In this document: piece by piece, positions 1 through 64,000 of the stretch | How positions within the stretch are numbered: the first letter of the stretch is position 1 | How the letters are laid out: every line of letters starts with the position of its first letter | Notes under the pieces: generated by a model | What the model saw: the letters and a program-made list of their open reading frames with translations, nothing else | Databases searched by the model: none | Told to the model about the DNA's origin: nothing | Source of the DNA: a virus | Virus record (IMG/VR): IMGVR_UViG_3300045988_014525 | Reading direction: 5' to 3' (one strand) | Length of the DNA stretch: 64,000 bases | Position numbers and translations under genes: made by a program

Positions 1-2328
1 GTTAATACGATTACCATTCTGAGTCATATCACCAGTATTAATCATAAACTCAACATTCTCACTAGCAGCATTAATATGGTTATCTGCAATATTCTTAGCA
101 GCTATTTTCCATACTTGATATTCATCCCAATTGAAACCTTGTTGATCAGATGTTTGTAAGAACGTCCATTTGTTCTGAATATTAACAGCATCTTTAATAG
201 TGAACTTATAAGTAGGACTTTTATAACTAGAATCACTCATACGTTCAATATAGTATTCATAGTCTCCTGCTGACAATTCAGTTAACACAACTTTATGAGA
301 AGTAAAAGGAGTACCATCAGTAGTAATTGCACGAATACGATTATAATACTTACGAACACCAGTTTCATCTTTAAATGATTCAATACCTGTCCAACCATTA
401 GCTCCTACTTTTCTATAATAAAGCATTTCATCATAGTATCCAACAGATACCCAATTAAAGCAACGACTAGCATTAGGAGCTGTACCTCGACGACCTAATG
501 TCATAGTTACTTTATTAGGTTTAGCAGAATCTAACAAAGTCTTGTTGAAGAATATATTCTTATTTTCAAATGAAGCACGAGGAACATACTTATCAACAGT
601 AGGAATAACATTAGCTTCTAGATTAATGAAGTACATATCATTAGCGTTATTTCTAGCACTAAGAGCTTTAGTAGCTTGATTAACAGGATCCATAGTATAA
701 TACTTAGTGAATAAGTAATTACTAGTTAGATAACCATAAGCAGTATTCTCAGCAGCATCTACTTTATCTGCGTCACCAGCATTAAGTATTTGTAAGCCTA
801 CGAGATCAATATATCCTTTAGATACCCTTATGGGGGTGGTCGCATTATTATATGGATTAGCAACACTAGATGGAGTAGTTCCCCAAGTTAAGAAGAATTT
901 AGCTTTACGATTATCAAATTTAATAAGTTTACCATCGCTAGCTATCCACTCCATATCAAAGGTTTTAACTTTAATACGAGTAGTATTAACATCCATAACT
1001 GAACATTGAGCACCACGAATAAGGAATGTAGAACCTGCTTTTATCTCCCCCCATAAAGGAAGTGTTTCCCAATCTCCACCCTCTGTACCATACTGTAATG
1101 ATAATCCTTTTAGAGATACATCTTTACCAGTAAGATTACTAAGTTCAACGAAGTTATGAGAACACGGATTATAACTATATTCATCACTAGTAATACCTCC
1201 GCAATATAAAGAATTTATATATAGTTTTTGAAGATATAAACTAGTAACATAAACCCAACCAGTATTAGGATCTTCTTGACCACCAGTAGGTTCAGCTTGA
1301 TCAGTATCAAGTTCTTTCTTATAAACAACAAGTTGTCCATTGTTGTTTACTTTAACTCGATAGATTTGACCACTAGGAGCAATCAAACCAATAGTATCAA
1401 GTTTATCGAGAGCTTCGTAATCAATGCTACCTCCACCTCCGCTACCTCCACTACCAGTAAGATTAACAGGTTCTCCGTTTATCTTAGTATATAAACGTTT
1501 AACATCTATGGCAAGAAGAAGTTCGTATTCAACAAACTTCTGAAAGTTAGCTTGTATTTCAGCTAATGTACCATAGTGTCCACAAACAGCTTTAGTAGTT
1601 GGTTCAAAGCCCTCAGCAGTCGGTTCTAGACTATTAGCAATACGGTTGACATTACGAAGAACAATGTTCATCTTTTCACTTGGAGCAACACTAGGATCAA
1701 CAGGCTCATACTTACTAAGTAGAGTACTAGTTACAGTATTGCTAACATGTCCTGGAGTAATAATCAAATCTCTTTGACGAACAATAGTATCCAAATAGTT
1801 TTGGATACTTTGTATTGCTTCTATAACAGAAGCAAGATCATCATTACCAACAACACCTGCTTCTTTGCCAGACGTATCTATCCAAAGAGCATCTTTATTA
1901 ATAGGAGGAGTATCTTGTGCGATAACAGCTTCTACAGTTTTATTAATAACTTCGTCACGTAGATCACTAACTTCTTTGTTAGTATTTTCAATAGTAGTAT
2001 TTACTTCTTCGAATTTATCATCTACGTCTACGAATTTATCATCTATTTCTTTCTTATTATAATAATCAGAAAGATCAGCACTTAATTGTTTAAGTACTAA
2101 ATGTTTGTTTTCAATACCTCCTTTGAACCAATATTCTTCAATTACATTTCCTTCTTTTCTAATACCTACGGTTAAACCTACCGCACGGGTAGGTTTAGTT
2201 AACGCAGATAATGCTTGACCAATATCGTCATAAGGACCATATTTAGCATCTAAATTAGGATACAAATTGAATTGTTCGTCAGTAGCATTGTTAACAATAA
2301 GTTGTCCAACAACAATTCCTTGTTTCAT
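1..2328 (-). CDS. Tail fibre/spike-like protein, C-terminus cut by window edge (fibre-anchor N-domain, Gly linker, lamin-tail-domain-like segment, start of metallophosphoesterase-like domain)
   Basis: Absent from the ORF track because no stop lies in the window. My translation from ATG 2328-2326 (MKQGIVVGQLIVNNATDEQFNLYPNLDAKYGPY...) stays open to position 1 (776 codons). The N-terminal ~78 aa align with the 2947..5769 product. NFVELSNLTGKDVSLKGLSLQY...GEIKAGSTFLIRG is LTD-like. FMINTGDMTQNGN at the edge resembles phosphoesterase motifs. Confidence 0.7.
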   Translation of the reverse strand, partial: MKQGIVVGQLIVNNATDEQFNLYPNLDAKYGPYDDIGQALSALTKPTRAVGLTVGIRKEGNVIEEYWFKGGIENKHLVLKQLSADLSDYYNKKEIDDKFVDVDDKFEEVNTTIENTNKEVSDLRDEVINKTVEAVIAQDTPPINKDALWIDTSGKEAGVVGNDDLASVIEAIQSIQNYLDTIVRQRDLIITPGHVSNTVTSTLLSKYEPVDPSVAPSEKMNIVLRNVNRIANSLEPTAEGFEPTTKAVCGHYGTLAEIQANFQKFVEYELLLAIDVKRLYTKINGEPVNLTGSGGSGGGGSIDYEALDKLDTIGLIAPSGQIYRVKVNNNGQLVVYKKELDTDQAEPTGGQEDPNTGWVYVTSLYLQKLYINSLYCGGITSDEYSYNPCSHNFVELSNLTGKDVSLKGLSLQYGTEGGDWETLPLWGEIKAGSTFLIRGAQCSVMDVNTTRIKVKTFDMEWIASDGKLIKFDNRKAKFFLTWGTTPSSVANPYNNATTPIRVSKGYIDLVGLQILNAGDADKVDAAENTAYGYLTSNYLFTKYYTMDPVNQATKALSARNNANDMYFINLEANVIPTVDKYVPRASFENKNIFFNKTLLDSAKPNKVTMTLGRRGTAPNASRCFNWVSVGYYDEMLYYRKVGANGWTGIESFKDETGVRKYYNRIRAITTDGTPFTSHKVVLTELSAGDYEYYIERMSDSSYKSPTYKFTIKDAVNIQNKWTFLQTSDQQGFNWDEYQVWKIAAKNIADNHINAASENVEFMINTGDMTQNGNRIN
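825..839 (-). repeat. GC motif, degenerate copy
   Basis: cccttatgggggtgg (TAT in place of TAC). Translated as TTPIR. Confidence 0.35.
1045..1062 (+). repeat. GC motif, degenerate copy
   Basis: ctccccccataaaggaag (CAT in place of CGT). Antisense to the gene; translated as LPLWGE. Confidence 0.4.
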
Positions 2329-2349
2329 ATTTATTCGTCATTCATTATT

Positions 2350-2889
2350 TTAACCATTGTAAACGGTAGGATCGCCATAAAAATCATTAGTCAATTGCCA
2401 TATGCAATTAACAATATCTATTCCATTATCGAAACCCACTAATTTAAGACATCCATGTCCCAAACCTGTTATAATATAAGATAACACTGCTCCATAAGTA
2501 GTAATTTTAAGTTTATCACTATCCATTGAGTCTTTGAAAAGTATCCTATCTCTGTCTCCATTTACATGGAACTTTAAAACAGGAGCAGACCTAGTTGTTA
2601 AGTATGGAATCAATATTGTCTTAGTATAACCATATGGAACTTGTGGAAGATAGATATTAGTACTATTAGTAAGATAGGCTTTATCCAATTGATTAGACAT
2701 TATATCTCCATTAGCTTGAATTATGATATTCTTATCAGCTAACCAACCACTTCCATCTTTGTTGAAGTGATGTTTACCACCACCGAACCAAGCGTTACCA
2801 TTAGCGAAATCAATACAGATATTAGGCTTGAAAGCATTACTTTCTGCATACGGGTCATTCGGATTAAAATCTTCATAATTAGTAGCCAT
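2350..2889 (-). CDS. Hypothetical tail-associated protein (179 aa)
   Basis: ORF track; ATG verified at 2889-2887. Lies between two fibre genes and is preceded by a G8 tract on its sense strand. Confidence 0.6.
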   Translation of the reverse strand: MATNYEDFNPNDPYAESNAFKPNICIDFANGNAWFGGGKHHFNKDGSGWLADKNIIIQANGDIMSNQLDKAYLTNSTNIYLPQVPYGYTKTILIPYLTTRSAPVLKFHVNGDRDRILFKDSMDSDKLKITTYGAVLSYIITGLGHGCLKLVGFDNGIDIVNCIWQLTNDFYGDPTVYNG

Positions 2890-2946
2890 AGCTTACCCCC
2901 CCCACAAATATAAATATTCATAATAGTATTCATAATAGTATTCGTT

Positions 2947-5769
2947 TTACATTAATTCTAAATGTTTACTTTGTAATCTATAACCACCGGGAGGATAAGG
3001 CATTGTATTAACTGTACGTTTTTCAAATGCAGCTATATTTTCAATAATATAACAATATGCCGTTTCATCAGTAACACCACCATTACCTGAATTAAAATTT
3101 TCAATAGAAAATATAGATAAATCTAAAGTAGCAGCAGAACCAAGAATAACTCCCTCAGAAGTTGCCATTCCCCAATTACTTGGGTCTTTAATAGCTTGAT
3201 CTTCTGTTTCACCGGAAAGATAAAGACCTGTATAATAGAAATGATTAATAAAAGATTCTTCTCCAAGATAAACAGCTATTGGATTCAAAGACATATTTAC
3301 TATTTTAATCTTTCCCCAATACTTAGTACTAGTATCTTCTCCATATATTGGAAGATGAATATTAATACTACATTTATTTTGATCAGATAAATCAGAACCA
3401 GTTATAACAATATAAGTATTTTCAGAAGGATCTAATTGATAAATATAATTAGTATCTGTTCTTAAATCTACAAAAAGATATTTATTAAGTACTTGTTGAG
3501 ATACTTCTCCTTTTACCATTTTAACATCACCAGTAGCAAAGTTAACTTGATAATTAGGTGTAAAATTCTCAGTACCAAAGTTTTCATATGCAGTAGTAGC
3601 TACACCATTAGCATCAACTCCTTGTTGACTAAACATATAGTCACCATTGAATACAGCACTACCAATAAGACCATTAGCTATGATACCGATCTTAGTATAT
3701 ATAGCTTCGTAACCTTCGAACTTAATCCAAAATCTTTGATTATTAGCAACAGAAGCACTAGGAGTACTATAAACTTGATCAGTACCTTTCCATGGGCCTT
3801 CATAATTAAGAACATAGAAATTACCATCAGCAGGGTCATATACATAAGGAGCTTTATATTCATCAGAAGTATAAGACTTAGTAGAATCGTAAATACCCTG
3901 AGGATAGATAATCTGATTATGTCCATCAGAACCCGGAAGTCCATTTGTTCCAGTAAGTTTAAAAGGAGTACTCCAATCTAATTCAAGAGAACCAACTTTA
4001 TCTTCATTATCTGAATAATGAATACGAGTTTGAATACACCATATATAAAGTTTCTCTTCCGTAGGAACAGGAACTTCTAATGACCAACCAGTAGGAGTAC
4101 GTTGTTTAGCAATAGTTGAATTAAACGTAGCATCCGGATTAATATCAGTTCCTAGAGAATATCTAGCTTCAATAGAAATTCCCGGAAGTCCATCAATACC
4201 ATTACTACCATTTACTCCATCTCTACCAGCAGGACCGGTATCACCTTTCTTACCAGCTTCGCCAGTAATACATACAGGATCTTCCCAATATCCTTCAATA
4301 GCATTACTAGGAAGAATAGTTGCTTTAGTCATCCACATATAAGGGGATTCAGTAGTAAGAGTTGGAAACTCAACAGTCCAAGCAGCACCCGGATTTCTAT
4401 CTGATCTAGCAATACTAGGATGTTCTGTTGCACTAGAAGAACTAGCAAATCTAAACTCAGTATGTTTACCATCTTGAGCATCTCCATCTCTACCATTGAC
4501 TGGAATGACATCAGACCAACTAACTACTTTATTAGAAGAACCATCAACAGTACCAATACATTGCCACCATTGTCCATCATTAGAATCCGGACTATCTTTC
4601 CAACCAGCAGGAATTAATTCTTGACTAGTAGGTTTAGCAGGAATAGTAGCAGACTTAGCATAGATATAAGTTTTCCAATTAGGAACTGTACCATCTGTAC
4701 CATTAGTACCATCAGCTCCCGGTTTTCCACTCATAAGTACAGGACCTGCCCAATTACTTGCAAGAGTTCCATCAATATTAATCTGAGCAAATATTCCCCA
4801 AACAGCACCGCTACCACTAGGAATAGTAGTAGACCAAGCAGAACCGGGATTAATATTATCTTCATCAAACGGAGGAGCGTTAACATAATCAATAGTTTTT
4901 TGGTACATCATACGAACTCCAACACCTGATTGTCCATCTTCTGCATTAATACGAATAGGAGCACTCCATTGACCTTCGAGTTTACCGTCATTAAACATTC
5001 CAATAGTCATCCAAAGATATTGTCCTTTATCCATTGTAGGAACAATATCAGACCACTCTGAACCGGGATCGTTAGCATTACGATTAATAGCAGGTGCATC
5101 ACTAGGAGATGTATTAACTGCATATTTGAAATTATAATATTTTCCAGCAACACCATCTTCACCAGTGCATTTAATAGGAGTAGACCAACTTGTTACTTTA
5201 CCTGTTGCACCACGTACTTCACCAACTGACATCCACCAAATACCAACAGCTGTTGGAACATCTGACCATCCTGTTGGAACGATATCTTCCCCCGTAGGAG
5301 GGTCTGGTTGTGTAGCAGATTGTTTAAAAACAAATGTCTTCCAATTAGGAACAGTACCTGCTTCACCTGCTGGAATACCAAACTCTAAATCATATAACGG
5401 AGTACCGGATTCATCAGCTCCTTTATATACTACTTCAGCAGTAGGAGCTGCACCTTCGGGAAGAGCTAAAGCAATAGCTTTATCAAACTTTGGAGTCTTA
5501 CCTGCTTCTCCACCTCCACCGCCACTTCCGTTATTCTTAACGACAAGATCAGCATCTCTTACACCACCGTTGAACCAAAATTCTTGTATCGTACTATTCA
5601 CTCGAATACCTACTGTTAGACCAATAGCACGTAATTCATTAGGAATATTAGAAAGAGCTTCGGCAATAGAACTGTAAGGGCCATACTTAAAGTCAAGATT
5701 AGGATACGGTTTAAAATCTTTATCAGTTGCATTGTTATTAATCAACTGACCAACAGTAATTACATTCAT
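2947..5769 (-). CDS. Tail fibre protein with six tandem ~70-80 aa repeats joined by collagen-like G-x-x stretches (940 aa)
   Basis: ORF track; ATG verified. Collagen-like GPAGRDGVNGSNGIDGLPG. Recurring module ...P.GW.D.P....W.......G....WS.PI...G.DG. N-terminus shared with the 1..2328 product. Confidence 0.8.
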   Translation of the reverse strand: MNVITVGQLINNNATDKDFKPYPNLDFKYGPYSSIAEALSNIPNELRAIGLTVGIRVNSTIQEFWFNGGVRDADLVVKNNGSGGGGGEAGKTPKFDKAIALALPEGAAPTAEVVYKGADESGTPLYDLEFGIPAGEAGTVPNWKTFVFKQSATQPDPPTGEDIVPTGWSDVPTAVGIWWMSVGEVRGATGKVTSWSTPIKCTGEDGVAGKYYNFKYAVNTSPSDAPAINRNANDPGSEWSDIVPTMDKGQYLWMTIGMFNDGKLEGQWSAPIRINAEDGQSGVGVRMMYQKTIDYVNAPPFDEDNINPGSAWSTTIPSGSGAVWGIFAQINIDGTLASNWAGPVLMSGKPGADGTNGTDGTVPNWKTYIYAKSATIPAKPTSQELIPAGWKDSPDSNDGQWWQCIGTVDGSSNKVVSWSDVIPVNGRDGDAQDGKHTEFRFASSSSATEHPSIARSDRNPGAAWTVEFPTLTTESPYMWMTKATILPSNAIEGYWEDPVCITGEAGKKGDTGPAGRDGVNGSNGIDGLPGISIEARYSLGTDINPDATFNSTIAKQRTPTGWSLEVPVPTEEKLYIWCIQTRIHYSDNEDKVGSLELDWSTPFKLTGTNGLPGSDGHNQIIYPQGIYDSTKSYTSDEYKAPYVYDPADGNFYVLNYEGPWKGTDQVYSTPSASVANNQRFWIKFEGYEAIYTKIGIIANGLIGSAVFNGDYMFSQQGVDANGVATTAYENFGTENFTPNYQVNFATGDVKMVKGEVSQQVLNKYLFVDLRTDTNYIYQLDPSENTYIVITGSDLSDQNKCSINIHLPIYGEDTSTKYWGKIKIVNMSLNPIAVYLGEESFINHFYYTGLYLSGETEDQAIKDPSNWGMATSEGVILGSAATLDLSIFSIENFNSGNGGVTDETAYCYIIENIAAFEKRTVNTMPYPPGGYRLQSKHLELM
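5286..5302 (+). repeat. GC motif copy
   Basis: cttcccccgtaggaggg. The gene reads PPTGED. Confidence 0.8.
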
Positions 5770-5770
5770 A

Positions 5771-6424
5771 TTATCTTATACTAAAATTAAGTTTAATATC
5801 TTCTTTAAAACTTCCCATAGGAGAATAGAAAAAGTAAACAGTATAATGAATACCATCGACTACTTCATTATTAATCATTCTACGATAAGCACCATCAGCA
5901 GGAGCAACTTCTTTCCATAATGTGGTAGTTAGAACATCTCCAAATTCAGAGTTATCAAGAGAAACACTATCGGGAACAATAACAAAATGAATACTTTGTT
6001 CTTGTTTAATAATGACACTTTGATTTTCTTCATCTCGAATATCTAAAGCAACATGAGGAAGAGCAATAATATCTGCAACACTCATCTCTTTAAATGTAAG
6101 AGGTGGAATATTAGTATGACCAATATATACATTAATTGGTTTAGCTTCAATTGCTTCTTTACATTCTAATCGTAGCTGAGCTATAATATAATTAATAAGA
6201 AGATCAGCTTTCTTCTCTTCTCCTAATTGATAAGCAGCACAAGCAGCTTGAAACATATTCCAACAATTAATAACTTGACGATTAACTCCTTTACAAGTAG
6301 AAGTACAATCTTTGATCAAGTCAATACCTAAGTCGGAAACCATAATCAACAACTTAGTATATACACAGTTGTATTTAAAAGGAACAGTAAGATACACATA
6401 AGTACCATCTTCGTTTTGTATCAT
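5771..6424 (-). CDS. Hypothetical virion/tail protein (217 aa)
   Basis: The track ORF 5771..6430 starts at TTG. The ATG two codons downstream (6424) forms an ATGA overlap with the stop of the upstream ORF. Confidence 0.6.
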   Translation of the reverse strand: MIQNEDGTYVYLTVPFKYNCVYTKLLIMVSDLGIDLIKDCTSTCKGVNRQVINCWNMFQAACAAYQLGEEKKADLLINYIIAQLRLECKEAIEAKPINVYIGHTNIPPLTFKEMSVADIIALPHVALDIRDEENQSVIIKQEQSIHFVIVPDSVSLDNSEFGDVLTTTLWKEVAPADGAYRRMINNEVVDGIHYTVYFFYSPMGSFKEDIKLNFSIR

Positions 6425-6636
6425 AAGCAAACTAATTTAGAATACATTTCATTTACGTTTTCTTTTTGTTCTTTGGATAAATCCTCGTACACATTTTGCA
6501 TATGCTGTAAAACAATGCAGCAGTAGTATATACAAATATCGTCATTATTAACGACATATCCAAGAGAACTGAGATGTGCCATTTGCACACCTCGTTCTAT
6601 TGATTCATCAATAACTCTTTCAAAATTAACTTTCAT
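6421..6636 (-). CDS. Hypothetical small protein (71 aa)
   Basis: ORF track; ATG verified. Start and stop are coupled to the neighbouring genes. Confidence 0.5.
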   Translation of the reverse strand: MKVNFERVIDESIERGVQMAHLSSLGYVVNNDDICIYYCCIVLQHMQNVYEDLSKEQKENVNEMYSKLVCL

Positions 6637-7226
6637 TATTTTAATGTGTTATTCGTTATATAAGTAATGTAAGACTGAAATTTAATGTTCAACTTGTTAC
6701 TAAAACTAAGTATCTTATCTTCTTTGCTAAGACTAGCATTATAAATAATCTCAATAATTGATTTTTCAATAACAGCCATCCATTGCTTTTGCATAAAGTC
6801 AGAAGGTTTAGCGCCATTGATCTTATACATAGATAAAGTAGAAAATACCGTATAATATTCAGCATTTATAATGTTATGAATATTAGACAGTATATTATCT
6901 TTATTAGTATCAATATGATTATTAATAATAGTAGTAGAAACAAAAGAAATAATTCGCATAGCAGAAGCATACATTGAATCTTCAATAGCAGCCTTACACT
7001 TATCCTTATCTTTATTGACTATATTCTTCGTAATATCAGTTACGAACGTAGATAACTCAAGTAGCGACAACGATAGTTTATCAAGTGTTGTACTTACTTT
7101 AATTACAAACTTTTCTGAATCAGACTTCTTACGATTGTCTAGCCATTTATAGAGAAGTAAGAATATAGCAACTACGACTACGGATGCTATACCTTGACTA
7201 AGCGCAGATTCTAATATTTCTTTCAT
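6636..7226 (-). CDS. Hypothetical protein with N-terminal transmembrane helix (196 aa)
   Basis: The track ORF starts at GTG 7250. The first ATG is at 7226 (MKEILESALSQGIASVVVVAIFLLLYKWL...), giving a hydrophobic N-terminal segment. Confidence 0.55.
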   Translation of the reverse strand: MKEILESALSQGIASVVVVAIFLLLYKWLDNRKKSDSEKFVIKVSTTLDKLSLSLLELSTFVTDITKNIVNKDKDKCKAAIEDSMYASAMRIISFVSTTIINNHIDTNKDNILSNIHNIINAEYYTVFSTLSMYKINGAKPSDFMQKQWMAVIEKSIIEIIYNASLSKEDKILSFSNKLNIKFQSYITYITNNTLK

Positions 7227-7239
7227 GATGTAAATGAAT

Positions 7240-7281
7240 AAAGGGATCACTATTAGTAATTAGACCAATAGCAATCCCTTT
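7240..7281 (-). terminator. Long hairpin downstream of the 298-aa gene (terminator/attenuator candidate)
   Basis: Minus strand reads AAAGGGAT-TG-CTATT...AATAG-TG-ATCCCTTT followed by ATTCATTT. The outer stem is 8 bp and the inner stem 5 bp. Confidence 0.45.
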
Positions 7282-7322
7282 AATTAATATTTAGCTTTTT
7301 GTTATACTGCTGGGTCTGGAGC

Positions 7323-8219
7323 TTATCCCTCAGAAGTAACAGGTTGACTGTCAACTGAAGAAAGAGCAGTGAAGATTTTATCAAGAGTAGCTATTGATGC
7401 AGAACCAGTAGGAACAGCAAGATAAACAATACTCTTAACGTTTTCAGTATTACCACTTCTAAGATTACGGGAATTGTAGAATGTCAAAGCGTAAGTTGTC
7501 CAGCCTGTCGCACTCGAACGAACAGGAAGTTTGTACAGCTGAATAGCATCACGTTCAGTAGCATTGATACCTTCTGCACCAATACAACGAAGTTGCAATT
7601 CTTTCAAGAATGCATCATCGTTAATAGGAGCAACACCTTTAGTATTAACTGTAACCGTAGCACCAAATAGTTTATCACCTACAACAACATTCCAATTCTG
7701 ATAATCTTTAGCAGTAATAGTAATCTTAGCAGCCGAAGCAGTAGCAGTAAATCCTTCGTTCTTACCAAGAGCTTTAAGTTCATCTGCTAAACGTTTTGCA
7801 ACAGTAGTAGCAGTATCTCCTTCTGTGGCACGAGTAGAAGAACTCCATTTATAACGTTCATTAAGAACAGTTCCCGGTTTTACCATAGTAATGGTATAAT
7901 CCTTATCCTTTACGGGGGTGGGAACAGTAATATCAACACTTAGATTAGTACCTGCTGCATATTCTGTCTTTGCATACTCAAAGCGATAAGTGTCTATATC
8001 GAGAACACTATTGTAATAATCGCTAGCATTAGCAAAAGCTCCGCCACCTATAAATATAGAGAAGCGAGGAATACGTCTAGCAGGAGCATCTGTAATAACC
8101 GCACCAGTATCATCATACAATGCGATTGCACCTTCCGCAATACCAGCTTCACCTATCTCGTTAATACTAGCAGGAGTAGTGGCAAGAGCGACGTTTTTAG
8201 CGAAAAGAAGTCTTTCCAT
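7323..8219 (-). CDS. Abundant virion protein candidate (auxiliary capsid/decoration-type; function unassigned, 298 aa)
   Basis: ORF track; ATG verified. Codon usage is visibly GC-richer than the neighbours, and a hairpin follows. Lies in the capsid module downstream of the MCP candidate. Confidence 0.6.
   Translation of the reverse strand: MERLLFAKNVALATTPASINEIGEAGIAEGAIALYDDTGAVITDAPARRIPRFSIFIGGGAFANASDYYNSVLDIDTYRFEYAKTEYAAGTNLSVDITVPTPVKDKDYTITMVKPGTVLNERYKWSSSTRATEGDTATTVAKRLADELKALGKNEGFTATASAAKITITAKDYQNWNVVVGDKLFGATVTVNTKGVAPINDDAFLKELQLRCIGAEGINATERDAIQLYKLPVRSSATGWTTYALTFYNSRNLRSGNTENVKSIVYLAVPTGSASIATLDKIFTALSSVDSQPVTSEG
7906..7922 (-). repeat. GC motif copy
   Basis: tcctttacgggggtggg. 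The gene reads PTPVKD. Confidence 0.85.
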
Positions 8220-8220
8220 A

Positions 8221-8880
8221 TTATTCTAATTTAGATAATTCATTTGAAACTCTCTCGTAACTATCATTATTAGAGATAGCATTATAAGTATTAACTGCTC
8301 GTTCAATAACTTTCTGCATAGCTATATCGGATAGTTCATTAGTAGTATCTGTTTCAAGATTAACAAGAGTAGGATATTTAATATAAGTTACTACAAACTT
8401 ACTTATATCAAAGTTTCCAATAACTTCAATACCATCTTCTAGTTTATAACAAATAGGACTAACTGCAACTGATTTACTATGATAATCATTTTGAGTTTGA
8501 GGAACATAATCAATTTCAATCAATCGACATTTTGCTAGCACCTCCCCCGTAAGGGAGCTAACAGATATCAAATACATTATCTGTGGAATAAACACAGTAG
8601 TATTAATTCGATAACCTTTACCAAAAGTAATATCTGTTTTTCTAGGACTAACAATAGGACGATTAACTAACAAAGGATCAAGTTCGTTAAGTCTTATAAC
8701 ATTATCAGAGATACCATCGAGTTCGCGATTGCCTTTACGAGAGAATATATCTCTAACATAATTAATACTTTCAGTATTAATCAGTTCATCAATTTGTTCA
8801 GGAAGTATTGCCCGAACAGTTTTCATTCCCATTTGTTGTGCAAGTAGCACGAACCGATCATGTATCTCTGTAATCTTCAT
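8221..8880 (-). CDS. Hypothetical head-module protein (219 aa)
   Basis: ORF track; ATG verified. Tightly packed within the capsid module. Confidence 0.6.
   Translation of the reverse strand: MKITEIHDRFVLLAQQMGMKTVRAILPEQIDELINTESINYVRDIFSRKGNRELDGISDNVIRLNELDPLLVNRPIVSPRKTDITFGKGYRINTTVFIPQIMYLISVSSLTGEVLAKCRLIEIDYVPQTQNDYHSKSVAVSPICYKLEDGIEVIGNFDISKFVVTYIKYPTLVNLETDTTNELSDIAMQKVIERAVNTYNAISNNDSYERVSNELSKLE
8541..8557 (+). repeat. GC motif copy
   Basis: cctcccccgtaagggag. The gene reads SLTGEV. Confidence 0.8.
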
Positions 8881-8888
8881 AACAATAG

Positions 8889-10061
8889 TTATAATTGAAC
8901 CTTGATTTCCAAACCTTTACGGAACTGAGCATTCTCTGGATTATTGAAATAAGCAATTGCTTCTTTCATGTTAGAACCAATAAATGCTGCTTCGGGAGTA
9001 AGTATTGTCTGATTAACATCAGAACGAACAAGTTCACCTTTAGCAATAAGTTCTTCAATAAGAGCTTGGGTAGTAAGGTTATTGTTGTTAAACATTTTGT
9101 TAAATTTCTCCGGTTCACGAATAGCGTAATCATCAAGCATCTTTTCTTTAACGCTTTCATCAAGATTAAGACTTGTGATAACATCTGTTCCAGTAGAAGC
9201 ACAATAACAAACAAACATTGCTTTGAACTTTTCTGCGTCATCGAGAAGATCGAGATAATTTCTACGAGCTTTATTAGATTGAATACGAAGACGTTTAGCT
9301 CTATTCTGTTCTCTCTGTTCATCACGAATATAGAAACGAACACGAGGATTAAAATGAATAACCTGTGTATCCTTTGCTACATCGGGATAGAACAAACAGT
9401 GACGAAAGGCAATGTAGTGTTCAATGTTATCGGGACGTCCATATTGATAACGAGTAGACTCTAAAGCATTAAGTTCAATAACATAGTTATTGATAGCTTC
9501 TTTCAGCAACTTAGCAGTAGACTTATCAGCATTTTCATATGCTTCAATAATAGTCTGTTCTTTAATTGCGTATTTCAGATAATCTTCTTTTCTTCTCCAA
9601 CGAAAATCACAATTAAATTCATAACCGTCCATAGGAACTGGAATAGAGATATTCTGAAACCAACGAGAAACTCGTTCTTGGAATTTAGTATCGTTAGCGG
9701 AGCAACCAACAATAGCAGGCATGTAAGCAGCCATTTCTTCTGCATTACTAGCAAGCATTCTAGCCGAATTGATACTTCCACCGATACTATCATGACGATC
9801 TTGAATATATTGTCTGTTGATTTGTCTATAAACAGAACCAACTGTAATATCGGCAGTAAGACCAATTTTAATCTTTCTTACTTCTTTGAATTCTTTATCT
9901 AAACCATCTTTCTCTTTAAGAGCTTCTGTATAGGTTTCTTTCAAAGTCTTTTCCTTATCGGATTTAGTAGGAGCTTTGGGAACAGGATTAGTAACGGCAG
10001 TATTAACACCGTTACTAGCAATACCTGCTATATTGATCCCTTTTTCTATTTTTCCTTCCAT
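8889..10061 (-). CDS. Hypothetical head-module protein (390 aa)
   Basis: ORF track; ATG verified. Immediately downstream of the MCP candidate. Confidence 0.6.
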   Translation of the reverse strand: MEGKIEKGINIAGIASNGVNTAVTNPVPKAPTKSDKEKTLKETYTEALKEKDGLDKEFKEVRKIKIGLTADITVGSVYRQINRQYIQDRHDSIGGSINSARMLASNAEEMAAYMPAIVGCSANDTKFQERVSRWFQNISIPVPMDGYEFNCDFRWRRKEDYLKYAIKEQTIIEAYENADKSTAKLLKEAINNYVIELNALESTRYQYGRPDNIEHYIAFRHCLFYPDVAKDTQVIHFNPRVRFYIRDEQREQNRAKRLRIQSNKARRNYLDLLDDAEKFKAMFVCYCASTGTDVITSLNLDESVKEKMLDDYAIREPEKFNKMFNNNNLTTQALIEELIAKGELVRSDVNQTILTPEAAFIGSNMKEAIAYFNNPENAQFRKGLEIKVQL

Positions 10062-10080
10062 TATAATATAAGTTTAAATG

Positions 10081-11553
10081 TTACAATGAGCAACGAAGAA
10101 TAAACATCTTCTCAGCACGGTTAACTTGCAGACCACGAGACATCTTAACTTCGTAAGTAGATTTATCAATCTCAGTAGCAATTGCTCTATCTGGAACAGC
10201 ACCCCAAGACGGAGGAATCGGAGTAAGACCTTTAAGAACACCTACAAGATAAGACTGACCTTTCATACGAACCATACGGATATTACGTTCTCCATTGTAA
10301 GTAGAATTGTCAATGAACATCAACTGATGTGAACACATTGGCAAACCAGTACGAGGATGAATATTACCGTTAGCACGGTCAAGTTCTGCAATCGGAGACT
10401 TATCCAAGAAAGGAAGATGAACAGCAGTAATAGTATGTCCGTCAATAGTTTTATATTTACGGAAGTATTTACCATAAGTAAGACCTCCGCCTTCTTCACC
10501 GATCATCTTATCTCCAAGCGGAGTAATGAATCCTTCTGATTTAGCTTCGCCTCTCATTGATTCATCGAAATCTTCAAGACCTCCGCGACCTGCAAACAAA
10601 GTAATTTGCATAGCACCTGTATCAGTATCTTTGTCGAGAACGTCACCAACAGTACGTTTCAACTTAGATAACGGCAAGTATTCGCCATAAGTATCATAGT
10701 TAGATTCTTCGAGGATTTCAAACATACCAGCAGTTTCGGGAATCGGCTGATCATTATCCCAGTCTTTCATATCAATAGTACCGTTAGGAGTACGATTGTA
10801 TTTAGATGTCCAAATATCAATCTCATTAGAGATACGCATCTGTACATCGAACTGTCTCATCTCTTCGTTAATCCAACGAGTATCAGTTCCACCACCACGA
10901 GTTTTAAAGGCATAGTTAACAATAACATTACTAATGTTACCAGCAATTTCTTTAGTATAACGTTTGAAACCAAGTTGAGACTTCATCATACCCGGCCCCA
11001 TAACATTACTCTTATTACCTTTAGAATAAGATTCCGGAATACTTGGAGACAACATACACCAGTACTTACCTTTCTCGAAGTTCTCTGGATCTACATAAGC
11101 TGACTTATCGGGATTCTTAATACGAAGAGCATACTTATGTCCACCATGAGTTCCAGGACCTAGATCACGCATAATACGAACAGTTGTTCCATCAGGTGAC
11201 ATAAGACCGAACTGTTCAATGAATAGACCAGTAGCAAATTCAACTTCAATAGTTTTACCACCAATACCCGGAGTAGTATCTGCCATATTAAACCAAACAA
11301 CATAGTCATTAGTTTTCATACGACCCATAGTCTTCCAAGTCCATTCAACAGTAGAAATATCACGAACACCAGCAGCTCCTTGACCTTCTGTTAAGAAAGT
11401 AAGAGGAAAACGATCATCATCCATACCATAAGTATAGGTAAGGAAGTTATTTATTTCCTCTGGCTTTTGAAGCATTAATGCAGCTAGAGATTGCTCATTA
11501 GAGTAACCTCTATCATCATATCTACCTCTTTCGACTTCTCTTAGTTTATACAT
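10081..11553 (-). CDS. Major capsid protein candidate (490 aa)
   Basis: The call rests on synteny (TerL - portal - scaffold-like - this gene) and on a size typical of crAss-like HK97-fold MCPs. No motif could be verified by eye. Confidence 0.55.
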   Translation of the reverse strand: MYKLREVERGRYDDRGYSNEQSLAALMLQKPEEINNFLTYTYGMDDDRFPLTFLTEGQGAAGVRDISTVEWTWKTMGRMKTNDYVVWFNMADTTPGIGGKTIEVEFATGLFIEQFGLMSPDGTTVRIMRDLGPGTHGGHKYALRIKNPDKSAYVDPENFEKGKYWCMLSPSIPESYSKGNKSNVMGPGMMKSQLGFKRYTKEIAGNISNVIVNYAFKTRGGGTDTRWINEEMRQFDVQMRISNEIDIWTSKYNRTPNGTIDMKDWDNDQPIPETAGMFEILEESNYDTYGEYLPLSKLKRTVGDVLDKDTDTGAMQITLFAGRGGLEDFDESMRGEAKSEGFITPLGDKMIGEEGGGLTYGKYFRKYKTIDGHTITAVHLPFLDKSPIAELDRANGNIHPRTGLPMCSHQLMFIDNSTYNGERNIRMVRMKGQSYLVGVLKGLTPIPPSWGAVPDRAIATEIDKSTYEVKMSRGLQVNRAEKMFILRCSL

Positions 11554-11580
11554 ATCAATTTAATTTAGTTAGTTAACTCG

Positions 11581-12846
11581 TTAAGACAATATTAAATCAT
11601 TGTTATCAACGGGCTTATTACCTTTGTTTCCACTATTCAGAACTAACGTCTTGCGAGTAGCAGCTTGTTGGGCTTGAGTTCTAAGTTTAACAACCTTTTC
11701 TTTATTAACAGCCATATTAACAAGACTAGAATAGTTACCACCTGTAAATCTAAGATACGCTCTAAGTAAATCATCCTGCATACGAGAATTACTATCTACT
11801 TTAGCTTCATCTAACATATAAGCAGTATTTCCTTCATCATCAACAACTTTAGTAAGATACTTCTGAAAATCTGCACGAGTAGCAACAGTAGTCTTACCAT
11901 CAAAAGTACGTTGAATAGTTTCGGGAATCTTATAACCTAGAATTTCACCTTTAGCAATAGTTTCATCTACAGATTTCCAATAAGCATCAATTGCAGCTCT
12001 TTCTTCTGCTTCGGCAGCTTCGCGTTTAGCAGTTTGTTCAGCACGACGATCATTGTAAATCTCAGCAACAGTTTTATTTGATTCAACAGCAGTATCATAA
12101 AGAATACCGGAAGCTTTCAGATAGTCAATATAAGAATTAACGTTTCCTTTCTTTCCTTCGAGTGCCCATTCTTCTTTGATAACAGCAATCTGTTGTTCTT
12201 CATTATCTTTGTCAATAACAACATCTGATCTATCTGGAATTTCATTAAATCCTTCAATAGAACCATTTAGTTTCAAATGAGAATAAGCCTGTTCAAGAAC
12301 AGGATATTGTTTAAACAGATTGTTAATAGCAACTTCTTCACGTTCTTGCATACGAGCTTGAAGTACAGTATTAATATAACTATTAATACCTTCAACAGAA
12401 TCTTCGAATACAATTTGATTACCATTTTCATCTTTGAAATCAGCACCAAAACGTTCTTGCAAAACACTAAGAACAGAAGGCTCTTCTGTTGTATTAGCAG
12501 CAATAAGTGCTTGAAGTTCTTCTGATGTTTTAACGATAGTACCATTAGCATCTACTGCATTGCCTTGTGCATCAACAGTACAAGGAATATCATCAATAGT
12601 AACTTGATCGCCTTCAGCTACTGTTACATTTTGATTATTATTAGCAGTATTGTTATCTGTTTGAGTAGTTGTATCTTCCCCCGTAGAGGGACTTTGCTGA
12701 TTGTTTCCTTCGTTACTACCTTTGTCTTCCGGAGCAGGAGGATTAGTAATAGTAGTAGTATCAGAACCATTATCAACAGTAGTATCAGCAGTACCATTAT
12801 CAATACTGTCAATACTTAAATCAAGTTCTTCATTAATAACTCCCAT
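11581..12846 (-). CDS. Scaffold-like protein (acidic low-complexity N-terminus, helical C-terminus; 421 aa)
   Basis: ORF track; ATG verified. Lies between the portal and the MCP candidate. Has a T/N/D/E-rich N-terminus and an Ala/Glu-rich helical stretch (REAAEAEERAAIDAY). Confidence 0.45.
   Translation of the reverse strand: MGVINEELDLSIDSIDNGTADTTVDNGSDTTTITNPPAPEDKGSNEGNNQQSPSTGEDTTTQTDNNTANNNQNVTVAEGDQVTIDDIPCTVDAQGNAVDANGTIVKTSEELQALIAANTTEEPSVLSVLQERFGADFKDENGNQIVFEDSVEGINSYINTVLQARMQEREEVAINNLFKQYPVLEQAYSHLKLNGSIEGFNEIPDRSDVVIDKDNEEQQIAVIKEEWALEGKKGNVNSYIDYLKASGILYDTAVESNKTVAEIYNDRRAEQTAKREAAEAEERAAIDAYWKSVDETIAKGEILGYKIPETIQRTFDGKTTVATRADFQKYLTKVVDDEGNTAYMLDEAKVDSNSRMQDDLLRAYLRFTGGNYSSLVNMAVNKEKVVKLRTQAQQAATRKTLVLNSGNKGNKPVDNNDLILS
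12675..12690 (+). repeat. GC motif copy
   Basis: cttcccccgtagaggg. The gene reads PSTGED. Confidence 0.8.
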
Positions 12847-12879
12847 ATAAATATGTTTTTGGTTAATATTACTTTGTCA

Positions 12880-12887
12880 CAAATATA
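12880..12887 (-). promoter_or_regulatory. Bacteroidota-type -7 promoter box (TAnnTTTG)
   Basis: Minus strand reads TATATTTG, 34-41 nt upstream of the ATG at 12846. Confidence 0.45.
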
Positions 12888-13141
12888 TTCCATTAGGTTC
12901 AAACATTCAAGTTTCAATTGCTTAAATACCTCGTACAGCAGTAACAGATGGCGAGATTTACGAGATTAAGAGTAATAGAGTCACTAGTATTATCAGACGA
13001 TTTGAACGCTGCATACGTCCTTAAAATGAGCCATTTTAAGCCTCGTAGTGACACGTTAACACGAAATAATACAGTTGTTCATCTAGGTATATAAAATTCA
13101 ACTGTGAAGCTCTAAGTACTGTCTACGTGCATGTTGCATCC

Positions 13142-13176
13142 ATAAAAATACCCCCGATAATCGAATATCGAGGGTA
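13142..13176 (-). terminator. Rho-independent terminator after the portal gene
   Basis: Minus strand reads TACCCTCGATA-ttcgat-TATCGGGGGTA followed by TTTTTAT. The stem pairs 10 of 11 positions. Confidence 0.6.
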
Positions 13177-13235
13177 ACGCTTTCTCATAGAGACGAACTT
13201 AACTAACAAAACAAACACCAATTTAAACAGCACAA

Positions 13236-15686
13236 CTACTTCTTTTTAGTAGAACTAGACTTAGGTCTATCATATCTATTCTTATTCTCTTTAGCAATAG
13301 CTAGATCATTCTGTCTATCAAGAGCGTGATCAATAAAATCAAGATTCTTAGCTCTACGAGTTTCAGCAAGTTCTTGTTCTTTAAGAGATAACTCTCTCTG
13401 TTTCTCTACGGGGGAAGTTCCAGCTTGACTTGAATTACCAATACTAGCCATAGCTGCTTCAACATCCATACCTTTAGCTTGAAGAGCAAAGTATTGTTTA
13501 ACTTCCTCAGTAAGTCTATCTTGTTCTCCTTTAGCAGCTATAAGTTCAAGAGCTTCTCTATGTTTCTGTTCTTCTAATTGTTGGTCTAGTTGACGAAGAG
13601 ATTCTTCGTTCTTCTGACGAAGTTCTTGATAACGTTCAACAGCTATCTTAAGAGCAGGAACATTACCAGAAGTAATAGCAGCAAGAGCCATATCTAAATC
13701 TCCATTCTGAGCAGCACTGAAAGCCCAGTTCTTTAATTGCTCATAATTCTCAGTTTCTTTATCAGAATTCTTAGCTTTAATAAGATATTGACCATAAGAA
13801 TGAGCATTAACATTAAGAGAGATGTATTTACGATTACGAGACTTATCAAAATAAGCAGTATCTAAACCATCAATCCAAGCATACTTAGAATTGTTCAAAT
13901 CAATATCATATTCATCTTCACGGAACTTATCAAACATATAGTTAATAATAACTGTTCCCATAGAGCCACGAGAAATAGCTTCTTCTGTTGTAGACTTACC
14001 TGCACTAGTAGCAATTTGTCCATAACGTTGAGGAGTCATATCAACCATCTCACGAGCACTATTCTTAATAGATTCAATAAGATTAGTCATTTCAGTTATA
14101 TAGCCACTAATATTTGCATCGAGCATACGAATTTGTTGAGCTTTCAAACTATTCATATCTTCGCTATCATCGTAAGCAAGAATACCTTCGGCAGCAAGAT
14201 TATAAATAATTCTATCAGTTTCTTCACCAGCACCAAGAAGAGACTTACCAATAAGAAGAGCAAACATCTTATTTTTAGCAATCATCATCTCTCTATGATA
14301 AGAGAAGATATTAATAAGAATTTGGAAAGGAGTAAGTATTTCAACAACACTAAACTTACCCATCATAGGAATTGGTTCAACAAGACCAGTATAAGGAAGT
14401 TTAGGATCATCGTCATTTTGGAATACAACAGGTTTAGCACCACCGGGATAAATACCATATTGTTTCATTCCAATTCGATAACCTTCATAGATTTGTTTCT
14501 TATAGATAGTTTCAATATTAATATGTCCAAGTTCAGTATTGAATTCAAAGTCATCTGGAACAATCATTTGATCTTCAAATCCAATCTCATTAATATAATG
14601 AAGAACTTTAACTTCTGCATAACCTACCCAACAAGCATGCCAAACTTCTAGAAGATCACCATTCTGTTCACGAACATCAACATTACCAGCAGTAAATAAA
14701 GCTCTATCTTCTTCATCTAGTTCTTTACACTTTTCTGGAAAGAAATAAGTATAAGAATTAAGATTAAACGTTTTGCTAGGAACACCAGTACCATTAACAG
14801 GATTATAATAATTAGTAATAAATTCAAGTTCTGTTTCAGTAAGATCATCTTTGAATTGATCTATTACTTGAGAATAAGACATTTGCAATCTTCTAGCAAC
14901 CATGTCATAACCTGATACAAAGATAGCTCCATTAGGAACAGGAAACATTTCAGTAGTAGGAACTGTTTCTTTAATTACTTTCTTTCCTTTAACAGTATGA
15001 TAACTATAACATTCTCCCGTTGTTATAAAATTGAAATAAGCAATAGGAGCTTGAACATCTGTATTAGTAGTATCATCGATTACATCAATAAGTTGTTGAG
15101 CTTGAACACTAATCTCATCAATATAGTTTTCGATAAACTCTTTCTCAAACTGTTCAGCATCGGCAGCAAGTTCTTGCGGATTGATTTGTTGAGTAGGTTG
15201 ACCTTGAGCAGCAAGTTCTTCATTCTGAGCATTAGCTTCTTGAACTCGTCTTTGAAACTCTTCTTGAAATGCTAAAAGTGCTCGTTTAGTAATATCATTC
15301 TTAATCGCATTATCACGTGCCATAATGATATCGGGATTATTAGCTGTAACTAAGAACTCATGTTGTTCTTTAGTGTACTCAGAAATATATCTACGAACAA
15401 TATCATTAATGATATCAAGATTTCGCATAGTAGCAGGAAAACGAGTATAGATTTCCTTTGTAGCATTAAAAGGATTAAGAGTTTTACGATAGAACTCGTT
15501 AGGAATATTATTATGTAAAATCTCTAATAACTGCTCAGTCTTAGTTCTATCATTAGCACTAAGTCCGGCAGCTATAACATAATCAATACAACGAGAACCC
15601 CAAGTATAATCCTTTTGAGAATTGGGAATCCTTTGTTCGGGGAAATCTCCAACTCGACTATTAATTTTGAGATTGACAGTACTCAT
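13236..15686 (-). CDS. Portal protein candidate (816 aa)
   Basis: Large ORF directly downstream of the TerL candidate. The size and the basic C-terminal tail (KSSSTKKK) fit crAss-like portals. Called from synteny only. Confidence 0.6.
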   Translation of the reverse strand: MSTVNLKINSRVGDFPEQRIPNSQKDYTWGSRCIDYVIAAGLSANDRTKTEQLLEILHNNIPNEFYRKTLNPFNATKEIYTRFPATMRNLDIINDIVRRYISEYTKEQHEFLVTANNPDIIMARDNAIKNDITKRALLAFQEEFQRRVQEANAQNEELAAQGQPTQQINPQELAADAEQFEKEFIENYIDEISVQAQQLIDVIDDTTNTDVQAPIAYFNFITTGECYSYHTVKGKKVIKETVPTTEMFPVPNGAIFVSGYDMVARRLQMSYSQVIDQFKDDLTETELEFITNYYNPVNGTGVPSKTFNLNSYTYFFPEKCKELDEEDRALFTAGNVDVREQNGDLLEVWHACWVGYAEVKVLHYINEIGFEDQMIVPDDFEFNTELGHINIETIYKKQIYEGYRIGMKQYGIYPGGAKPVVFQNDDDPKLPYTGLVEPIPMMGKFSVVEILTPFQILINIFSYHREMMIAKNKMFALLIGKSLLGAGEETDRIIYNLAAEGILAYDDSEDMNSLKAQQIRMLDANISGYITEMTNLIESIKNSAREMVDMTPQRYGQIATSAGKSTTEEAISRGSMGTVIINYMFDKFREDEYDIDLNNSKYAWIDGLDTAYFDKSRNRKYISLNVNAHSYGQYLIKAKNSDKETENYEQLKNWAFSAAQNGDLDMALAAITSGNVPALKIAVERYQELRQKNEESLRQLDQQLEEQKHREALELIAAKGEQDRLTEEVKQYFALQAKGMDVEAAMASIGNSSQAGTSPVEKQRELSLKEQELAETRRAKNLDFIDHALDRQNDLAIAKENKNRYDRPKSSSTKKK
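13404..13417 (-). repeat. GC motif copy
   Basis: ctctacgggggaag. The gene reads TSPVEK. Confidence 0.8.
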
Positions 15687-15922
15687 ACAAATATAAGTTT
15701 TATGATTAGTATTACAACTACTAGAATCACATTGCCTATGATTCCGCCAAGCAATGTAGCAATAATATCTAATATATCAAACTTTCCACCATATAATTTG
15801 TCTTTGTATTCCATACCAACAGCAACACCTAACGTGAATATTATAGTTAGAAAACCTGTTAGTATTCCGTATTTAAAATGTAGCATACGGTTACTTACTT
15901 TCATCCAATTAAACATGAGCAT
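15683..15922 (-). CDS. Small membrane protein (79 aa, 2-3 hydrophobic segments)
   Basis: ORF track; ATG verified. Its stop overlaps the portal start (ATGA). Confidence 0.5.
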   Translation of the reverse strand: MLMFNWMKVSNRMLHFKYGILTGFLTIIFTLGVAVGMEYKDKLYGGKFDILDIIATLLGGIIGNVILVVVILIIKLIFV

Positions 15923-15936
15923 TAATTTTAATAGTT

Positions 15937-18234
15937 TTAATATCTAGGTCTAGTCCAAAAGTTTTCCTCTTGAGTGTCGACCTTTTTACGATGTTTCATT
16001 TCATTCTCAGCAAACTTATCATTAGCAGCCCATTCAATACCACGAACAATCATTTCAGATACACGGTCAAAGTTACCTGTTTCATTCCACTTCTTTAATT
16101 CAAGAACAGAAGGATGATCATATATAGTATGAAGAACTAATAGTTCTCGTCCGTCTGGACGTTTACCAACAACAGTATAAAGCATTTCTTTAAGCATTCG
16201 TAGACCGTCAAGTTTAACTTGATTATTACCTACATTATATCCAATAGTAGTACTAATCTTATTCTTAATAGAAGTATCCCATAACCAAACTGGATGACAA
16301 CCTAAATAACGAAGAGCTTTCCACTTCTTAAAGTTACTAATAGTTTCACCTCGATTGGTTTCAACATTAGTAGTTCCAATACAATTATACATACGAGCTA
16401 AATTATAACAAATTCTATCAGCTTCTTCAAGAGTATTAGGACGACCATAATAAGTAGCACAAAGTTTAGTTTTATAACCATTATAAATACAAGGATTCAT
16501 CCAAACTTTAATACTATTATGAGAGTGTTTATTAGTAATTTCGCCTTTGTCTTTATCAATACCAACAGGGTCATAACTTATACTATAAATTCCGGGAGGA
16601 CAACCTTTGATCGGAGTGTTACTTTTCTTATCAGTATAAACAACACTAATAGGTCTAAAGAATATACGAATACAACCATGTGGATCTTCGTTACTATGAC
16701 GAGGAACGTTTTTAATATAATCAAAATAATCATGATTAAACTTAGCTCCTTCACGAGTAGCAATACGAGCATTAGACATAAACTCAAACTTCTCGTTATC
16801 ATATTCAACAAACGAACCATCAGTATAGAATTTATAGTCATTGCTAATACGAAGTTCTTGTTCCCATTCATCAAGTATTTCACTACTGAATATATTCTCA
16901 GTAACAGAACTAAAAGATTCAGCAGGCATATTAGCATATTGACCACAATAACTAATATACTTAGAGAATGATTTAGAATTCTTCTTCTCAGCAGCACGTT
17001 CTTCTTCTGCAATCTTAAATCCAAGAGCTACATCGGAATTACCGTCTTTATCAAGAGAAGTAAGATTAGCAATAGAAGAATCTTCACTAATCTTATAACC
17101 TTCAAGACCCCAACAATAAGGTTTAAAATAACCACAAACAGAATCTCTACTATCTTTATCCCAAACATTTTCAAAAGGCATGAACGAACCAGATCGAGGA
17201 TCATAGAAGTTTTGCTCGAATACAGCCCAACCTTTATTAGCTTTACCAGCAGTTCCCCAAGCATTTAAGAAACCAGTAAGTACAGAACCTGTTTTAAGTG
17301 TCGGAGTAGTAACGTCCATAAAGTCATCGAAATTCTCGAACTCAGACATTTCCTCACATTTAATCTCTCCGGCATCTTTACCAACAGCAGCAGATGGATT
17401 ATTATTAGTTGATACTGATATACAAGCACTGTTCCAACTACTAGTATCTACAACTCCTGTACTCTGATCTTTAAAACCTAGAATAAAATCACTTGAATCA
17501 ATCTTAGCAATACCTCTAGCAAAAGGAGTATGACTTTCATAAAAGATAATCTGTTTCTTCATAAAGTCAGATAGACCACCAGATTGAATCAAGAACTTAT
17601 TATCGGCAGCCGCATGAATAACAGAACGATTAGGAACTAGATTTATATAATTAGCAGAACCGATAGCTTCCATATAACTAAAACCACCACGACGAGTTTT
17701 ATCATTAATAAGAAAGAAACCATTGTCTTTACAAAACTGTTTAATAATGAAATACCACCATTGACAGTCAATAAAACGAGGAAAGCCTAGAATCTTCTTA
17801 CCAGTAACTTTACCTTTCTCTATTCTAAGAGTTTTAGTATCTAGTTTAAGGATACGTCCATAGTTAATAAAATTATAATGCTCGCCTGTAATATATAAAT
17901 CTTCAACTTCACCAGTTTCGGTATTTAATTTACAAGGAGCTTTATAACCTACCATTCTACGAATAGTTTCCTGCTTACGAAAGTTAATATGAGGAATACT
18001 ATCTTCATTAAATAGTGTGTACTTTCCTCCATTCTTTTCAAACTCATTAGCAGCAGGAGTAAGCAAATGAGTATTAACGAATCTATACTTTGGATTAATA
18101 TTAAGAAGAAATCCTCCCGATTCACCTATAAGGAATGAATCGGTAGGATCATGATAACCATTATCTTTAGCATGTGGATAATGAGATTTATCTTCATTTA
18201 TATAATTCCAAAATGGATACTCGCGTAATTCCAT
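15937..18234 (-). CDS. terL: Terminase large subunit candidate (765 aa)
   Basis: Sits upstream of the portal. DKTRRGGFS resembles the R-x-x-G-K-[ST]-type terminase P-loop. YSISYDPVGIDKD resembles the first acidic strand of the RNaseH-like nuclease domain. Confidence 0.6.
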   Translation of the reverse strand: MELREYPFWNYINEDKSHYPHAKDNGYHDPTDSFLIGESGGFLLNINPKYRFVNTHLLTPAANEFEKNGGKYTLFNEDSIPHINFRKQETIRRMVGYKAPCKLNTETGEVEDLYITGEHYNFINYGRILKLDTKTLRIEKGKVTGKKILGFPRFIDCQWWYFIIKQFCKDNGFFLINDKTRRGGFSYMEAIGSANYINLVPNRSVIHAAADNKFLIQSGGLSDFMKKQIIFYESHTPFARGIAKIDSSDFILGFKDQSTGVVDTSSWNSACISVSTNNNPSAAVGKDAGEIKCEEMSEFENFDDFMDVTTPTLKTGSVLTGFLNAWGTAGKANKGWAVFEQNFYDPRSGSFMPFENVWDKDSRDSVCGYFKPYCWGLEGYKISEDSSIANLTSLDKDGNSDVALGFKIAEEERAAEKKNSKSFSKYISYCGQYANMPAESFSSVTENIFSSEILDEWEQELRISNDYKFYTDGSFVEYDNEKFEFMSNARIATREGAKFNHDYFDYIKNVPRHSNEDPHGCIRIFFRPISVVYTDKKSNTPIKGCPPGIYSISYDPVGIDKDKGEITNKHSHNSIKVWMNPCIYNGYKTKLCATYYGRPNTLEEADRICYNLARMYNCIGTTNVETNRGETISNFKKWKALRYLGCHPVWLWDTSIKNKISTTIGYNVGNNQVKLDGLRMLKEMLYTVVGKRPDGRELLVLHTIYDHPSVLELKKWNETGNFDRVSEMIVRGIEWAANDKFAENEMKHRKKVDTQEENFWTRPRY

Positions 18235-18241
18235 ATTTTAT

Positions 18242-18703
18242 TTATTTTATAAGCATTGCAGCAACAATAGTTATAATAGTTCCAAAACCAATAGCTACAT
18301 TACGTTGCTTTTTATATTTCTTAGATTTCTTTTGTTCATCATTAAGACTATCAATAGCATTATTAGCAACAGTAGATATTCTACGAATCTCAAACTTTTG
18401 TCTAGCTATAATACTATCAGCAAATATACAATCTTGAACTTTAAGTTTATAAGCAGCTTTAAAAGTTTCATATTGAGACCTATATTCATTAGATAGAATT
18501 AGCTTTGCATTAGCTATTTTAATAATATCTTTATTAAGACTTATTGAATCCACCCCCGTAAAGGAATGTGAAACTAGAGAATCTACTTCGTTCTCCATTC
18601 GCTTCAATCTATCTTCCAACTGGCTTTGAGCACAACTCAATGAACTTCCGAACAATAGCAATACTATCACTATCGACAACAGCTTTATGTAGTTCTTCTT
18701 CAT
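18242..18703 (-). CDS. Unimolecular-spanin-like protein (lipoprotein signal plus C-terminal TM; 153 aa)
   Basis: The internal ATG at 18703 gives MKKNYIKLLSIVIVLLLFGSSLSC|AQSQ (signal peptide with lipobox Cys). The C-terminus AIGFGTIITIVAAMLIK is a TM helix. Lies adjacent to the cell-wall enzyme gene. Confidence 0.45.
   Translation of the reverse strand: MKKNYIKLLSIVIVLLLFGSSLSCAQSQLEDRLKRMENEVDSLVSHSFTGVDSISLNKDIIKIANAKLILSNEYRSQYETFKAAYKLKVQDCIFADSIIARQKFEIRRISTVANNAIDSLNDEQKKSKKYKKQRNVAIGFGTIITIVAAMLIK
18550..18570 (+). repeat. GC motif copy (21-mer identical to 27867-27887)
   Basis: ccacccccgtaaaggaatgtg. The gene reads HSFTGVD. Confidence 0.9.
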
Positions 18704-18905
18704 TCTTTGTATTATTAGCATTATTAATAAAGATAGTATCAATAAGTTTAGTAATACTATCACGTTTGTTACTTTCAACGTAAACAGTGTCTACTTTGAT
18801 ATAAGGAATTTCTACACATTTCTTATCGTTATTTAATAATGTCCATAACCATACGGTTAGAACTAGCATTACTATAACTATCAATACTATCTTTAATGTC
18901 TTCAT
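18609..18905 (-). CDS. Small N-terminally membrane-anchored protein (holin or spanin candidate, 98 aa)
   Basis: ORF track; ATG verified. MKTLKIVLIVIVMLVLTVWLWTLL is a TM helix. The gene overlaps both of its neighbours. Confidence 0.45.
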   Translation of the reverse strand: MKTLKIVLIVIVMLVLTVWLWTLLNNDKKCVEIPYIKVDTVYVESNKRDSITKLIDTIFINNANNTKNEEELHKAVVDSDSIAIVRKFIELCSKPVGR

Positions 18906-19513
18906 CTCAACAAGTCTTTTTCTTCAAGTAGAGTATAAGTAAATCTATCTCCCCAAATAGGAGTAGCAAGAGTAACAAGATTCATTAGTTCATTGAAATC
19001 AAAACTACGAGCTAGAACTTGACAACCAGCAGACCAACCATCTACAACAACACTAGAATCTCCGGCTTTATGAATATTAATTCCAAACATTCCTTCTTCA
19101 ATAGTCTCAGGATTAAAATCAAGATAATAATCTTTATTATTATCACGATAGACTTTAACAGGTTTATATTGAACTAGAGCTTTATATTGTCCTTTATGAT
19201 AACCAACTTTCCAAGCACCACGATATTGACCGGGAACTAGAATAGCACAACCTTTAACGTTAACAGGATTAGAAAGACTCTTATATCCGGGATCTGTTGT
19301 ACAAGGAAATATAGGACAGAACTTATTACCTTTCTTATTCCAATATTCAATAATGAAGGCATCGTTGAATTCATTACTGTGATCAGCAGAACGAACACCA
19401 ATAAGATTAAGATTATAATCACCGTTTACAAAATAAGCGTAACCTTTCGCTTCTAATGTCTTTTTCCAATCAGTTTTAAGACATTTATTAATTAGTTTAT
19501 CGTTATATTTCAT
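18902..19513 (-). CDS. Peptidoglycan-acting enzyme candidate (endolysin; 203 aa)
   Basis: GINIHKAGDSSVVVDGWSAGCQVL matches the His...Ser-x-Gly-Cys signature of YkuD-type L,D-peptidase folds. Heads a cluster of membrane proteins. Confidence 0.4.
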   Translation of the reverse strand: MKYNDKLINKCLKTDWKKTLEAKGYAYFVNGDYNLNLIGVRSADHSNEFNDAFIIEYWNKKGNKFCPIFPCTTDPGYKSLSNPVNVKGCAILVPGQYRGAWKVGYHKGQYKALVQYKPVKVYRDNNKDYYLDFNPETIEEGMFGINIHKAGDSSVVVDGWSAGCQVLARSFDFNELMNLVTLATPIWGDRFTYTLLEEKDLLR

Positions 19514-19764
19514 AATTTATTTATTACTTCGTTTACTATTCGTTCTAAGTCTTTTAGTTTAATTGAACTATAAAGATGTTTATAACGATGTGCTTCAATT
19601 CTTTCACAATGTTCTCTATAACTTTTAGATAATAATCGTCTAATGTTTTCATTAATCTTATGTTCAGAGAAATCATTAAACTTATAAATACAACTTCTAT
19701 ATCTTATAAATATAGTATGTTTAGGAAGATCAATAGTACTAATATGTTGAGGTCTAATCATCAT
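19510..19764 (-). CDS. Hypothetical protein (84 aa)
   Basis: ORF track; ATG verified. Overlaps the neighbours at both ends. Confidence 0.5.
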   Translation of the reverse strand: MMIRPQHISTIDLPKHTIFIRYRSCIYKFNDFSEHKINENIRRLLSKSYREHCERIEAHRYKHLYSSIKLKDLERIVNEVINKL

Positions 19765-20762
19765 TATGCAAATAGATTTAATTGTTTCTTTTGAGTACCG
19801 TGAATAGATTGATAACGACTATGAAATATAGCATTAACTTCATTATCCATTCGATTTATCTTATACCATTTAGCAGATTCTTGTTTAGTAGTATCAATAT
19901 GAAATCCGTCACCAAATCTTTGAGGACGACCGTATTTATTAAGAACAAAAGGAATTTCAATATGACAAAGAGCTAAACCTCTACAAGGAAGACCAGTAAT
20001 AAGAGATACCATTCGAGAATAGATATTAAGCTGTAAGCTATAAGTATTTCCATTACAATTAGAGAGATGTCCAAGAGGAGGAAGCATAGTATCATCTTGT
20101 TTACTTACCCATTCATTTGTTTCTTGATTAGGACGAACAGTTTTATCTTTACGATAATAACCTGCTTCAAAACGTAATCCAGTGCGATTAGTTTTCCAAT
20201 CTAGAATAACAAAACCATCTTCACGAATAGGAAGAATATCAATAGTTCCACTAATAAGATAGTCAGGAAGAAAAGCACCGATTTCAGAATATATCTTGTA
20301 ATCTCTATCAGTATAATATTTAAAGACTTCGTATATCTCCGGATATTTATTTTCAGTATGATCTATAAACTCATCAATATCTAATAGTTTAACATGATCG
20401 TCTATAATATCTAAATCAGCAACAGTAGTCATTTGAGTACTAGCAGATTTATTAAGATATTTAATAGCATTAAAGAACTTACTGTTTTTACGTATTCCAT
20501 CTTCAAAGTTATTATGATAGACATTACCCATATCACAAGCATTGTCACGAATAGTATCCCATTCCTTCTTAATTAGCTTAGCAGAAGTACCAAGTTCTTT
20601 GGCTTTATATCTAGCCCAATAATCAGTTTCAAATTTAGGAACATAATCATGAATAAGAGTAGTAACACTTTTATAAGAGTTACCACAACTATCAGTGTAC
20701 TTATGAGTTGGTTCATCGAAGAACAACTTCGTCTGTTTATATTTCGGTGCTATCTGTATCAT
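19764..20762 (-). CDS. PD-(D/E)XK family nuclease (332 aa)
   Basis: ISGTIDILPIREDGFVILDWKTNR matches the D...(D/E)-x-K core (GxID ... LDWKT). Confidence 0.55.
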   Translation of the reverse strand: MIQIAPKYKQTKLFFDEPTHKYTDSCGNSYKSVTTLIHDYVPKFETDYWARYKAKELGTSAKLIKKEWDTIRDNACDMGNVYHNNFEDGIRKNSKFFNAIKYLNKSASTQMTTVADLDIIDDHVKLLDIDEFIDHTENKYPEIYEVFKYYTDRDYKIYSEIGAFLPDYLISGTIDILPIREDGFVILDWKTNRTGLRFEAGYYRKDKTVRPNQETNEWVSKQDDTMLPPLGHLSNCNGNTYSLQLNIYSRMVSLITGLPCRGLALCHIEIPFVLNKYGRPQRFGDGFHIDTTKQESAKWYKINRMDNEVNAIFHSRYQSIHGTQKKQLNLFA

Positions 20763-21481
20763 TACTTTGTTAGTTCATATGTTTGTACTTCCCCCGTAAA
20801 GGAACTTCTAGTATTAGTTTGCGTTAACCCTAATCTAGCTCTTTCAGCTTCGGCTTGAGCTTCAATATCAGCAGCATCAGTAGCTAGCATACTAGTAGTA
20901 ATTGTTTTACCACCACGAGCTTTACGCTGTTGATTATCTAGCATAACAGCTTGCTTAGCTTCATTGAGAGTTTTAAGTTGGTTAGGAAGAAGATTAATAA
21001 TAGTACTTAGTTTATTAATATAATCAATAACGACTAGAGTATCTTCATCTTTAAGACCTCCGTGCATCTTAATAGATAACTGCTCAGATATAAAGTTAGC
21101 TGCGAGATTAGCATTATGAAGAGCACGAGATGCACTATTAAGAGCTTCTTCGGCAGGTGTCCAACCTTTCTTATATTCATCAATAATTCGATTAATAAGT
21201 TCATCCGGTTCCCAGTTAGCATCGAGACCATAATTACTCTTAGCAACAACAAGAGCTTCGGGACGACTATAACCCATTTGATTAGGAGGAGACTTAGGAT
21301 CAGCTACATAATAGATAACTCCAACTTCTTGAATATATCTACTCTTAGTAGGAGTTTTATCTCTAATATAAAGCTCTCTAACATCTTTGTCTTGAATCTG
21401 ACGAATGTTAGGAGCAAATGGAATACCTTGCTCATTAACAGCAAGCATTCGAGTTATATCTAAAGGAGCAACTTCAATCAT
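20762..21481 (-). CDS. Hypothetical protein (239 aa)
   Basis: ORF track; ATG verified. Start and stop are coupled to the neighbouring genes. Confidence 0.6.
   Translation of the reverse strand: MIEVAPLDITRMLAVNEQGIPFAPNIRQIQDKDVRELYIRDKTPTKSRYIQEVGVIYYVADPKSPPNQMGYSRPEALVVAKSNYGLDANWEPDELINRIIDEYKKGWTPAEEALNSASRALHNANLAANFISEQLSIKMHGGLKDEDTLVVIDYINKLSTIINLLPNQLKTLNEAKQAVMLDNQQRKARGGKTITTSMLATDAADIEAQAEAERARLGLTQTNTRSSFTGEVQTYELTK
20788..20805 (+). repeat. GC motif copy
   Basis: cttcccccgtaaaggaac. The gene reads SSFTGEV. Confidence 0.9.
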
Positions 21482-21975
21482 AATTCTACGGTTTGAGAAG
21501 CATAATAATCAAGAGTATCATGAGCACCCATATGAGCATAGAGATAAAAATATAATCTAAACCATCTATCAGAACGAAATCTTTTAAGGATTCTATCAGC
21601 GTGATTTCTATTAAGTCTAATAGTTCTATTAATAATAATAGTACGACTGCGAAAGCCACGTCTAACTTTAAATCTTTCACGAAGAAGATTCTTTTTAAAC
21701 TCCATGTACTCTTCACGACTCATTGTATCTCTATGGACTTTCATCACATGTTGATGTTCAATAGCATCAAGCTTTCCTTCATTAGGAACAAAAGCTCCGA
21801 AGTATGGAATAGAAACACGACCTAATTCAGCACAACGAGCTACAACTTGACGTTCAACACTTTCGATAATATCTTCAAGTATTTCACCATCAGTGATACT
21901 AGTTCGTATAGTAGCAATAATATCTTCTCTACGAACTAGTAAATCACGTTTTTCATTTAGGTCAATAGTAGGCAT
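21478..21975 (-). CDS. HU/IHF-like DNA-binding protein candidate (165 aa)
   Basis: RREDIIATIRTS...VERQVVARCAELGRVSIPYFGAFVP follows the HU/IHF helix-helix-beta pattern (..V.IP.FG.F..). Confidence 0.4.
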   Translation of the reverse strand: MPTIDLNEKRDLLVRREDIIATIRTSITDGEILEDIIESVERQVVARCAELGRVSIPYFGAFVPNEGKLDAIEHQHVMKVHRDTMSREEYMEFKKNLLRERFKVRRGFRSRTIIINRTIRLNRNHADRILKRFRSDRWFRLYFYLYAHMGAHDTLDYYASQTVEL

Positions 21976-22598
21976 TATAATCCGAGCAAATTAGAAGCTA
22001 TAATAAACTTATTAAACGGAGAATTCTCTGGAATACCTTCGTTACTATTATGACCAATAATATCAACAATACGAATGATCTTATAGTCAACACAAGTAAC
22101 AGTTTGAATAATAGTAGTATCTAACTTAGGAAGAGTATGACTAGTAGTATCAAGAGTCTTAATAACAGAAGCAGCTGCACTTTGTCCAACTTTACCAAAG
22201 ATAGTTCCTCGTTTAATACTCATAGAAAGATCTTTATCAGTATTAATAAACTTACGGATATGACCAATGGACAATTCGTTCTTACGAGTATTACAATCAA
22301 TACCGTTAAACAAATCACTAGGAGCAGCAAAAATAAAACGATTAACAGGAGTTTTATCGTTATCGTTCTCATCTGCATAATTAGCTTTAATAAGAACAGC
22401 TTTAGTATTAGCAAGACCTTTGTTATTAGTATCAATAAGGTCTACTAAAGGAGCAGTAGTTATAAGAGCAATAAGAGCATAATGCTTGCGAAGTTCAATA
22501 TGTTCAACACAAGAACTAACATAATCAAATCCAATTTCATGAACTGATTGAGGAAGTCTAAAAGTTTCTTTAGTAGAATTGTTAACTAGATTAAGCAT
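21975..22598 (-). CDS. Hypothetical protein, first gene of the minus-strand block (207 aa)
   Basis: ORF track; ATG verified at 22598-22596. Confidence 0.6.
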   Translation of the reverse strand: MLNLVNNSTKETFRLPQSVHEIGFDYVSSCVEHIELRKHYALIALITTAPLVDLIDTNNKGLANTKAVLIKANYADENDNDKTPVNRFIFAAPSDLFNGIDCNTRKNELSIGHIRKFINTDKDLSMSIKRGTIFGKVGQSAAASVIKTLDTTSHTLPKLDTTIIQTVTCVDYKIIRIVDIIGHNSNEGIPENSPFNKFIIASNLLGL

Positions 22599-22761
22599 AA
22601 CTACAATAGTTTAAATGAATACTAAATTTACCAGTACTAACAGCAGTAGTATTAACACCAGTAGTAACAGTGCAAACATAAGGATTATAATCGGATTTAG
22701 TAGTAGAATTATAGTTAAAAGTAGTTAAGTATAGGTATATTCACTTCCGTACCTTAGTGTA

Positions 22762-22854
22762 AATGCGCATACGTGCGCATGTTCTAGGTGTACGCACACG
22801 TGTACGTGCGTACATTATATACACGCGCGTATATAAGTAATGTACACGTGCGCA
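22762..22854. repeat. GC-rich alternating purine-pyrimidine palindrome cluster
   Basis: ATGCGCAT (22762-22769). ACGTGCGCA at 22770 and 22845, and ACGTGCGTA at 22803. Inverted repeat GTACGCAC-N8-GTGCGTAC (22789-22812). TATATAC-ACGCGC-GTATATA (22815-22834). Palindrome GTGCGCAC (22847-22854). Confidence 0.85.
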
Positions 22855-22862
22855 CAAATAAG

Positions 22863-22893
22863 TATCAATTATTATATGAAATATAATAATTGA
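22863..22893. repeat. Perfect 14-bp AT-only inverted repeat with 3-nt spacer
   Basis: ATCAATTATTATAT-gaa-ATATAATAATTGAT. Confidence 0.9.
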
Positions 22894-23131
22894 TAGATAT
22901 AATATATTTATAATATATTATACTAGTACCCACGCTGCATAGTACAGATGCGGTTGTCGATACTACTGTTGAAGATATTGCAGAAGGTATTGAAGTCTGT
23001 ACTGCAAAATGTATTGAAGTTTGTACTGTTGTAGATATTACTGAAACTACTGTTAGAACTACTAGTCGAGCTATTGTTGTAACTATTGTTGCAACTATTA
23101 CAATTACTATTAGAGGGAGTCTTGCTCATAT

Positions 23132-23151
23132 CCACCCCCGTAAAGGAATGT
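23132..23151 (+). repeat. GC motif copy, intergenic, left arm of an inverted pair
   Basis: ccacccccgtaaaggaatgt. Confidence 0.9.
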
Positions 23152-23220
23152 CAATTGCTTAAACTTCTTGTACTCCTATTGAATCTAGTTCTGATCTACC
23201 TGCCATTGACTGTGCTGAAA

Positions 23221-23268
23221 TTACTACTCAAGTTACTACTCAAGTTACTACTCAAATTACTACTATAT
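23221..23268 (+). repeat. Tandem 12-mer array (TTACTACTCAAG x3.5)
   Basis: Read directly from the sequence. Lies between the inverted motif pair at 23132/23301. Confidence 0.9.
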
Positions 23269-23300
23269 CTACTAGTGGAGTTACTAGCAATTACCTATTC

Positions 23301-23321
23301 ACATTCCTTTACGGGGGGTGG
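23301..23321 (-). repeat. GC motif copy, intergenic, right arm of an inverted pair
   Basis: acattcctttacggggggtgg (one extra G). Confidence 0.9.
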
Positions 23322-23347
23322 TGACAGCTAGGCTCCATCTACTATTA

Positions 23348-23412
23348 CAACTCTTTAAAGAGGTTGTTCTCGTAGAGAATGAACTCTTGCTATTGCAGAG
23401 AGAGTTCTAGAT
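23348..23412 (+). repeat. Dispersed ~65-bp direct repeat, copy 1 (contains TTCTC-GTA-GAGAA)
   Basis: CAACTCTTTAAAGAGGTTGTTCTCGTAGAGAATGAACTCTTGCTATTGCAGAGAGAGTTCTAGAT. Also contains the 12-bp palindrome CTCTTTAAAGAG. Confidence 0.8.
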
Positions 23413-23485
23413 ATTGCAAATTGAATTAAAACTAGTACTGAATTAGATATTGATTATACTGTTGATTATACTATTGCAAGAGGTG

Positions 23486-23551
23486 CTGCTCTTTTTGAAA
23501 GAAGTTTCTCGAAGAGAATTATTCTTTCATTTTGTCAGAGAGGTGCTAGAG
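23486..23551 (+). repeat. Dispersed ~65-bp direct repeat, copy 2
   Basis: CTGCTCTTTTTGAAAGAAGTTTCTCGAAGAGAATTATTCTTTCATTTTGTCAGAGAGGTGCTAGAG. Confidence 0.75.
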
Positions 23552-23635
23552 TTATTAGAGTTGCTATTTGTATAAGGAGTAGAGGAAGTACTAAAATTTA
23601 GCGTAAAGATGATACTAGAGGAATTAATAAAGGAA

Positions 23636-23671
23636 GTAATAGAGTTAGTAATAGAGTTAGTGATAGAGTTG
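23636..23671 (+). repeat. Tandem 12-mer array (GTAATAGAGTTA x3) followed by an A/T tract
   Basis: Read directly from the sequence. Followed by CTAGAAAAAATAAAATAAAATTTTTA (23675-23700). Confidence 0.9.
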
Positions 23672-23760
23672 CTGCTAGAAAAAATAAAATAAAATTTTTA
23701 GCGAGTGTGTTGTTATGATCGCGCAGCTAATGTTACTGAAACAATTTAGAAACAAGTTCA

Positions 23761-23824
23761 TGTTGTTTAAAGATCTGTTCTCGTAGAGAATATATCTTTC
23801 TATTGTAAAAGGAGATTCTAAGAG
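23761..23824 (+). repeat. Dispersed ~65-bp direct repeat, copy 3
   Basis: TGTTGTTTAAAGATCTGTTCTCGTAGAGAATATATCTTTCTATTGTAAAAGGAGATTCTAAGAG. Confidence 0.8.
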
Positions 23825-23825
23825 A

Positions 23826-23873
23826 GATAAAGTTAGTGATAAAGTTAATGATAAAGTTAATGATAAAGTTTCT
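23826..23873 (+). repeat. Tandem 12-mer array (GATAAAGTTAAT x4) followed by the same A/T tract
   Basis: Read directly from the sequence. Followed by CTAGAAAATAAAATAAAATTTTTG (23875-23898). Confidence 0.9.
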
Positions 23874-23972
23874 ACTAGAAAATAAAATAAAATTTTTGTA
23901 GTGCGTAAATTTAAGTGGCTACGGCTCCATACCAATACCCCCGCCCATCCAACTACTTATTGAACTCCCCCT

Positions 23973-24000
23973 GTCAGACCGAATGACCTTAAACATATTG
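23973..24000 (+). promoter_or_regulatory. 28-bp palindrome-containing element, degenerate copy (GTCAGACCGAATGACCTTAAACATATTG)
   Basis: Matches 24 of 28 positions of the 24579 and 24610 copies. Lies 34 nt upstream of the ATG at 24034. Confidence 0.6.
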
Positions 24001-24033
24001 CTGTTAATATTATTAATTAAATTATTAATCATT

Positions 24034-24396
24034 ATGAAAGATGTAAGGTTTATCTTATGGTTATCATTGTTTCTAGTAGGTGCAATGACTGCTATTGTTG
24101 TCTCATGTGTTGATACTAGTGCTGATAGTGCTAGTCCAACTACTGCTAGTAGCTATGTTATTCCTGATTACATAGATGCTACTAGATCATTATCATTGGG
24201 TGAAATACATAGTATTACTACGTATCTTATCAATGGCGATGATTTTGCTACTGTTGTTCTTACTGATGGTACTGAGTGTTATTGCGATCAAGCTATTGCT
24301 CGTGATCTTCGTGATGCTATTGATGGAGCTAATGATAAGGAGTTTGAACTGTGGACGAATAACGATAATGAACATGAGATTGTATGTATTAATTGA
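24034..24396 (+). CDS. Putative secreted lipoprotein (120 aa)
   Basis: The track ORF 23983..24396 begins inside the regulatory repeat. The internal ATG at 24034 gives MKDVRFILWLSLFLVGAMTAIVVSC|VDTSADS (signal peptide, Cys, acidic residues). Confidence 0.5.
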   Translation: MKDVRFILWLSLFLVGAMTAIVVSCVDTSADSASPTTASSYVIPDYIDATRSLSLGEIHSITTYLINGDDFATVVLTDGTECYCDQAIARDLRDAIDGANDKEFELWTNNDNEHEIVCIN

Positions 24397-24400
24397 ACGG

Positions 24401-24431
24401 TTGACATTGTTACGTGGTGTAGCAATGTCAA
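24401..24431. promoter_or_regulatory. Inverted repeat TTGACATTG-N13-CAATGTCAA
   Basis: 9-bp perfect arms just after the stop at 24396. Shares the TTGACATT word with the 28-bp elements. Confidence 0.6.
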
Positions 24432-24578
24432 TCTTATATATACTAATGGGTGTGATCAAATATTCACAAACATACGATTGTTCCGATCTGATACTGTTAC
24501 TAAGAATACTCAAAGGATTCGCTATATTCAAGAGTGATGCAGAGGATTACTTAGGATTGTAAACTTAACAACGATACA

Positions 24579-24606
24579 GTCAAACCGATTGACATTAAAC
24601 ATATTG
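24579..24606 (+). promoter_or_regulatory. 28-bp element GTCAA-ACCGA-TTGAC-ATTAAACATATTG, copy 2
   Basis: Identical to the copy at 24610-24637, with a tandem period of 31 bp. Contains the palindrome GTCAA-N5-TTGAC. Confidence 0.7.
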
Positions 24607-24609
24607 AGT

Positions 24610-24637
24610 GTCAAACCGATTGACATTAAACATATTG
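24610..24637 (+). promoter_or_regulatory. 28-bp element, copy 3
   Basis: Identical to the 24579-24606 copy. Lies 38 nt upstream of the ATG at 24675. Confidence 0.7.
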
Positions 24638-24674
24638 CATTATTTTATTATAAACATTAAAAACATTTGAAACC

Positions 24675-25328
24675 ATGAGTAAAGAAAAAGAAACTGTTGT
24701 TAGTGAAGCCGTAGTAGCTAATAACGCTGTTGAAGCCACTGAAGCCACTGTTACAGAAGCTACTAATGAAACTACTAAAGTAGCTGAAGATGCTCCTACT
24801 GCCGAACTACTACCATTGTCGGCTTATTGGGGTAAGGATGCAGATACTGTTACAGACCTTATGTTAGGTCGTAGCGACGTTACTAATCATGCTAATTGCA
24901 TTATTACTAATGTTGTTGACCGTGATAGTGACAATGGTTTTATGACCATTGTTGTTTCTAAAGGTCTGCCACAGTATGTTCTTAATGCCGATACTGGTGC
25001 TTATGAGATGAGTACTACTCGTAATATCTTTACCAGTCGCATTCAGATTGCAGCCATATTAAAAGGTATGAACGAGACAGTGCTCGCCAAGATTGTCGAG
25101 ACAGCACCGTTCATGGTTGTCGTATCGGTATTGGAAGGTGCTCGTATTTCCGTGATGTCAAGACTGCTCGCTGCTGGTGAGCAATACATCAATCCGTATG
25201 CGTCTAAAGCACCGTCTGAAGTTCGTGTTACCGAACATGATCGTATCGAGTATTTCCCATACGAGCTTAAACTTGGCAACAAGTTCACCGCTTTGGAGAA
25301 GATACAGCTTGCAATGATGTTCAAGTAG
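24675..25328 (+). CDS. Hypothetical early protein, compositional outlier (217 aa)
   Basis: ORF track; ATG verified. It is the first substantial plus-strand gene. Its 3' half is clearly GC-richer than the rest of the window. Confidence 0.65.
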   Translation: MSKEKETVVSEAVVANNAVEATEATVTEATNETTKVAEDAPTAELLPLSAYWGKDADTVTDLMLGRSDVTNHANCIITNVVDRDSDNGFMTIVVSKGLPQYVLNADTGAYEMSTTRNIFTSRIQIAAILKGMNETVLAKIVETAPFMVVVSVLEGARISVMSRLLAAGEQYINPYASKAPSEVRVTEHDRIEYFPYELKLGNKFTALEKIQLAMMFK

Positions 25329-25552
25329 GAGTTAGTAATGCTAGTGGGACAAATAGTCCTGCTAGCATTAAAGCTGTCAGTGCTATTCAGCGTGTTTACA
25401 CAGATACTCTTGCTACGTGTTAGAAAGATACTCTTGCTGTCATCCGACTTATGTTCGTTGTCCGGCAAAGCCATCTGGCAAAGATAATCACGATAGGAAA
25501 CGACCTAGGACAACTGATAAGCTACTTATAACAACTGATAAACTAATTCATC

Positions 25553-26434
25553 ATGTACACTACTAAAGACATCAAGTCGATAACTGTCCAATCAGTCCAT
25601 CTTATAATCATTCGTATGAATGATAATAAGAGCTATATAATAGATGCTCAAGAGCTTGTTGATATAATTAATAAGGAAATATACTTGAAAAAGTGTAGAA
25701 AATCTAGAGTTAGTGCTAGAGTAAGTGACGATCTAAAGGCTAGATTAGATGGCTATGAGAGTGAAATAAGAGGTAGAATGAGTAAATCTAAGAGTAAAAG
25801 TAAGAGTAATAGTGAACTTAGGAGCAAGTTTAGTGCTGATGAACTAGATACTATTGATAAAATTGTAGATGAAATAGAGAAGTTTAAAGAGATTATTGGA
25901 GGTAAGTGTGACAGAGGTAGTGATTTAGGTGCTGCCGAAGCCGCTCAACTTTCCTCTAATCAAGCTACTCAACTTCCTACTCAAGTAGTTAGCGCCCCTT
26001 GTTCTCCCTTAGAGTCTAAAGTCTCCGACTTTATCTCTAACTCTCTTTTATCCAATCCTATCAACAGTCCCAGTCCAACTGATAACTCAATTGACAAGCC
26101 TATTGTCATTAATACTCCTATTGATACTCCTATTGATACTCCTATTGATACTCCTACTATCTCTGATTGTATTAACACTATTAACACTGACGTTAACACT
26201 ATTAACACTGGCAACAATAGTTCTAATAGTTATTATTGTAAGATTGATAATAGTATTAGTAGCTCTCGTTGCAATAATGATAATCCTAGTATCTCCGATA
26301 CTACTCATATCAAAACAGCCAACAGTAGTTCTAAGATAGTCAACAGTAGTTCTAATAGTACTAATAGGTTTAATAGGTTTAAGAGATTCATTAAGACAAT
26401 TAAGTCTATATTTAAAACTACTCGTTACAACTGA
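25553..26434 (+). CDS. Low-complexity S/N/T/I-rich protein with PIDT and KS repeats (293 aa)
   Basis: ORF track; ATG verified. Contains the DNA 12-mer CCTATTGATACT x3.5 (PIDTPIDTPIDTP) and KSKSKSKS. That it is coding is plausible but not secure. Confidence 0.45.
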   Translation: MYTTKDIKSITVQSVHLIIIRMNDNKSYIIDAQELVDIINKEIYLKKCRKSRVSARVSDDLKARLDGYESEIRGRMSKSKSKSKSNSELRSKFSADELDTIDKIVDEIEKFKEIIGGKCDRGSDLGAAEAAQLSSNQATQLPTQVVSAPCSPLESKVSDFISNSLLSNPINSPSPTDNSIDKPIVINTPIDTPIDTPIDTPTISDCINTINTDVNTINTGNNSSNSYYCKIDNSISSSRCNNDNPSISDTTHIKTANSSSKIVNSSSNSTNRFNRFKRFIKTIKSIFKTTRYN

Positions 26435-26463
26435 TAAATTTAATTCTTAACAATTTACAATTT

Positions 26464-27282
26464 ATGGAAGATATTACAATTACTCAAGACCAACTATTCG
26501 ATGTTATTAAGAGAACAATGTCTTTTAGCAAGGAATATGCTATTGAAAAGCTAGATAATGATGGAAACTTTATTGTTTTCATTAACGAAGACTTTACTAA
26601 TTTCTTTATTCTACGTAAGTCTCTAGTTGATTATATAGCTACTAAATCTAGTGTTTATGCTAATCTTCAAAATTCTTATAATAAGTTAGTTAAAACTGCT
26701 AAAAAACGTGCTAAAGAACTAATTAATCGTGAAGATGAGATTAAGTCATTAAGAGAAGAACTTAAAGTATTAAGAGAAGAAAAGAAGTGCAAGTCTTATG
26801 TAGTTGCTAAAGCTAACTATGATGAACTTTATAAAACTCATGAAGAACTTCTTAGTGATCATAATAAACTTATTGATGAATATAAAGGTCTTCAAGTAAA
26901 TTATACTGATCTTAAGAACACTTATGATGAGCTTCAACATATTTCCGATTCTTATAAGAATGATATAGAAATTCTTAGAACTGCTAATAAGAATCTTCGA
27001 GCAGCTAATAATAATTATGATCTTATTAAATCTCAAAACGATCAATTTGTTATTAGTTATAATCAACTTGAATCTGCTTATAAACATGTTCTTAGTCGAA
27101 ATGAAGAACTTAATAGTATAGTTAAACATAATAACACTGAGATTACAGTTCTAAGAGATACTGTTGAACAACTGCGTGCTAAGATTAAAACTCAGGATGC
27201 TATAATTGAGATAAATAAGGAGAAGATTGAAAAGAAAGATAAAGAACTTCAATCATATAAGAATAGCAATAAACAAGATTAA
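26464..27282 (+). CDS. Coiled-coil protein (272 aa)
   Basis: ORF track; ATG verified. The C-terminal 190 aa are long, heptad-like and K/E/N/L-rich. Confidence 0.6.
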   Translation: MEDITITQDQLFDVIKRTMSFSKEYAIEKLDNDGNFIVFINEDFTNFFILRKSLVDYIATKSSVYANLQNSYNKLVKTAKKRAKELINREDEIKSLREELKVLREEKKCKSYVVAKANYDELYKTHEELLSDHNKLIDEYKGLQVNYTDLKNTYDELQHISDSYKNDIEILRTANKNLRAANNNYDLIKSQNDQFVISYNQLESAYKHVLSRNEELNSIVKHNNTEITVLRDTVEQLRAKIKTQDAIIEINKEKIEKKDKELQSYKNSNKQD

Positions 27283-27290
27283 TTTGATTT

Positions 27291-27473
27291 ATGACAAGTT
27301 TCGATAATTACTTTATAAAAGTAATGCTAATGTTCATTGCTTTTATTACTATCTGGAATATGTTGCGATCTCATACTAAACATAGTAATATCATTTGTTT
27401 TATTATAGCTATTATAGCTGTTACTTTTACTTCTATTTGTTCAATTATTACTTATAACATTATTCTATTATGA
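27291..27473 (+). CDS. Small membrane protein (60 aa)
   Basis: ORF track; ATG verified. Has two hydrophobic segments and an ATGA overlap with the next gene. Confidence 0.45.
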   Translation: MTSFDNYFIKVMLMFIAFITIWNMLRSHTKHSNIICFIIAIIAVTFTSICSIITYNIILL

Positions 27474-27928
27474 AGATATTACAAAATTCTGATAAGCAAC
27501 TAGTTGTTGCTGCAAAAGATTCTATTATTATATTATCTGATGATAAAACTCTTGTTTCTGTTGACAAAGAGATTGTTTGTGCTGCTGCTGATACTCTTGG
27601 TATTCTTGACGAACTTAAAGAACAAATTCGTTATTATAATGACGAACTTAATAAGATTTATGAAGATGGTCGAAATTTAAATGTTCAACTAGAAACCTAT
27701 AAAGTTGAAATTAGAAATCTTAAAGACAATCTTGATCAAGTAAATAATCTATGTGAAGAAAGAGAGCGTATTATCAATGAGTGTAATCAAAAGATTATTG
27801 ATTATGAAGAGATTATTAAAGACTTAACGAAGGCGAATGAGTATTATATTCGTAAAAAGGATTGTGCCACCCCCGTAAAGGAATGTGATGATAACGATAG
27901 CTCTTATCCACCTACTAAAGTTAAGTAA
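27470..27928 (+). CDS. Coiled-coil protein (152 aa)
   Basis: ORF track; ATG verified. Heptad-like central region. Carries a 21-nt copy of the GC motif near the 3' end. Confidence 0.6.
   Translation: MKILQNSDKQLVVAAKDSIIILSDDKTLVSVDKEIVCAAADTLGILDELKEQIRYYNDELNKIYEDGRNLNVQLETYKVEIRNLKDNLDQVNNLCEERERIINECNQKIIDYEEIIKDLTKANEYYIRKKDCATPVKECDDNDSSYPPTKVK
27867..27887 (+). repeat. GC motif copy (21-mer identical to 18550-18570)
   Basis: ccacccccgtaaaggaatgtg. The gene reads CATPVKEC. Confidence 0.9.
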
Positions 27929-28004
27929 TCTTAATAAAGCTCTTAATCTTTAGTATTATCTAAATATTATTCATATACTTGTGCATTATTAAATACTACG
28001 AGTT

Positions 28005-28166
28005 ATGGAAGATTATTTAGATGGTGCTATTGGATTTCCTATTTGTGCATTAGGTACTGATGTTGATTATCTCGATTGTGAGATAGCCGACAGATGGAAT
28101 CGTGGTGAAACTTTATCTGAATCTAATCAAGATTTAGATTTAGATATAGAAACTATTGAAGATTAA
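28005..28166 (+). CDS. Small acidic protein (53 aa), below the ORF-track cutoff
   Basis: My own reading: ATG at 28005 (MEDYLDGAIGFPICALGTDVDYLDCEIADRWNRGETLSESNQDLDLDIETIED), stop at 28164-28166. It fills an otherwise empty gap. Confidence 0.3.
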   Translation: MEDYLDGAIGFPICALGTDVDYLDCEIADRWNRGETLSESNQDLDLDIETIED

Positions 28167-28184
28167 CTATTAAATAATAATATT

Positions 28185-28505
28185 ATGGCAGATATTTTAG
28201 AAGCTAAACGTCCAACTATTGCTCAGTGTAAAGCTGAGATTATTATTCTTCGTAACCGTAACTCTGAATTGAATACTACTCTTAATAGTGCTAAAATAAC
28301 AAGTGAACAGTTACGTATGTCTAATCAATCTTACGAATGTCGTATTCGTAATCTTGAAGAAGATATTAACAGACTTCGTAATCGTAATGCTGACCTCGGT
28401 AATAAACTAGGAATGAAAGATGCTAAAAGGCTTTATACTACTGTTGGTATTGTAGGTTTTGCTTTCATTCTTGGATTTGTACTTGGTATTCTCATTAAAC
28501 TCTAA
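28185..28505 (+). CDS. Tail-anchored coiled-coil membrane protein (106 aa)
   Basis: ORF track; ATG verified. Coiled coil followed by the C-terminal TM segment TTVGIVGFAFILGFVLGILIKL. Confidence 0.55.
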   Translation: MADILEAKRPTIAQCKAEIIILRNRNSELNTTLNSAKITSEQLRMSNQSYECRIRNLEEDINRLRNRNADLGNKLGMKDAKRLYTTVGIVGFAFILGFVLGILIKL

Positions 28506-28669
28506 CCAGTTTGTTTTATTTATACGCTAGTTAATGCAATTGAAAATACGTCTTGTCAAAGGGTTTTGAAATCTTTTAATTTATGAATTAATTAGCCAAT
28601 GCTATTAATATTGATAGACTGTGAAGTTAGTCAGTATTGATAGCATTTTTTAATTTAAAACTTTATAAT

Positions 28670-28927
28670 ATGGAATTAAATATACTTGAAGGTCTTATTG
28701 TTACTTCTAAGAATCTTCTAAATGGTTATATAGTAGCTAATGGAGGGTATGAAAGTATCAATATTACAACTCTTCGTAAAGCTGTTGATAATATGAGTTC
28801 TAATCCTCATTATAATAATCCTAAAGATCATAGGATGATATTTAGTAATTATCTATTTATTATCAGTAAAATTGCTAATATTATAAATGAAGATATTACT
28901 GAATATCTCAAAAGTAAATTAGTATAA
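28670..28927 (+). CDS. Hypothetical protein (85 aa)
   Basis: The track ORF starts at TTG 28637. The first ATG is at 28670 (MELNILEG...). Confidence 0.45.
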   Translation: MELNILEGLIVTSKNLLNGYIVANGGYESINITTLRKAVDNMSSNPHYNNPKDHRMIFSNYLFIISKIANIINEDITEYLKSKLV

Positions 28928-29184
28928 TTTCTGTTCTATTAATTATGTATGTGTATTATACACTAAGATTCAGTCATAGTAACACGGTCTGCGAAGATAG
29001 TGTTATTTTAAATGAACATACTGATGATGACTTATTAAGTTGAAACATTGTTCGAGTAATCGTTGAAGTAAGGGAAATCCTCTTCGTAAAATGTCTATGT
29101 TTAGTTATATTTTCCTTAGATTAAACTGTTTAAGGTTACTAGTAATACAGTTCGTGAGAATAGTATTGTCTATTTTATCCCATC

Positions 29185-29210
29185 GGAGTAGAAGCGTCTA
29201 CTCCTTTTTT
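29185..29210 (+). terminator. Rho-independent terminator inside the annotated N-terminus of track ORF 29091
   Basis: GGAGTAGA-agcg-TCTACTCC followed by TTTTTT. Confidence 0.65.
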
Positions 29211-29240
29211 ATTGATTATTCATTTAAATCATTATTATAT

Positions 29241-29570
29241 ATGAAAACAACTCATAAACAAATGTTGGAGTTTCTATTAATCATTCAAAGATTAGTTAGG
29301 AAACATTGTACTGATCTTTACTTTTTAGTTTCTACTCAATTTAAAGAATCTGAAAAAGTTCTTAGTTATATTAGTGTTTATATTACTATATATAATTTTA
29401 ATAGTGATACTATTAAATATAGTAGATTCTTTTCATTCTATATTGTTAATGATATTGAGGAAAATAATATTGTTCTTGATAATTTAAGGAACTATATTCA
29501 TATGGAAGTAGCAACTATTAATAATCTAAGAGAGAAAGTCAAACGAGATTCTCTTACGGGGGAAGTATAA
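29241..29570 (+). CDS. Hypothetical protein (109 aa)
   Basis: The internal ATG at 29241 (MKTTHKQMLEF...) lies just after the terminator. The upstream 50 codons of the track ORF span that terminator and look non-coding. Confidence 0.45.
   Translation: MKTTHKQMLEFLLIIQRLVRKHCTDLYFLVSTQFKESEKVLSYISVYITIYNFNSDTIKYSRFFSFYIVNDIEENNIVLDNLRNYIHMEVATINNLREKVKRDSLTGEV
29551..29565 (-). repeat. GC motif copy
   Basis: ctcttacgggggaag. The gene reads SLTGEV, then stop. Confidence 0.8.
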
Positions 29571-29731
29571 ACAATCTATTATTATTAATTATTTAAAACA
29601 AACTGGTATGATTAAAAAAAGAATTAGAATTGGTCGTAGTGAAAGACTTTATAGTCTAGTAGCTTTTACACTTAACACTGTTAATACTGTTAAGTTGTTG
29701 CAAATTGAATCACGTAGAAGAATATCGACTT

Positions 29732-30049
29732 ATGGCAAATCAGATAGAGTTTAACGTAGATAGCGAAGGTAGAATAGAAACTACTTTCGCTAATTGTATT
29801 ATATGTGGTAATAAATCTATTAGTATAGGTTCTACTAACTATAATATATGTCCTGAATGTACTGAAGTTCTAGAATCTGGTAAAAACTGTCTTGTTATTG
29901 AAGATCTTTATCATGATGAACAAAAGGTAATAGGTGGTAGAGCTATGATTCTTGAATCTGCTGCTATTAACGCTAAATCTTCTGTTGTTGTAATGTCTAA
30001 GAAGGAATTCGAACAATTATATAAAATCTATGTATCTAAAATGAATTAG
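29732..30049 (+). CDS. Zinc-ribbon protein (105 aa)
   Basis: The track ORF starts at TTG 29705. The first ATG is at 29732 (MANQIEF...). Contains CIICGN...(15 aa)...CPEC. Confidence 0.5.
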   Translation: MANQIEFNVDSEGRIETTFANCIICGNKSISIGSTNYNICPECTEVLESGKNCLVIEDLYHDEQKVIGGRAMILESAAINAKSSVVVMSKKEFEQLYKIYVSKMN

Positions 30050-30051
30050 TT

Positions 30052-30324
30052 ATGGAAATAGATCTTTATGATTATATTTATCCAGATGGAGTAGTAGATG
30101 TTCGAGTAGGTGAATACAAAGCTGTTATTAGTAATGATTTTGCTAATAACAGCTTTATTGTTATATTTACTGAACCTATTCCTAATTTAGTAGCTAGAAA
30201 GTTTGAAATACCACGTATTATCGATCCTTCTGCTGTTGATATTAAAGGATATAAAATAGTTAGTATTTATCCTCGTGTTGGAACATTTATTATTAATTGG
30301 AATAAACTTAAAAAGATAAAATAA
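30052..30324 (+). CDS. Hypothetical protein (90 aa)
   Basis: ORF track; ATG verified. Confidence 0.5.
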   Translation: MEIDLYDYIYPDGVVDVRVGEYKAVISNDFANNSFIVIFTEPIPNLVARKFEIPRIIDPSAVDIKGYKIVSIYPRVGTFIINWNKLKKIK

Positions 30325-30677
30325 TGAAATTCAATTTTACTCCTGTTAATGAAAAGAATAAAGTTGCTCGTGAACGAGTTGTTGAGAAACTTGTTGATGG
30401 TACTATTATTCTTGATGGTAATACTTACAGATTTAAAAATGTAGGTAATACTATGGTTCTCCCACTAACAAGACGCTCGTATTCTTGCGAAGGATTTCGT
30501 ACTATATTTGCTAAGTTCTTAGATAAGAATGGCAAGAATATTAAAATAATACGTAGTAATGGTTTTAGTGCTCCTAAATGTTATATTCCATTTAAGCCGG
30601 GAATTAAAGTTCGTGGTTATATTCGTATTGAAGATAATATCCAAAAATTTGATTTAAGAGATAATGGATTTAACTAA
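30324..30677 (+). CDS. Hypothetical protein (117 aa)
   Basis: ORF track; ATG verified. Overlaps the helicase start. Confidence 0.5.
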   Translation: MKFNFTPVNEKNKVARERVVEKLVDGTIILDGNTYRFKNVGNTMVLPLTRRSYSCEGFRTIFAKFLDKNGKNIKIIRSNGFSAPKCYIPFKPGIKVRGYIRIEDNIQKFDLRDNGFN

Positions 30678-32115
30678 ATATACTGATGCTAATAAAAGCA
30701 GTAGTGTAATAGCTTCCTTTACCAAAGATCAACTTAACGCCTATACTCATTTAATTGATTTCATTAATCGTGGATTCGATGAAAATGATTATAGGCGTGC
30801 TCTTATTGGTAGTGCTGGAACAGGTAAAACTTATATGATTAAAGAGGTTATTAATAAATGTAACCTCTCTAATTCTACAATAGGTTTAGCTGCTCCAACA
30901 CATAAAGCTGCTAGAGTTTTAAGTAATTCTACTAATATTAAAACTTCTACTATTGCTAGTGATTTAGGTTTTAGATTAAATACTGATCTAGAAGATTTCG
31001 ACATTAATAATCCTCCTTTTGACCCACTAGGTGAAAAGAAGATTAAAGGTTATCGTCTTTATATTATTGATGAAGCATCTATGATTGGTAGAAGTCTTAA
31101 AACTTATATTGAGAAAGAATGCAAAGAAAACGGATGTATGATTATCTATATGGGAGATAGTTCTCAACTTCCTCCTGTTAAAGAAACAATCAGTCCTTGT
31201 CTACGTGGTATTAAATACTATGAACTTAATCAAATTGTTAGACAAGAAGAAGACAATCCTGTTAGTTATTTGTTAAAGCTACTTAGATATGATATTCAAC
31301 ATAAGACTTGGAAGTTCTTAGAACATATTAATGCTAATAGATTTAAATTCGATTTAAGTGAATCAAAAGGTTATTATACTTGTGGTTTAAGTGAATTTCA
31401 ATCATTGGTTATTGATGGTTTTAATAATGAAGAGTTTACAACTAATGTTGATACTTGTCGTCTTGTGGCTTATACGAATAAAGCAGTTAGTGATTGGAAT
31501 AAGTTTATTAGAACTAATATAATTCAAGATTCAGAACGTGCGGCACTTACTCGTAATGATCTGATATTGTCTTATGTTACATTAGTAAATGAATTCAATG
31601 AGGCTGTTATTACTAATTCTGAAGATTATATAATTAAGAATATTGCTAATTTCACAAATAAAGATGGTATTAAAGGATTTACTGTTAAGTTCGTTAAAAT
31701 CAATGGTGGAGAATCTACTAAACCTTTGTTTGTTGTAGATCATAATGATAGAGCAAATATTCTTCTTTATTATAAACTTTGTAATGAATATATAGATGCT
31801 GCTAAATCTGCTCCTGCAAGTTCTCGTCGTGCTCGTTGGAAACTATATTATGAATTTAAAGAACGTAATCTTCTTCTTGCCAATATACTTGATAAGTATG
31901 GTAAGATTAAGTTCTATCGTGATTTAGATTATGGTTTCGCTATTACTTCTCACAAAGCTCAAGGTAGTACTTTCAAAGATGTCTATGTAGATATTAATGA
32001 TATTGTCTTTATGGCTAATGGTAGTCCATATGGTGATATTGATAATACTCTTCGTAGATTATATACTGCTTGTAGTCGTTGTAAAAATAGATTATTCTTA
32101 TGTTATGGGCGGTAG
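30664..32115 (+). CDS. SF1 DNA helicase (Dda/RecD/Pif1-like; 483 aa)
   Basis: Walker A GSAGTGKTYM, Walker B LYIIDEASMIG, and C-terminal AITSHKAQGSTFKDVYVD. Confidence 0.85.
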   Translation: MDLTKYTDANKSSSVIASFTKDQLNAYTHLIDFINRGFDENDYRRALIGSAGTGKTYMIKEVINKCNLSNSTIGLAAPTHKAARVLSNSTNIKTSTIASDLGFRLNTDLEDFDINNPPFDPLGEKKIKGYRLYIIDEASMIGRSLKTYIEKECKENGCMIIYMGDSSQLPPVKETISPCLRGIKYYELNQIVRQEEDNPVSYLLKLLRYDIQHKTWKFLEHINANRFKFDLSESKGYYTCGLSEFQSLVIDGFNNEEFTTNVDTCRLVAYTNKAVSDWNKFIRTNIIQDSERAALTRNDLILSYVTLVNEFNEAVITNSEDYIIKNIANFTNKDGIKGFTVKFVKINGGESTKPLFVVDHNDRANILLYYKLCNEYIDAAKSAPASSRRARWKLYYEFKERNLLLANILDKYGKIKFYRDLDYGFAITSHKAQGSTFKDVYVDINDIVFMANGSPYGDIDNTLRRLYTACSRCKNRLFLCYGR

Positions 32116-32650
32116 ATATTGTGAAGATTGTGCTTATCAAGTAATTAATGAGAAGAACCATTATATAAAAGGAATAGGTAATAAACAAAGTAATAAGATA
32201 ATTGTATTTCCTCATCTTGGTTTTAACGATAGAACTATTATTAATAGCGAAGCATTCAAACAAATTAGTGAGTTATATGATACTCTCTTTGATAGAAATA
32301 TCTTAGATGATTATTATATAACTTGCTTTGTTAAATGTCCTATTAGTATCAAACATCCTATTGATGTTATGACTAAAGCAAGATGTTATAATTATCTTCG
32401 TGAAGAATTTACTAGTAACAATTATAATGTTCTTATTCTTCTAGGTAATGCTTGTTCTTTAATTAATGTTCGTCCTCATTCGACTAATAACGTATATCGT
32501 AATTGCACAGGTCATTATGTCTTTGTTAATTATAGTCCTTTTGTTATTCGTTATGATCTTCTTAAAGATTCTTATATATCAAAATTTACTAGTATCTTTA
32601 AAGCTATCGCATATAACAACTTAAAAGAATTTATAATTAAAGACTTATGA
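32105..32650 (+). CDS. Uracil-DNA glycosylase-like protein (family 4-like; 181 aa)
   Basis: The internal ATG at 32105 (MGGRYCEDC...) overlaps the helicase stop. YYITCFVKCPI resembles the Y-x-T-N-x-V-K-C-x-P motif. The gene is adjacent to polB, as in crAss-like phages. The other UDG motifs are weak. Confidence 0.45.
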   Translation: MGGRYCEDCAYQVINEKNHYIKGIGNKQSNKIIVFPHLGFNDRTIINSEAFKQISELYDTLFDRNILDDYYITCFVKCPISIKHPIDVMTKARCYNYLREEFTSNNYNVLILLGNACSLINVRPHSTNNVYRNCTGHYVFVNYSPFVIRYDLLKDSYISKFTSIFKAIAYNNLKEFIIKDL

Positions 32651-34839
32651 AAGCCCTTGCTTATGATATTGAAGTTACTCGTAATTACTTCGGTGTTTGT
32701 TTCGTTGACTTAAATCATTATCTCGAAGTATTTAAAGATTGTGTTGATGATAAACAAGAAGCAATTCCTCTTATAGATAAGTTATCTGTTACTGAAATCA
32801 AGAACCGATTAGCTACTGTCAAACGTTATAGATTTAGTATTTTTGAAGATGATGATTCAGAATTATATCCTTTATTAAACTGGCTACAATACGAAGCTGA
32901 TTACTTTGGTTATAATAATAATAAGTATGACCGTCTTATGTTAAGTGCTCTTCTTATGTATTATAATCAGTTTGATAAACCTAGTAAACTTATTGAGTTT
33001 CTATATGATACATCACAAAGAATTATTCGTAATTCAGATAATGATGTTCTATGGCAAGATAGCTTTACTAATATGTTAATGAAGAATCGTCTTAACTTTC
33101 GTGATTTAGATCTTTTCCAAATCTTTAGATTAGATCATTTTCATAAAAGTCTTAAGCAAACTTCTATTAATATTAAATGGTATAATCTTCTTGAATATCA
33201 TATGCCTCCTATTAGTGAACTTGATGTTAACTATTACTATCGGTTAACAGAGAATAGAGGTCTTTCTATTGAACAACTAAATAGATTATATCGTAATTCT
33301 TTTGAGCGTTATCTTCATCCTGCTTGGAAAAAAGAAATGGAAGAGTATAACGATAATGATGTATTCATTTGTTGTGAGCTAGTTCGTATGAATCAAGAAG
33401 AGATTCGTTTAAGATATATGATTAGTAAGGAATATGAAATTAACGTTCTTTCTGCTAGTCGTAGTACAATTGCTGATAAAGTTATTGTTAAACTATATAG
33501 TAAGTTTACTGGTCTTCATCCTAAACGATTCATTGATACTAAAACTATCCGGAGAAAAATAGAAGTTTCCGAAATCTTGTCAGATAAGATTCAATTTTTA
33601 AGCCCGCAGTTGAACGATCTACTTCAATCCTTACGTTCCCTTGTCCTTAGGGGAGAAAAGGGCGAATTCGAGCGCACATTCACTTATGCAGGCACTTCCT
33701 ACACCCTCGCAACTGGCGGTTTGCATTCTAATGAAATACCTGCTATTTATGTTGCAGATGATAAACAAACTATTGTTGATAGGGATGTAACTAGTTATTA
33801 TCCGAATCTTATTCGTAGTCTTAAAGTATGTCAGAAACACCTTAATCCTAAAGCATGGTTTCGTATTGCTGATACTATTGTTGATGAAAGAACTGAACAC
33901 AAGCATCTTGCAAAAGATAAAAGTCTTAGTCTTATTCAACAAATTAAGCATTTTACTGCTGCTGCTTGTCTAAAGATTGTAGCTAATGCTGGAATCTTTG
34001 GCAAAATGGGTAGTGAGAAATCATTTCTTTGTGATAAGAAAGCAATGTATAAAGTTACTATTAATGGACAATTGTTTCTATTAATGCTAATTGAAAGACT
34101 AGAAGATGCCGGAATTCATGTTATAAGTGCTAATACAGATGGTATCGTAACTATTGTTCCTAAAGGTCTTGAAGAAACTGCTGATAATATTTGTCATTGG
34201 TGGGAAAAACATCTTGGTCTTGAACTTGAATTTACTAGTTATAGCAAATATATTACTGAAGGTGTTAATAGTTATCTAACTGTTAAAACTGATGGTAAGA
34301 AGAAGTTTAAAGGTAGAATGAATCCTAAGATGTATCTAGAAGATTTATCTAAAGGTTATAATTCTCCTATTGTAGCTAAAGCTGTAACTGAGTATTTTAT
34401 TAATGGAACACCTGTTATGGAAACTCTTCGTAATAGTAAATCTATTCTTGATTTTTGTCGTACTCAAAACGTTAATCGTAAGTATTATATTGAATATACT
34501 CATGTCGTAGATCATAAAATGGTTGTCGAAGAAGTTCAAAGAAATACTAGATTCTACGTTTCTCTTACGGGGGGGTCGCTCATGAAGGTAGAAGTATTAG
34601 GTTGGGATGAAAATAATCAACCTAAACTTAAAAAGAGTTCTCTCTGTGCTGGTCAACGAGTTACTGTATGTAATCTTGTTGAAGATAAGGATATATCTGA
34701 ACTAAATATTAATTATCTATATTATTATAATGAATGTATGGCTATTATTGAACCTATTGAACAATCACGTAATAATAAAGGTAAAGGCAAACGTTTAGTA
34801 AAGAAATATTATGGAATGCGAAATACATTATTTGATTAA
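32647..34839 (+). CDS. polB: Family B DNA polymerase with 3'-5' exonuclease domain (730 aa)
   Basis: Exo I LAYDIEV, Exo II NNNKYDRLML, Exo III EYNDNDV. Motif A DVTSYYPNL, motif B KIVANAGIFGKMG, motif C ANTDGIV. Confidence 0.9.
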   Translation: MKALAYDIEVTRNYFGVCFVDLNHYLEVFKDCVDDKQEAIPLIDKLSVTEIKNRLATVKRYRFSIFEDDDSELYPLLNWLQYEADYFGYNNNKYDRLMLSALLMYYNQFDKPSKLIEFLYDTSQRIIRNSDNDVLWQDSFTNMLMKNRLNFRDLDLFQIFRLDHFHKSLKQTSINIKWYNLLEYHMPPISELDVNYYYRLTENRGLSIEQLNRLYRNSFERYLHPAWKKEMEEYNDNDVFICCELVRMNQEEIRLRYMISKEYEINVLSASRSTIADKVIVKLYSKFTGLHPKRFIDTKTIRRKIEVSEILSDKIQFLSPQLNDLLQSLRSLVLRGEKGEFERTFTYAGTSYTLATGGLHSNEIPAIYVADDKQTIVDRDVTSYYPNLIRSLKVCQKHLNPKAWFRIADTIVDERTEHKHLAKDKSLSLIQQIKHFTAAACLKIVANAGIFGKMGSEKSFLCDKKAMYKVTINGQLFLLMLIERLEDAGIHVISANTDGIVTIVPKGLEETADNICHWWEKHLGLELEFTSYSKYITEGVNSYLTVKTDGKKKFKGRMNPKMYLEDLSKGYNSPIVAKAVTEYFINGTPVMETLRNSKSILDFCRTQNVNRKYYIEYTHVVDHKMVVEEVQRNTRFYVSLTGGSLMKVEVLGWDENNQPKLKKSSLCAGQRVTVCNLVEDKDISELNINYLYYYNECMAIIEPIEQSRNNKGKGKRLVKKYYGMRNTLFD
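34561..34577 (-). repeat. GC motif copy (G7 run) inside polB
   Basis: tctcttacgggggggtc. The gene reads SLTGGS. Confidence 0.8.
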
Positions 34840-34841
34840 TT

Positions 34842-35114
34842 ATGGAAAGTAATAAACTAACTGTTGAAGAATTTGCTCGTAATAATCTTGGTAAATCTTT
34901 TAAAACATTTGATAAAGATCATATTATTCCTTTTGAAACAGAAGCTATGATTGTAGGTTATAGTTCTTTTAAACAACTTCTTATTTGTTCTGTTACAGAA
35001 TATGGTGGTTGGAGACGTTTTGATGAAGATGATATACTTCTTGTTCATAGTCCTCTAAGTTATAGTTATTTTTATATAGTTCATACTGAACTTATTGCTA
35101 AAAATTTATTATGA
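34842..35114 (+). CDS. Small protein, paralog A of a tandem pair (90 aa)
   Basis: NLGKSF...AMIVGYSSFKQLLICSVTEYGGWRRFDEDDILLVHSPLSYSYFYI aligns with the next ORF. Confidence 0.6.
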   Translation: MESNKLTVEEFARNNLGKSFKTFDKDHIIPFETEAMIVGYSSFKQLLICSVTEYGGWRRFDEDDILLVHSPLSYSYFYIVHTELIAKNLL

Positions 35115-35356
35115 TAAATGTTGAACAAATATGTAGTCTTAATCTTGGTAAAGAGATTGACTATGGAGATTATAAAGCTATAATTGTAGGTTATAATACA
35201 GAATATAATTTTATTATATGTTCTTCTACTAAAGATGATGGTTGGAATGAATTAATAGATTCAGATATTATTCTTATTCAAAGTCCTCTTAACGTTTCGT
35301 TTTTCTATATTGCACCTAATTATGAATATTATCGAATGCAACTACAATTACCATGA
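35111..35356 (+). CDS. Small protein, paralog B of a tandem pair (81 aa)
   Basis: NLGKEI...AIIVGYNTEYNFIICSSTKDDGWNELIDSDIILIQSPLNVSFFYI. Confidence 0.6.
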   Translation: MINVEQICSLNLGKEIDYGDYKAIIVGYNTEYNFIICSSTKDDGWNELIDSDIILIQSPLNVSFFYIAPNYEYYRMQLQLP

Positions 35357-36822
35357 AAAACAATGTAGAAGAAATATATAATGAAGCTGCTGATAAATGG
35401 CGTAATGCTTCTGGTATTGGAAGTATTATTCTAACGCAGCCATTAGATATTATTAAACTTGCTGTTCATATCTTAGATAAGATGATTATAAAATCACCTA
35501 ATCTATTGGTTATGATAATATGTGAAAACCTAACTGATCGAGCTAATATTCTTTATGCTATTGAAAATACTTCTGTTAATAGTGAAACTTATAAGAAGCT
35601 AATTGCTGAGAAATACATTAACGTATTCACTAGAGATTATATTGAAAAGTCTACTTATCGAGGAATTAATAAGAAAGATCTTCTTATTACTATTAATGTT
35701 ACTAAATTTAAAGGTATCATTGAGAGATATGAAGGTGCTAGTTGTTTTAAATATAAATTAGTTCTAACTAATGAAATAGATAAAGTTGCTAGTAATGCTG
35801 TTCTTATGTATCAATTTGCTCCGAAAGTTTATTCGTTAAACTATTCGTCTTTGTTGAGCAAGTCGATTAATTCCCCCGTAAAGGAATACCAAATCGGATG
35901 TACTCTTAGTCAACCTGATCAAGAACATTATGATAAATGTACTAATTACATTAATGATAGTGTTAATATATTCGGTGATTTTAATAAGATAGAAGAATGT
36001 CGTGTAGGTAATCGTGAACTTAATTTATCTGCTGAGGCATGTCGTACTCTTGTTGCTGAATATAATGGTTGGCGTCCTGTTATGGATATGTCCGATATAA
36101 TGGCTAAACGTCTTGATGATCTTTATAATCCTATTGCTCTTGGTGAACGTGTTAATCAAGTTTATAACATTATGCGTGAAAGACGTAATCTTGTTACTGA
36201 TAACATTGTTAAACTAGAGAAGATACTAGAGATCGTTAAGTCTAATCTAGGCAAGAAGATTCTTATAGTCTCAATGCGTGGAGAATTTGCTAGTAAAGTT
36301 ACTGACTACATCAATAGCAATGTTGAATGTACTGGTAAATCAGTTCCTACTAATGGAGAAATATTTGATACTAATATCAAGTTTCTTCAATACGACTATT
36401 GCGGTAATTACCATAATGATATGGAAGGTATTCCAGCTTATGATAAATTTGGTAAACCTAAGGTTTATAAGAGTGGAAAGAAAATAGGTCAACCTATTAT
36501 AATGCAGGCAAAAGCACAGCGTTCACAAAATTTAACATTGTTCAACGATGACTGCATACGGGTGCTATCTGCTAATAATTCGATAGATACTGATTTCAAT
36601 GCTATCGTAGACCTTGTTATTTTCACTTCTCCGATGTGTTATTCTCTAAGAGATATAAAGTATCGGATACCGAACTTATCGTTTAGTACTGAACCTAATA
36701 TTATATATAAGGTATATGTGATAAATTCAATCGAAGAAAAGAAACTTAATGAGACGAAAGGAGGAAAGAACTATGAAATAGTTAAAGATTGTGAAAACGA
36801 TGATATAGCTATTGATTTTTAA
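35353..36822 (+). CDS. Hypothetical replication-module protein, possible SF2 ATPase/helicase (489 aa)
   Basis: ORF track; ATG verified. Only weak helicase-like strands were seen (KLVLTNEIDK, KILIVSMRGEFASKV). Function is not secure. Confidence 0.3.
   Translation: MKNNVEEIYNEAADKWRNASGIGSIILTQPLDIIKLAVHILDKMIIKSPNLLVMIICENLTDRANILYAIENTSVNSETYKKLIAEKYINVFTRDYIEKSTYRGINKKDLLITINVTKFKGIIERYEGASCFKYKLVLTNEIDKVASNAVLMYQFAPKVYSLNYSSLLSKSINSPVKEYQIGCTLSQPDQEHYDKCTNYINDSVNIFGDFNKIEECRVGNRELNLSAEACRTLVAEYNGWRPVMDMSDIMAKRLDDLYNPIALGERVNQVYNIMRERRNLVTDNIVKLEKILEIVKSNLGKKILIVSMRGEFASKVTDYINSNVECTGKSVPTNGEIFDTNIKFLQYDYCGNYHNDMEGIPAYDKFGKPKVYKSGKKIGQPIIMQAKAQRSQNLTLFNDDCIRVLSANNSIDTDFNAIVDLVIFTSPMCYSLRDIKYRIPNLSFSTEPNIIYKVYVINSIEEKKLNETKGGKNYEIVKDCENDDIAIDF
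35871..35886 (+). repeat. GC motif copy
   Basis: ttcccccgtaaaggaa. The gene reads NSPVKEY. Confidence 0.9.
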
Positions 36823-36854
36823 AGTGATACTATTGTTATTCAAACAAAAAGTAT

Positions 36855-36862
36855 TATCTTTG
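36855..36862 (+). promoter_or_regulatory. Bacteroidota-type -7 box TATCTTTG
   Basis: Matches TAnnTTTG. Lies 31 nt upstream of the ATG at 36893. Confidence 0.45.
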
Positions 36863-36892
36863 TAATGTAATAATAAAGCGAACCTTGAAATA

Positions 36893-37783
36893 ATGGAAGA
36901 AGTAGAAAAAGAACGTAGTGTTCAAGTTTCTAGTAGAACTAATGAAATAGTTAGTCCTACTGTTAATAATCTCAATCTTTTAAATCCCGAAGAAAGAGGA
37001 AAACTTGAACTGTATCTTAAATCTATTATGGGAAGTGAAAAGTGCGGTATTAAATCAATGGCTGATGGTTTAGCTATATTTAGTAGAGCACAAGACTTAG
37101 GTTTACCTTTTACTAGTAGTATTGAACATATTAGCGCTATCAATGGTAAAACCGTAATAGATGTTCATTTAATCAAAGCATTGTTACTAAAGGCAGCTAT
37201 AACATGGGAGTGTACAAAAGATTATATAGCTCAGTATGAATGTACTGATGGTAATAATGTTTATATTGATGGAAAGATACCCGATTACTGTAAGCGTTTT
37301 ACCACTAAGAAAGAAGCTCTTAAATACACTGCTGAACAAGATGGCGATAGTATAGGTGTTTATCCTGTTAGATATTATCAAGACTATAAAGGAAACATTT
37401 ATAAAGAGTATCAAATGAATGCTAGTTTTGGTATTTCAGTTAATGCTGAAAGTGCTGCTAAAATTCAAGCAGAAGGCAAAACTCCTGTGTTTCGTATAGC
37501 TCATATTCCAGTAGATTATATCACCGAATATAAATTTACTAGAGTCATCGACAATCGTGTTATTGAAGCTACTAGTCATTTCAGTTACAGTGAAGCTGTT
37601 ACTGCTGGACTTTTAGGTAAAGATACATATAGTAAATATGCTCGAATCTTAATAGGACATAGAGCATTTACTTATGGTGCTAGAGATATTGCTGCTGATG
37701 CTCTTCTTGGATGTCAAGAAATGACAGAGGCAAAGATCATGAATAACATTCCGCTAGAAGAAGCGGACGTTATACCAATTTAA
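36893..37783 (+). CDS. Hypothetical protein, possible RecT-like annealing protein (296 aa)
   Basis: LAIFSRAQDLGLPFTSSIEHISAINGKTVIDV loosely resembles the RecT GL-P...i..ing core. This is a weak call. Confidence 0.3.
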   Translation: MEEVEKERSVQVSSRTNEIVSPTVNNLNLLNPEERGKLELYLKSIMGSEKCGIKSMADGLAIFSRAQDLGLPFTSSIEHISAINGKTVIDVHLIKALLLKAAITWECTKDYIAQYECTDGNNVYIDGKIPDYCKRFTTKKEALKYTAEQDGDSIGVYPVRYYQDYKGNIYKEYQMNASFGISVNAESAAKIQAEGKTPVFRIAHIPVDYITEYKFTRVIDNRVIEATSHFSYSEAVTAGLLGKDTYSKYARILIGHRAFTYGARDIAADALLGCQEMTEAKIMNNIPLEEADVIPI

Positions 37784-37814
37784 TTACTATTAGATGTCTT
37801 ACTAATAGTGATTA

Positions 37815-37822
37815 TAGATTTG
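37815..37822 (+). promoter_or_regulatory. Bacteroidota-type -7 box TAGATTTG
   Basis: Matches TAnnTTTG. Lies 76 nt upstream of the ATG at 37898. Confidence 0.4.
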
Positions 37823-37897
37823 AAATTAGACAAGATAAACCAATGAGCGTAATGCTCAATAATTAATTAATTATATAACTTTTAAAATTTTAAAATT

Positions 37898-38647
37898 ATG
37901 GGACTTCAATTTGGAATGAAAGCAATTCAGAGTGGTAAAAGAATAGCAACTGGTAACAATGAACCGACATTGGTTGCTAACAGTACTAAAGCTCGTTTTA
38001 CTATTGCAGGTATCGTAAGCCGTACTATGGGACTTGTTTCCGGTGATTATGTACAGTTTATCAGTAACATTCCGTCTATTGACATGGCTATTGCAGAACG
38101 TGATTCTGAAATTGTTGCATGGTGCGAAGAAAACGGTGTTGAACTTGGTACTGATGCAGCCCGTGCAGCTCTTATCAAAGAATTCGGTTCTTACGCTATT
38201 TGTAAAGGTGTTCCAATGTACGAGAAAGACGGCAAACGCAAAATGGTTGGTGTTCGTATGACTGACGAACAGAAGCAAGTATCTTTCGACATGAACAAAG
38301 CCGCTATTGCTGAAGCGGTTGGTAAAGATATTGACGAAGTTACTATCGAAGATTACAATCCAGTTACAGAAGGTTTCACAGGTGCTAAAGCAACTTCTAC
38401 TTCTTCTCTTACTGGTATCGGTCTTCCTCTTGGTTTCTCCGACATCAATATGTGGAACGAACTGAAAGAAGATCTTGGCGATGCCGCAGAAGATTACAAT
38501 CGTGTTTATAAAGTTAATCTTAACGAACCGATTGAATGTGAAGTTGAGAACGGTAAAGAAGGTGAAGGAAGTGTTACTGTTGTAACTGCTTATCCATTCA
38601 CTTTTGAATCTGACGAAGAACCTACTCGCAAGAACGTTAAGAAATAA
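37898..38647 (+). CDS. Highly expressed-looking monocistronic protein, possible AbrB/SpoVT-like N-domain (249 aa)
   Basis: Has its own -7 box and a strong terminator, and GC-richer codons. ARFTIAGIVSRTMGLVSGDYVQF resembles the swapped-hairpin pattern. Confidence 0.3.
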   Translation: MGLQFGMKAIQSGKRIATGNNEPTLVANSTKARFTIAGIVSRTMGLVSGDYVQFISNIPSIDMAIAERDSEIVAWCEENGVELGTDAARAALIKEFGSYAICKGVPMYEKDGKRKMVGVRMTDEQKQVSFDMNKAAIAEAVGKDIDEVTIEDYNPVTEGFTGAKATSTSSLTGIGLPLGFSDINMWNELKEDLGDAAEDYNRVYKVNLNEPIECEVENGKEGEGSVTVVTAYPFTFESDEEPTRKNVKK

Positions 38648-38680
38648 TCTACTTATTCTATTCGCTCGTTACATTATAAA

Positions 38681-38716
38681 AAGACTGCTAAGTGTAAAAA
38701 CTTAGTAGTCTTTTTT
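38681..38716 (+). terminator. Rho-independent terminator
   Basis: AAGACTGCTAAGT-gtaaaa-ACTTAGTAGTCTT followed by TTTT. The 13-bp stem includes one G-U pair. Confidence 0.75.
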
Positions 38717-38740
38717 ATTGTTTGCAATTTTTCTTTTTAT

Positions 38741-38748
38741 TATATTTG
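38741..38748 (+). promoter_or_regulatory. Bacteroidota-type -7 box TATATTTG
   Basis: Matches TAnnTTTG. Lies 75 nt upstream of the ATG at 38823. Confidence 0.45.
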
Positions 38749-38764
38749 AACACTTTTGACAACA

Positions 38765-38793
38765 TACTGCTAAGCCTGTACAACTTAGTAGTA
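38765..38793 (+). promoter_or_regulatory. 5'-leader hairpin reusing the arms of the upstream terminator
   Basis: TACTGCTAAG-cctgtacaa-CTTAGTAGTA. The arms are the same words as in the 38681-38712 stem. Confidence 0.5.
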
Positions 38794-38822
38794 TTATTAT
38801 TAATCTTTAAATAATTAATTTT

Positions 38823-39842
38823 ATGAGTACTCAAAAAGAAACTGTTGAAGAAGTAAAAACTGGTGTTGAACAAGCTGCTAATGCAGGAACTCCTAAGAAA
38901 CGTCGTAGAGGTATTAGTAATGATACTCGTTCTACTTCTCGTTTGAAGTTTTCTCACAAAGACGTCAGAGTTAATGGCGTATTCTTAGGTCATTTAAAAG
39001 TCTACATGAAGTGGGTAACTTTTGGAGAAGATGCTAAAGGTTCTCCTTCTTTTATTGGTAAAGCTGTTCCTCAGCTAGTTATTGAATTCTCTTCTACTCA
39101 CACTAAAGAATCGGATAAGCGTTACAATACTCACACTATCTTTGCTCGTGAGTCTAATGCAGATAATATTCCGGGTGGTGCTAAATACCGATTCATTGAG
39201 AATGATTTCCAAATGATCAAGCATGTTCTTGATGTTATCGTTCTTAAAGGTCGTGAACTTACCGAAGCAGAAGAAGATGCTCTTGAACTCGGTTATGAAG
39301 ACTTCGATGAAAATGGTGCTTATGAACCTGTTGAAACAGACGAAGTTATTAAGGCTTGGGCTGTTCTTTTCGAGAACATTGTTAACATGATTGAAACAGG
39401 TGGTAAAGACGGTAAGTCTGCATTGCTTAATGAAAAGGGTGAACCTCGTTTATTCTGGGCTAAGATGTATCGTTATTATAAACAGAACGGCGAATGGGTT
39501 CCTGCTGCTTATGGTAGTAGTGTTGAAGGAGATCTTGTATTTCCTACTTATGTTAAGGAAGGAATCTTTGAAGAAGCATTCCTTGACGCAAATAAACAAG
39601 TGATTCCTTCTAAACGAGTTAAACTCGATGAAATCCGTGAATCTATTATTCCTATGGAAAACGTTACTCGTAAGAAACCTAACATGGCAGGTGCTCCTTC
39701 TATTGGTAATATTCCTGTTGGTGGTGGTATTATTCCCGGTGCTCCTATGATGCCGGGTGCTCCTATGGCTGCTCCTTCTGCTCCTTCTCAATTTGATGGA
39801 GTATTCAATGGTGATGGCAATGGAGATGATCTTCCGTTCTAA
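38823..39842 (+). CDS. ssDNA-binding protein candidate (339 aa)
   Basis: The C-terminus GGGIIPGAPMMPGAPMAAPSAPSQFDGVFNGDGNGDDLPF is a Gly/Pro/Met-rich disordered linker plus an acidic tip ending in DDLPF (compare bacterial SSB DDDIPF). The gene is a monocistronic, high-expression-style cassette. Confidence 0.5.
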   Translation: MSTQKETVEEVKTGVEQAANAGTPKKRRRGISNDTRSTSRLKFSHKDVRVNGVFLGHLKVYMKWVTFGEDAKGSPSFIGKAVPQLVIEFSSTHTKESDKRYNTHTIFARESNADNIPGGAKYRFIENDFQMIKHVLDVIVLKGRELTEAEEDALELGYEDFDENGAYEPVETDEVIKAWAVLFENIVNMIETGGKDGKSALLNEKGEPRLFWAKMYRYYKQNGEWVPAAYGSSVEGDLVFPTYVKEGIFEEAFLDANKQVIPSKRVKLDEIRESIIPMENVTRKKPNMAGAPSIGNIPVGGGIIPGAPMMPGAPMAAPSAPSQFDGVFNGDGNGDDLPF

Positions 39843-39868
39843 TCTAATTATTTAATCGTTAATAATTA

Positions 39869-39901
39869 ATCCCTAGATACTTTGATTTCTAGGGATTTTT
39901 T
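39869..39901 (+). terminator. Rho-independent terminator
   Basis: ATCCCTAGA-tactttgatt-TCTAGGGAT followed by TTTTT. Confidence 0.75.
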
Positions 39902-39936
39902 ATTATCTTTATGATACTAAAAATAAATTATTTATT

Positions 39937-40524
39937 ATGGAATTGAAAGATATTATAAAAGACGATTGGAAAGTTATAGATGATTTTCCTCGTTATCTAA
40001 TTAGTAATAGAGGTGAAGTATTTAGTATTACTTCTAATAAAGTTTTAAGAGTTGGCATAAATAAAGGATATGCCAAAGTAGTATTATGTAATAGTGCTAC
40101 TGGAAACAATAAAACTATTGAAGTACATAGGTTAGTAGCTAAAGCCTTTGTTAATAATCCTAATCCTAATGAATTTGTTCAAGTAAATCATAAAGATGAA
40201 AACACTTTAAATAATAATGCTAATAATTTAGAATGGTGTACTACTAAATATAATTCTAATTATGGAAATAGAAACAAAAAGTTAGCTAATTATTTTGCTC
40301 CGATTGTTCAAGTTGATTGTTTTAATAATAGACTTCGAATATTTAAAAACAATCAATGTGCTGCTAATTACTGTAATTGTTCACATAGCGCAATATCTAA
40401 ATGTCGTACTGGTCGTAATAGTACTTGTGCAGGATATAAATGGAAATCTCCTACTTTTGTTGAAGCTGCTAAACTAAGAGAAGTTATACAAAAAGATGAA
40501 GATGTGTTATATATTAATTTATGA
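39937..40524 (+). CDS. Free-standing HNH homing endonuclease (NUMOD4 plus HNH_3-like; 195 aa)
   Basis: DDFPRYLISNRGEVFS (NUMOD4-like). VHRLVAKAFVNNPNP...VNHKDENTLNNNANNLEW (HNH). C-terminal AISKCRTGRNSTCAGYKWK (DNA-binding module). Confidence 0.8.
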   Translation: MELKDIIKDDWKVIDDFPRYLISNRGEVFSITSNKVLRVGINKGYAKVVLCNSATGNNKTIEVHRLVAKAFVNNPNPNEFVQVNHKDENTLNNNANNLEWCTTKYNSNYGNRNKKLANYFAPIVQVDCFNNRLRIFKNNQCAANYCNCSHSAISKCRTGRNSTCAGYKWKSPTFVEAAKLREVIQKDEDVLYINL

Positions 40525-41657
40525 GAAGAGGAATAAAAAATAACTTATCTAAGACTTTTATATTGTCTAAAGTAAGTCAAGAACTAATATTTTCTAAATA
40601 TACTGGTATTCCTATTGAAATAATAAATAAATGTGTAACTGAAAATTCTCTTATATGTTCTCCTTTTAGAAATGATAGACATCCTACTGTTGGTTTTGCT
40701 TATAACGATAAACATAAACTAAAAATTAGAGATTTTGCAGGATATGGAATGTGGGGTGATTGTTTTGATGTTGTTGCGTATGTTCTAAGTTTTACTACTG
40801 GTCGTCAAATCAATGTAAATGTTAAAGCAGATTTTTATTATGTTCTCAAACATATTGCTTATACTTTCCGTAATATTATATATAACGGTGAAGTAGTTGA
40901 AGAAAATGAAGTGCTGCTTAAAGAAACTATTACTCGTATTAAAAATAGTAAAGCTGTTATAGAACTAGTAATTAGAGAATGGAACGAAAATGATAAGAAG
41001 ATATGGTCTAAATGGGGAATATCTTTGCATTGGCTAAATACTCATTTTGTTGTTCCTGTTGATCAAATGTATATTAATAGATTTTGTCAGCCAGAGCCAA
41101 AATATAATTATCGTACTAATGACCCTTGTTATGGTTATATTACTGGTCTTGATAGCAAAGGAATATATAATATTGAGTGTTATTTTCCTTTGCGAGATAG
41201 AACTAAAGGAGACGTTAAGTTCATTACTAATCATAATGGCTTAGTTGGTCTTCTTAATCTTAATAAGCCTAAGTACGATATAATTATTGTTACGAAGTCA
41301 TATAAAGATAATCTTGCGTTAGATAGTTGGCTACACTCTTCTCCTTTACGGGGGAAGTTGTCAGATGCCCTAATAGGAGTTATTAATGTTACTTCTGAAA
41401 GTTATGTTCTTAAACCATTTGAATATGAGTATCTCCAATCTAAACTTAATGATAATGGAATTATTATTAGTTTCTTTGATATGGATTTAACTGGTGTTCG
41501 TGGTGCTCGTCGTCTTAGAAAAGAATATGGTATTATTCCTATTCTCATTCCTAGAATTTATGATGCTAAAGACTTTTCAGAACTAATAGAAAAGTATTCA
41601 AAGGAAACAATTAACAGGTTTATAGAAGAAACCGAAAAACTATTCGATTATGAATAA
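40521..41657 (+). CDS. DnaG-like primase (zinc-binding-like N-domain plus Toprim-like domain; 378 aa)
   Basis: CSPFRNDRHPTVGF...WGDCFDVVAYV parallels DnaG CPFH.EKTPSF...GD.I.F. IIIVTKSYKDNLAL and FFDMDLTGVRGA parallel Toprim vvlvEGymD and DgDeAG, with the E position read as K. Confidence 0.5.
   Translation: MRRGIKNNLSKTFILSKVSQELIFSKYTGIPIEIINKCVTENSLICSPFRNDRHPTVGFAYNDKHKLKIRDFAGYGMWGDCFDVVAYVLSFTTGRQINVNVKADFYYVLKHIAYTFRNIIYNGEVVEENEVLLKETITRIKNSKAVIELVIREWNENDKKIWSKWGISLHWLNTHFVVPVDQMYINRFCQPEPKYNYRTNDPCYGYITGLDSKGIYNIECYFPLRDRTKGDVKFITNHNGLVGLLNLNKPKYDIIIVTKSYKDNLALDSWLHSSPLRGKLSDALIGVINVTSESYVLKPFEYEYLQSKLNDNGIIISFFDMDLTGVRGARRLRKEYGIIPILIPRIYDAKDFSELIEKYSKETINRFIEETEKLFDYE
41341..41357 (-). 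repeat. GC motif copy inside the primase gene
   Basis: ctcctttacgggggaag. The gene reads SPLRGK. Confidence 0.9.
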
Positions 41658-42144
41658 TGAAGAAATTATTATAGACTTGAATAAAGTCAAAACTCTTAAT
41701 AGGATAGTTGTAAATAGATATGGTCGTAATGAAGCTATTTACAGCTATCTTTATATGTATCCTCTTAGTGATATAGAAGAAAGTTTTATTGATGAGATTA
41801 AACGTAAACTTAAAGAAAATGATAATACGAATACTCGTATTAAACTTGCGGATGGTATTATTATAAGCATTTCTGATATTAAAGTTTATGGTGAAGTTGA
41901 TCTTAATGATGCTAGTGATTGCCAAGCAATTAAAGAATTGCTTTCTAAAGAAATCTATGAATGTCATCGTATTCCTAAAGCATTCGATTATAAGAATAAT
42001 ACTTGTACATCTAAAGGAAACTTTATTCAATGGACAGAAACAACTGATTATATAAAAGCGTTTCAGTATTATCATTCTCGAATTGGTAAACCTAAGAAGA
42101 TATTAATCGTAAGACTAAGTAAAGATGGCGCTAGACGGTCGTAA
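41650..42144 (+). CDS. Hypothetical protein (164 aa)
   Basis: ORF track; ATG verified. Confidence 0.55.
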   Translation: MNNEEIIIDLNKVKTLNRIVVNRYGRNEAIYSYLYMYPLSDIEESFIDEIKRKLKENDNTNTRIKLADGIIISISDIKVYGEVDLNDASDCQAIKELLSKEIYECHRIPKAFDYKNNTCTSKGNFIQWTETTDYIKAFQYYHSRIGKPKKILIVRLSKDGARRS

Positions 42145-42604
42145 TGCTTTCAGTTATAAACTAGATGCTAGCGATATTCGTATGATTGAATATAATGCTA
42201 ATAGTAAAGGTAGAGTTAATTATATGCGAGAACTTCTTGCTGAGATTGATCTACCTAATTATCGTTATCTTCAAACTATTCATTTTGGATATAAGTATAA
42301 TATGGCTGCTCTTGTTTATCTTGGTTATGATAAGAAACTGCTTCAAAAAGTACATGAAGCTAATCTCGAATACGAAATAACTAATCCTCCTATTATATAT
42401 GATAAAACTAAGCCAAAGCCAGTTAAACTTAAACGTACTAAGGGAGAAGGTAAGCGTGTTTGTGCCACCCCCGTAAGGAAAGGAGATAGTGATATTGTTC
42501 GTCTTATAAAGATAGAAGATAACACTGCTCTTAACGTTTCTCGTGAAACTGCTGTTGCTTTGTTTAATCAATTTAATGGTAAATATAGAATTGAAGAATT
42601 ATGA
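42125..42604 (+). CDS. Hypothetical protein (159 aa)
   Basis: ORF track; ATG verified. Overlaps the neighbours at both ends. Confidence 0.55.
   Translation: MALDGRNAFSYKLDASDIRMIEYNANSKGRVNYMRELLAEIDLPNYRYLQTIHFGYKYNMAALVYLGYDKKLLQKVHEANLEYEITNPPIIYDKTKPKPVKLKRTKGEGKRVCATPVRKGDSDIVRLIKIEDNTALNVSRETAVALFNQFNGKYRIEEL
42465..42483 (+). repeat. GC motif copy
   Basis: ccacccccgtaaggaaagg. The gene reads CATPVRKG. Confidence 0.85.
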
Positions 42605-43812
42605 TTGATACTAAAGAAATTACTCTTTATAAGCGTAACGCCAAAGGACAACCAATCTTTTGGACTGCTAAAGTTATCGGAAATAAGATACAACTTAATT
42701 TCGGTATTGTTGGCAAACAAGGAACTACTTGTGATTATATTCCTCCTAGAGGTATTGAGAAAGAATGGAAAACTATTGTTGCCGCTAAACGTAGAGAAGG
42801 TGGTATAGAATTATCAGAAGTTAGAGATGAAACTCCTAATATAATTAATGTTCAATTATATTCTTATCTTGATACTTATCTTCCTAAGTACAATACTACT
42901 AATGAAGGTTTTGTTCTTCCTCAACTTGCTAAAATCTATGAATTTGATCATGAAGAAAGATTCTTTGGTCAAACTAAAATAGATGGTGTTCGTGCTAATG
43001 TCTCTGCTTATATGACAGAAGACGGAATGTTCTCTCAACCGAAGTTGAGATTTCGTAGTAGAAAAGGTCTTGAATATAAATGTCCAAACTTAGAGATTTA
43101 TTTGTTGCAAATGTTGCCAAAGCAAGTATTGCAGAAAATGTTAGACGAAGATTATGTTCTTGATGGAGAATTGTATATTCCGAATCAAGGACTTAATAAT
43201 GTTCTTAGTGCCGCAGAGAATCTTACTAATCCTCTTAATCAACTTCTTCAATTTTGGTGCTATGATTTAGCTATTGAAGATATGCCTCAACATGCTAGAT
43301 TGGAATTTCTTAATAAACACTTTAATCGTTATAAAGTTCCTAATTATGCTCGTTCTACACTTCTTCGTAGCTATCATCTTAACAATAAGTCTCGTTTTGT
43401 TCTTTGCAATAATTACGAAACTAGTAATGATGAGCAAATTATTCAATATCGTAATCTATTTGTTGAAGCAGGTTTTGAAGGAATCATTCTTCGTAATCCT
43501 AATTCTTTCTATCAATTTGGTAAGCGTAATACTGCAATGTTTAAGTGTAAACCAATTCTTGATGGAAAGTTTAGGATTATTGATATTGTTCCCGAAGGAG
43601 CTAAACGTCCAGAATTCTCTAAGTTTATTCTTCAAAATGATATTAACGAAGAGACATTTGAATGTATGCCAGTAGGTGTTTCCGACATTCGTAAAATGTA
43701 TCTTAGTAATCGTGAATCTTATATAGGTAAGATTGCTTTTGTTGAATATCGTACTAGATCGGGAGTTAAACAAGTTCCTGCTCATGCTAATGTGATTAGA
43801 ATTGAAATATAA
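42601..43812 (+). CDS. ATP-dependent DNA ligase (403 aa)
   Basis: Motif I GQTKIDGVRA (KxDG), motif III VLDGELY, motif IV FEGIILRN, motif V MFKCKP. Confidence 0.85.
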   Translation: MIDTKEITLYKRNAKGQPIFWTAKVIGNKIQLNFGIVGKQGTTCDYIPPRGIEKEWKTIVAAKRREGGIELSEVRDETPNIINVQLYSYLDTYLPKYNTTNEGFVLPQLAKIYEFDHEERFFGQTKIDGVRANVSAYMTEDGMFSQPKLRFRSRKGLEYKCPNLEIYLLQMLPKQVLQKMLDEDYVLDGELYIPNQGLNNVLSAAENLTNPLNQLLQFWCYDLAIEDMPQHARLEFLNKHFNRYKVPNYARSTLLRSYHLNNKSRFVLCNNYETSNDEQIIQYRNLFVEAGFEGIILRNPNSFYQFGKRNTAMFKCKPILDGKFRIIDIVPEGAKRPEFSKFILQNDINEETFECMPVGVSDIRKMYLSNRESYIGKIAFVEYRTRSGVKQVPAHANVIRIEI

Positions 43813-43823
43813 TAACTATTAAT

Positions 43824-44174
43824 ATGATATACAATTATGAAGTAATAAGTAGTTCTAAATTAGATCGTTCTAAATCTTATATTGATTTTAAGAAACGACA
43901 ACTTTTTATTAAAGGTATTAGATTACCTACTCGAAAGTATTATATGTATCTTAGGAAACTAGATGTAATGTCTAATCGTAATATAATTTATATTGCTTTC
44001 GTTAAAGACAAAGTAAATTCTGCTTGTAGACTAATTACTCGTTCTGATTTCGGTTATTATAGAGTTGACTTCTCAGAAGTATTTGATGAATTTAATATTA
44101 AAGCTGATGTTAATGTTAACTTTAAACTCGAAGAATCAGATGATATGATAGAAGTCTATGAAATTATTATTTAA
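43824..44174 (+). CDS. Hypothetical protein (116 aa)
   Basis: ORF track; ATG verified. Followed by a terminator. Confidence 0.55.
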   Translation: MIYNYEVISSSKLDRSKSYIDFKKRQLFIKGIRLPTRKYYMYLRKLDVMSNRNIIYIAFVKDKVNSACRLITRSDFGYYRVDFSEVFDEFNIKADVNVNFKLEESDDMIEVYEIII

Positions 44175-44198
44175 GGGTTGATTTAATTAAAGTTTGCT

Positions 44199-44236
44199 GC
44201 TCGGTATTTGTTGTGAAACAAGTATCGAGCTTTTTT
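44199..44236 (+). terminator. Rho-independent terminator
   Basis: GCTCGGTATTTGTT-gtga-AACAAGTATCGAGC followed by TTTTTT. The 14-bp stem includes two G-U pairs. Confidence 0.7.
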
Positions 44237-44247
44237 CTTGATGTGTG

Positions 44248-44264
44248 CTTACCCTCGTAAAGAC
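44248..44264 (+). repeat. GC motif, degenerate intergenic copy (partner of 44360)
   Basis: cttaccctcgtaaagac. Confidence 0.35.
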
Positions 44265-44359
44265 TAGGTATTGAATTAAGTGTTGTTATTAGTAGTGAAA
44301 TAAATACTAACTCGAACGAAAATCTCACAGATAATAGTAGCACGAGTTTTCAGTATCTA

Positions 44360-44380
44360 CATTCCTTTACGGGGGAAGTC
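44360..44380 (-). repeat. GC motif copy, intergenic
   Basis: cattcctttacgggggaagtc. Confidence 0.9.
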
Positions 44381-44563
44381 TCACATAGACCCGCTTTTCT
44401 TCGTCTCTGTACGATTTTATATAGCGAGATTAACAACTATATTATTTTCGCATTGCGTTCAACAGAGAGGCTAGAATTGCGTCAATCCATAAATAAAATA
44501 ATTAAGATTTTACTATGTGCTGAACTAATTATTGATTATATTAGTATAAACATTCATTAAATC

Positions 44564-44830
44564 ATGGAACAGAATAGAAAAGATTATATTGTAATTAGAC
44601 GTCCTGCTAACAATCTTGGCAAACCTATTTGTCCTATTTATCTTGTTATTAGTAGAGAACATCTTAGTAAATACGTTGATAAATATCTTGATGGTAAGAT
44701 AAAACGTAATCCTCATCTCAGTGCTTTTGAAGATTTATTCAATTATATTGCAAGTCGTAGACGTAAATACAATTTTGTATCTGCTGCTAGACGTGCTCGT
44801 TATCTTAATACTAAAACTAATTATTACTAA
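44564..44830 (+). CDS. Hypothetical basic protein (88 aa)
   Basis: ORF track; ATG verified. TAATG junction with the next gene. Confidence 0.5.
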   Translation: MEQNRKDYIVIRRPANNLGKPICPIYLVISREHLSKYVDKYLDGKIKRNPHLSAFEDLFNYIASRRRKYNFVSAARRARYLNTKTNYY

Positions 44831-45165
44831 TGTCGCAAGTACAAACTGTAAAAGTCTACGCTGAAATAAAAGGTTTTCCTAATTATAGCGTAGCTCCAGA
44901 TGGAGAAGTATTCTCTATTAATAGAGGAAGACCTCTTAAATGGTATCGTGGAAAAGGTTGTGAAAGACCTCATGTTACACTGTTTAATAATGGTGTAAGT
45001 TCTAAGCTATTCGTAGCTACTCTCGTTGCTAAAGCATTTGTTCCTAATCCTAAACCTAATGTATATAAATATGTTAGATATAAAGATGGTAATAGTGCTA
45101 ATAATCATTGGTCTAATCTTGAATGGTGTCGTAATCAAACTGGAAGTAAATATGGGAAAAGCTGA
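44830..45165 (+). CDS. Truncated, probably inactive HNH endonuclease paralog (111 aa)
   Basis: GFPNYSVAPDGEVFS...ATLVAKAFVPNPKPN...VRYKDGNSANNHWSNLEW aligns with the 39937 product. However, both His positions (HRLV, NHKD) read as T and Y, and the C-terminal DNA-binding module is missing. Confidence 0.6.
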   Translation: MSQVQTVKVYAEIKGFPNYSVAPDGEVFSINRGRPLKWYRGKGCERPHVTLFNNGVSSKLFVATLVAKAFVPNPKPNVYKYVRYKDGNSANNHWSNLEWCRNQTGSKYGKS

Positions 45166-45451
45166 GATATTTCAAAGTGTAGTTAAAGGAAGTAATTTCT
45201 TTACTCCTATTGTTGATAGTTATTATACTGTTGGCAATCATATCGTAGAACTTAGTTGTTTTGAAAAAGATGACCAACATGGACTATTCAATAAAGAAGT
45301 TAACGGTATTACCTTTAAAGGTACATATGGTGTTACTGTTATTACTAATAACGGTAATGGATGGGAACGTACTATCGAACTAGATAAACTGTGTGATTCT
45401 CATGATGAAGCTATTAAATATATTAAATCATTAGATAATGCAAAACGGTGA
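45152..45451 (+). CDS. Hypothetical protein (99 aa)
   Basis: The internal ATG at 45152 (MGKAEIFQSV...) is preferred. The upstream part of track ORF 45026 overlaps the HNH paralog in another frame. Confidence 0.5.
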   Translation: MGKAEIFQSVVKGSNFFTPIVDSYYTVGNHIVELSCFEKDDQHGLFNKEVNGITFKGTYGVTVITNNGNGWERTIELDKLCDSHDEAIKYIKSLDNAKR

Positions 45452-45773
45452 AATAATTCCTGCTCTTATTGCTAGAATAAGACAGAATAATACAGATAAT
45501 GTAGTTATTCGTAGTAAACTATATAATCTTTTGAATGATGTTACTAAAAAGTTTGACGATGTTATGATAGCTTGTCCTTATATTGTAGACTTTCAAAATA
45601 TGTCTAATGAACAAGTACTTGAACATTACTATTTAAGTATCGGTGCTGATAGTCTTTGGAATGCTCGTGAACTTATTATGAAAGCTATTAATGAACAGAA
45701 TAAATTAATTAACGAAGACTATAATGAAAAATTTAAAGAAACTAGCAAAGAAACTATTAAATATAAAAAATAA
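45438..45773 (+). CDS. Hypothetical protein (111 aa)
   Basis: ORF track; ATG verified. Confidence 0.55.
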   Translation: MQNGEIIPALIARIRQNNTDNVVIRSKLYNLLNDVTKKFDDVMIACPYIVDFQNMSNEQVLEHYYLSIGADSLWNARELIMKAINEQNKLINEDYNEKFKETSKETIKYKK

Positions 45774-45891
45774 AGAAGTTGTTCCTAAATGTTCTAATTG
45801 TGAACACTGGGGAACTATGAAATGTCCTAATAGTCTTTATTGTTATTCTACTGAAACAAAACCATTTTTTAAACTAAAACAACATGAGTAA
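45724..45891 (+). CDS. Small Cys-rich protein (55 aa), below the ORF-track cutoff
   Basis: My own reading: MKNLKKLAKKLLNIKNKEVVPKCSNCEHWGTMKCPNSLYCYSTETKPFFKLKQHE. The stop at 45889-45891 overlaps the next ATG. Confidence 0.3.
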   Translation: MKNLKKLAKKLLNIKNKEVVPKCSNCEHWGTMKCPNSLYCYSTETKPFFKLKQHE

Positions 45892-46669
45892 TAATCTATT
45901 TGAAATTAGTTCTGAATTGCAGGATATTATTTTGCAACTCGAAGAAGGTGAAGCAACTGATGAACTTATTGAAAAACTAAGAATCTCAGAAGATCATCTT
46001 AAAGAGAAGTTAGACAGTTACGTAAAAATTATTAGACGTTACAGTAATGATGTTAATGAATGTAAGGCTGAGAAAGATCGAGTTAATCAGATTCAAAAGA
46101 CTCGTAGCAATACTGTTGAAAGACTTAAGAATCTAGTTCTTGATGCAGTTCTTATGTTTGGTACTACTGGTAAGTCTGGAAACAAAGTAATTGAAGCTCC
46201 TACTTATAAACTATTTAGCCGTAATACTAATAGTTATAGTCCTAAAGATTTTCTTATTGCTGATATAATTAAAGAATTTTATTATTGTATTGGTGAATAT
46301 CTAGACGAAGTTTCTACTCTTGATAGTCTTGATTTAGAATTCTTAGCTCAAGTAATTTCCGCTCAATTAACTGCATATAAGATTGCTGATTTAGAAGCTG
46401 CTAATCAAAGTTTTGATAGAGACGAAATAGGTGTTAGCGTATCTAAAGACGATCTTCTTGCTATTCCTACAGAAATTACTATTAGTATTTCTTTAAGTGA
46501 ACTTGCTGACGAAGAAAATCTTCCTCTTGTTAAATGGATTAATGAACATCAACATAAAGTAGATACTGTTCATAAAGTTACTTCATCTCTTATTAAAACT
46601 CATCTTGATATGAATGCTAACTTACATATTTATAATATTGAAACAAAAACAAGTTTAACTATTAAATAA
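45884..46669 (+). CDS. Hypothetical protein, possibly Gp157-like (261 aa)
   Basis: The N-terminal acidic and coiled-coil pattern LFEISSELQDIILQLEEGEATDELIEKL... resembles siphovirus Gp157-type proteins. This is a weak call. Confidence 0.3.
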   Translation: MSNNLFEISSELQDIILQLEEGEATDELIEKLRISEDHLKEKLDSYVKIIRRYSNDVNECKAEKDRVNQIQKTRSNTVERLKNLVLDAVLMFGTTGKSGNKVIEAPTYKLFSRNTNSYSPKDFLIADIIKEFYYCIGEYLDEVSTLDSLDLEFLAQVISAQLTAYKIADLEAANQSFDRDEIGVSVSKDDLLAIPTEITISISLSELADEENLPLVKWINEHQHKVDTVHKVTSSLIKTHLDMNANLHIYNIETKTSLTIK

Positions 46670-46805
46670 AGTACTATGCTAGAAGTAGAAGATTGGATTG
46701 AAGAACTTATTAAAAAGATTATGGATACTTATGGCTGTAATCGTCGTGAAGCAATGGAAGCGATAAAAGAATACATATATTAAACAACTTATTAAATAAT
46801 TTATT

Positions 46806-47891
46806 ATGAACTTTAATTATAGAAACACTGCTTATAAATATAAGACTGGTGGTATTCCATGGAGAGGAAAGATTGGAATAGATATTTCCGATTGTACTAC
46901 AATGAGTGAAGCTATTCAGAAAGCTAAACTTAATTACACAGTTGCTAAATGTCCTATTGCTGCGCAGATGGAAGCTCTTCCTAATGGAGTTAATCGTGAC
47001 GGTTCTCTTATTCCTAATATCGTTAATGGATATGAATTCGTTACTATTCCTACTGAGTTTGCTACTTATCGTACCGATGCTAACATTCCTCTTGGGAAAG
47101 TTAAAAGTCGCTACGAAGTAGTTCAAAACGAAGTAGCTTTTAACTTCTTCAATGATGCTATTGGAAAAGATGTTCAACTAGATAGAGCTGGATACTTTGG
47201 ATATGGTCAGAAGATATTCTTATCAGCTAAGATAAATCAAGAAATGCAAATCGGTAATATCAAAGATAGTATTGATCATTACTTTGTATTTACTAACAGT
47301 CATGATGGAGGTTCTGCTGTCCAAATGATGATAACGCCTATTCGAGTTGCTTGTATGAATGCTCTACATTCTGCTCGATTAAGTGCTAATATGTATCTAT
47401 CATTTAGACATAATCAAGGCGTTAATGCTAAAATACTAACTGTTCCCGAAATACTTGGTATTGCAGACAAGCGCGTTGAAGAAGAAAAAGAAATGTATGC
47501 TGTTATGTTTAATACTAAAGTATCAGACACAGATGTTAAGAAATATCTATCAATGACTTTCCTTACGGGGGAGGAATTTGAAATTGTAGACGAGAACAAC
47601 TTGTACGAACCATTATTCAAGAAAGACTTCGTAACGTTTGAACAAGTTGGTCTTAGTAAACAAAAACTTGGTATTCTTTGTGACATTAATGAATATTATC
47701 ATTCGGGTATTGCTCAAAGTCAAATTGCCGGAACTGCTTACGGTGCTTACAATGCTGTTACTGGATATTTCAGTAATGTTAAGCAATACAAGAATGAAGA
47801 GATTCGTCTGAAGAATACTGTATTTGAAGGTGATTTCAATATTGGTGTTAAAGCTCTTAATTATGCGCTTGATGCTGTTTGGGATTACTAG
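46806..47891 (+). CDS. DUF932-like phage/plasmid protein (361 aa)
   Basis: FATYRTD...LGKVKSRYEVVQNEVAFNFF...GYFGYGQKIFL...YFVFTNSHDGGSAVQMMITPIRVACMNAL fits the DUF932/TIGR03299 pattern as I recall it. Confidence 0.5.
   Translation: MNFNYRNTAYKYKTGGIPWRGKIGIDISDCTTMSEAIQKAKLNYTVAKCPIAAQMEALPNGVNRDGSLIPNIVNGYEFVTIPTEFATYRTDANIPLGKVKSRYEVVQNEVAFNFFNDAIGKDVQLDRAGYFGYGQKIFLSAKINQEMQIGNIKDSIDHYFVFTNSHDGGSAVQMMITPIRVACMNALHSARLSANMYLSFRHNQGVNAKILTVPEILGIADKRVEEEKEMYAVMFNTKVSDTDVKKYLSMTFLTGEEFEIVDENNLYEPLFKKDFVTFEQVGLSKQKLGILCDINEYYHSGIAQSQIAGTAYGAYNAVTGYFSNVKQYKNEEIRLKNTVFEGDFNIGVKALNYALDAVWDY
47558..47574 (-). repeat. GC motif copy
   Basis: tttccttacgggggagg. The gene reads FLTGEE. Confidence 0.85.
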
Positions 47892-47895
47892 CCAA

Positions 47896-48105
47896 ATGTT
47901 CTTTATACAGCTTCCAATGTTATTCATAGCATTGGAAGCTATTATGCAATTTATTATATTTAATAGCAGAAGAACAGTTCCTAGTGAAACAACATTATTA
48001 ATGTTACTAACTATATTCTTGTTATATTATGTTCCAGTTATTAATATAATAATGTTTGTATGTAGTGTTATTATGTTTATTAAATATATAAATGGCGAGA
48101 TATGA
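47896..48105 (+). CDS. Small membrane protein (69 aa)
   Basis: The internal ATG at 47896 lies just after the upstream stop. MFFIQLPMLFIALEAIMQFIIF... plus a second hydrophobic segment. Confidence 0.45.
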   Translation: MFFIQLPMLFIALEAIMQFIIFNSRRTVPSETTLLMLLTIFLLYYVPVINIIMFVCSVIMFIKYINGEI

Positions 48106-48296
48106 AGAATAAAAAGAAAGTAAGAACTTGTGGTAATTGTATTCATTTAGTAAAGAGAGAAAAAGGTTGTTTCTATAAACATTATACGTGCTTAGAAAGA
48201 AGTAGTGATACTATTATTACTTCTTGTTATAGAAAACCTAGTACTCCAACTGATTGTCCTTATCATAAATTTAAAAACAATAATTATAATGAGTAA
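48102..48296 (+). CDS. Small Cys-rich protein (64 aa)
   Basis: ORF track; ATG verified. Contains CGNC...C...C...C...C. Confidence 0.45.
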   Translation: MKNKKKVRTCGNCIHLVKREKGCFYKHYTCLERSSDTIITSCYRKPSTPTDCPYHKFKNNNYNE

Positions 48297-48945
48297 ATTA
48301 AGTAAAGCAATAGCTAATGCTATTATTGAATTTAACGCTGGTTTATTAACTCAAGATGAACTTTATCAAAAACTAGAACGAGACATTGATAATGTTAATG
48401 TTAAAGTATGGCGTGAAGATAAATCTGTTCCATTACCTACTTATGGTAAAGAAGGAGATGCTTGTTGTGATGTCTATGCTAAGAGTATAGAATATGATTC
48501 AGACAAAGATAGATTTATTATTCATACAGGATTACATTTTGCTCTTCCCGATGAATATGAAATGGAACTTCGTCCACGTAGTAGCAATACTAAAACAGAT
48601 TATTATCTGCCTAATAGTCCCGGTACTCTTGATTGGGGTTATAGAGGAGAACTTCTTGTTATTTTCAAGAATCGTAGTAACATTCATTTATGTCGTTGTG
48701 TAGAAGATAGTCTTATGGCTATTAATCAATTGAAACACGTTACTAATAGAATTGAAGAAATAACAAATGATTGCATGAAAGAACTTGAACAAGTTATGAA
48801 TGGTTTTCCTTATAAAGAAGGCGATCGTGTTTGTCAACTTCTTGTTCGTCGTCGTGAGAAGATTACTTGGGATGAAGTTGAAACTCTTGAAGAACTTGGT
48901 AATACTGAAAGAGGTGAAGGTGGATTTGGTAGTACTGGAAAGTAA
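48289..48945 (+). CDS. dut: dUTPase with N-terminal extension and internal insertion (218 aa)
   Basis: The internal ATG at 48289 (MSKLSKAI...) is used. Motifs seen: GDACCDVYA, RPRSS, GTLDWGYRGEL, GDRVCQLLV, and C-terminal RGEGGFGSTGK. Confidence 0.8.
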   Translation: MSKLSKAIANAIIEFNAGLLTQDELYQKLERDIDNVNVKVWREDKSVPLPTYGKEGDACCDVYAKSIEYDSDKDRFIIHTGLHFALPDEYEMELRPRSSNTKTDYYLPNSPGTLDWGYRGELLVIFKNRSNIHLCRCVEDSLMAINQLKHVTNRIEEITNDCMKELEQVMNGFPYKEGDRVCQLLVRRREKITWDEVETLEELGNTERGEGGFGSTGK

Positions 48946-49184
48946 TGGAAGAGATTGAATTAAAGTCATTTGTTCAAGCCTTAATACTTAGAAATAAAGG
49001 GTATAAATTCAAACATATCAGAACTGGTAATATTTATACTCTTATTACTAAGATTAAGAGTAGGCATCCTATAAACGGAGATTGGTATGATGTCTTTCTT
49101 TATGTTAATGATAAGCGACAAAAGTTTTGTCGTAGCTGTGAAAGTTTTATTCTTAACTTTAAAGCTGTAAAAGATGGAGATTGA
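48945..49184 (+). CDS. Hypothetical protein (79 aa)
   Basis: ORF track; ATG verified (TAATG junction). Confidence 0.5.
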   Translation: MEEIELKSFVQALILRNKGYKFKHIRTGNIYTLITKIKSRHPINGDWYDVFLYVNDKRQKFCRSCESFILNFKAVKDGD

Positions 49185-49344
49185 GGCTTATCTTAAAGAT
49201 AATGATTTGGTCTATGAATGTCCTGATTGTTGTTCTGAAATTACTATAAGTGATAAAGATAAAGAATTAGCACTAACATTTGGAGATATTATTACTGATA
49301 CTTGTCCTGAATGCGGTGTAGTATTAACTATAAAAATGGATTAA
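49174..49344 (+). CDS. Zinc-ribbon protein (56 aa), below the ORF-track cutoff
   Basis: My own reading: MEIEAYLKDNDLVYECPDCCSEITISDKDKELALTFGDIITDTCPECGVVLTIKMD. The stop at 49342-49344 abuts the next ATG. Confidence 0.4.
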   Translation: MEIEAYLKDNDLVYECPDCCSEITISDKDKELALTFGDIITDTCPECGVVLTIKMD

Positions 49345-49602
49345 ATGAAAGAAATCAAATACAAAGAGTTTGATTTTAAAAGTGTTAGATATAATTCTAC
49401 TCTTACTTATGCTAAAGCTACCAATAAAGAGTACGAACAATATTATAAAGAACGCTTTGATTACGATATGGAACTTAGTGATGATGATTCTCTAACTTAT
49501 GATGGTTATATTGTATTTGTTGGCGGTATTGATACAGGTAATGCACCTGAATGGTATTCGGAAAAAGAATTTAATAATGTATTTAAAATTGAAGTTAAAT
49601 GA
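49345..49602 (+). CDS. Hypothetical protein (85 aa)
   Basis: ORF track; ATG verified. Confidence 0.5.
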   Translation: MKEIKYKEFDFKSVRYNSTLTYAKATNKEYEQYYKERFDYDMELSDDDSLTYDGYIVFVGGIDTGNAPEWYSEKEFNNVFKIEVK

Positions 49603-50282
49603 AAGCAATTGGAATTAAAATGGTTGAACTTCAACCAATGAGAGCTAGTATGGCTCTATCAACTGGTTATAAAATAGGTAATGCTCATCCTGATGATATG
49701 GCTTATGAAGTTACTTATCCAGATGGATATAAAAGTTGGACACCTAAAGATGTAGCTGACAATGCTTATTTTCCTCTTTCAGAGAATAACAATGGTACTA
49801 AGATTCTTAAAGAAGATGTTGAGAAGTTTATTACTGATGTAGAAGTAATGACAGTTGGTGAAAAGACTACTGTTGTTAATGCTCATACTCTTACTGGCTT
49901 TGATACAGTTCGTCATTCTTCTTGTGTTGACCCAAAGAATTACAGCGAAGAACTTGGAAAACAATACGCTATGGAAGAAGTTGTTAATAGTCTTTGGAGT
50001 CATCTTGGATTTGTTCTTCAATGGGCTAAATACGGTATTAATGTTAAACCTAAAGAAAGTAAATATCCTCCTCATATTCAAAGAGTAATTACAGAATATG
50101 AAGAGCTTAACGATAAGATTGGTAAACTTAATAAATTTATTAATGGCAATCCTTTCTTTAAGAAACTTGATGCAGAAGAGAGAAATGATATGGCTTGTCA
50201 GCTTACTTCTATGAGAAATTATTCTGATACTCTTCTTTCTCGTCTTACTAGAGCTGGTGTTAGTTTTGAAGAACTTATTTAA
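49599..50282 (+). CDS. N4 gp49 / Sf6 gp66-like protein (227 aa)
   Basis: KTTVVNAHTLTGFDTVRHSSCVDPKNYSEELGKQYAMEEVVNSLWSHLGFVLQ fits the pattern of that family as I recall it. Confidence 0.4.
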   Translation: MKAIGIKMVELQPMRASMALSTGYKIGNAHPDDMAYEVTYPDGYKSWTPKDVADNAYFPLSENNNGTKILKEDVEKFITDVEVMTVGEKTTVVNAHTLTGFDTVRHSSCVDPKNYSEELGKQYAMEEVVNSLWSHLGFVLQWAKYGINVKPKESKYPPHIQRVITEYEELNDKIGKLNKFINGNPFFKKLDAEERNDMACQLTSMRNYSDTLLSRLTRAGVSFEELI

Positions 50283-50294
50283 TTATAAGAAATT

Positions 50295-50576
50295 ATGTTT
50301 AAACAATATCGTAGAAAACAAATTGCAGAACTTCGTTCTGTTACACAGAAAGATATAGATTTATATAAAGCTAGAACTGATAATAAAAACATATCTAATG
50401 TTTCAAATATATGTTATGAAGATGAAAATCATAATTGCATATCTATATCTAGTGAAGATATTAAAGCCGGTTCTCCAAAACTAGGAGATATGATTGCTCG
50501 TAATCCTAAAAATCATAAAGACCAATGGCTTGTTGCTAAAGCGTATTTTAATGATAATTTTGAAGAACTTATTTAA
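50295..50576 (+). CDS. Hypothetical protein (93 aa)
   Basis: ORF track; ATG verified. Confidence 0.5.
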   Translation: MFKQYRRKQIAELRSVTQKDIDLYKARTDNKNISNVSNICYEDENHNCISISSEDIKAGSPKLGDMIARNPKNHKDQWLVAKAYFNDNFEELI

Positions 50577-50586
50577 TTAAGTAATT

Positions 50587-50859
50587 ATGCTAAAAATAAA
50601 AGATTTATTATCTATTGATACTTGGAATACATGTTCCAAAGTAGTTGATCCTAGAAATCCTAATAAGGTTTATCAATGTGATTCTTTGTGTCGTATGCAA
50701 GACAAAAATGGCGGTAATACTCTCCATGTAATTCTCAAAGAAATTACTGATAATGAATATGATGGAGATAAAACCGTAGTTGAACTTAATCAGTTCATGA
50801 ATACTTGGAATCCTTATGTTGAACCTGAAAAAGAAGAAGATCATGAAATCACAGAATAA
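50587..50859 (+). CDS. Hypothetical protein (90 aa)
   Basis: ORF track; ATG verified. Confidence 0.5.
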   Translation: MLKIKDLLSIDTWNTCSKVVDPRNPNKVYQCDSLCRMQDKNGGNTLHVILKEITDNEYDGDKTVVELNQFMNTWNPYVEPEKEEDHEITE

Positions 50860-50980
50860 GTTTATGCGTAGTCAAATTCGTAAAACTATGAGACGTGTTG
50901 CATCACTTCCTAAACTTAAAGCTCGTAATAATATCTATCTGAAACTACAAGAAGTAGAGAAGAGTTATAAGAACGAATAA
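50843..50980 (+). CDS. Small basic protein (45 aa), below the ORF-track cutoff
   Basis: My own reading: MKSQNKFMRSQIRKTMRRVASLPKLKARNNIYLKLQEVEKSYKNE. Followed by a terminator. Confidence 0.3.
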   Translation: MKSQNKFMRSQIRKTMRRVASLPKLKARNNIYLKLQEVEKSYKNE

Positions 50981-51010
50981 GTATTAATCATTTTAGTTAT
51001 ACATTTAGAA

Positions 51011-51046
51011 AGTACTAGTAATAGAAGTATTGCTAGTACTTTTATT
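51011..51046 (+). terminator. Rho-independent terminator
   Basis: AGTACTAGTA-atagaagtat-TGCTAGTACT followed by TTTATT. Confidence 0.6.
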
Positions 51047-51061
51047 CAAAATAAATTAGAT

Positions 51062-51415
51062 ATGAATATTCAGGATTTAAAAATAGGTATGATAGTTTAT
51101 CATAAGGATGTATATAAACACCGTGAAGCTCTAAAAATAGTAGCCATAAAAGAAGATGAAATAGAGGTAGAAGGAGACTTTTCTGGTGGTACACATAACG
51201 TTATTCAAAGAAGTTGGTTGCCACTAAAAGGGACATCGGTGATTTATAACTATGATTACAAGAAATACTGTAGAGAACAGGCAGTATGTATATACGAACT
51301 ATCTAAGAATCATAAGCCATATAATGAATTAAATAATACTCAAAAAACTATGCTTGATTTATTAAATATGGTTTTTAATCTTACCACAGATGTACAATTA
51401 AACAAAGAATTTTAA
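51062..51415 (+). CDS. Hypothetical protein (117 aa)
   Basis: ORF track; ATG verified. Flanked by terminators on both sides. Confidence 0.55.
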   Translation: MNIQDLKIGMIVYHKDVYKHREALKIVAIKEDEIEVEGDFSGGTHNVIQRSWLPLKGTSVIYNYDYKKYCREQAVCIYELSKNHKPYNELNNTQKTMLDLLNMVFNLTTDVQLNKEF

Positions 51416-51460
51416 TTCAATACAAAATAAGTAATAAACAATTTGTTATACATTATATGT

Positions 51461-51494
51461 AAGGAGTGCTAGAGATAGTACTCCTTATTTTTTT
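51461..51494 (+). terminator. Rho-independent terminator
   Basis: AAGGAGTGCT-agagat-AGTACTCCTT followed by ATTTTTTT. Confidence 0.7.
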
Positions 51495-51567
51495 AAACTA
51501 TACTTGGATCAATTATTTATATTAGTGTTAAAGTAGTAGTTACTGATAAGATGGAAATATGTTATGA

Positions 51568-51587
51568 CCACCCCCGTAAAGGAATGG
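51568..51587 (+). repeat. GC motif copy, intergenic, left arm of a hairpin
   Basis: ccacccccgtaaaggaatgg. Confidence 0.9.
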
Positions 51588-51606
51588 AATTAGCTATTAA
51601 CTACTT

Positions 51607-51626
51607 CTCTTACGGGGGTGGCACAA
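51607..51626 (-). repeat. GC motif copy, intergenic, right arm of a hairpin
   Basis: ctcttacgggggtggcacaa. Confidence 0.9.
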
Positions 51627-51795
51627 ATTGTTTATAAAATTATTGATTATAGTTTTGGTATTATCGAATATATTATTATATTTTATAGGAATTCATTTTC
51701 TATTGATTATGTAAGGATTTTATGCAAGTCGTTGATAATTAAGTAGTTACATGACAGCTAATTTCATAGAAAACGGCAAAATCATTCAGTATATT

Positions 51796-51810
51796 ATGCA
51801 AAATTTGCAT
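51796..51810. promoter_or_regulatory. Operator-like palindrome ATGCAAA-A-TTTGCAT
   Basis: 7-bp perfect arms. Lies 32-46 nt upstream of the -7 box. Confidence 0.55.
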
Positions 51811-51817
51811 GATTTTT

Positions 51818-51832
51818 ATGTAAAGTTTGCAT
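51818..51832. promoter_or_regulatory. Second operator-like palindrome ATGTAAA-G-TTTGCAT
   Basis: One arm mismatch. Its centre is 22 bp from the first palindrome. Confidence 0.5.
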
Positions 51833-51841
51833 ATTAATATG

Positions 51842-51849
51842 TATATTTG
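51842..51849 (+). promoter_or_regulatory. Bacteroidota-type -7 box TATATTTG
   Basis: Matches TAnnTTTG. Lies 27 nt upstream of the ATG at 51876. Confidence 0.5.
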
Positions 51850-51875
51850 TGGTAAATATATTTTTAATTTAATGT

Positions 51876-52376
51876 ATGGAAGAAATAAGTCTTATTGGTC
51901 GTCCTGTTCTTACTGTTCCTAATGTAAGAGTTGTTGCTAGTGATACTTTCTTCACTAATAGAGCTAAAGATGGAACTATTGTTGAAGTTGTTGGTAGAAC
52001 ATTTGGAACAGCTGCTAATATTCGTAGAAACGAATTTAATAAAAGAATAGTATATAGTCTTAGTAAAGCTAGTTGTAAAGTCTATTACTATATTTGTTTT
52101 AATCTTAATTATAATTATAATATAATTGAATTAAAGCATTTAAATATAGCAAAAGAAACTTCTTTAAGTATAAGAAGTGTACCAACAGCTATTGAAGAGT
52201 TATTAACAAAAGAAGTTATATTTAAAACATCTCGTACTAGTCTTTATGTAGTAAATCCTAAATGTATTACTAATTGTTCTGTTGCTGATTTTGAGAAAGC
52301 ATATAATGATTTTAGTAATAAATATGATGTTAGATTTAATGATAATAATGAATTAATTTATACTAAGAAGCTATGA
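51876..52376 (+). CDS. Putative winged-helix DNA-binding protein (166 aa)
   Basis: LNIAKETSLSIRSVPTAIEELLTKEVIFKTSRTSLYVVNP looks like a helix-turn-helix plus beta wing. The operator-like palindromes lie upstream. Confidence 0.3.
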   Translation: MEEISLIGRPVLTVPNVRVVASDTFFTNRAKDGTIVEVVGRTFGTAANIRRNEFNKRIVYSLSKASCKVYYYICFNLNYNYNIIELKHLNIAKETSLSIRSVPTAIEELLTKEVIFKTSRTSLYVVNPKCITNCSVADFEKAYNDFSNKYDVRFNDNNELIYTKKL

Positions 52377-52594
52377 GAATATTTGGAACAGATTATATGA
52401 AACTAAAGATAGTTCGTAATAATACTCGTAAAGAAACTATTATTTGTCAGTCTTTAACTGATAGTTCAGTTGATTATGTGTATGAATCTGAATTTAATAA
52501 AAGAAAATGGAGTTTAAACGATGATATAGAAGTATTAGTCGATAATAGAGATATTGAAATAGGAGGTGATCTTTCTTTGTCTTTACAAAGCTAA
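52373..52594 (+). CDS. Hypothetical protein (73 aa)
   Basis: ORF track; ATG verified (ATGA junction). Confidence 0.5.
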   Translation: MRIFGTDYMKLKIVRNNTRKETIICQSLTDSSVDYVYESEFNKRKWSLNDDIEVLVDNRDIEIGGDLSLSLQS

Positions 52595-52612
52595 AATTAT
52601 AAGAATAAATTT

Positions 52613-52648
52613 AGCCCGTACTACTTTCACAAGCAATACGGGCTTTTT
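52613..52648. terminator. Hairpin between convergent genes (bidirectional terminator candidate)
   Basis: AGCCCGTA-N16-TACGGGCT followed by TTTT on the plus strand, with A/T-rich sequence on the other side. Confidence 0.6.
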
Positions 52649-52667
52649 CATGAGTTGTATTGTTATA

Positions 52668-55600
52668 TTAATCTTCTTCGCCAGTAATCTTATTAGCAAT
52701 GAATTGACCAAGACCACTAAACGGAGATTGACGTACTTTATAATAACTATTATTAGCACCTAAACGTTCATGTTTTCTAATTTGATTAACAACAGGAACT
52801 TGTTTAAGTAGATTAACTTTAAGTTTATTCTCTCCCGAATAAGTTCCAGATTGATATAGAAGATCATCAGCGTCACCAGTGAATATATAAGAACAACAAG
52901 CACCTAGAAGTTTAAGATTGTCATTAGCAATACTAAATGCTGCAACAGGTTGACTATATAGTTTCTGTCCTTCATTCATCATACCCCACGGATTATATTG
53001 AATAGTTTCAGACATAAGTCTATCTGCACTATAAAGAACATAATCTGCAATTTGAGTAGATTCATCATCATCGTCTAGCATTAGTTTACCAACTACAAAT
53101 AAAGCAACTGCTTTAGTAATAGCAATCCATTCTCCTAAACATCTACGAAGATTAGCTTTATCATATTCGGGAAGAACATTGTAATAAGTTACAAAGTTTC
53201 CGAAAAAGTCAACGTAGCCTTTAGCAATACCTTGAAGAGTACGAACGGCTTCTAGTTCATTGGAGTTATTTAACTCGTAGTACTTCCTTACGGGGAAAGT
53301 TATAAACTCTGCTAATGATACATAACTACCTTTATTAATAGTTTCACGAGTTTCATTATAAACTCCATCAAAATGTCCAAGACGATAACCAAAACGTTTT
53401 TGGAATCCCGGAACAAGATGTTTATGGAATTGCATTAATAAAGCTCCCCACCAAGATTGTTGAAGAGTGTTAGCACCGATTTTATCATAGATACCATGAA
53501 TATGATGATTAACAGTTAGAACTTTGTTACGGAAGTCAGCAATATCTGCATTAGTAAGAGGACTATCTTCTTTAAGTATTGCAACTCCATTACTTAATGT
53601 AAGTTGACTACGGAAAGTAGGAAGTTTGTCAAACTTAGAACGTTGTTCTTTACTATCTTCTTTATATTGTGCTACAAACTTATCTCGAACTTCTTTAGAT
53701 TGAGTACGTAAGAAGTTAGTTACCATATCTTGTTTGAATCTATTAAACTGTTCTTTAACAGCAAATGATTCTTTAATCTTATTACGATATTCATTATAAG
53801 TATTAACAAGATCGGGATTAACTTCATTAAGAACTTTGATCAAAGAGTTCTCACGAAGATTCTGAGTAAATGTTTCATATGATATAACAGCAGCTTTACC
53901 ATTTTCATCAACAGAAACTCTATGAGAGTTTAACATTGCTAACAAAGTAGTATTCTGCATATAATGTTCACCAGCACTTTGTTGAATAAACAATAAATCT
54001 TCTAGTTTACCAAGAGGATTACTACCTTTACCATAAGTTTCAGTAGCCATATCAGATTCTAGAATATTGAACAATCTAATAATAGCATTAGTTTCGCTAT
54101 TAGTAGTTTCGCTATAAGCATCTGCAAAATAACTACCAATAGACAAAGCATATTCGTTTTCAGCTTTACGGAAATCACTATATTTAAAGTATTGTCCGGC
54201 TGCCATCTCCATCTGAATCTGAGTCTTACCATAAAGAACATTAGCAATACCACCAGTAAGATTTAACATCATAAATTTACTAGATACCATATTACGAAGA
54301 ACACGAGATACTTTAGAACGAGTACCTTCATCTAATTCAAACTCATTGAATATAAGTTTGCGAACTTGACTTTCAAAGTGTTTAGTAATATTAGCATTCT
54401 CATTTTTAAAAGTACGAAGTTCTTCTTTACCTGTAATACGACTAAGAAGTCTATTGCTAGATATTTCGTTATTAGGAGCACGTTTGATGAAATCCATATT
54501 ACGAAGTTGATTGATAGTAATCTTAGCTAGACGAGAAGCATCATTACGAGAATTAAATAGATACATTTGATCTATAAAACTATTAAGTCTTTCGAGAACA
54601 TTAGGATTATTTCTTTCCTTAGTCTCTTCCATTCTTTGTCTATGAAGTTCTCTATTAGTAGCTAATGTTTCTTCTACATACTTAATATATTCTTCTTTAG
54701 TTTCACCTTCTTGTTTATCACGAATAGGTAAAGGTTTAACTTGTGAAAGACTATGTAACATAGGAGCATTACTGAATCTCTTATATAGATTAAATTCTAT
54801 ATCAGATTTATTAGGAGCATCATACCAACCATGACTACGTTTAAAGTCTTGCCAGTAATCTTTAAAACCTTTATCTTCTTTCTCGATTGCTTGATTAGGA
54901 AGATAGCCTTTATTGATATAAGCACGACTACGTTTATCTTTAACTAAACCATCAAGTAAGTTACTTACAGAAGAATATAATTGTTGCTGATAATTATTCA
55001 TTGCATAATACTTATCATTAGTATAACGATCAGTACTAGGTTGAAGTTTATTATCAACAAACTTAGGATTATAATATTTATCTTTTACTTTAGTTTCTAA
55101 CCATTTAGATTTAGGACTATATTCCATATAACGAGCTTCATCCTTAACAACTCGTTGTCTCCATATCATTAATGGTTCATATTCATTAGTAAGAGGATTG
55201 AATACATGATTTTCATTATACCATTTCTCAAAACCTTCTTTACCTAATTGATTAGCTTTAACATACTCGTTTTCATAATAAGGAGTATTACGCCATTCAA
55301 TACGTTCATTTATCCAAGCTTGTGATTCACGATCTTTTTCAACTAAACGATTTTTAGCAGCAAGAAGCATTTGCTCTTCGTGCTTTTTAATATTCTCAAT
55401 TTGAGTAGGATTAAAACGAGTACCATCTATAATACCGTTCTTATCGTACTTACCTCTAGACATAGTTAAGATATATCCAGTAATAGGATTACCACGTTTA
55501 GTTTGCTTATATACATTATTAAGTTCTCGAATAAATTCTGGACTAAGACGATAGTTAGTATTAGCATCTAACCAAGCAACTGCTTCACGATAAGTCTCAG

Positions 55601-58600
55601 AATCACTAGGATATTGTAGATTAGCAATAGCTTGCTTATATCGTTCTTCAAATGCTTGTTTTGGCTTAGTCTCTTTATATTTAGTATTAAGCTGCTTCCT
55701 ACGAGTAAAATAGTTATTAACTGCATTAGCTTCATGATAGTTTTCACGATAATTACCAAGTTCATCAATAGTAGATCTCATATCTTGTATTTCAGAAAGA
55801 ATCTCTTCAAGACGTGCAGCATTCTGAGGAGTAAGAGTACTATAATCATTATCAGTCATAGTACTAAGTATTTCTCCTTCTTCTTGCATTAACTTCTTTA
55901 ATTTAATATAAGTTTTAGGATATTTATCTAATATCTTATTTAAATAAAAGTAATCTTGATACATGTCTTTAACATATTGACGTTCTACATTATCAATTAA
56001 GAACTTTTCAAGAGCATCGGCAGCTTTCTTATATTCAATACCATTACGACCGTTTTCATCTTTAATCTGAGCAAGTTTAAGATTATCTTTTAAAGTTTGC
56101 AAAGTATCTAAGAATGTCTGATTATAAGGAAGCAATAAGTTTCCGTTTTCATCTAATATATCATTAAGAGATACATTAACACCATTCTTATTTGCTTCTT
56201 CAATAATCTTAGATACTTCAGCAGTAAATGCAATCTTCTTATCACGAGCATCTATCTCAGCTTTACGAAGTTCTTGCATCATCTTCTTTAATACTATTTG
56301 CACAATAGGAATATGAGTTTCTTGACTATCGGCTAAATAATACTGGAAGAAATTCTCATCTTCAATAGCAGCAGTAATTTCTAACATTCCTGATTTAATA
56401 CGAGGATCGTTAGTAAGACTACTAATATAAGTATCGAAGTACATTTTAGTACTACGTTTAAGAGTATTATCTAAAGCACTAATACGAGTAAACTTGTCTT
56501 TAAGTTGCTTCAATACTTCATTAGTTCTACGCATTCCATCTATCTCTTCTTGTGATTCAGCAATAGCCATTGCTTCATCTATATTATAAGGTTGAAGAGA
56601 TTCAATTATAGAGTAGTCACTAATGAAACGATTAATATCATCGAGAAACATTTCATAACGAGTACGAAGTGATTCATCTTTCAACATCATATCGAATAAC
56701 TTCTTATTAGTAATACTAATGTTCTCAAGAATCTTTCCATCTTTATTTTCAATACGAACAAAGTTATGAACATCAAACAAGAAATCATCAATACGACGAT
56801 TAGTATAACCATTGATAATTTTAAGAGCTTGCTCTCTCATATTATCGTTAAGTTTACTAGCATTATTAGCTCGAAGATCAAGAGTGTTGAAAGAACGAAA
56901 AGCATCGGTAAGAGCATCTTCTTGAATATTAGCATTATTACGTTCAATAGATTCAATTACTTTAGCTATATAATCATTAATCTCTTTATCGTTATCAATA
57001 AGAGCAGATTCGAGGACATCTTCATTTTGGAATGCTTCTTCTGTTTGAACACGAAGTATATTATTGTTAGAGAACTTATCTAATAACTGATTTTGCTTAA
57101 CAACTTGTTCAAGTACAGATCGTCTAGGATAAACAAGTTTAAGCATTCCATTCTCATTGATTTCTTTATTAACAAGATAATCATGAGTCGTTCTAATACT
57201 TTTAGAAGTTACTCTTCCTAAATTAGTTACTACATAATTAGTTCCTTCTTTATTATAACGAAACATTCCTCCCGAACGTAAACCAGTATTATCTATCACA
57301 GATTGAAGAACAGGAACAAATGCAATACCATTAGTCTTAACATCTGATAGAGTTTGATTAATACTAGTTTTAAGTTGAGTGTAATAAGGCGATTCAGAAT
57401 TATCACTACGTTTAGTTCTAAGTTGAACTTCATTAGCTTCTATCTTAGCATTAGCAATACGTTCACGTTCAGCAACTAAATCTGCATTATTACGGTTAGA
57501 AATAGCAACGCGAATATTCTCGAAGTTGGTATTAGGAACAACAACAGTATAATCTTTTATTCCTGCCTCTTCTAGTTGATTCATAGTATCTATAATAGTT
57601 TTATTATCAGAACTAGAGATAACATATTTATTAGCAGGTGATAAGTTAGATGATTCCTTTACGGGGGAAGTCAAAACTATCGCATTAAGAACATCTGCTA
57701 TTCCTAAACTAGAACCTTCATTAGTTATACTAGGAATAATTAAGAACTTACGAGATTTACTATTAATACCTTTGCTTACTTGTGTAATGGCAGGAATAGA
57801 ATTATAATAAAAATCTAATGATTTATTAATAGCATCAACAGGAAGAAAACGATTATTTTCTAGATTAATACTAACATCAGCAATCTCATTATCTTCTAGC
57901 TTATTAAGAGGAATAAGATCAACAGTCGAACCATGATTAATAACTTTAAACAAAGTAGATTCATTACTATTTTGATACATATTAGTTTTAATATAGCTTT
58001 TAGTAACTGGGTCTTTTTCACTACCAGTAACTATTCTTCTAAGTCTAGCTTCTTTAATACTAATAGTTGCTGCGCCTAATTGATTAAAAGTAATTCTAGG
58101 AGAATTCTTATACTTCTTGTTTTCAAACGAATAAACATCAGGAAGATTAGGATTACTTCTAAAGAATATATCTTTTAATTCATCTATTGCTTGTCCTCTA
58201 TCTAACGTATCATAAGAACTAGTTTCTTCAATTGTATTCTTTATAAGGTTATCAATAGCTTTCTCAGAATCTAATATAATTCCAGTTCCAGTAGACAATC
58301 CATTATTAGAATCAATACCGTTATCTTCTGTATAAAGAAGTTCAGCAGGAATAATTTTACTAACGCTACCTCCTTTAAAAGAATAACCTTCTACTACAAT
58401 ACCATAACGAACTAAATCCATAGCTGTTAATTTAACAAATGGATTATCACTATTCCAAGCATTACGAAACATTTGATATTGAGCTTCGGTAGATATAGTA
58501 CTATCAATAATAGTTATTTGATCTTTACTATTACGACGACCACGATATTCAACATTAAGATTCTTAAATAGATTATTATCAGAAGTAACATTTTGCATAA

Positions 58601-61600
58601 TAGCAACTTTATTAGCAGGAGATAACTTCATGAACTTTTCTACATTAGCTTCGGATAAATCAGAAACATCAAACTTACCTACAATATCTACATAACCGTA
58701 TAGTCTTGCACGAATATCTTCTTGACTAGAAAGAAGATTAAGATTATAACTAGGAATAAACTCGTTAGTGCTTTTAGTCATAAAACGGTTAGTGTTGACA
58801 AAAGTAGACTGAGCTTGTCCTAAGTTGATAATGAAGCTTTCTAGTTTTTGAATAGTCTTTAATGAGTTAACATCAAACGCATTAATAAGAGATTTAAAAG
58901 CAGGCGTTTGAGTTTTAAATATACCGCTATCTTGAATAATCATTTTAGTTGCTATACAACTATATTTTAGTTGATAGTATAAAGAAGGATATGCAGATTC
59001 TGATTTATCGCTATTTACTTCATTGATATTTCTAAATGAAGTTTTAGGATAAATAGCACCTATTAGATAACTTCCATAATCAGAAGTAAGAACAGGATTA
59101 GTAGATGTTTTACCAGAATTAAAATTCTTATCTTTTAGTTCTCGAATTCTTTTAAGAACTTGATCGATTTCATTAACTGATTTTCCAGCACCAAACTTAT
59201 CACTAGTAATAACTCTCATGTTACTATTGACTTGATCAGCTATATTCTTATAATGTTCAAATACATTAAGAACTTTAAGTTGAGCGATTAAATCTTCAAC
59301 GTTTTCAACTTTATCTATTCCATTTTTAAATGAATCATTAGAGTATTTCTTTAATACTTCAACTGGCATTCCTTTATCAAGAAACTCATTCTCATTTATT
59401 CCAATTGATTCAATATATTTTTTTAAACTATCTAGAGTATCTGTCTTCTTAGCAGTTCGTCCATTTGCTTTAGCAATTGCCATATATAAATCTCGACGAA
59501 CAGTAGTAATAGGACTAAAACCTTGTTCGCCGAATACATTATCATTGGCATTTTGTCTATTTATTAACTCAGTAACAATAGGCTGATTAACAAATCGAAT
59601 AGAAGTTTCATAATTAGCACCACAGTTAACGATAGACTTATAGACATCAAATGTATATAAATCTACATTAGGAACACCACCTTCTTTAACACCGTCAAGA
59701 ATCAAAGCAGTAGTTTCAGAAGAATAAGGAGTAAGTAAACGATCATCTATATTAAGATTGTCATAACTCCATCCTAACATATTATGATTAACAGTAATAG
59801 TATTATCTTCTCGTTTAACATTCTTCTTACCAAATCGTTTATTTAATACAGTAAGTTTCTTCTTAGCTTCTGCTTCATTAGCATAACTATAAGTAAATTT
59901 AAAACCACCATATAAACCTTCAATAGTAGTCTTAGCTTTATTACTAATAGAAACAAAATTATCGTGATTAACTGAAATAGCTTTAAGACGAGCACCGGAC
60001 ATATTGGCATCACGATACCAATTCTGAGCAATAACAGAATTGATGTTACGATAGACTTCACTAAGATTACCGAATACAGTAGTCTTAGCATTCTTAATAT
60101 CTTCAAAGTTACTAGAAGATAAATTCTCACCAATAGATACTGGAAGATTCATTATATTAATAAATGTATCTACTATTTTATTGTTACGAGCATCACGAGT
60201 ATTTTGTTGAGCTACTGTTAATTGACTAAATTCTTCAAGAGACATAGCTCCTACTATTTCAGCTCTTGCTTGAATAGTTTGTTCTAATCTAGCTCTACGA
60301 GTTTCATCAGCATAATCAATAGCTAGTTGTTCAGCGTTATCTTTTACATTTTGATAAAATTCTCTTTGTTCATTAATAACAGATTGAATATTACGATACT
60401 GTTGTGCAAACTTAGCAACATATTCATCATTAGCATATTCACTTTCATAAAAGTTCATCTTACTTACAATAGCATCTACTCTTTCACCAAACTTTAATTC
60501 TTTTGATTTAAAAGTAATAGTAAGATTATCTTTTACTTCTCTTGGAAGTACCGCCCATGTTTCGTCTGTTTCAGCTATTAAATCTCTAACTTGGTCAGTT
60601 AAGAATTTATCATATTCTTCATTAGCTTTACGAACAGTTTCTCTCGCAGCTTTACGAGCTTCTTTAAATTCTTCTTTAGTAAATTCAGAACTAGTAGCTT
60701 TACGAGTTTCTTTATCTATTAAAGAATTTATATAACCAATATATCTGCGATAAGTACTTACTTCATCTTCTCCATCTATATATTCGACCTTATTAGGTTT
60801 ACCATTTCTATCGAAATAAGCAGCATGATAAATACCATAAATACTATCAATATCAAAGTCAGCACCAGTTTGCAATACCCAATCATCTGGAACAACAATA
60901 GTAGAACCTTGAGTTTCATCAAGAAGTCCTACTACTTTCATTATACCAATAGATTGTTTACCTTCTGTTGGAATACGATAACCAATCATAGTATCGAGTC
61001 CTGCTTTCTGTAAATCTTCAAGTGTTACTTCTTTAATAAGATTACCTTCTGCATCATAAGTATTATATGCTTTTACTTGCCATTTAGGAAGAAGTATTTC
61101 TATTATCTGAGAACCGTCTTTATGGAAATTAAGTTTACGACCTAACTTATAACCATGCTTATCTTCAAATTTAGATTGAGTAAAGTCTCCTATCTTACCT
61201 TTAAGAGATTCTCCTAATTCAGTCATACCAATATTAACAACTTGACTAGCGTGGAATCCTTTAAGAGTTTGACGAGTAATATTATTAGTAAATATACTAT
61301 TAACAATACTTTCTAATTTAGAACGAACTAGATTACTCCAAGCAGGCATATAAGGAAGACCTGTCTCTGGATTAATCTCAGCATATTTACGATAATTACT
61401 ATCAAGTCCTCTACGAGTAAGTTCGTCTTTAATAAGTGCAATAAACTTATTATTATCAATAGCTACTGTTTCACCATCATAAGTTATTTCACCTTTGTTA
61501 TTTATTTCAACTCCAATACGAGAAGCAGCATCATTAAAACTTTCTTGAATATTAGCAGTAAAACAATCAAAGAAATCTTTAATAAGACTTTGACCTTCCG

Positions 61601-64000
61601 GAGTATTACTAATATTATCAATTAGTTTCTTAACAATTTGAAGACCTGCTTTATTCTCACCGTCCATATGTTGAGGAACATCTTGTTGAGTATAAAGATT
61701 AGAATAATAACCAGTCTTATAATGAGTTTGAAGAGATGAACTAAAGCTAGCTAACTCTTCTCCCTTACGGGGGAAGTTACCTTCTGAATCCCATAACTTT
61801 AATACCTTACTAGTAGTAGCTTTTTCGGTAGTAGTAAAATTAGCTTGAGAAATACCATTATCATTCATCATCTTAGCAAGAGCGCCAAGTTCAGTATTAC
61901 CTAAGAATCTAGGAATAAGAACAAATTCTGCATTCTTAATTTGAATAGGATTAACTAATCCATCTTCTATTTCTAGATCATAATAGAAGTTCTTTTGAAC
62001 TTGAATAAACTTACTAATACCTTCTAAAGCAGCACCATCAATAGGTTTAGATTCATCATAAAGAGCTTCAATAACATCTTTATAATTATCATATTCACCA
62101 CGAAGATATATACGACGAACAAATTCATCTAGAGTAATAAATGATTGAGCATCGGTAACTTCACTACGATCTTTAGAGAATTGCTTAAGAATAAACTCAG
62201 CACTTTCTTTAGAAACACCTGCTTCTTTAAGTTGTTTCTTAATATCAGATAAAGTAGAACCGCTACTCTGAACATCTTCAAGAGTAATATATTTAAACGT
62301 ACTAGTAATAGGAATAGTTTTGTTACCTACTTTAATTCCATCGTTAAGAACGAAATCTTTATTATAAAGATTATAAGCAGCATAACTAAGACCGCCTGCT
62401 TGATATTCTTTATTACGTTTAATAGTATCACGAGAATCTTTATAGAATGCTTCGTCTCCAAAGAACATATCATTAAGATTAGCATATTGAATCTCATAAT
62501 TAAGAACCATCTCAGATATGAACTTATTGAATTCTTGATCACTAGCATTCTTATATCTATCAACATATTGTTTCTTATCTCCGTACTGAGCAATACCTTC
62601 ACGAACTCTATATTTAATATAACCATCTATATAATTATAGACTTTAGCAAGAGTATCATTATCAAGAACTATTTCTAGTTCATTGTTTTCATTGCGTCTC
62701 ATAAAAGTCTTGCTTTCACTTCCCCCGTAAAGGAGTGACATCAAGCCATCTTCTCCGAATACACTGTTTAGATTACGAGATTCAGAACTATCATTCTTAT
62801 CAATAAGAAGACTTCTAAATTGAAAGACATTACCAGTAGGTTTACCGTTCTTAAGAATAGTACCTTTCTTATAATGATAATTCAACTTAGCATTACTAGA
62901 ACGAAGATCTTTAAACTCATCTTTAACTACTAGTTTATCTCCAAGAGTAACAATACCATCAACATCATTTGTAACAAACAAATAGTCAATAGCTTGTGCC
63001 ATAGCATTAAGTTCTTTCTGAAACGAGTTTAAGAAAGACTTATAAATAGCATGATTACGATTTACATTACCATTAAGAGAAAGACCTTCAATACTAAGTT
63101 TATAACTATTAAATACAAAAGTCTTAGGAGCATCAGAAGGAGTTTGAGTAAAATACTTAGCACGACGAACTCCTTTGGTTATTTCAAATAAATCTCCTGT
63201 ATTTGCGAATTCATTAAGAGTAACAATATCCCATTCAAGAGCATTAATGTCTTTATAGGACTTAGATTTATTAGTTACTTCATTACGAATACCATTGAAT
63301 AATTCAGAACCGAATTCTCTATAATAAGGAGTAAGTTCGTAACCAGTTTCAGTAATACGAAGGAAACCGGGAATTATTTGACCATTACTAAGTTTTTGTT
63401 CAATAAGAATATTAGTATTACGATAAGCAGGAACATCTAGAAACTTAAGTAGATATTCTTTAAACTCTTCGTTAGCCATAGGATTATCATTATAATCTTT
63501 ATTGTTAACACGTTCAAAGAATCTACCAATATAATTGTTCTTTAGTATATCACTAACAAGATTATTCTCAGCATTAATACTATTGAATTCATTTTCTACA
63601 ATTTGATAATCTTTAAAACGATTAGCAATTCTATCTGCAATCTTATTAGCAGAACCATCAATAGAAGTAAGAGAAGATCTATCAAAATTAACTATCTTAT
63701 AGTCGGGATTAACGCTTTGTTTCTTATATTCTTCTTTATACCAAGCACGTTCAATTGCATTATTACGAGTAATAGTTTCACTAGCATTACTTACAACTTT
63801 AATAAATTCTTCTAAGTCAGAAATAATACTATTGATATTACTAACAGTATCAGCGCTATCCCTAGAGATATAATTAAGAACGCCTTCACGAGTGATACCA
63901 AAATTGTATCTATTAATAATGGCAGACAACTCCTCAGATATCTGTTGTATCTCAGAGTTTTTAATAGATTCATCAGAAACATTTTTAATTGAATTAATTC
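52668..64000 (-). CDS. Giant virion RNA polymerase-containing protein (crAss-type vRNAP), N-terminus beyond the window edge
   Basis: The track ORF 52668..63929 starts at an in-frame TTG. My reading of 63930-64000 (…INSIKNVSDESIKNSEIQQISEEL) shows no stop, so the ORF exceeds 3776 codons. GADFDIDS at 60846-60860 resembles the NADFDGD metal-binding motif of double-psi beta-barrel RNAPs. Confidence 0.75.
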   Translation of the reverse strand, partial: INSIKNVSDESIKNSEIQQISEELSAIINRYNFGITREGVLNYISRDSADTVSNINSIISDLEEFIKVVSNASETITRNNAIERAWYKEEYKKQSVNPDYKIVNFDRSSLTSIDGSANKIADRIANRFKDYQIVENEFNSINAENNLVSDILKNNYIGRFFERVNNKDYNDNPMANEEFKEYLLKFLDVPAYRNTNILIEQKLSNGQIIPGFLRITETGYELTPYYREFGSELFNGIRNEVTNKSKSYKDINALEWDIVTLNEFANTGDLFEITKGVRRAKYFTQTPSDAPKTFVFNSYKLSIEGLSLNGNVNRNHAIYKSFLNSFQKELNAMAQAIDYLFVTNDVDGIVTLGDKLVVKDEFKDLRSSNAKLNYHYKKGTILKNGKPTGNVFQFRSLLIDKNDSSESRNLNSVFGEDGLMSLLYGGSESKTFMRRNENNELEIVLDNDTLAKVYNYIDGYIKYRVREGIAQYGDKKQYVDRYKNASDQEFNKFISEMVLNYEIQYANLNDMFFGDEAFYKDSRDTIKRNKEYQAGGLSYAAYNLYNKDFVLNDGIKVGNKTIPITSTFKYITLEDVQSSGSTLSDIKKQLKEAGVSKESAEFILKQFSKDRSEVTDAQSFITLDEFVRRIYLRGEYDNYKDVIEALYDESKPIDGAALEGISKFIQVQKNFYYDLEIEDGLVNPIQIKNAEFVLIPRFLGNTELGALAKMMNDNGISQANFTTTEKATTSKVLKLWDSEGNFPRKGEELASFSSSLQTHYKTGYYSNLYTQQDVPQHMDGENKAGLQIVKKLIDNISNTPEGQSLIKDFFDCFTANIQESFNDAASRIGVEINNKGEITYDGETVAIDNNKFIALIKDELTRRGLDSNYRKYAEINPETGLPYMPAWSNLVRSKLESIVNSIFTNNITRQTLKGFHASQVVNIGMTELGESLKGKIGDFTQSKFEDKHGYKLGRKLNFHKDGSQIIEILLPKWQVKAYNTYDAEGNLIKEVTLEDLQKAGLDTMIGYRIPTEGKQSIGIMKVVGLLDETQGSTIVVPDDWVLQTGADFDIDSIYGIYHAAYFDRNGKPNKVEYIDGEDEVSTYRRYIGYINSLIDKETRKATSSEFTKEEFKEARKAARETVRKANEEYDKFLTDQVRDLIAETDETWAVLPREVKDNLTITFKSKELKFGERVDAIVSKMNFYESEYANDEYVAKFAQQYRNIQSVINEQREFYQNVKDNAEQLAIDYADETRRARLEQTIQARAEIVGAMSLEEFSQLTVAQQNTRDARNNKIVDTFINIMNLPVSIGENLSSSNFEDIKNAKTTVFGNLSEVYRNINSVIAQNWYRDANMSGARLKAISVNHDNFVSISNKAKTTIEGLYGGFKFTYSYANEAEAKKKLTVLNKRFGKKNVKREDNTITVNHNMLGWSYDNLNIDDRLLTPYSSETTALILDGVKEGGVPNVDLYTFDVYKSIVNCGANYETSIRFVNQPIVTELINRQNANDNVFGEQGFSPITTVRRDLYMAIAKANGRTAKKTDTLDSLKKYIESIGINENEFLDKGMPVEVLKKYSNDSFKNGIDKVENVEDLIAQLKVLNVFEHYKNIADQVNSNMRVITSDKFGAGKSVNEIDQVLKRIRELKDKNFNSGKTSTNPVLTSDYGSYLIGAIYPKTSFRNINEVNSDKSESAYPSLYYQLKYSCIATKMIIQDSGIFKTQTPAFKSLINAFDVNSLKTIQKLESFIINLGQAQSTFVNTNRFMTKSTNEFIPSYNLNLLSSQEDIRARLYGYVDIVGKFDVSDLSEANVEKFMKLSPANKVAIMQNVTSDNNLFKNLNVEYRGRRNSKDQITIIDSTISTEAQYQMFRNAWNSDNPFVKLTAMDLVRYGIVVEGYSFKGGSVSKIIPAELLYTEDNGIDSNNGLSTGTGIILDSEKAIDNLIKNTIEETSSYDTLDRGQAIDELKDIFFRSNPNLPDVYSFENKKYKNSPRITFNQLGAATISIKEARLRRIVTGSEKDPVTKSYIKTNMYQNSNESTLFKVINHGSTVDLIPLNKLEDNEIADVSINLENNRFLPVDAINKSLDFYYNSIPAITQVSKGINSKSRKFLIIPSITNEGSSLGIADVLNAIVLTSPVKESSNLSPANKYVISSSDNKTIIDTMNQLEEAGIKDYTVVVPNTNFENIRVAISNRNNADLVAERERIANAKIEANEVQLRTKRSDNSESPYYTQLKTSINQTLSDVKTNGIAFVPVLQSVIDNTGLRSGGMFRYNKEGTNYVVTNLGRVTSKSIRTTHDYLVNKEINENGMLKLVYPRRSVLEQVVKQNQLLDKFSNNNILRVQTEEAFQNEDVLESALIDNDKEINDYIAKVIESIERNNANIQEDALTDAFRSFNTLDLRANNASKLNDNMREQALKIINGYTNRRIDDFLFDVHNFVRIENKDGKILENISITNKKLFDMMLKDESLRTRYEMFLDDINRFISDYSIIESLQPYNIDEAMAIAESQEEIDGMRRTNEVLKQLKDKFTRISALDNTLKRSTKMYFDTYISSLTNDPRIKSGMLEITAAIEDENFFQYYLADSQETHIPIVQIVLKKMMQELRKAEIDARDKKIAFTAEVSKIIEEANKNGVNVSLNDILDENGNLLLPYNQTFLDTLQTLKDNLKLAQIKDENGRNGIEYKKAADALEKFLIDNVERQYVKDMYQDYFYLNKILDKYPKTYIKLKKLMQEEGEILSTMTDNDYSTLTPQNAARLEEILSEIQDMRSTIDELGNYRENYHEANAVNNYFTRRKQLNTKYKETKPKQAFEERYKQAIANLQYPSDSETYREAVAWLDANTNYRLSPEFIRELNNVYKQTKRGNPITGYILTMSRGKYDKNGIIDGTRFNPTQIENIKKHEEQMLLAAKNRLVEKDRESQAWINERIEWRNTPYYENEYVKANQLGKEGFEKWYNENHVFNPLTNEYEPLMIWRQRVVKDEARYMEYSPKSKWLETKVKDKYYNPKFVDNKLQPSTDRYTNDKYYAMNNYQQQLYSSVSNLLDGLVKDKRSRAYINKGYLPNQAIEKEDKGFKDYWQDFKRSHGWYDAPNKSDIEFNLYKRFSNAPMLHSLSQVKPLPIRDKQEGETKEEYIKYVEETLATNRELHRQRMEETKERNNPNVLERLNSFIDQMYLFNSRNDASRLAKITINQLRNMDFIKRAPNNEISSNRLLSRITGKEELRTFKNENANITKHFESQVRKLIFNEFELDEGTRSKVSRVLRNMVSSKFMMLNLTGGIANVLYGKTQIQMEMAAGQYFKYSDFRKAENEYALSIGSYFADAYSETTNSETNAIIRLFNILESDMATETYGKGSNPLGKLEDLLFIQQSAGEHYMQNTTLLAMLNSHRVSVDENGKAAVISYETFTQNLRENSLIKVLNEVNPDLVNTYNEYRNKIKESFAVKEQFNRFKQDMVTNFLRTQSKEVRDKFVAQYKEDSKEQRSKFDKLPTFRSQLTLSNGVAILKEDSPLTNADIADFRNKVLTVNHHIHGIYDKIGANTLQQSWWGALLMQFHKHLVPGFQKRFGYRLGHFDGVYNETRETINKGSYVSLAEFITFPVRKYYELNNSNELEAVRTLQGIAKGYVDFFGNFVTYYNVLPEYDKANLRRCLGEWIAITKAVALFVVGKLMLDDDDESTQIADYVLYSADRLMSETIQYNPWGMMNEGQKLYSQPVAAFSIANDNLKLLGACCSYIFTGDADDLLYQSGTYSGENKLKVNLLKQVPVVNQIRKHERLGANNSYYKVRQSPFSGLGQFIANKITGEED
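53283..53299 (-). repeat. GC motif, weaker copy (G4)
   Basis: cttccttacggggaaag. The gene reads FPVRK. Confidence 0.4.
57654..57672 (-). repeat. GC motif copy inside the giant gene
   Basis: ttcctttacgggggaagtc. The gene reads TSPVKES. Confidence 0.9.
60846..60860 (-). other. DFDID catalytic-type DxDxD motif of the giant protein
   Basis: Plus strand atcaatatcaaagtc is the reverse complement of GAC TTT GAT ATT GAT. Confidence 0.7.
61760..61776 (-). repeat. GC motif copy inside the giant gene
   Basis: ctcccttacgggggaag. The gene reads NFPRKGE. Confidence 0.85.
62719..62735 (+). repeat. GC motif copy inside the giant gene
   Basis: cttcccccgtaaaggag. The gene reads SLLYGGSE. Confidence 0.9.

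What the first reader, a model, noticed from the sequence alone, without database searches (positions are those of the whole stretch)
51568..51626. Intergenic hairpin built from two GC-motif copies (12-bp perfect GC-rich stem) upstream of the wHTH gene
CCACCCCCGTAA (51568-51579) pairs perfectly with TTACGGGGGTGG (51611-51622) across a loop of about 31 nt. It lies between the terminator of the previous gene (51461-51494) and the operator/promoter region of 51876..52376. No T-run follows, so it is not a classical terminator. Together with 23132/23301 and 44248/44360, every intergenic occurrence of the motif is an inverted pair.
Basis: seen in the sequence. Interest (0 to 1): 0.65.

Follow-up and report, generated by a model that had tools for sequence, protein, structure and literature searches.

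The report
Paired copy of crAss-phage signature motif
The hairpin is real and conserved: it is two inverted copies of a roughly 20-base GC-rich motif that crAssphage-family (Intestiviridae) gut phages carry about 30 times per genome, evenly spaced and alternating in orientation, and no paper I could find describes this motif.

Summary

The window is a crAss-like phage of the family Intestiviridae, close to crAss002. The arms are two copies of the most over-represented word in the window: 25 motif copies, against about 0 in shuffles.

Related phages carry the same motif in lineage-specific versions ("dialects"):
- crAss002 and cr107_1: TTCCCCC[G/A]TARAGGAG
- Rudgehvirus: CCCCTGTARAGGAG
- prototypical crAssphage: ACYCCCCGTRGAGGATGGA

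crAss001 lacks it, and bacterial genomes show no enrichment. There are about 30 copies per genome. Two-thirds lie inside genes, where they arose by point substitutions. Copies are evenly spaced, and 82 of 111 neighbouring copies face opposite ways.

Inverted pairs sit at three conserved intergenic positions. Across 38 distinct orthologues, 89% of stem positions pair, with compensatory changes.

It is not a classical terminator, a MITE, or any Rfam family. My best reading is a double recognition site for a phage-encoded factor, probably acting in replication. An RNA hairpin role and a promoter role remain open.

The parts
51568..51579 (+). Left arm of the hairpin, CCACCCCCGTAA. It is the core of a motif copy whose 20-mer spans 51566-51585.
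51580..51609 (+). 30-nt loop. Its ends add an imperfect 4-pair extension (GGAA/UUCU). The centre varies in close relatives.
51610..51621 (-). Right arm, TTACGGGGGTGG on the + strand. It is a motif copy on the - strand whose 20-mer spans 51604-51623.
51459..51494 (+). Canonical intrinsic terminator (13-pair stem plus T-run) of the upstream gene. It is followed by the conserved box AAACTATACTTGGAT.
51434..51446 (.). Left arm of a 13-nt perfect inverted repeat (ATAAACAATTTGT) that, with 51623-51635, brackets the terminator and the hairpin.
51623..51635 (.). Right arm of the same 13-nt inverted repeat (ACAAATTGTTTAT). It also marks the left edge of the RepL cassette, which is absent in L011 and L022.
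51622..51875 (+). AT-rich spacer (21% GC) holding operator-like repeats at 51794-51810 and 51816-51832 and promoter-like sites.
51876..52376 (+). RepL-family winged-helix gene. It is the last-position repL of the replication block and an accessory cassette.
52373..52594 (+). 73-aa gene that travels with the RepL cassette.
23130..23149 (+). Motif copy, left member of the pair in the divergent junction. It points towards the late genes.
23303..23322 (-). Motif copy, right member of the divergent-junction pair. It points towards the early genes.
44361..44380 (-). Motif copy after the ligase module. It pairs with a degenerate partner.
44243..44262 (+). Degenerate partner copy (CTTACCCTCGTAAAG) of the 44380 copy.
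822..841 (-). Motif copy inside a CDS.
1043..1062 (+). Motif copy inside a CDS.
5284..5303 (+). Motif copy inside a CDS.
7904..7923 (-). Motif copy inside a CDS, at the same position in crAss002, cr107_1 and Rudgehvirus.
8539..8558 (+). Motif copy inside a CDS.
12673..12692 (+). Motif copy inside a CDS.
13400..13419 (-). Motif copy in the portal gene. It arose by point changes; relatives lack it.
18548..18567 (+). Motif copy at the junction upstream of the gene before the large terminase. The position is conserved while the flanks have diverged.
20786..20805 (+). Motif copy at a gene junction, at the same position in crAss002 and cr107_1.
27865..27884 (+). Motif copy near a gene end.
29548..29567 (-). 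Motif copy at a gene junction.
34559..34578 (-). Motif copy in DNA polymerase B. It was made by rare GGG codons where Rudgehvirus has GGT GGT.
35868..35887 (+). Motif copy in a helicase gene (SPVKE here, SPIKE in crAss002).
41340..41359 (-). Motif copy in the primase gene. The orthologous codons carry each lineage's own dialect (CGG Arg here, CAG Gln in Rudgehvirus).
42463..42482 (+). Motif copy inside a CDS.
47557..47576 (-). Motif copy inside a CDS, at the same position in crAss002 and cr107_1.
53282..53301 (-). Weaker motif copy in the giant RNAP gene. Relatives lack it.
57653..57672 (-). Motif copy in the giant RNAP gene, at the same position in relatives.
61759..61778 (-). Motif copy in the giant RNAP gene. 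It is degenerate in relatives.
62717..62736 (+). Motif copy in the giant RNAP gene.

Best explanation
What it is (well supported). The hairpin is this phage's copy of a conserved intergenic palindrome made of two head-to-head copies of the Intestiviridae signature motif. That motif is an asymmetric GC-rich word of about 17-22 nt, kept about once per 3 kb on both strands throughout the genome, with lineage-specific dialects.

How it most likely works (inferred). The motif is the recognition sequence of a phage-encoded, sequence-specific nucleic-acid-binding factor that co-evolves with it. Single copies are maintained by selection at the DNA level, including inside genes. Where two copies are placed in inverted orientation in non-coding DNA they form a double, palindromic site that can extrude as a hairpin or cruciform, and selection keeps the arms complementary.

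Three features of the paired site at 51568-51621 lead me to rank a replication or genome-maintenance role first:
- It lies at the end of the replication-gene block and next to a 21% GC stretch.
- It sits directly upstream of a RepL-type initiator cassette.
- The equivalent pairs in the prototypical crAssphage sit upstream of both repL genes.
On this reading it is a cis-acting replication element: an origin-like or single-strand-initiation-like site where the factor loads on both strands. The dispersed, alternating single copies would then be its strand-specific sites along the genome.

Shown: motif statistics, dialects, conservation of position, compensatory pairing, adjacency to RepL.
Inferred: that a protein binds the motif, and the link to replication.

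The confidence given (0.4) is for the mechanism. That the hairpin is a conserved paired copy of a family-wide signature motif I hold at about 0.9.
For: - Enrichment and copy numbers.
- Dialects: crAss002 and cr107_1, Rudgehvirus, Carjivirus communis with 31 copies. None in crAss001.
- Bacterial genomes: only scattered single hits of the 15-mer.
- Copies inside genes arise by substitution, use rare codons, and change in step with the dialect. In primase the codons are CCT TTA CGG GGG here and CCT CTA CAG GGG in Rudgehvirus. In DNA polymerase they are GGG GGG here and GGT GGT in Rudgehvirus.
- Both orientations occur relative to genes.
- Even spacing: CV 0.46-0.68 against 0.83-0.87 for random placement.
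- Alternating orientation: 82 of 111 neighbours (P = 2.5e-7), and 31 of 31 neighbours closer than 1.5 kb.
- The hairpin is orthologous in 38 distinct relatives: 89.3% of stem positions pair, 6 pairs changed on both sides, and 0 of 500 shuffles reach the covariation score. L299 and L300 keep a 15-21 bp stem with different outer sequence and carry tandem TTGTAGAG repeats next to it.
- The three pair positions are conserved in Rudgehvirus and C. communis, each in its own dialect.
- The downstream gene belongs to Pfam RepL, PF05732 (E = 4.5e-6, above the curated cut-off). It matches C. communis RepL gp43.
- C. communis pairs at 95745/95875 and 28077/28183 lie upstream of its two repL genes. A predicted origin lies directly upstream of the first repL (PMC10983915).
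- GC skew turns at about 22-23 kb and about 52-53 kb, where two of the pairs lie.
- Tandem 12-nt repeat arrays surround the 23-kb pair.
Against: - No binding protein has been identified.
- The RepL cassette is absent from crAss002, cr107_1, L011 and L022, which still keep the hairpin. RepL therefore cannot be the universal partner.
- The window has no recognisable first-position repL.
- The GC-skew turns coincide with switches in gene orientation, so they do not prove an origin or a terminus.
- A fork-trap or leading/lagging-strand bias of motif orientation is not seen. Orientation alternates instead.
- Intergenic single copies are oriented relative to the downstream gene (about 16 to 2 by my tally). 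This points to transcription or RNA rather than replication.
- Mismatches in the stem are mostly G.U on the early-sense strand (30, against about 4 A.C), which fits an RNA role. However, both strands of the window copy fold equally well.
- In Rudgehvirus the two arms are swapped.
Confidence: 0.4

Rival explanations
1. RNA-level hairpin. Read-through or dedicated transcripts of the early (+) strand fold into a long GC-rich stem. The stem acts as a 3'-end protector, a second barrier to read-through into the convergent giant RNAP gene, or an RNase III processing site. By analogy, inverted pairs of DNA uptake sequences double as terminators in Neisseria and Haemophilus (from my own knowledge).
For: - The position directly downstream of a canonical terminator, at the end of the early block, is conserved.
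- Compensatory changes occur with G.U intermediates, and wobble pairs outnumber A.C mismatches 30 to about 4 on the early-sense strand.
- RNAalifold recovers the stem on the + strand only.
- Intergenic single copies are oriented with the G-rich strand as the sense strand.
- In C. communis the palindrome is followed by a second hairpin plus T-run.
Against: - No U-tract follows the stem.
- Two-thirds of motif copies are in coding DNA in either orientation, which an RNA role does not explain.
- Both strands of the window copy fold equally well (-27.6 and -31.6 kcal/mol).
- The arms are swapped in Rudgehvirus.
- The excess of G.U runs in the direction expected from the local G>C skew.
- A second conserved pair in crAss002 and cr107_1 keeps an A.C mismatch on the sense strand.
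- No Rfam family matches.
Confidence: 0.25
2. Transcription control element. The motif is a promoter or activator/operator site for phage-specific transcription. One version is that it serves the virion-packaged RNA polymerase, whose promoters are unknown in crAss-like phages. Inverted pairs would then be divergent promoters or palindromic operators.
For: - Intergenic and junction copies point towards the downstream gene (about 16 to 2).
- At the divergent junction each member of the pair points at its own gene block, in the window, Rudgehvirus and C. communis.
- The motif is long and asymmetric with lineage dialects, as phage RNAP promoters are.
- A subset of intergenic copies carries a GC mini-hairpin with a 3-4 nt loop, reminiscent of phage N4 virion-RNAP hairpin promoters (from my own knowledge).
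- Early promoters of the crAss-like virion RNAP showed no detectable common motif in phi14:2, so they are an open question (10.1101/2020.03.07.982082).
Against: - Copies inside genes are about 50:50 sense and antisense.
- No host-type -7 box (TAnnTTTG) lies at a fixed distance.
- Within unidirectional blocks, one member of each tight pair points against the genes.
- The window copies have no mini-hairpin (0 of 25).
- Even spacing and alternating orientation are not properties of promoters.
Confidence: 0.15
3. Selfish or passive repeat: a MITE-like or GC-cluster-like mobile element, or a recombination scar marking module boundaries, with no function for the phage.
For: - GC-rich palindromes in an AT-rich genome.
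- The RepL cassette's presence or absence breaks exactly at the right edge of the hairpin in L011 and L022.
- A 13-nt perfect inverted repeat brackets the terminator and the hairpin.
Against: - Copies in genes arise by point substitutions without any length change.
- Positions are conserved across genera while the dialect changes.
- Even spacing and alternating orientation.
- There are no target-site duplications and no transposase.
- The motif is not shared with bacterial genomes.
Confidence: 0.05
4. The region encodes a small protein. A 30-codon ORF (51560-51652, MEICYDHPRKGMELAINYFSYGGGTNCL) runs through the hairpin.
For: The ORF is open in the window, L005 and L006. Two indels in L005 restore the reading frame.
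Against: - The C-terminus differs in L011 and L022.
- The crAss002 lineage has an unrelated peptide and no conserved start.
- Both 'conserved' peptide stretches are simply the motif read in two orientations.
Confidence: 0.03

Closest known systems
DNA uptake sequences (Neisseria DUS, Haemophilus USS)
   Same: - Strongly over-represented word of about 10-20 nt.
- Found in both orientations, in coding and non-coding DNA, and created by point substitutions.
- More evenly spaced than random.
- Lineage 'dialects'.
- Depleted in a variable region.
- Intergenic copies often occur as inverted pairs that form hairpins.
   Different: - The carrier is a lytic phage, and no uptake machinery is involved.
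- Orientation alternates strictly.
- The motif is not shared with the bacterial host.
- The recognising factor is unknown.
Chi sites and other strand-specific genome signals (KOPS, Ter)
   Same: Over-represented, strand-specific words tolerated inside genes. An arrangement that gives every DNA end a correctly oriented site within a few kb would suit a circularly permuted genome.
   Different: - The motif is 17-22 nt, not 5-8 nt.
- The dialects differ between phages of closely related hosts.
- The 15-mer is not enriched in bacterial genomes.
- There is no orientation bias by replication arm.
Plasmid and phage origins next to their initiator gene (inverted repeat plus AT-rich DNA plus rep gene; paired single-strand initiation sites of RSF1010; P1 repL/oriL)
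   Same: A GC-rich palindrome beside AT-rich DNA and directly upstream of a RepL-family gene. Tandem repeats lie next to it in L299 and L300. In C. communis, pairs lie upstream of both repL genes.
   Different: The palindrome is kept in relatives that have no RepL. The same motif is scattered about 30 times through the genome. No initiation has been demonstrated.
Phage N4 virion-RNAP hairpin promoters
   Same: Both phage groups inject a virion RNA polymerase. Both have conserved sequence plus a small GC hairpin with a 3-nt loop (here only in a subset of intergenic copies in relatives).
   Different: This hairpin has a 12-bp stem and a 30-nt loop. Copies are not confined to early genes. The polymerases are unrelated. 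The window copies lack the mini-hairpin.
Intrinsic terminators and REP/BIME or MITE repeats
   Same: A GC-rich inverted repeat in intergenic DNA downstream of a gene.
   Different: There is no T-run and the loop is large. Most motif copies lie inside genes. Copies arise by substitution, not insertion.

Membership tests
Intrinsic (Rho-independent) terminator | GC-rich stem with a short loop (3-8 nt), followed immediately by a U/T-run | tested here: not met
   The loop is 30 nt and no T-run follows. The terminator scan finds only 51459-51494.
Intrinsic (Rho-independent) terminator | Sits at the 3' end of a transcription unit | tested here: inconclusive
   It lies about 75 nt downstream of a canonical terminator, at the end of the early block.
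Genome-wide signature word (DUS/USS-like) | Strong over-representation, in both orientations, in coding and non-coding DNA | tested here: met
Genome-wide signature word (DUS/USS-like) | Lineage-specific dialects at conserved positions, arising by point substitution | tested here: met
Genome-wide signature word (DUS/USS-like) | Intergenic inverted pairs that form hairpins | tested here: met
Genome-wide signature word (DUS/USS-like) | A specific receptor or machine that recognises the word | not testable with these tools
   No candidate protein was identified.
Chi site | Short word (5-8 nt) recognised by the host RecBCD/AddAB and enriched in the host genome | tested here: not met
   The conserved span is 17-22 nt. 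The 15-mer gives only scattered single hits in bacterial genomes. The 8-mer core was not tested in host genomes.
Chi site | Orientation biased with the direction of replication | tested here: not met
   Orientation alternates along the genome.
MITE / REP-BIME | Discrete inserted unit with terminal repeats and target duplication, intergenic, with presence/absence polymorphism | tested here: not met
   About two-thirds of copies are in coding regions. Orthologous sites differ by substitutions, with no indel.
Replication origin with adjacent initiator | Adjacent rep gene | tested here: met
   RepL PF05732 lies 255 nt downstream. C. communis pairs lie upstream of both repL genes.
Replication origin with adjacent initiator | AT-rich unwinding region and iterons | tested here: inconclusive
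   The flanks are 21-23% GC. Tandem TTGTAGAG repeats occur in L299 and L300, but the window has no clear iterons.
Replication origin with adjacent initiator | Initiation of DNA synthesis at the site | not testable with these tools
   There is only a published prediction for C. communis near its first repL (PMC10983915).
N4-type virion-RNAP hairpin promoter | 5-7 bp stem with a 3-nt loop and conserved flanks, upstream of early genes only | tested here: not met
   The stem is 12 bp and the loop 30 nt. None of the 25 window copies has a GC mini-hairpin, against 4 of 31 in C. communis. Copies occur all over the genome.
Known RNA families (Rfam 15) | A match at the gathering score | tested here: not met
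   No matches in the window. Only sub-threshold generic-hairpin matches appear.
RepL family (for the neighbouring gene) | Pfam PF05732 above the curated cut-off | tested here: met
   26.7 bits against a cut-off of 20.3, E = 4.5e-6. Homologues carry the same Pfam assignment. The protein shows 29% identity to C. communis RepL gp43.

The most novel reading that the evidence does not exclude
The motif is a phage 'self-DNA code'. On this reading it is the recognition sequence of an Intestiviridae-encoded machine, for example the injected virion RNA polymerase, the replication priming or loading apparatus, or an end-protection system. It is written about every 3 kb on alternating strands of the genome, including in the prototypical crAssphage. 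The inverted pairs next to repL genes are the master sites, acting as origins or as hairpin promoters. This kind of genome-wide, orientation-alternating recognition system has not been described for any phage.
Probability: 0.3. Interest if true: 0.9.

Novelty: new variant of a known kind. Interest (0 to 1): 0.72.

Why it matters
Intestiviridae include the most abundant virus of the human gut, yet their replication origins, early promoters and mode of persistence are still unsettled.

A 17-22 nt word is kept about 30 times per genome, evenly spaced and alternating in strand. It is imposed even on protein-coding sequence, and it evolves in lineage-specific dialects. This is a strong sign of an unrecognised cis-acting system.

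The motif gives concrete sites to test:
- pull-downs with motif oligonucleotides;
- mapping of RNA ends, DNA ends and nicks at about 30 defined positions per genome;
- origin mapping at three conserved palindromes, two of them beside the repL genes that underpin the proposed phage-plasmid lifestyle.

The dialects may also be a simple marker for classifying crAss-like contigs.

Tried and rejected
- Classical terminator: rejected. There is no T-run and the loop is 30 nt.
- Known RNA families and tRNAs: none found.
- Host-derived repeat or host Chi: the 15-mer gives only scattered single hits across unrelated bacteria. The 8-mer core could not be tested in host genomes.
- Mobile element or insertion: rejected. 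Codon-level alignments show substitutions, not insertions.
- Simple promoter: copies inside genes are unoriented, and no host -7 box lies at a fixed distance.
- Fork trap or leading/lagging-strand bias: orientation alternates instead.
- RepL as the universal binding partner: rejected. There is no RepL homologue in crAss002, cr107_1 or Rudgehvirus, and none at the first position of the block in the window.
- Small hairpin within a single motif copy: only weak, and dependent on dialect. I judged this by eye and did not pursue it.
- Small ORF across the hairpin: not conserved between lineages.
- Neighbouring small proteins: Pfam and PHROGs searches were uninformative.
- Solved structures related to the RepL-like protein: none by sequence search.
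- Literature: searches by topic and by the motif sequences themselves found no description. A MITE survey that mentions Crassvirales found no link to them.
Full report
**1. Observation**

The window reads GACCACCCCCGTAAAGGAATGGAATTAGCTATTAACTACTTCTCTTACGGGGGTGGCAC. They form 12 perfect pairs around a 30-nt loop.

As RNA, 51550-51640 folds at -30.2 kcal/mol (z = -4.6). As DNA it folds at -14.6 kcal/mol (z = -4.2). None of 200 shuffles reaches either value. Both strands fold about equally well (-27.6 and -31.6 kcal/mol for the 71-nt core).

A canonical terminator, with a 13-pair stem and a T-run, lies at 51459-51494. It is the only terminator-like site in 51300-52000. No T-run follows the motif hairpin.

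**2. What genome this is**

Megablast places the window next to Bacteroides phage crAss002 and uncultured phage cr107_1 (Crassvirales, Intestiviridae, Jahgtovirus) at about 76-80% identity.

The gene layout fits:
- late genes on the - strand, 2.3-22.6 kb;
- replication/early genes on the + strand, 24-52.6 kb;
- a 3753-aa DFDID-motif RNA polymerase gene on the - strand from 52.7 kb.

The hairpin therefore lies near the end of the replication block, about 1 kb before the convergent junction.

**3. The arms are copies of a genome-wide motif**

- CCCCCGTA is the most enriched 8-mer in the window, with 22 copies against 0.09 expected.
- A position-weight matrix built from the copies finds 25 sites in the window, 31 in crAss002 and 34 in cr107_1. 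Shuffled genomes give 0-1.
- The consensus is YTTCCCCC[G/A]TA[A/G]AGGAG. The window also has a CCACCCCCGTAAAGGAATG subtype.
- The exact 15-mer occurs in more than 120 IMG/VR loci, mostly crAss-sized contigs of 90-97 kb.
- In bacterial genomes the 15-mer gives only single hits scattered over unrelated phyla.

**4. Dialects**

- Rudgehvirus jaberico (Intestiviridae, Crudevirinae) has almost no CCCCCGTA. Its top 8-mer is CCCCTGTA (21 exact copies, 28 PWM sites), with consensus ATTGnTGTAAnnnCCCCTGTA[A/G]AGGAG.
- The prototypical crAssphage, Carjivirus communis BK010471, has 31 copies of TAnAC[C/T]CCCCGT[A/G]GAGGATGGA.
- crAss001 (Steigviridae) has nothing comparable.

The motif is therefore a family-level feature that changes by lineage.

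**5. Copies inside genes are selected at the nucleotide level**

About two-thirds of copies lie in coding regions, in either orientation and in different reading frames.

Many are at orthologous positions in the window, crAss002 and cr107_1. There the motif is better conserved than its flanks.

Codon alignments show how they arise:
- Primase: CCT TTA CGG GGG (PLRG) in the window and crAss002, against CCT CTA CAG GGG (PLQG) in Rudgehvirus. The site is kept, and the dialect switch even changes an amino acid.
- DNA polymerase: ACG GGG GGG in the window, where Rudgehvirus has AAT GGT GGT. Rare codons were recruited to build the motif.
- Copies present in only one lineage differ from the orthologous sequence by substitutions, with no length change.

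This rules out a mobile insertion.

**6. Arrangement along the genome**

Motif loci are more evenly spaced than random in all five genomes. The CV of gaps is 0.46-0.68, against 0.83-0.87 in simulations treated the same way (P from 0.0001 to 0.07).

The only large gap, 10 kb in crAss002 and cr107_1, is the variable tail-fibre region.

Orientation alternates:
- 82 of 111 neighbouring pairs face opposite ways (binomial P = 2.5e-7; 26 of 30 in crAss002).
- All 31 neighbours closer than 1.5 kb are inverted.

Relative to transcription, coding copies are about half sense and half antisense.

I tallied intergenic and junction single copies from the site lists and annotation tables. About 16 to 2 have the G-rich strand (..TACGGGGG..) on the sense strand of the downstream gene.

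**7. Inverted pairs at three conserved intergenic places**

(i) The divergent junction between late and early genes:
- window 23130/23322;
- Rudgehvirus 85895/86031;
- C. communis 95745/95875.
Each member points at its own gene block.

(ii) After the ligase (or Gam) module:
- window 44380 with a degenerate partner;
- Rudgehvirus 62991/63093;
- C. communis 22901/22938.

(iii) The end of the early block:
- window 51566/51623;
- crAss002 64735/64792;
- cr107_1 69926/69983;
- Rudgehvirus 55443/55516, with the arms in the opposite order;
- C. communis 28077/28183.

Sources.

The architecture around (iii) is also conserved: gene end, then terminator, then a CTTGGA box, then the palindrome.

**8. Selection for pairing in the target hairpin**

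A gapped pattern search retrieved the orthologous element from 38 IMG/VR loci. That gave 38 distinct sequences after alignment with the window.

In the crAss002 lineage the arms are TCCCCCATAAAGGAGTGG and CCACTCCTTTATGGGGGA (15-19 bp). They are flanked by inverted GC-rich repeats (GCTCGC twice on one side, GCGAGC or GCTAGC twice on the other).

On a 20-pair structure:
- 89.3% of cells pair, against 40-58% when the partner column is slid.
- 6 pairs show changes on both sides.
- 0 of 500 shuffles reach the covariation score.

The informative pairs are:
- A:U in 31 sequences, G:C in 4, G.U in 2;
- U:A in 33, A:U in 5;
- G:C in 29, A:U in 4, G.U in 3;
- U:A in 19, U.G in 11, C:G in 2.

Most of the double changes separate the window lineage from the rest, so the number of independent events is small.

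Two further lineages, found through RepL homologues (L299 and L300), add independent support. Their stems are 15-21 bp, built on ACTTCCCCCGTA arms, with a different complementary outer extension (CTCGGTGTTA/TAACACCGAG). Tandem TTGTAGAG repeats lie next to them.

**9. RNA or DNA?**

For RNA:
- Non-Watson-Crick cells are mostly G.U on the early-sense strand (30, against about 4 A.C).
- RNAalifold recovers the stem on that strand only.

Against RNA:
- The local G>C skew would bias mutations the same way.
- Both strands of the window copy fold equally well.
- The arms are swapped in Rudgehvirus.
- Another conserved pair in crAss002 and cr107_1 keeps an A.C mismatch on the sense strand.

I treat this question as open.

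**10. The neighbouring gene**

The gene at 51876-52376 matches Pfam RepL (PF05732) above the curated cut-off (26.7 bits, E = 4.5e-6). Its homologues carry the same assignment. By tblastn it matches the annotated RepL gp43 of C. communis.

Schmidtke et al. (PMC10983915) report two repL genes in C. communis, at the first and last positions of the replication block. They also report a predicted origin directly upstream of the first one.

The C. communis motif pairs at 95745/95875 and 28077/28183 lie upstream of exactly these two genes.

The RepL cassette is accessory, however:
- It is absent from crAss002, cr107_1, L011 and L022, which keep the hairpin.
- In L011 and L022 the sequence diverges immediately after the right arm.
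- The window has no detectable first-position repL.

**11. Interpretation**

Well supported: the hairpin is a conserved, paired copy of a lineage-evolving signature motif, and its arms are kept complementary.

Less certain: the function. Four features of the motif imply a phage-encoded recognising factor acting on DNA:
- its length and asymmetry;
- its dialects;
- its imposition on coding sequence;
- its absence from bacterial genomes.

Several further observations make a cis-acting replication or genome-maintenance site my first choice (confidence about 0.4):
- even spacing with alternating strands suggests that each strand needs sites at regular intervals;
- the paired sites sit next to repL genes, AT-rich DNA and repeat arrays, and at the two GC-skew turns.

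The RNA-hairpin reading (0.25) and the transcription-control reading (0.15) each explain some features better. The RNA reading fits the G.U tolerance. The transcription reading fits the orientation of intergenic copies, and also the GC mini-hairpins in a subset of relatives (4 of 31 copies in C. communis, against 0.8% of random 34-mers). Neither explains the unoriented coding copies.

The alternation could also partly reflect avoidance of deletions between close direct repeats.

**12. Comparison and novelty**

The closest analogues in behaviour are DNA uptake sequences and Chi-type signals (comparison from my own knowledge). In local anatomy the closest is an origin next to its rep gene. The element fails the defining tests for a terminator, a MITE or REP repeat, Chi, an N4-type promoter, and every Rfam family.

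Searches of the paper library by topic and by the motif strings found no description. That library does not cover subscription-only papers.

I rate the finding a new variant of a known kind (a genome-wide recognition word). If a dedicated phage machine is found, it could prove categorically new.

Noticed in passing
window 22600-23980: A 1.4-kb non-coding stretch at the divergent junction holds many 12-nt tandem arrays: TTACTACTCAAG x3.7 between the two motif copies, GATAAAGTTAAT x3.8 and AGTAATAGAGTT x3. At about 22760-22860 there is an alternating purine-pyrimidine GC-rich block (GTGCGCATACGTGCGCATG...GTACGCACACGTGTACGTGCGTAC). It looks like an origin, packaging or regulatory region.
   Followed up: partly
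window 51434-51446 and 51623-51635: A 13-nt perfect inverted repeat (ATAAACAATTTGT / ACAAATTGTTTAT) brackets the terminator and the hairpin. Its right arm is the first sequence of the RepL cassette, which is missing in L011 and L022.
   Followed up: partly
window 51622-52660, compared with L011, L022, L002 (cr107_1) and L001 (crAss002): The slot downstream of the hairpin is a variable cassette site. It holds RepL plus a 73-aa gene in the window and L005-L009, a 71-aa gene (gp34) in crAss002, and nothing in cr107_1, L011 or L022.
   Followed up: partly
crAss002 (L003) 18451-28702 and cr107_1 21391-31441: The only 10-kb stretch free of the motif covers the large variable tail-fibre/'transferase' genes (gp19-gp20). 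This is what would be expected if recently exchanged DNA has not yet acquired the motif.
   Followed up: no
C. communis L301 28040-28075 and 28190-28215, L302 about 43640-43664 and 45880-45910; crAss002 L001 3925-3945: Some intergenic copies carry a GC mini-hairpin with a 3-4 nt loop (GAGTGC-TAC-GCACTC, GGCAC-TAC-GTGCC, GAGC-TTC-GCTC, GCTAGCC-GTTA-GGCTAGC). It is preceded by a CCCGCT box. The stems differ between copies while the pairing is kept.
   Followed up: partly
Rudgehvirus (L295/L296) motif copies; crAss002 motif copies: A second conserved box, ATTGCTGTAA-like, accompanies the motif. It lies about 3 nt upstream of the core in Rudgehvirus but about 4 nt downstream of AGGAG in crAss002.
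   Followed up: no
L300 2050-2115 and L299 2040-2070: Tandem TTGTAGAG / GTGTAGAG repeats (4-6 copies) lie immediately upstream of the hairpin in two RepL-bearing relatives. They resemble the 3' half of the motif (TGTAGAGG).
   Followed up: no
window 44830-45165: A small ORF just after the second motif pair gives weak NUMOD4 and HNH_3 matches below the Pfam cut-offs. It may be a remnant or a small homing endonuclease.
   Followed up: no
window 52668-63929: A single 3753-aa ORF carries the DFDID motif typical of crAss-like virion RNA polymerases. A homologue in L299 (4366 aa) has a Pfam ART-PolyVal hit.
   Followed up: no
L301 28245-28292 (C. communis): A canonical hairpin plus T-run terminator follows the motif palindrome. 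The palindrome therefore sits between two terminators and could be a short separate transcription unit.
   Followed up: no
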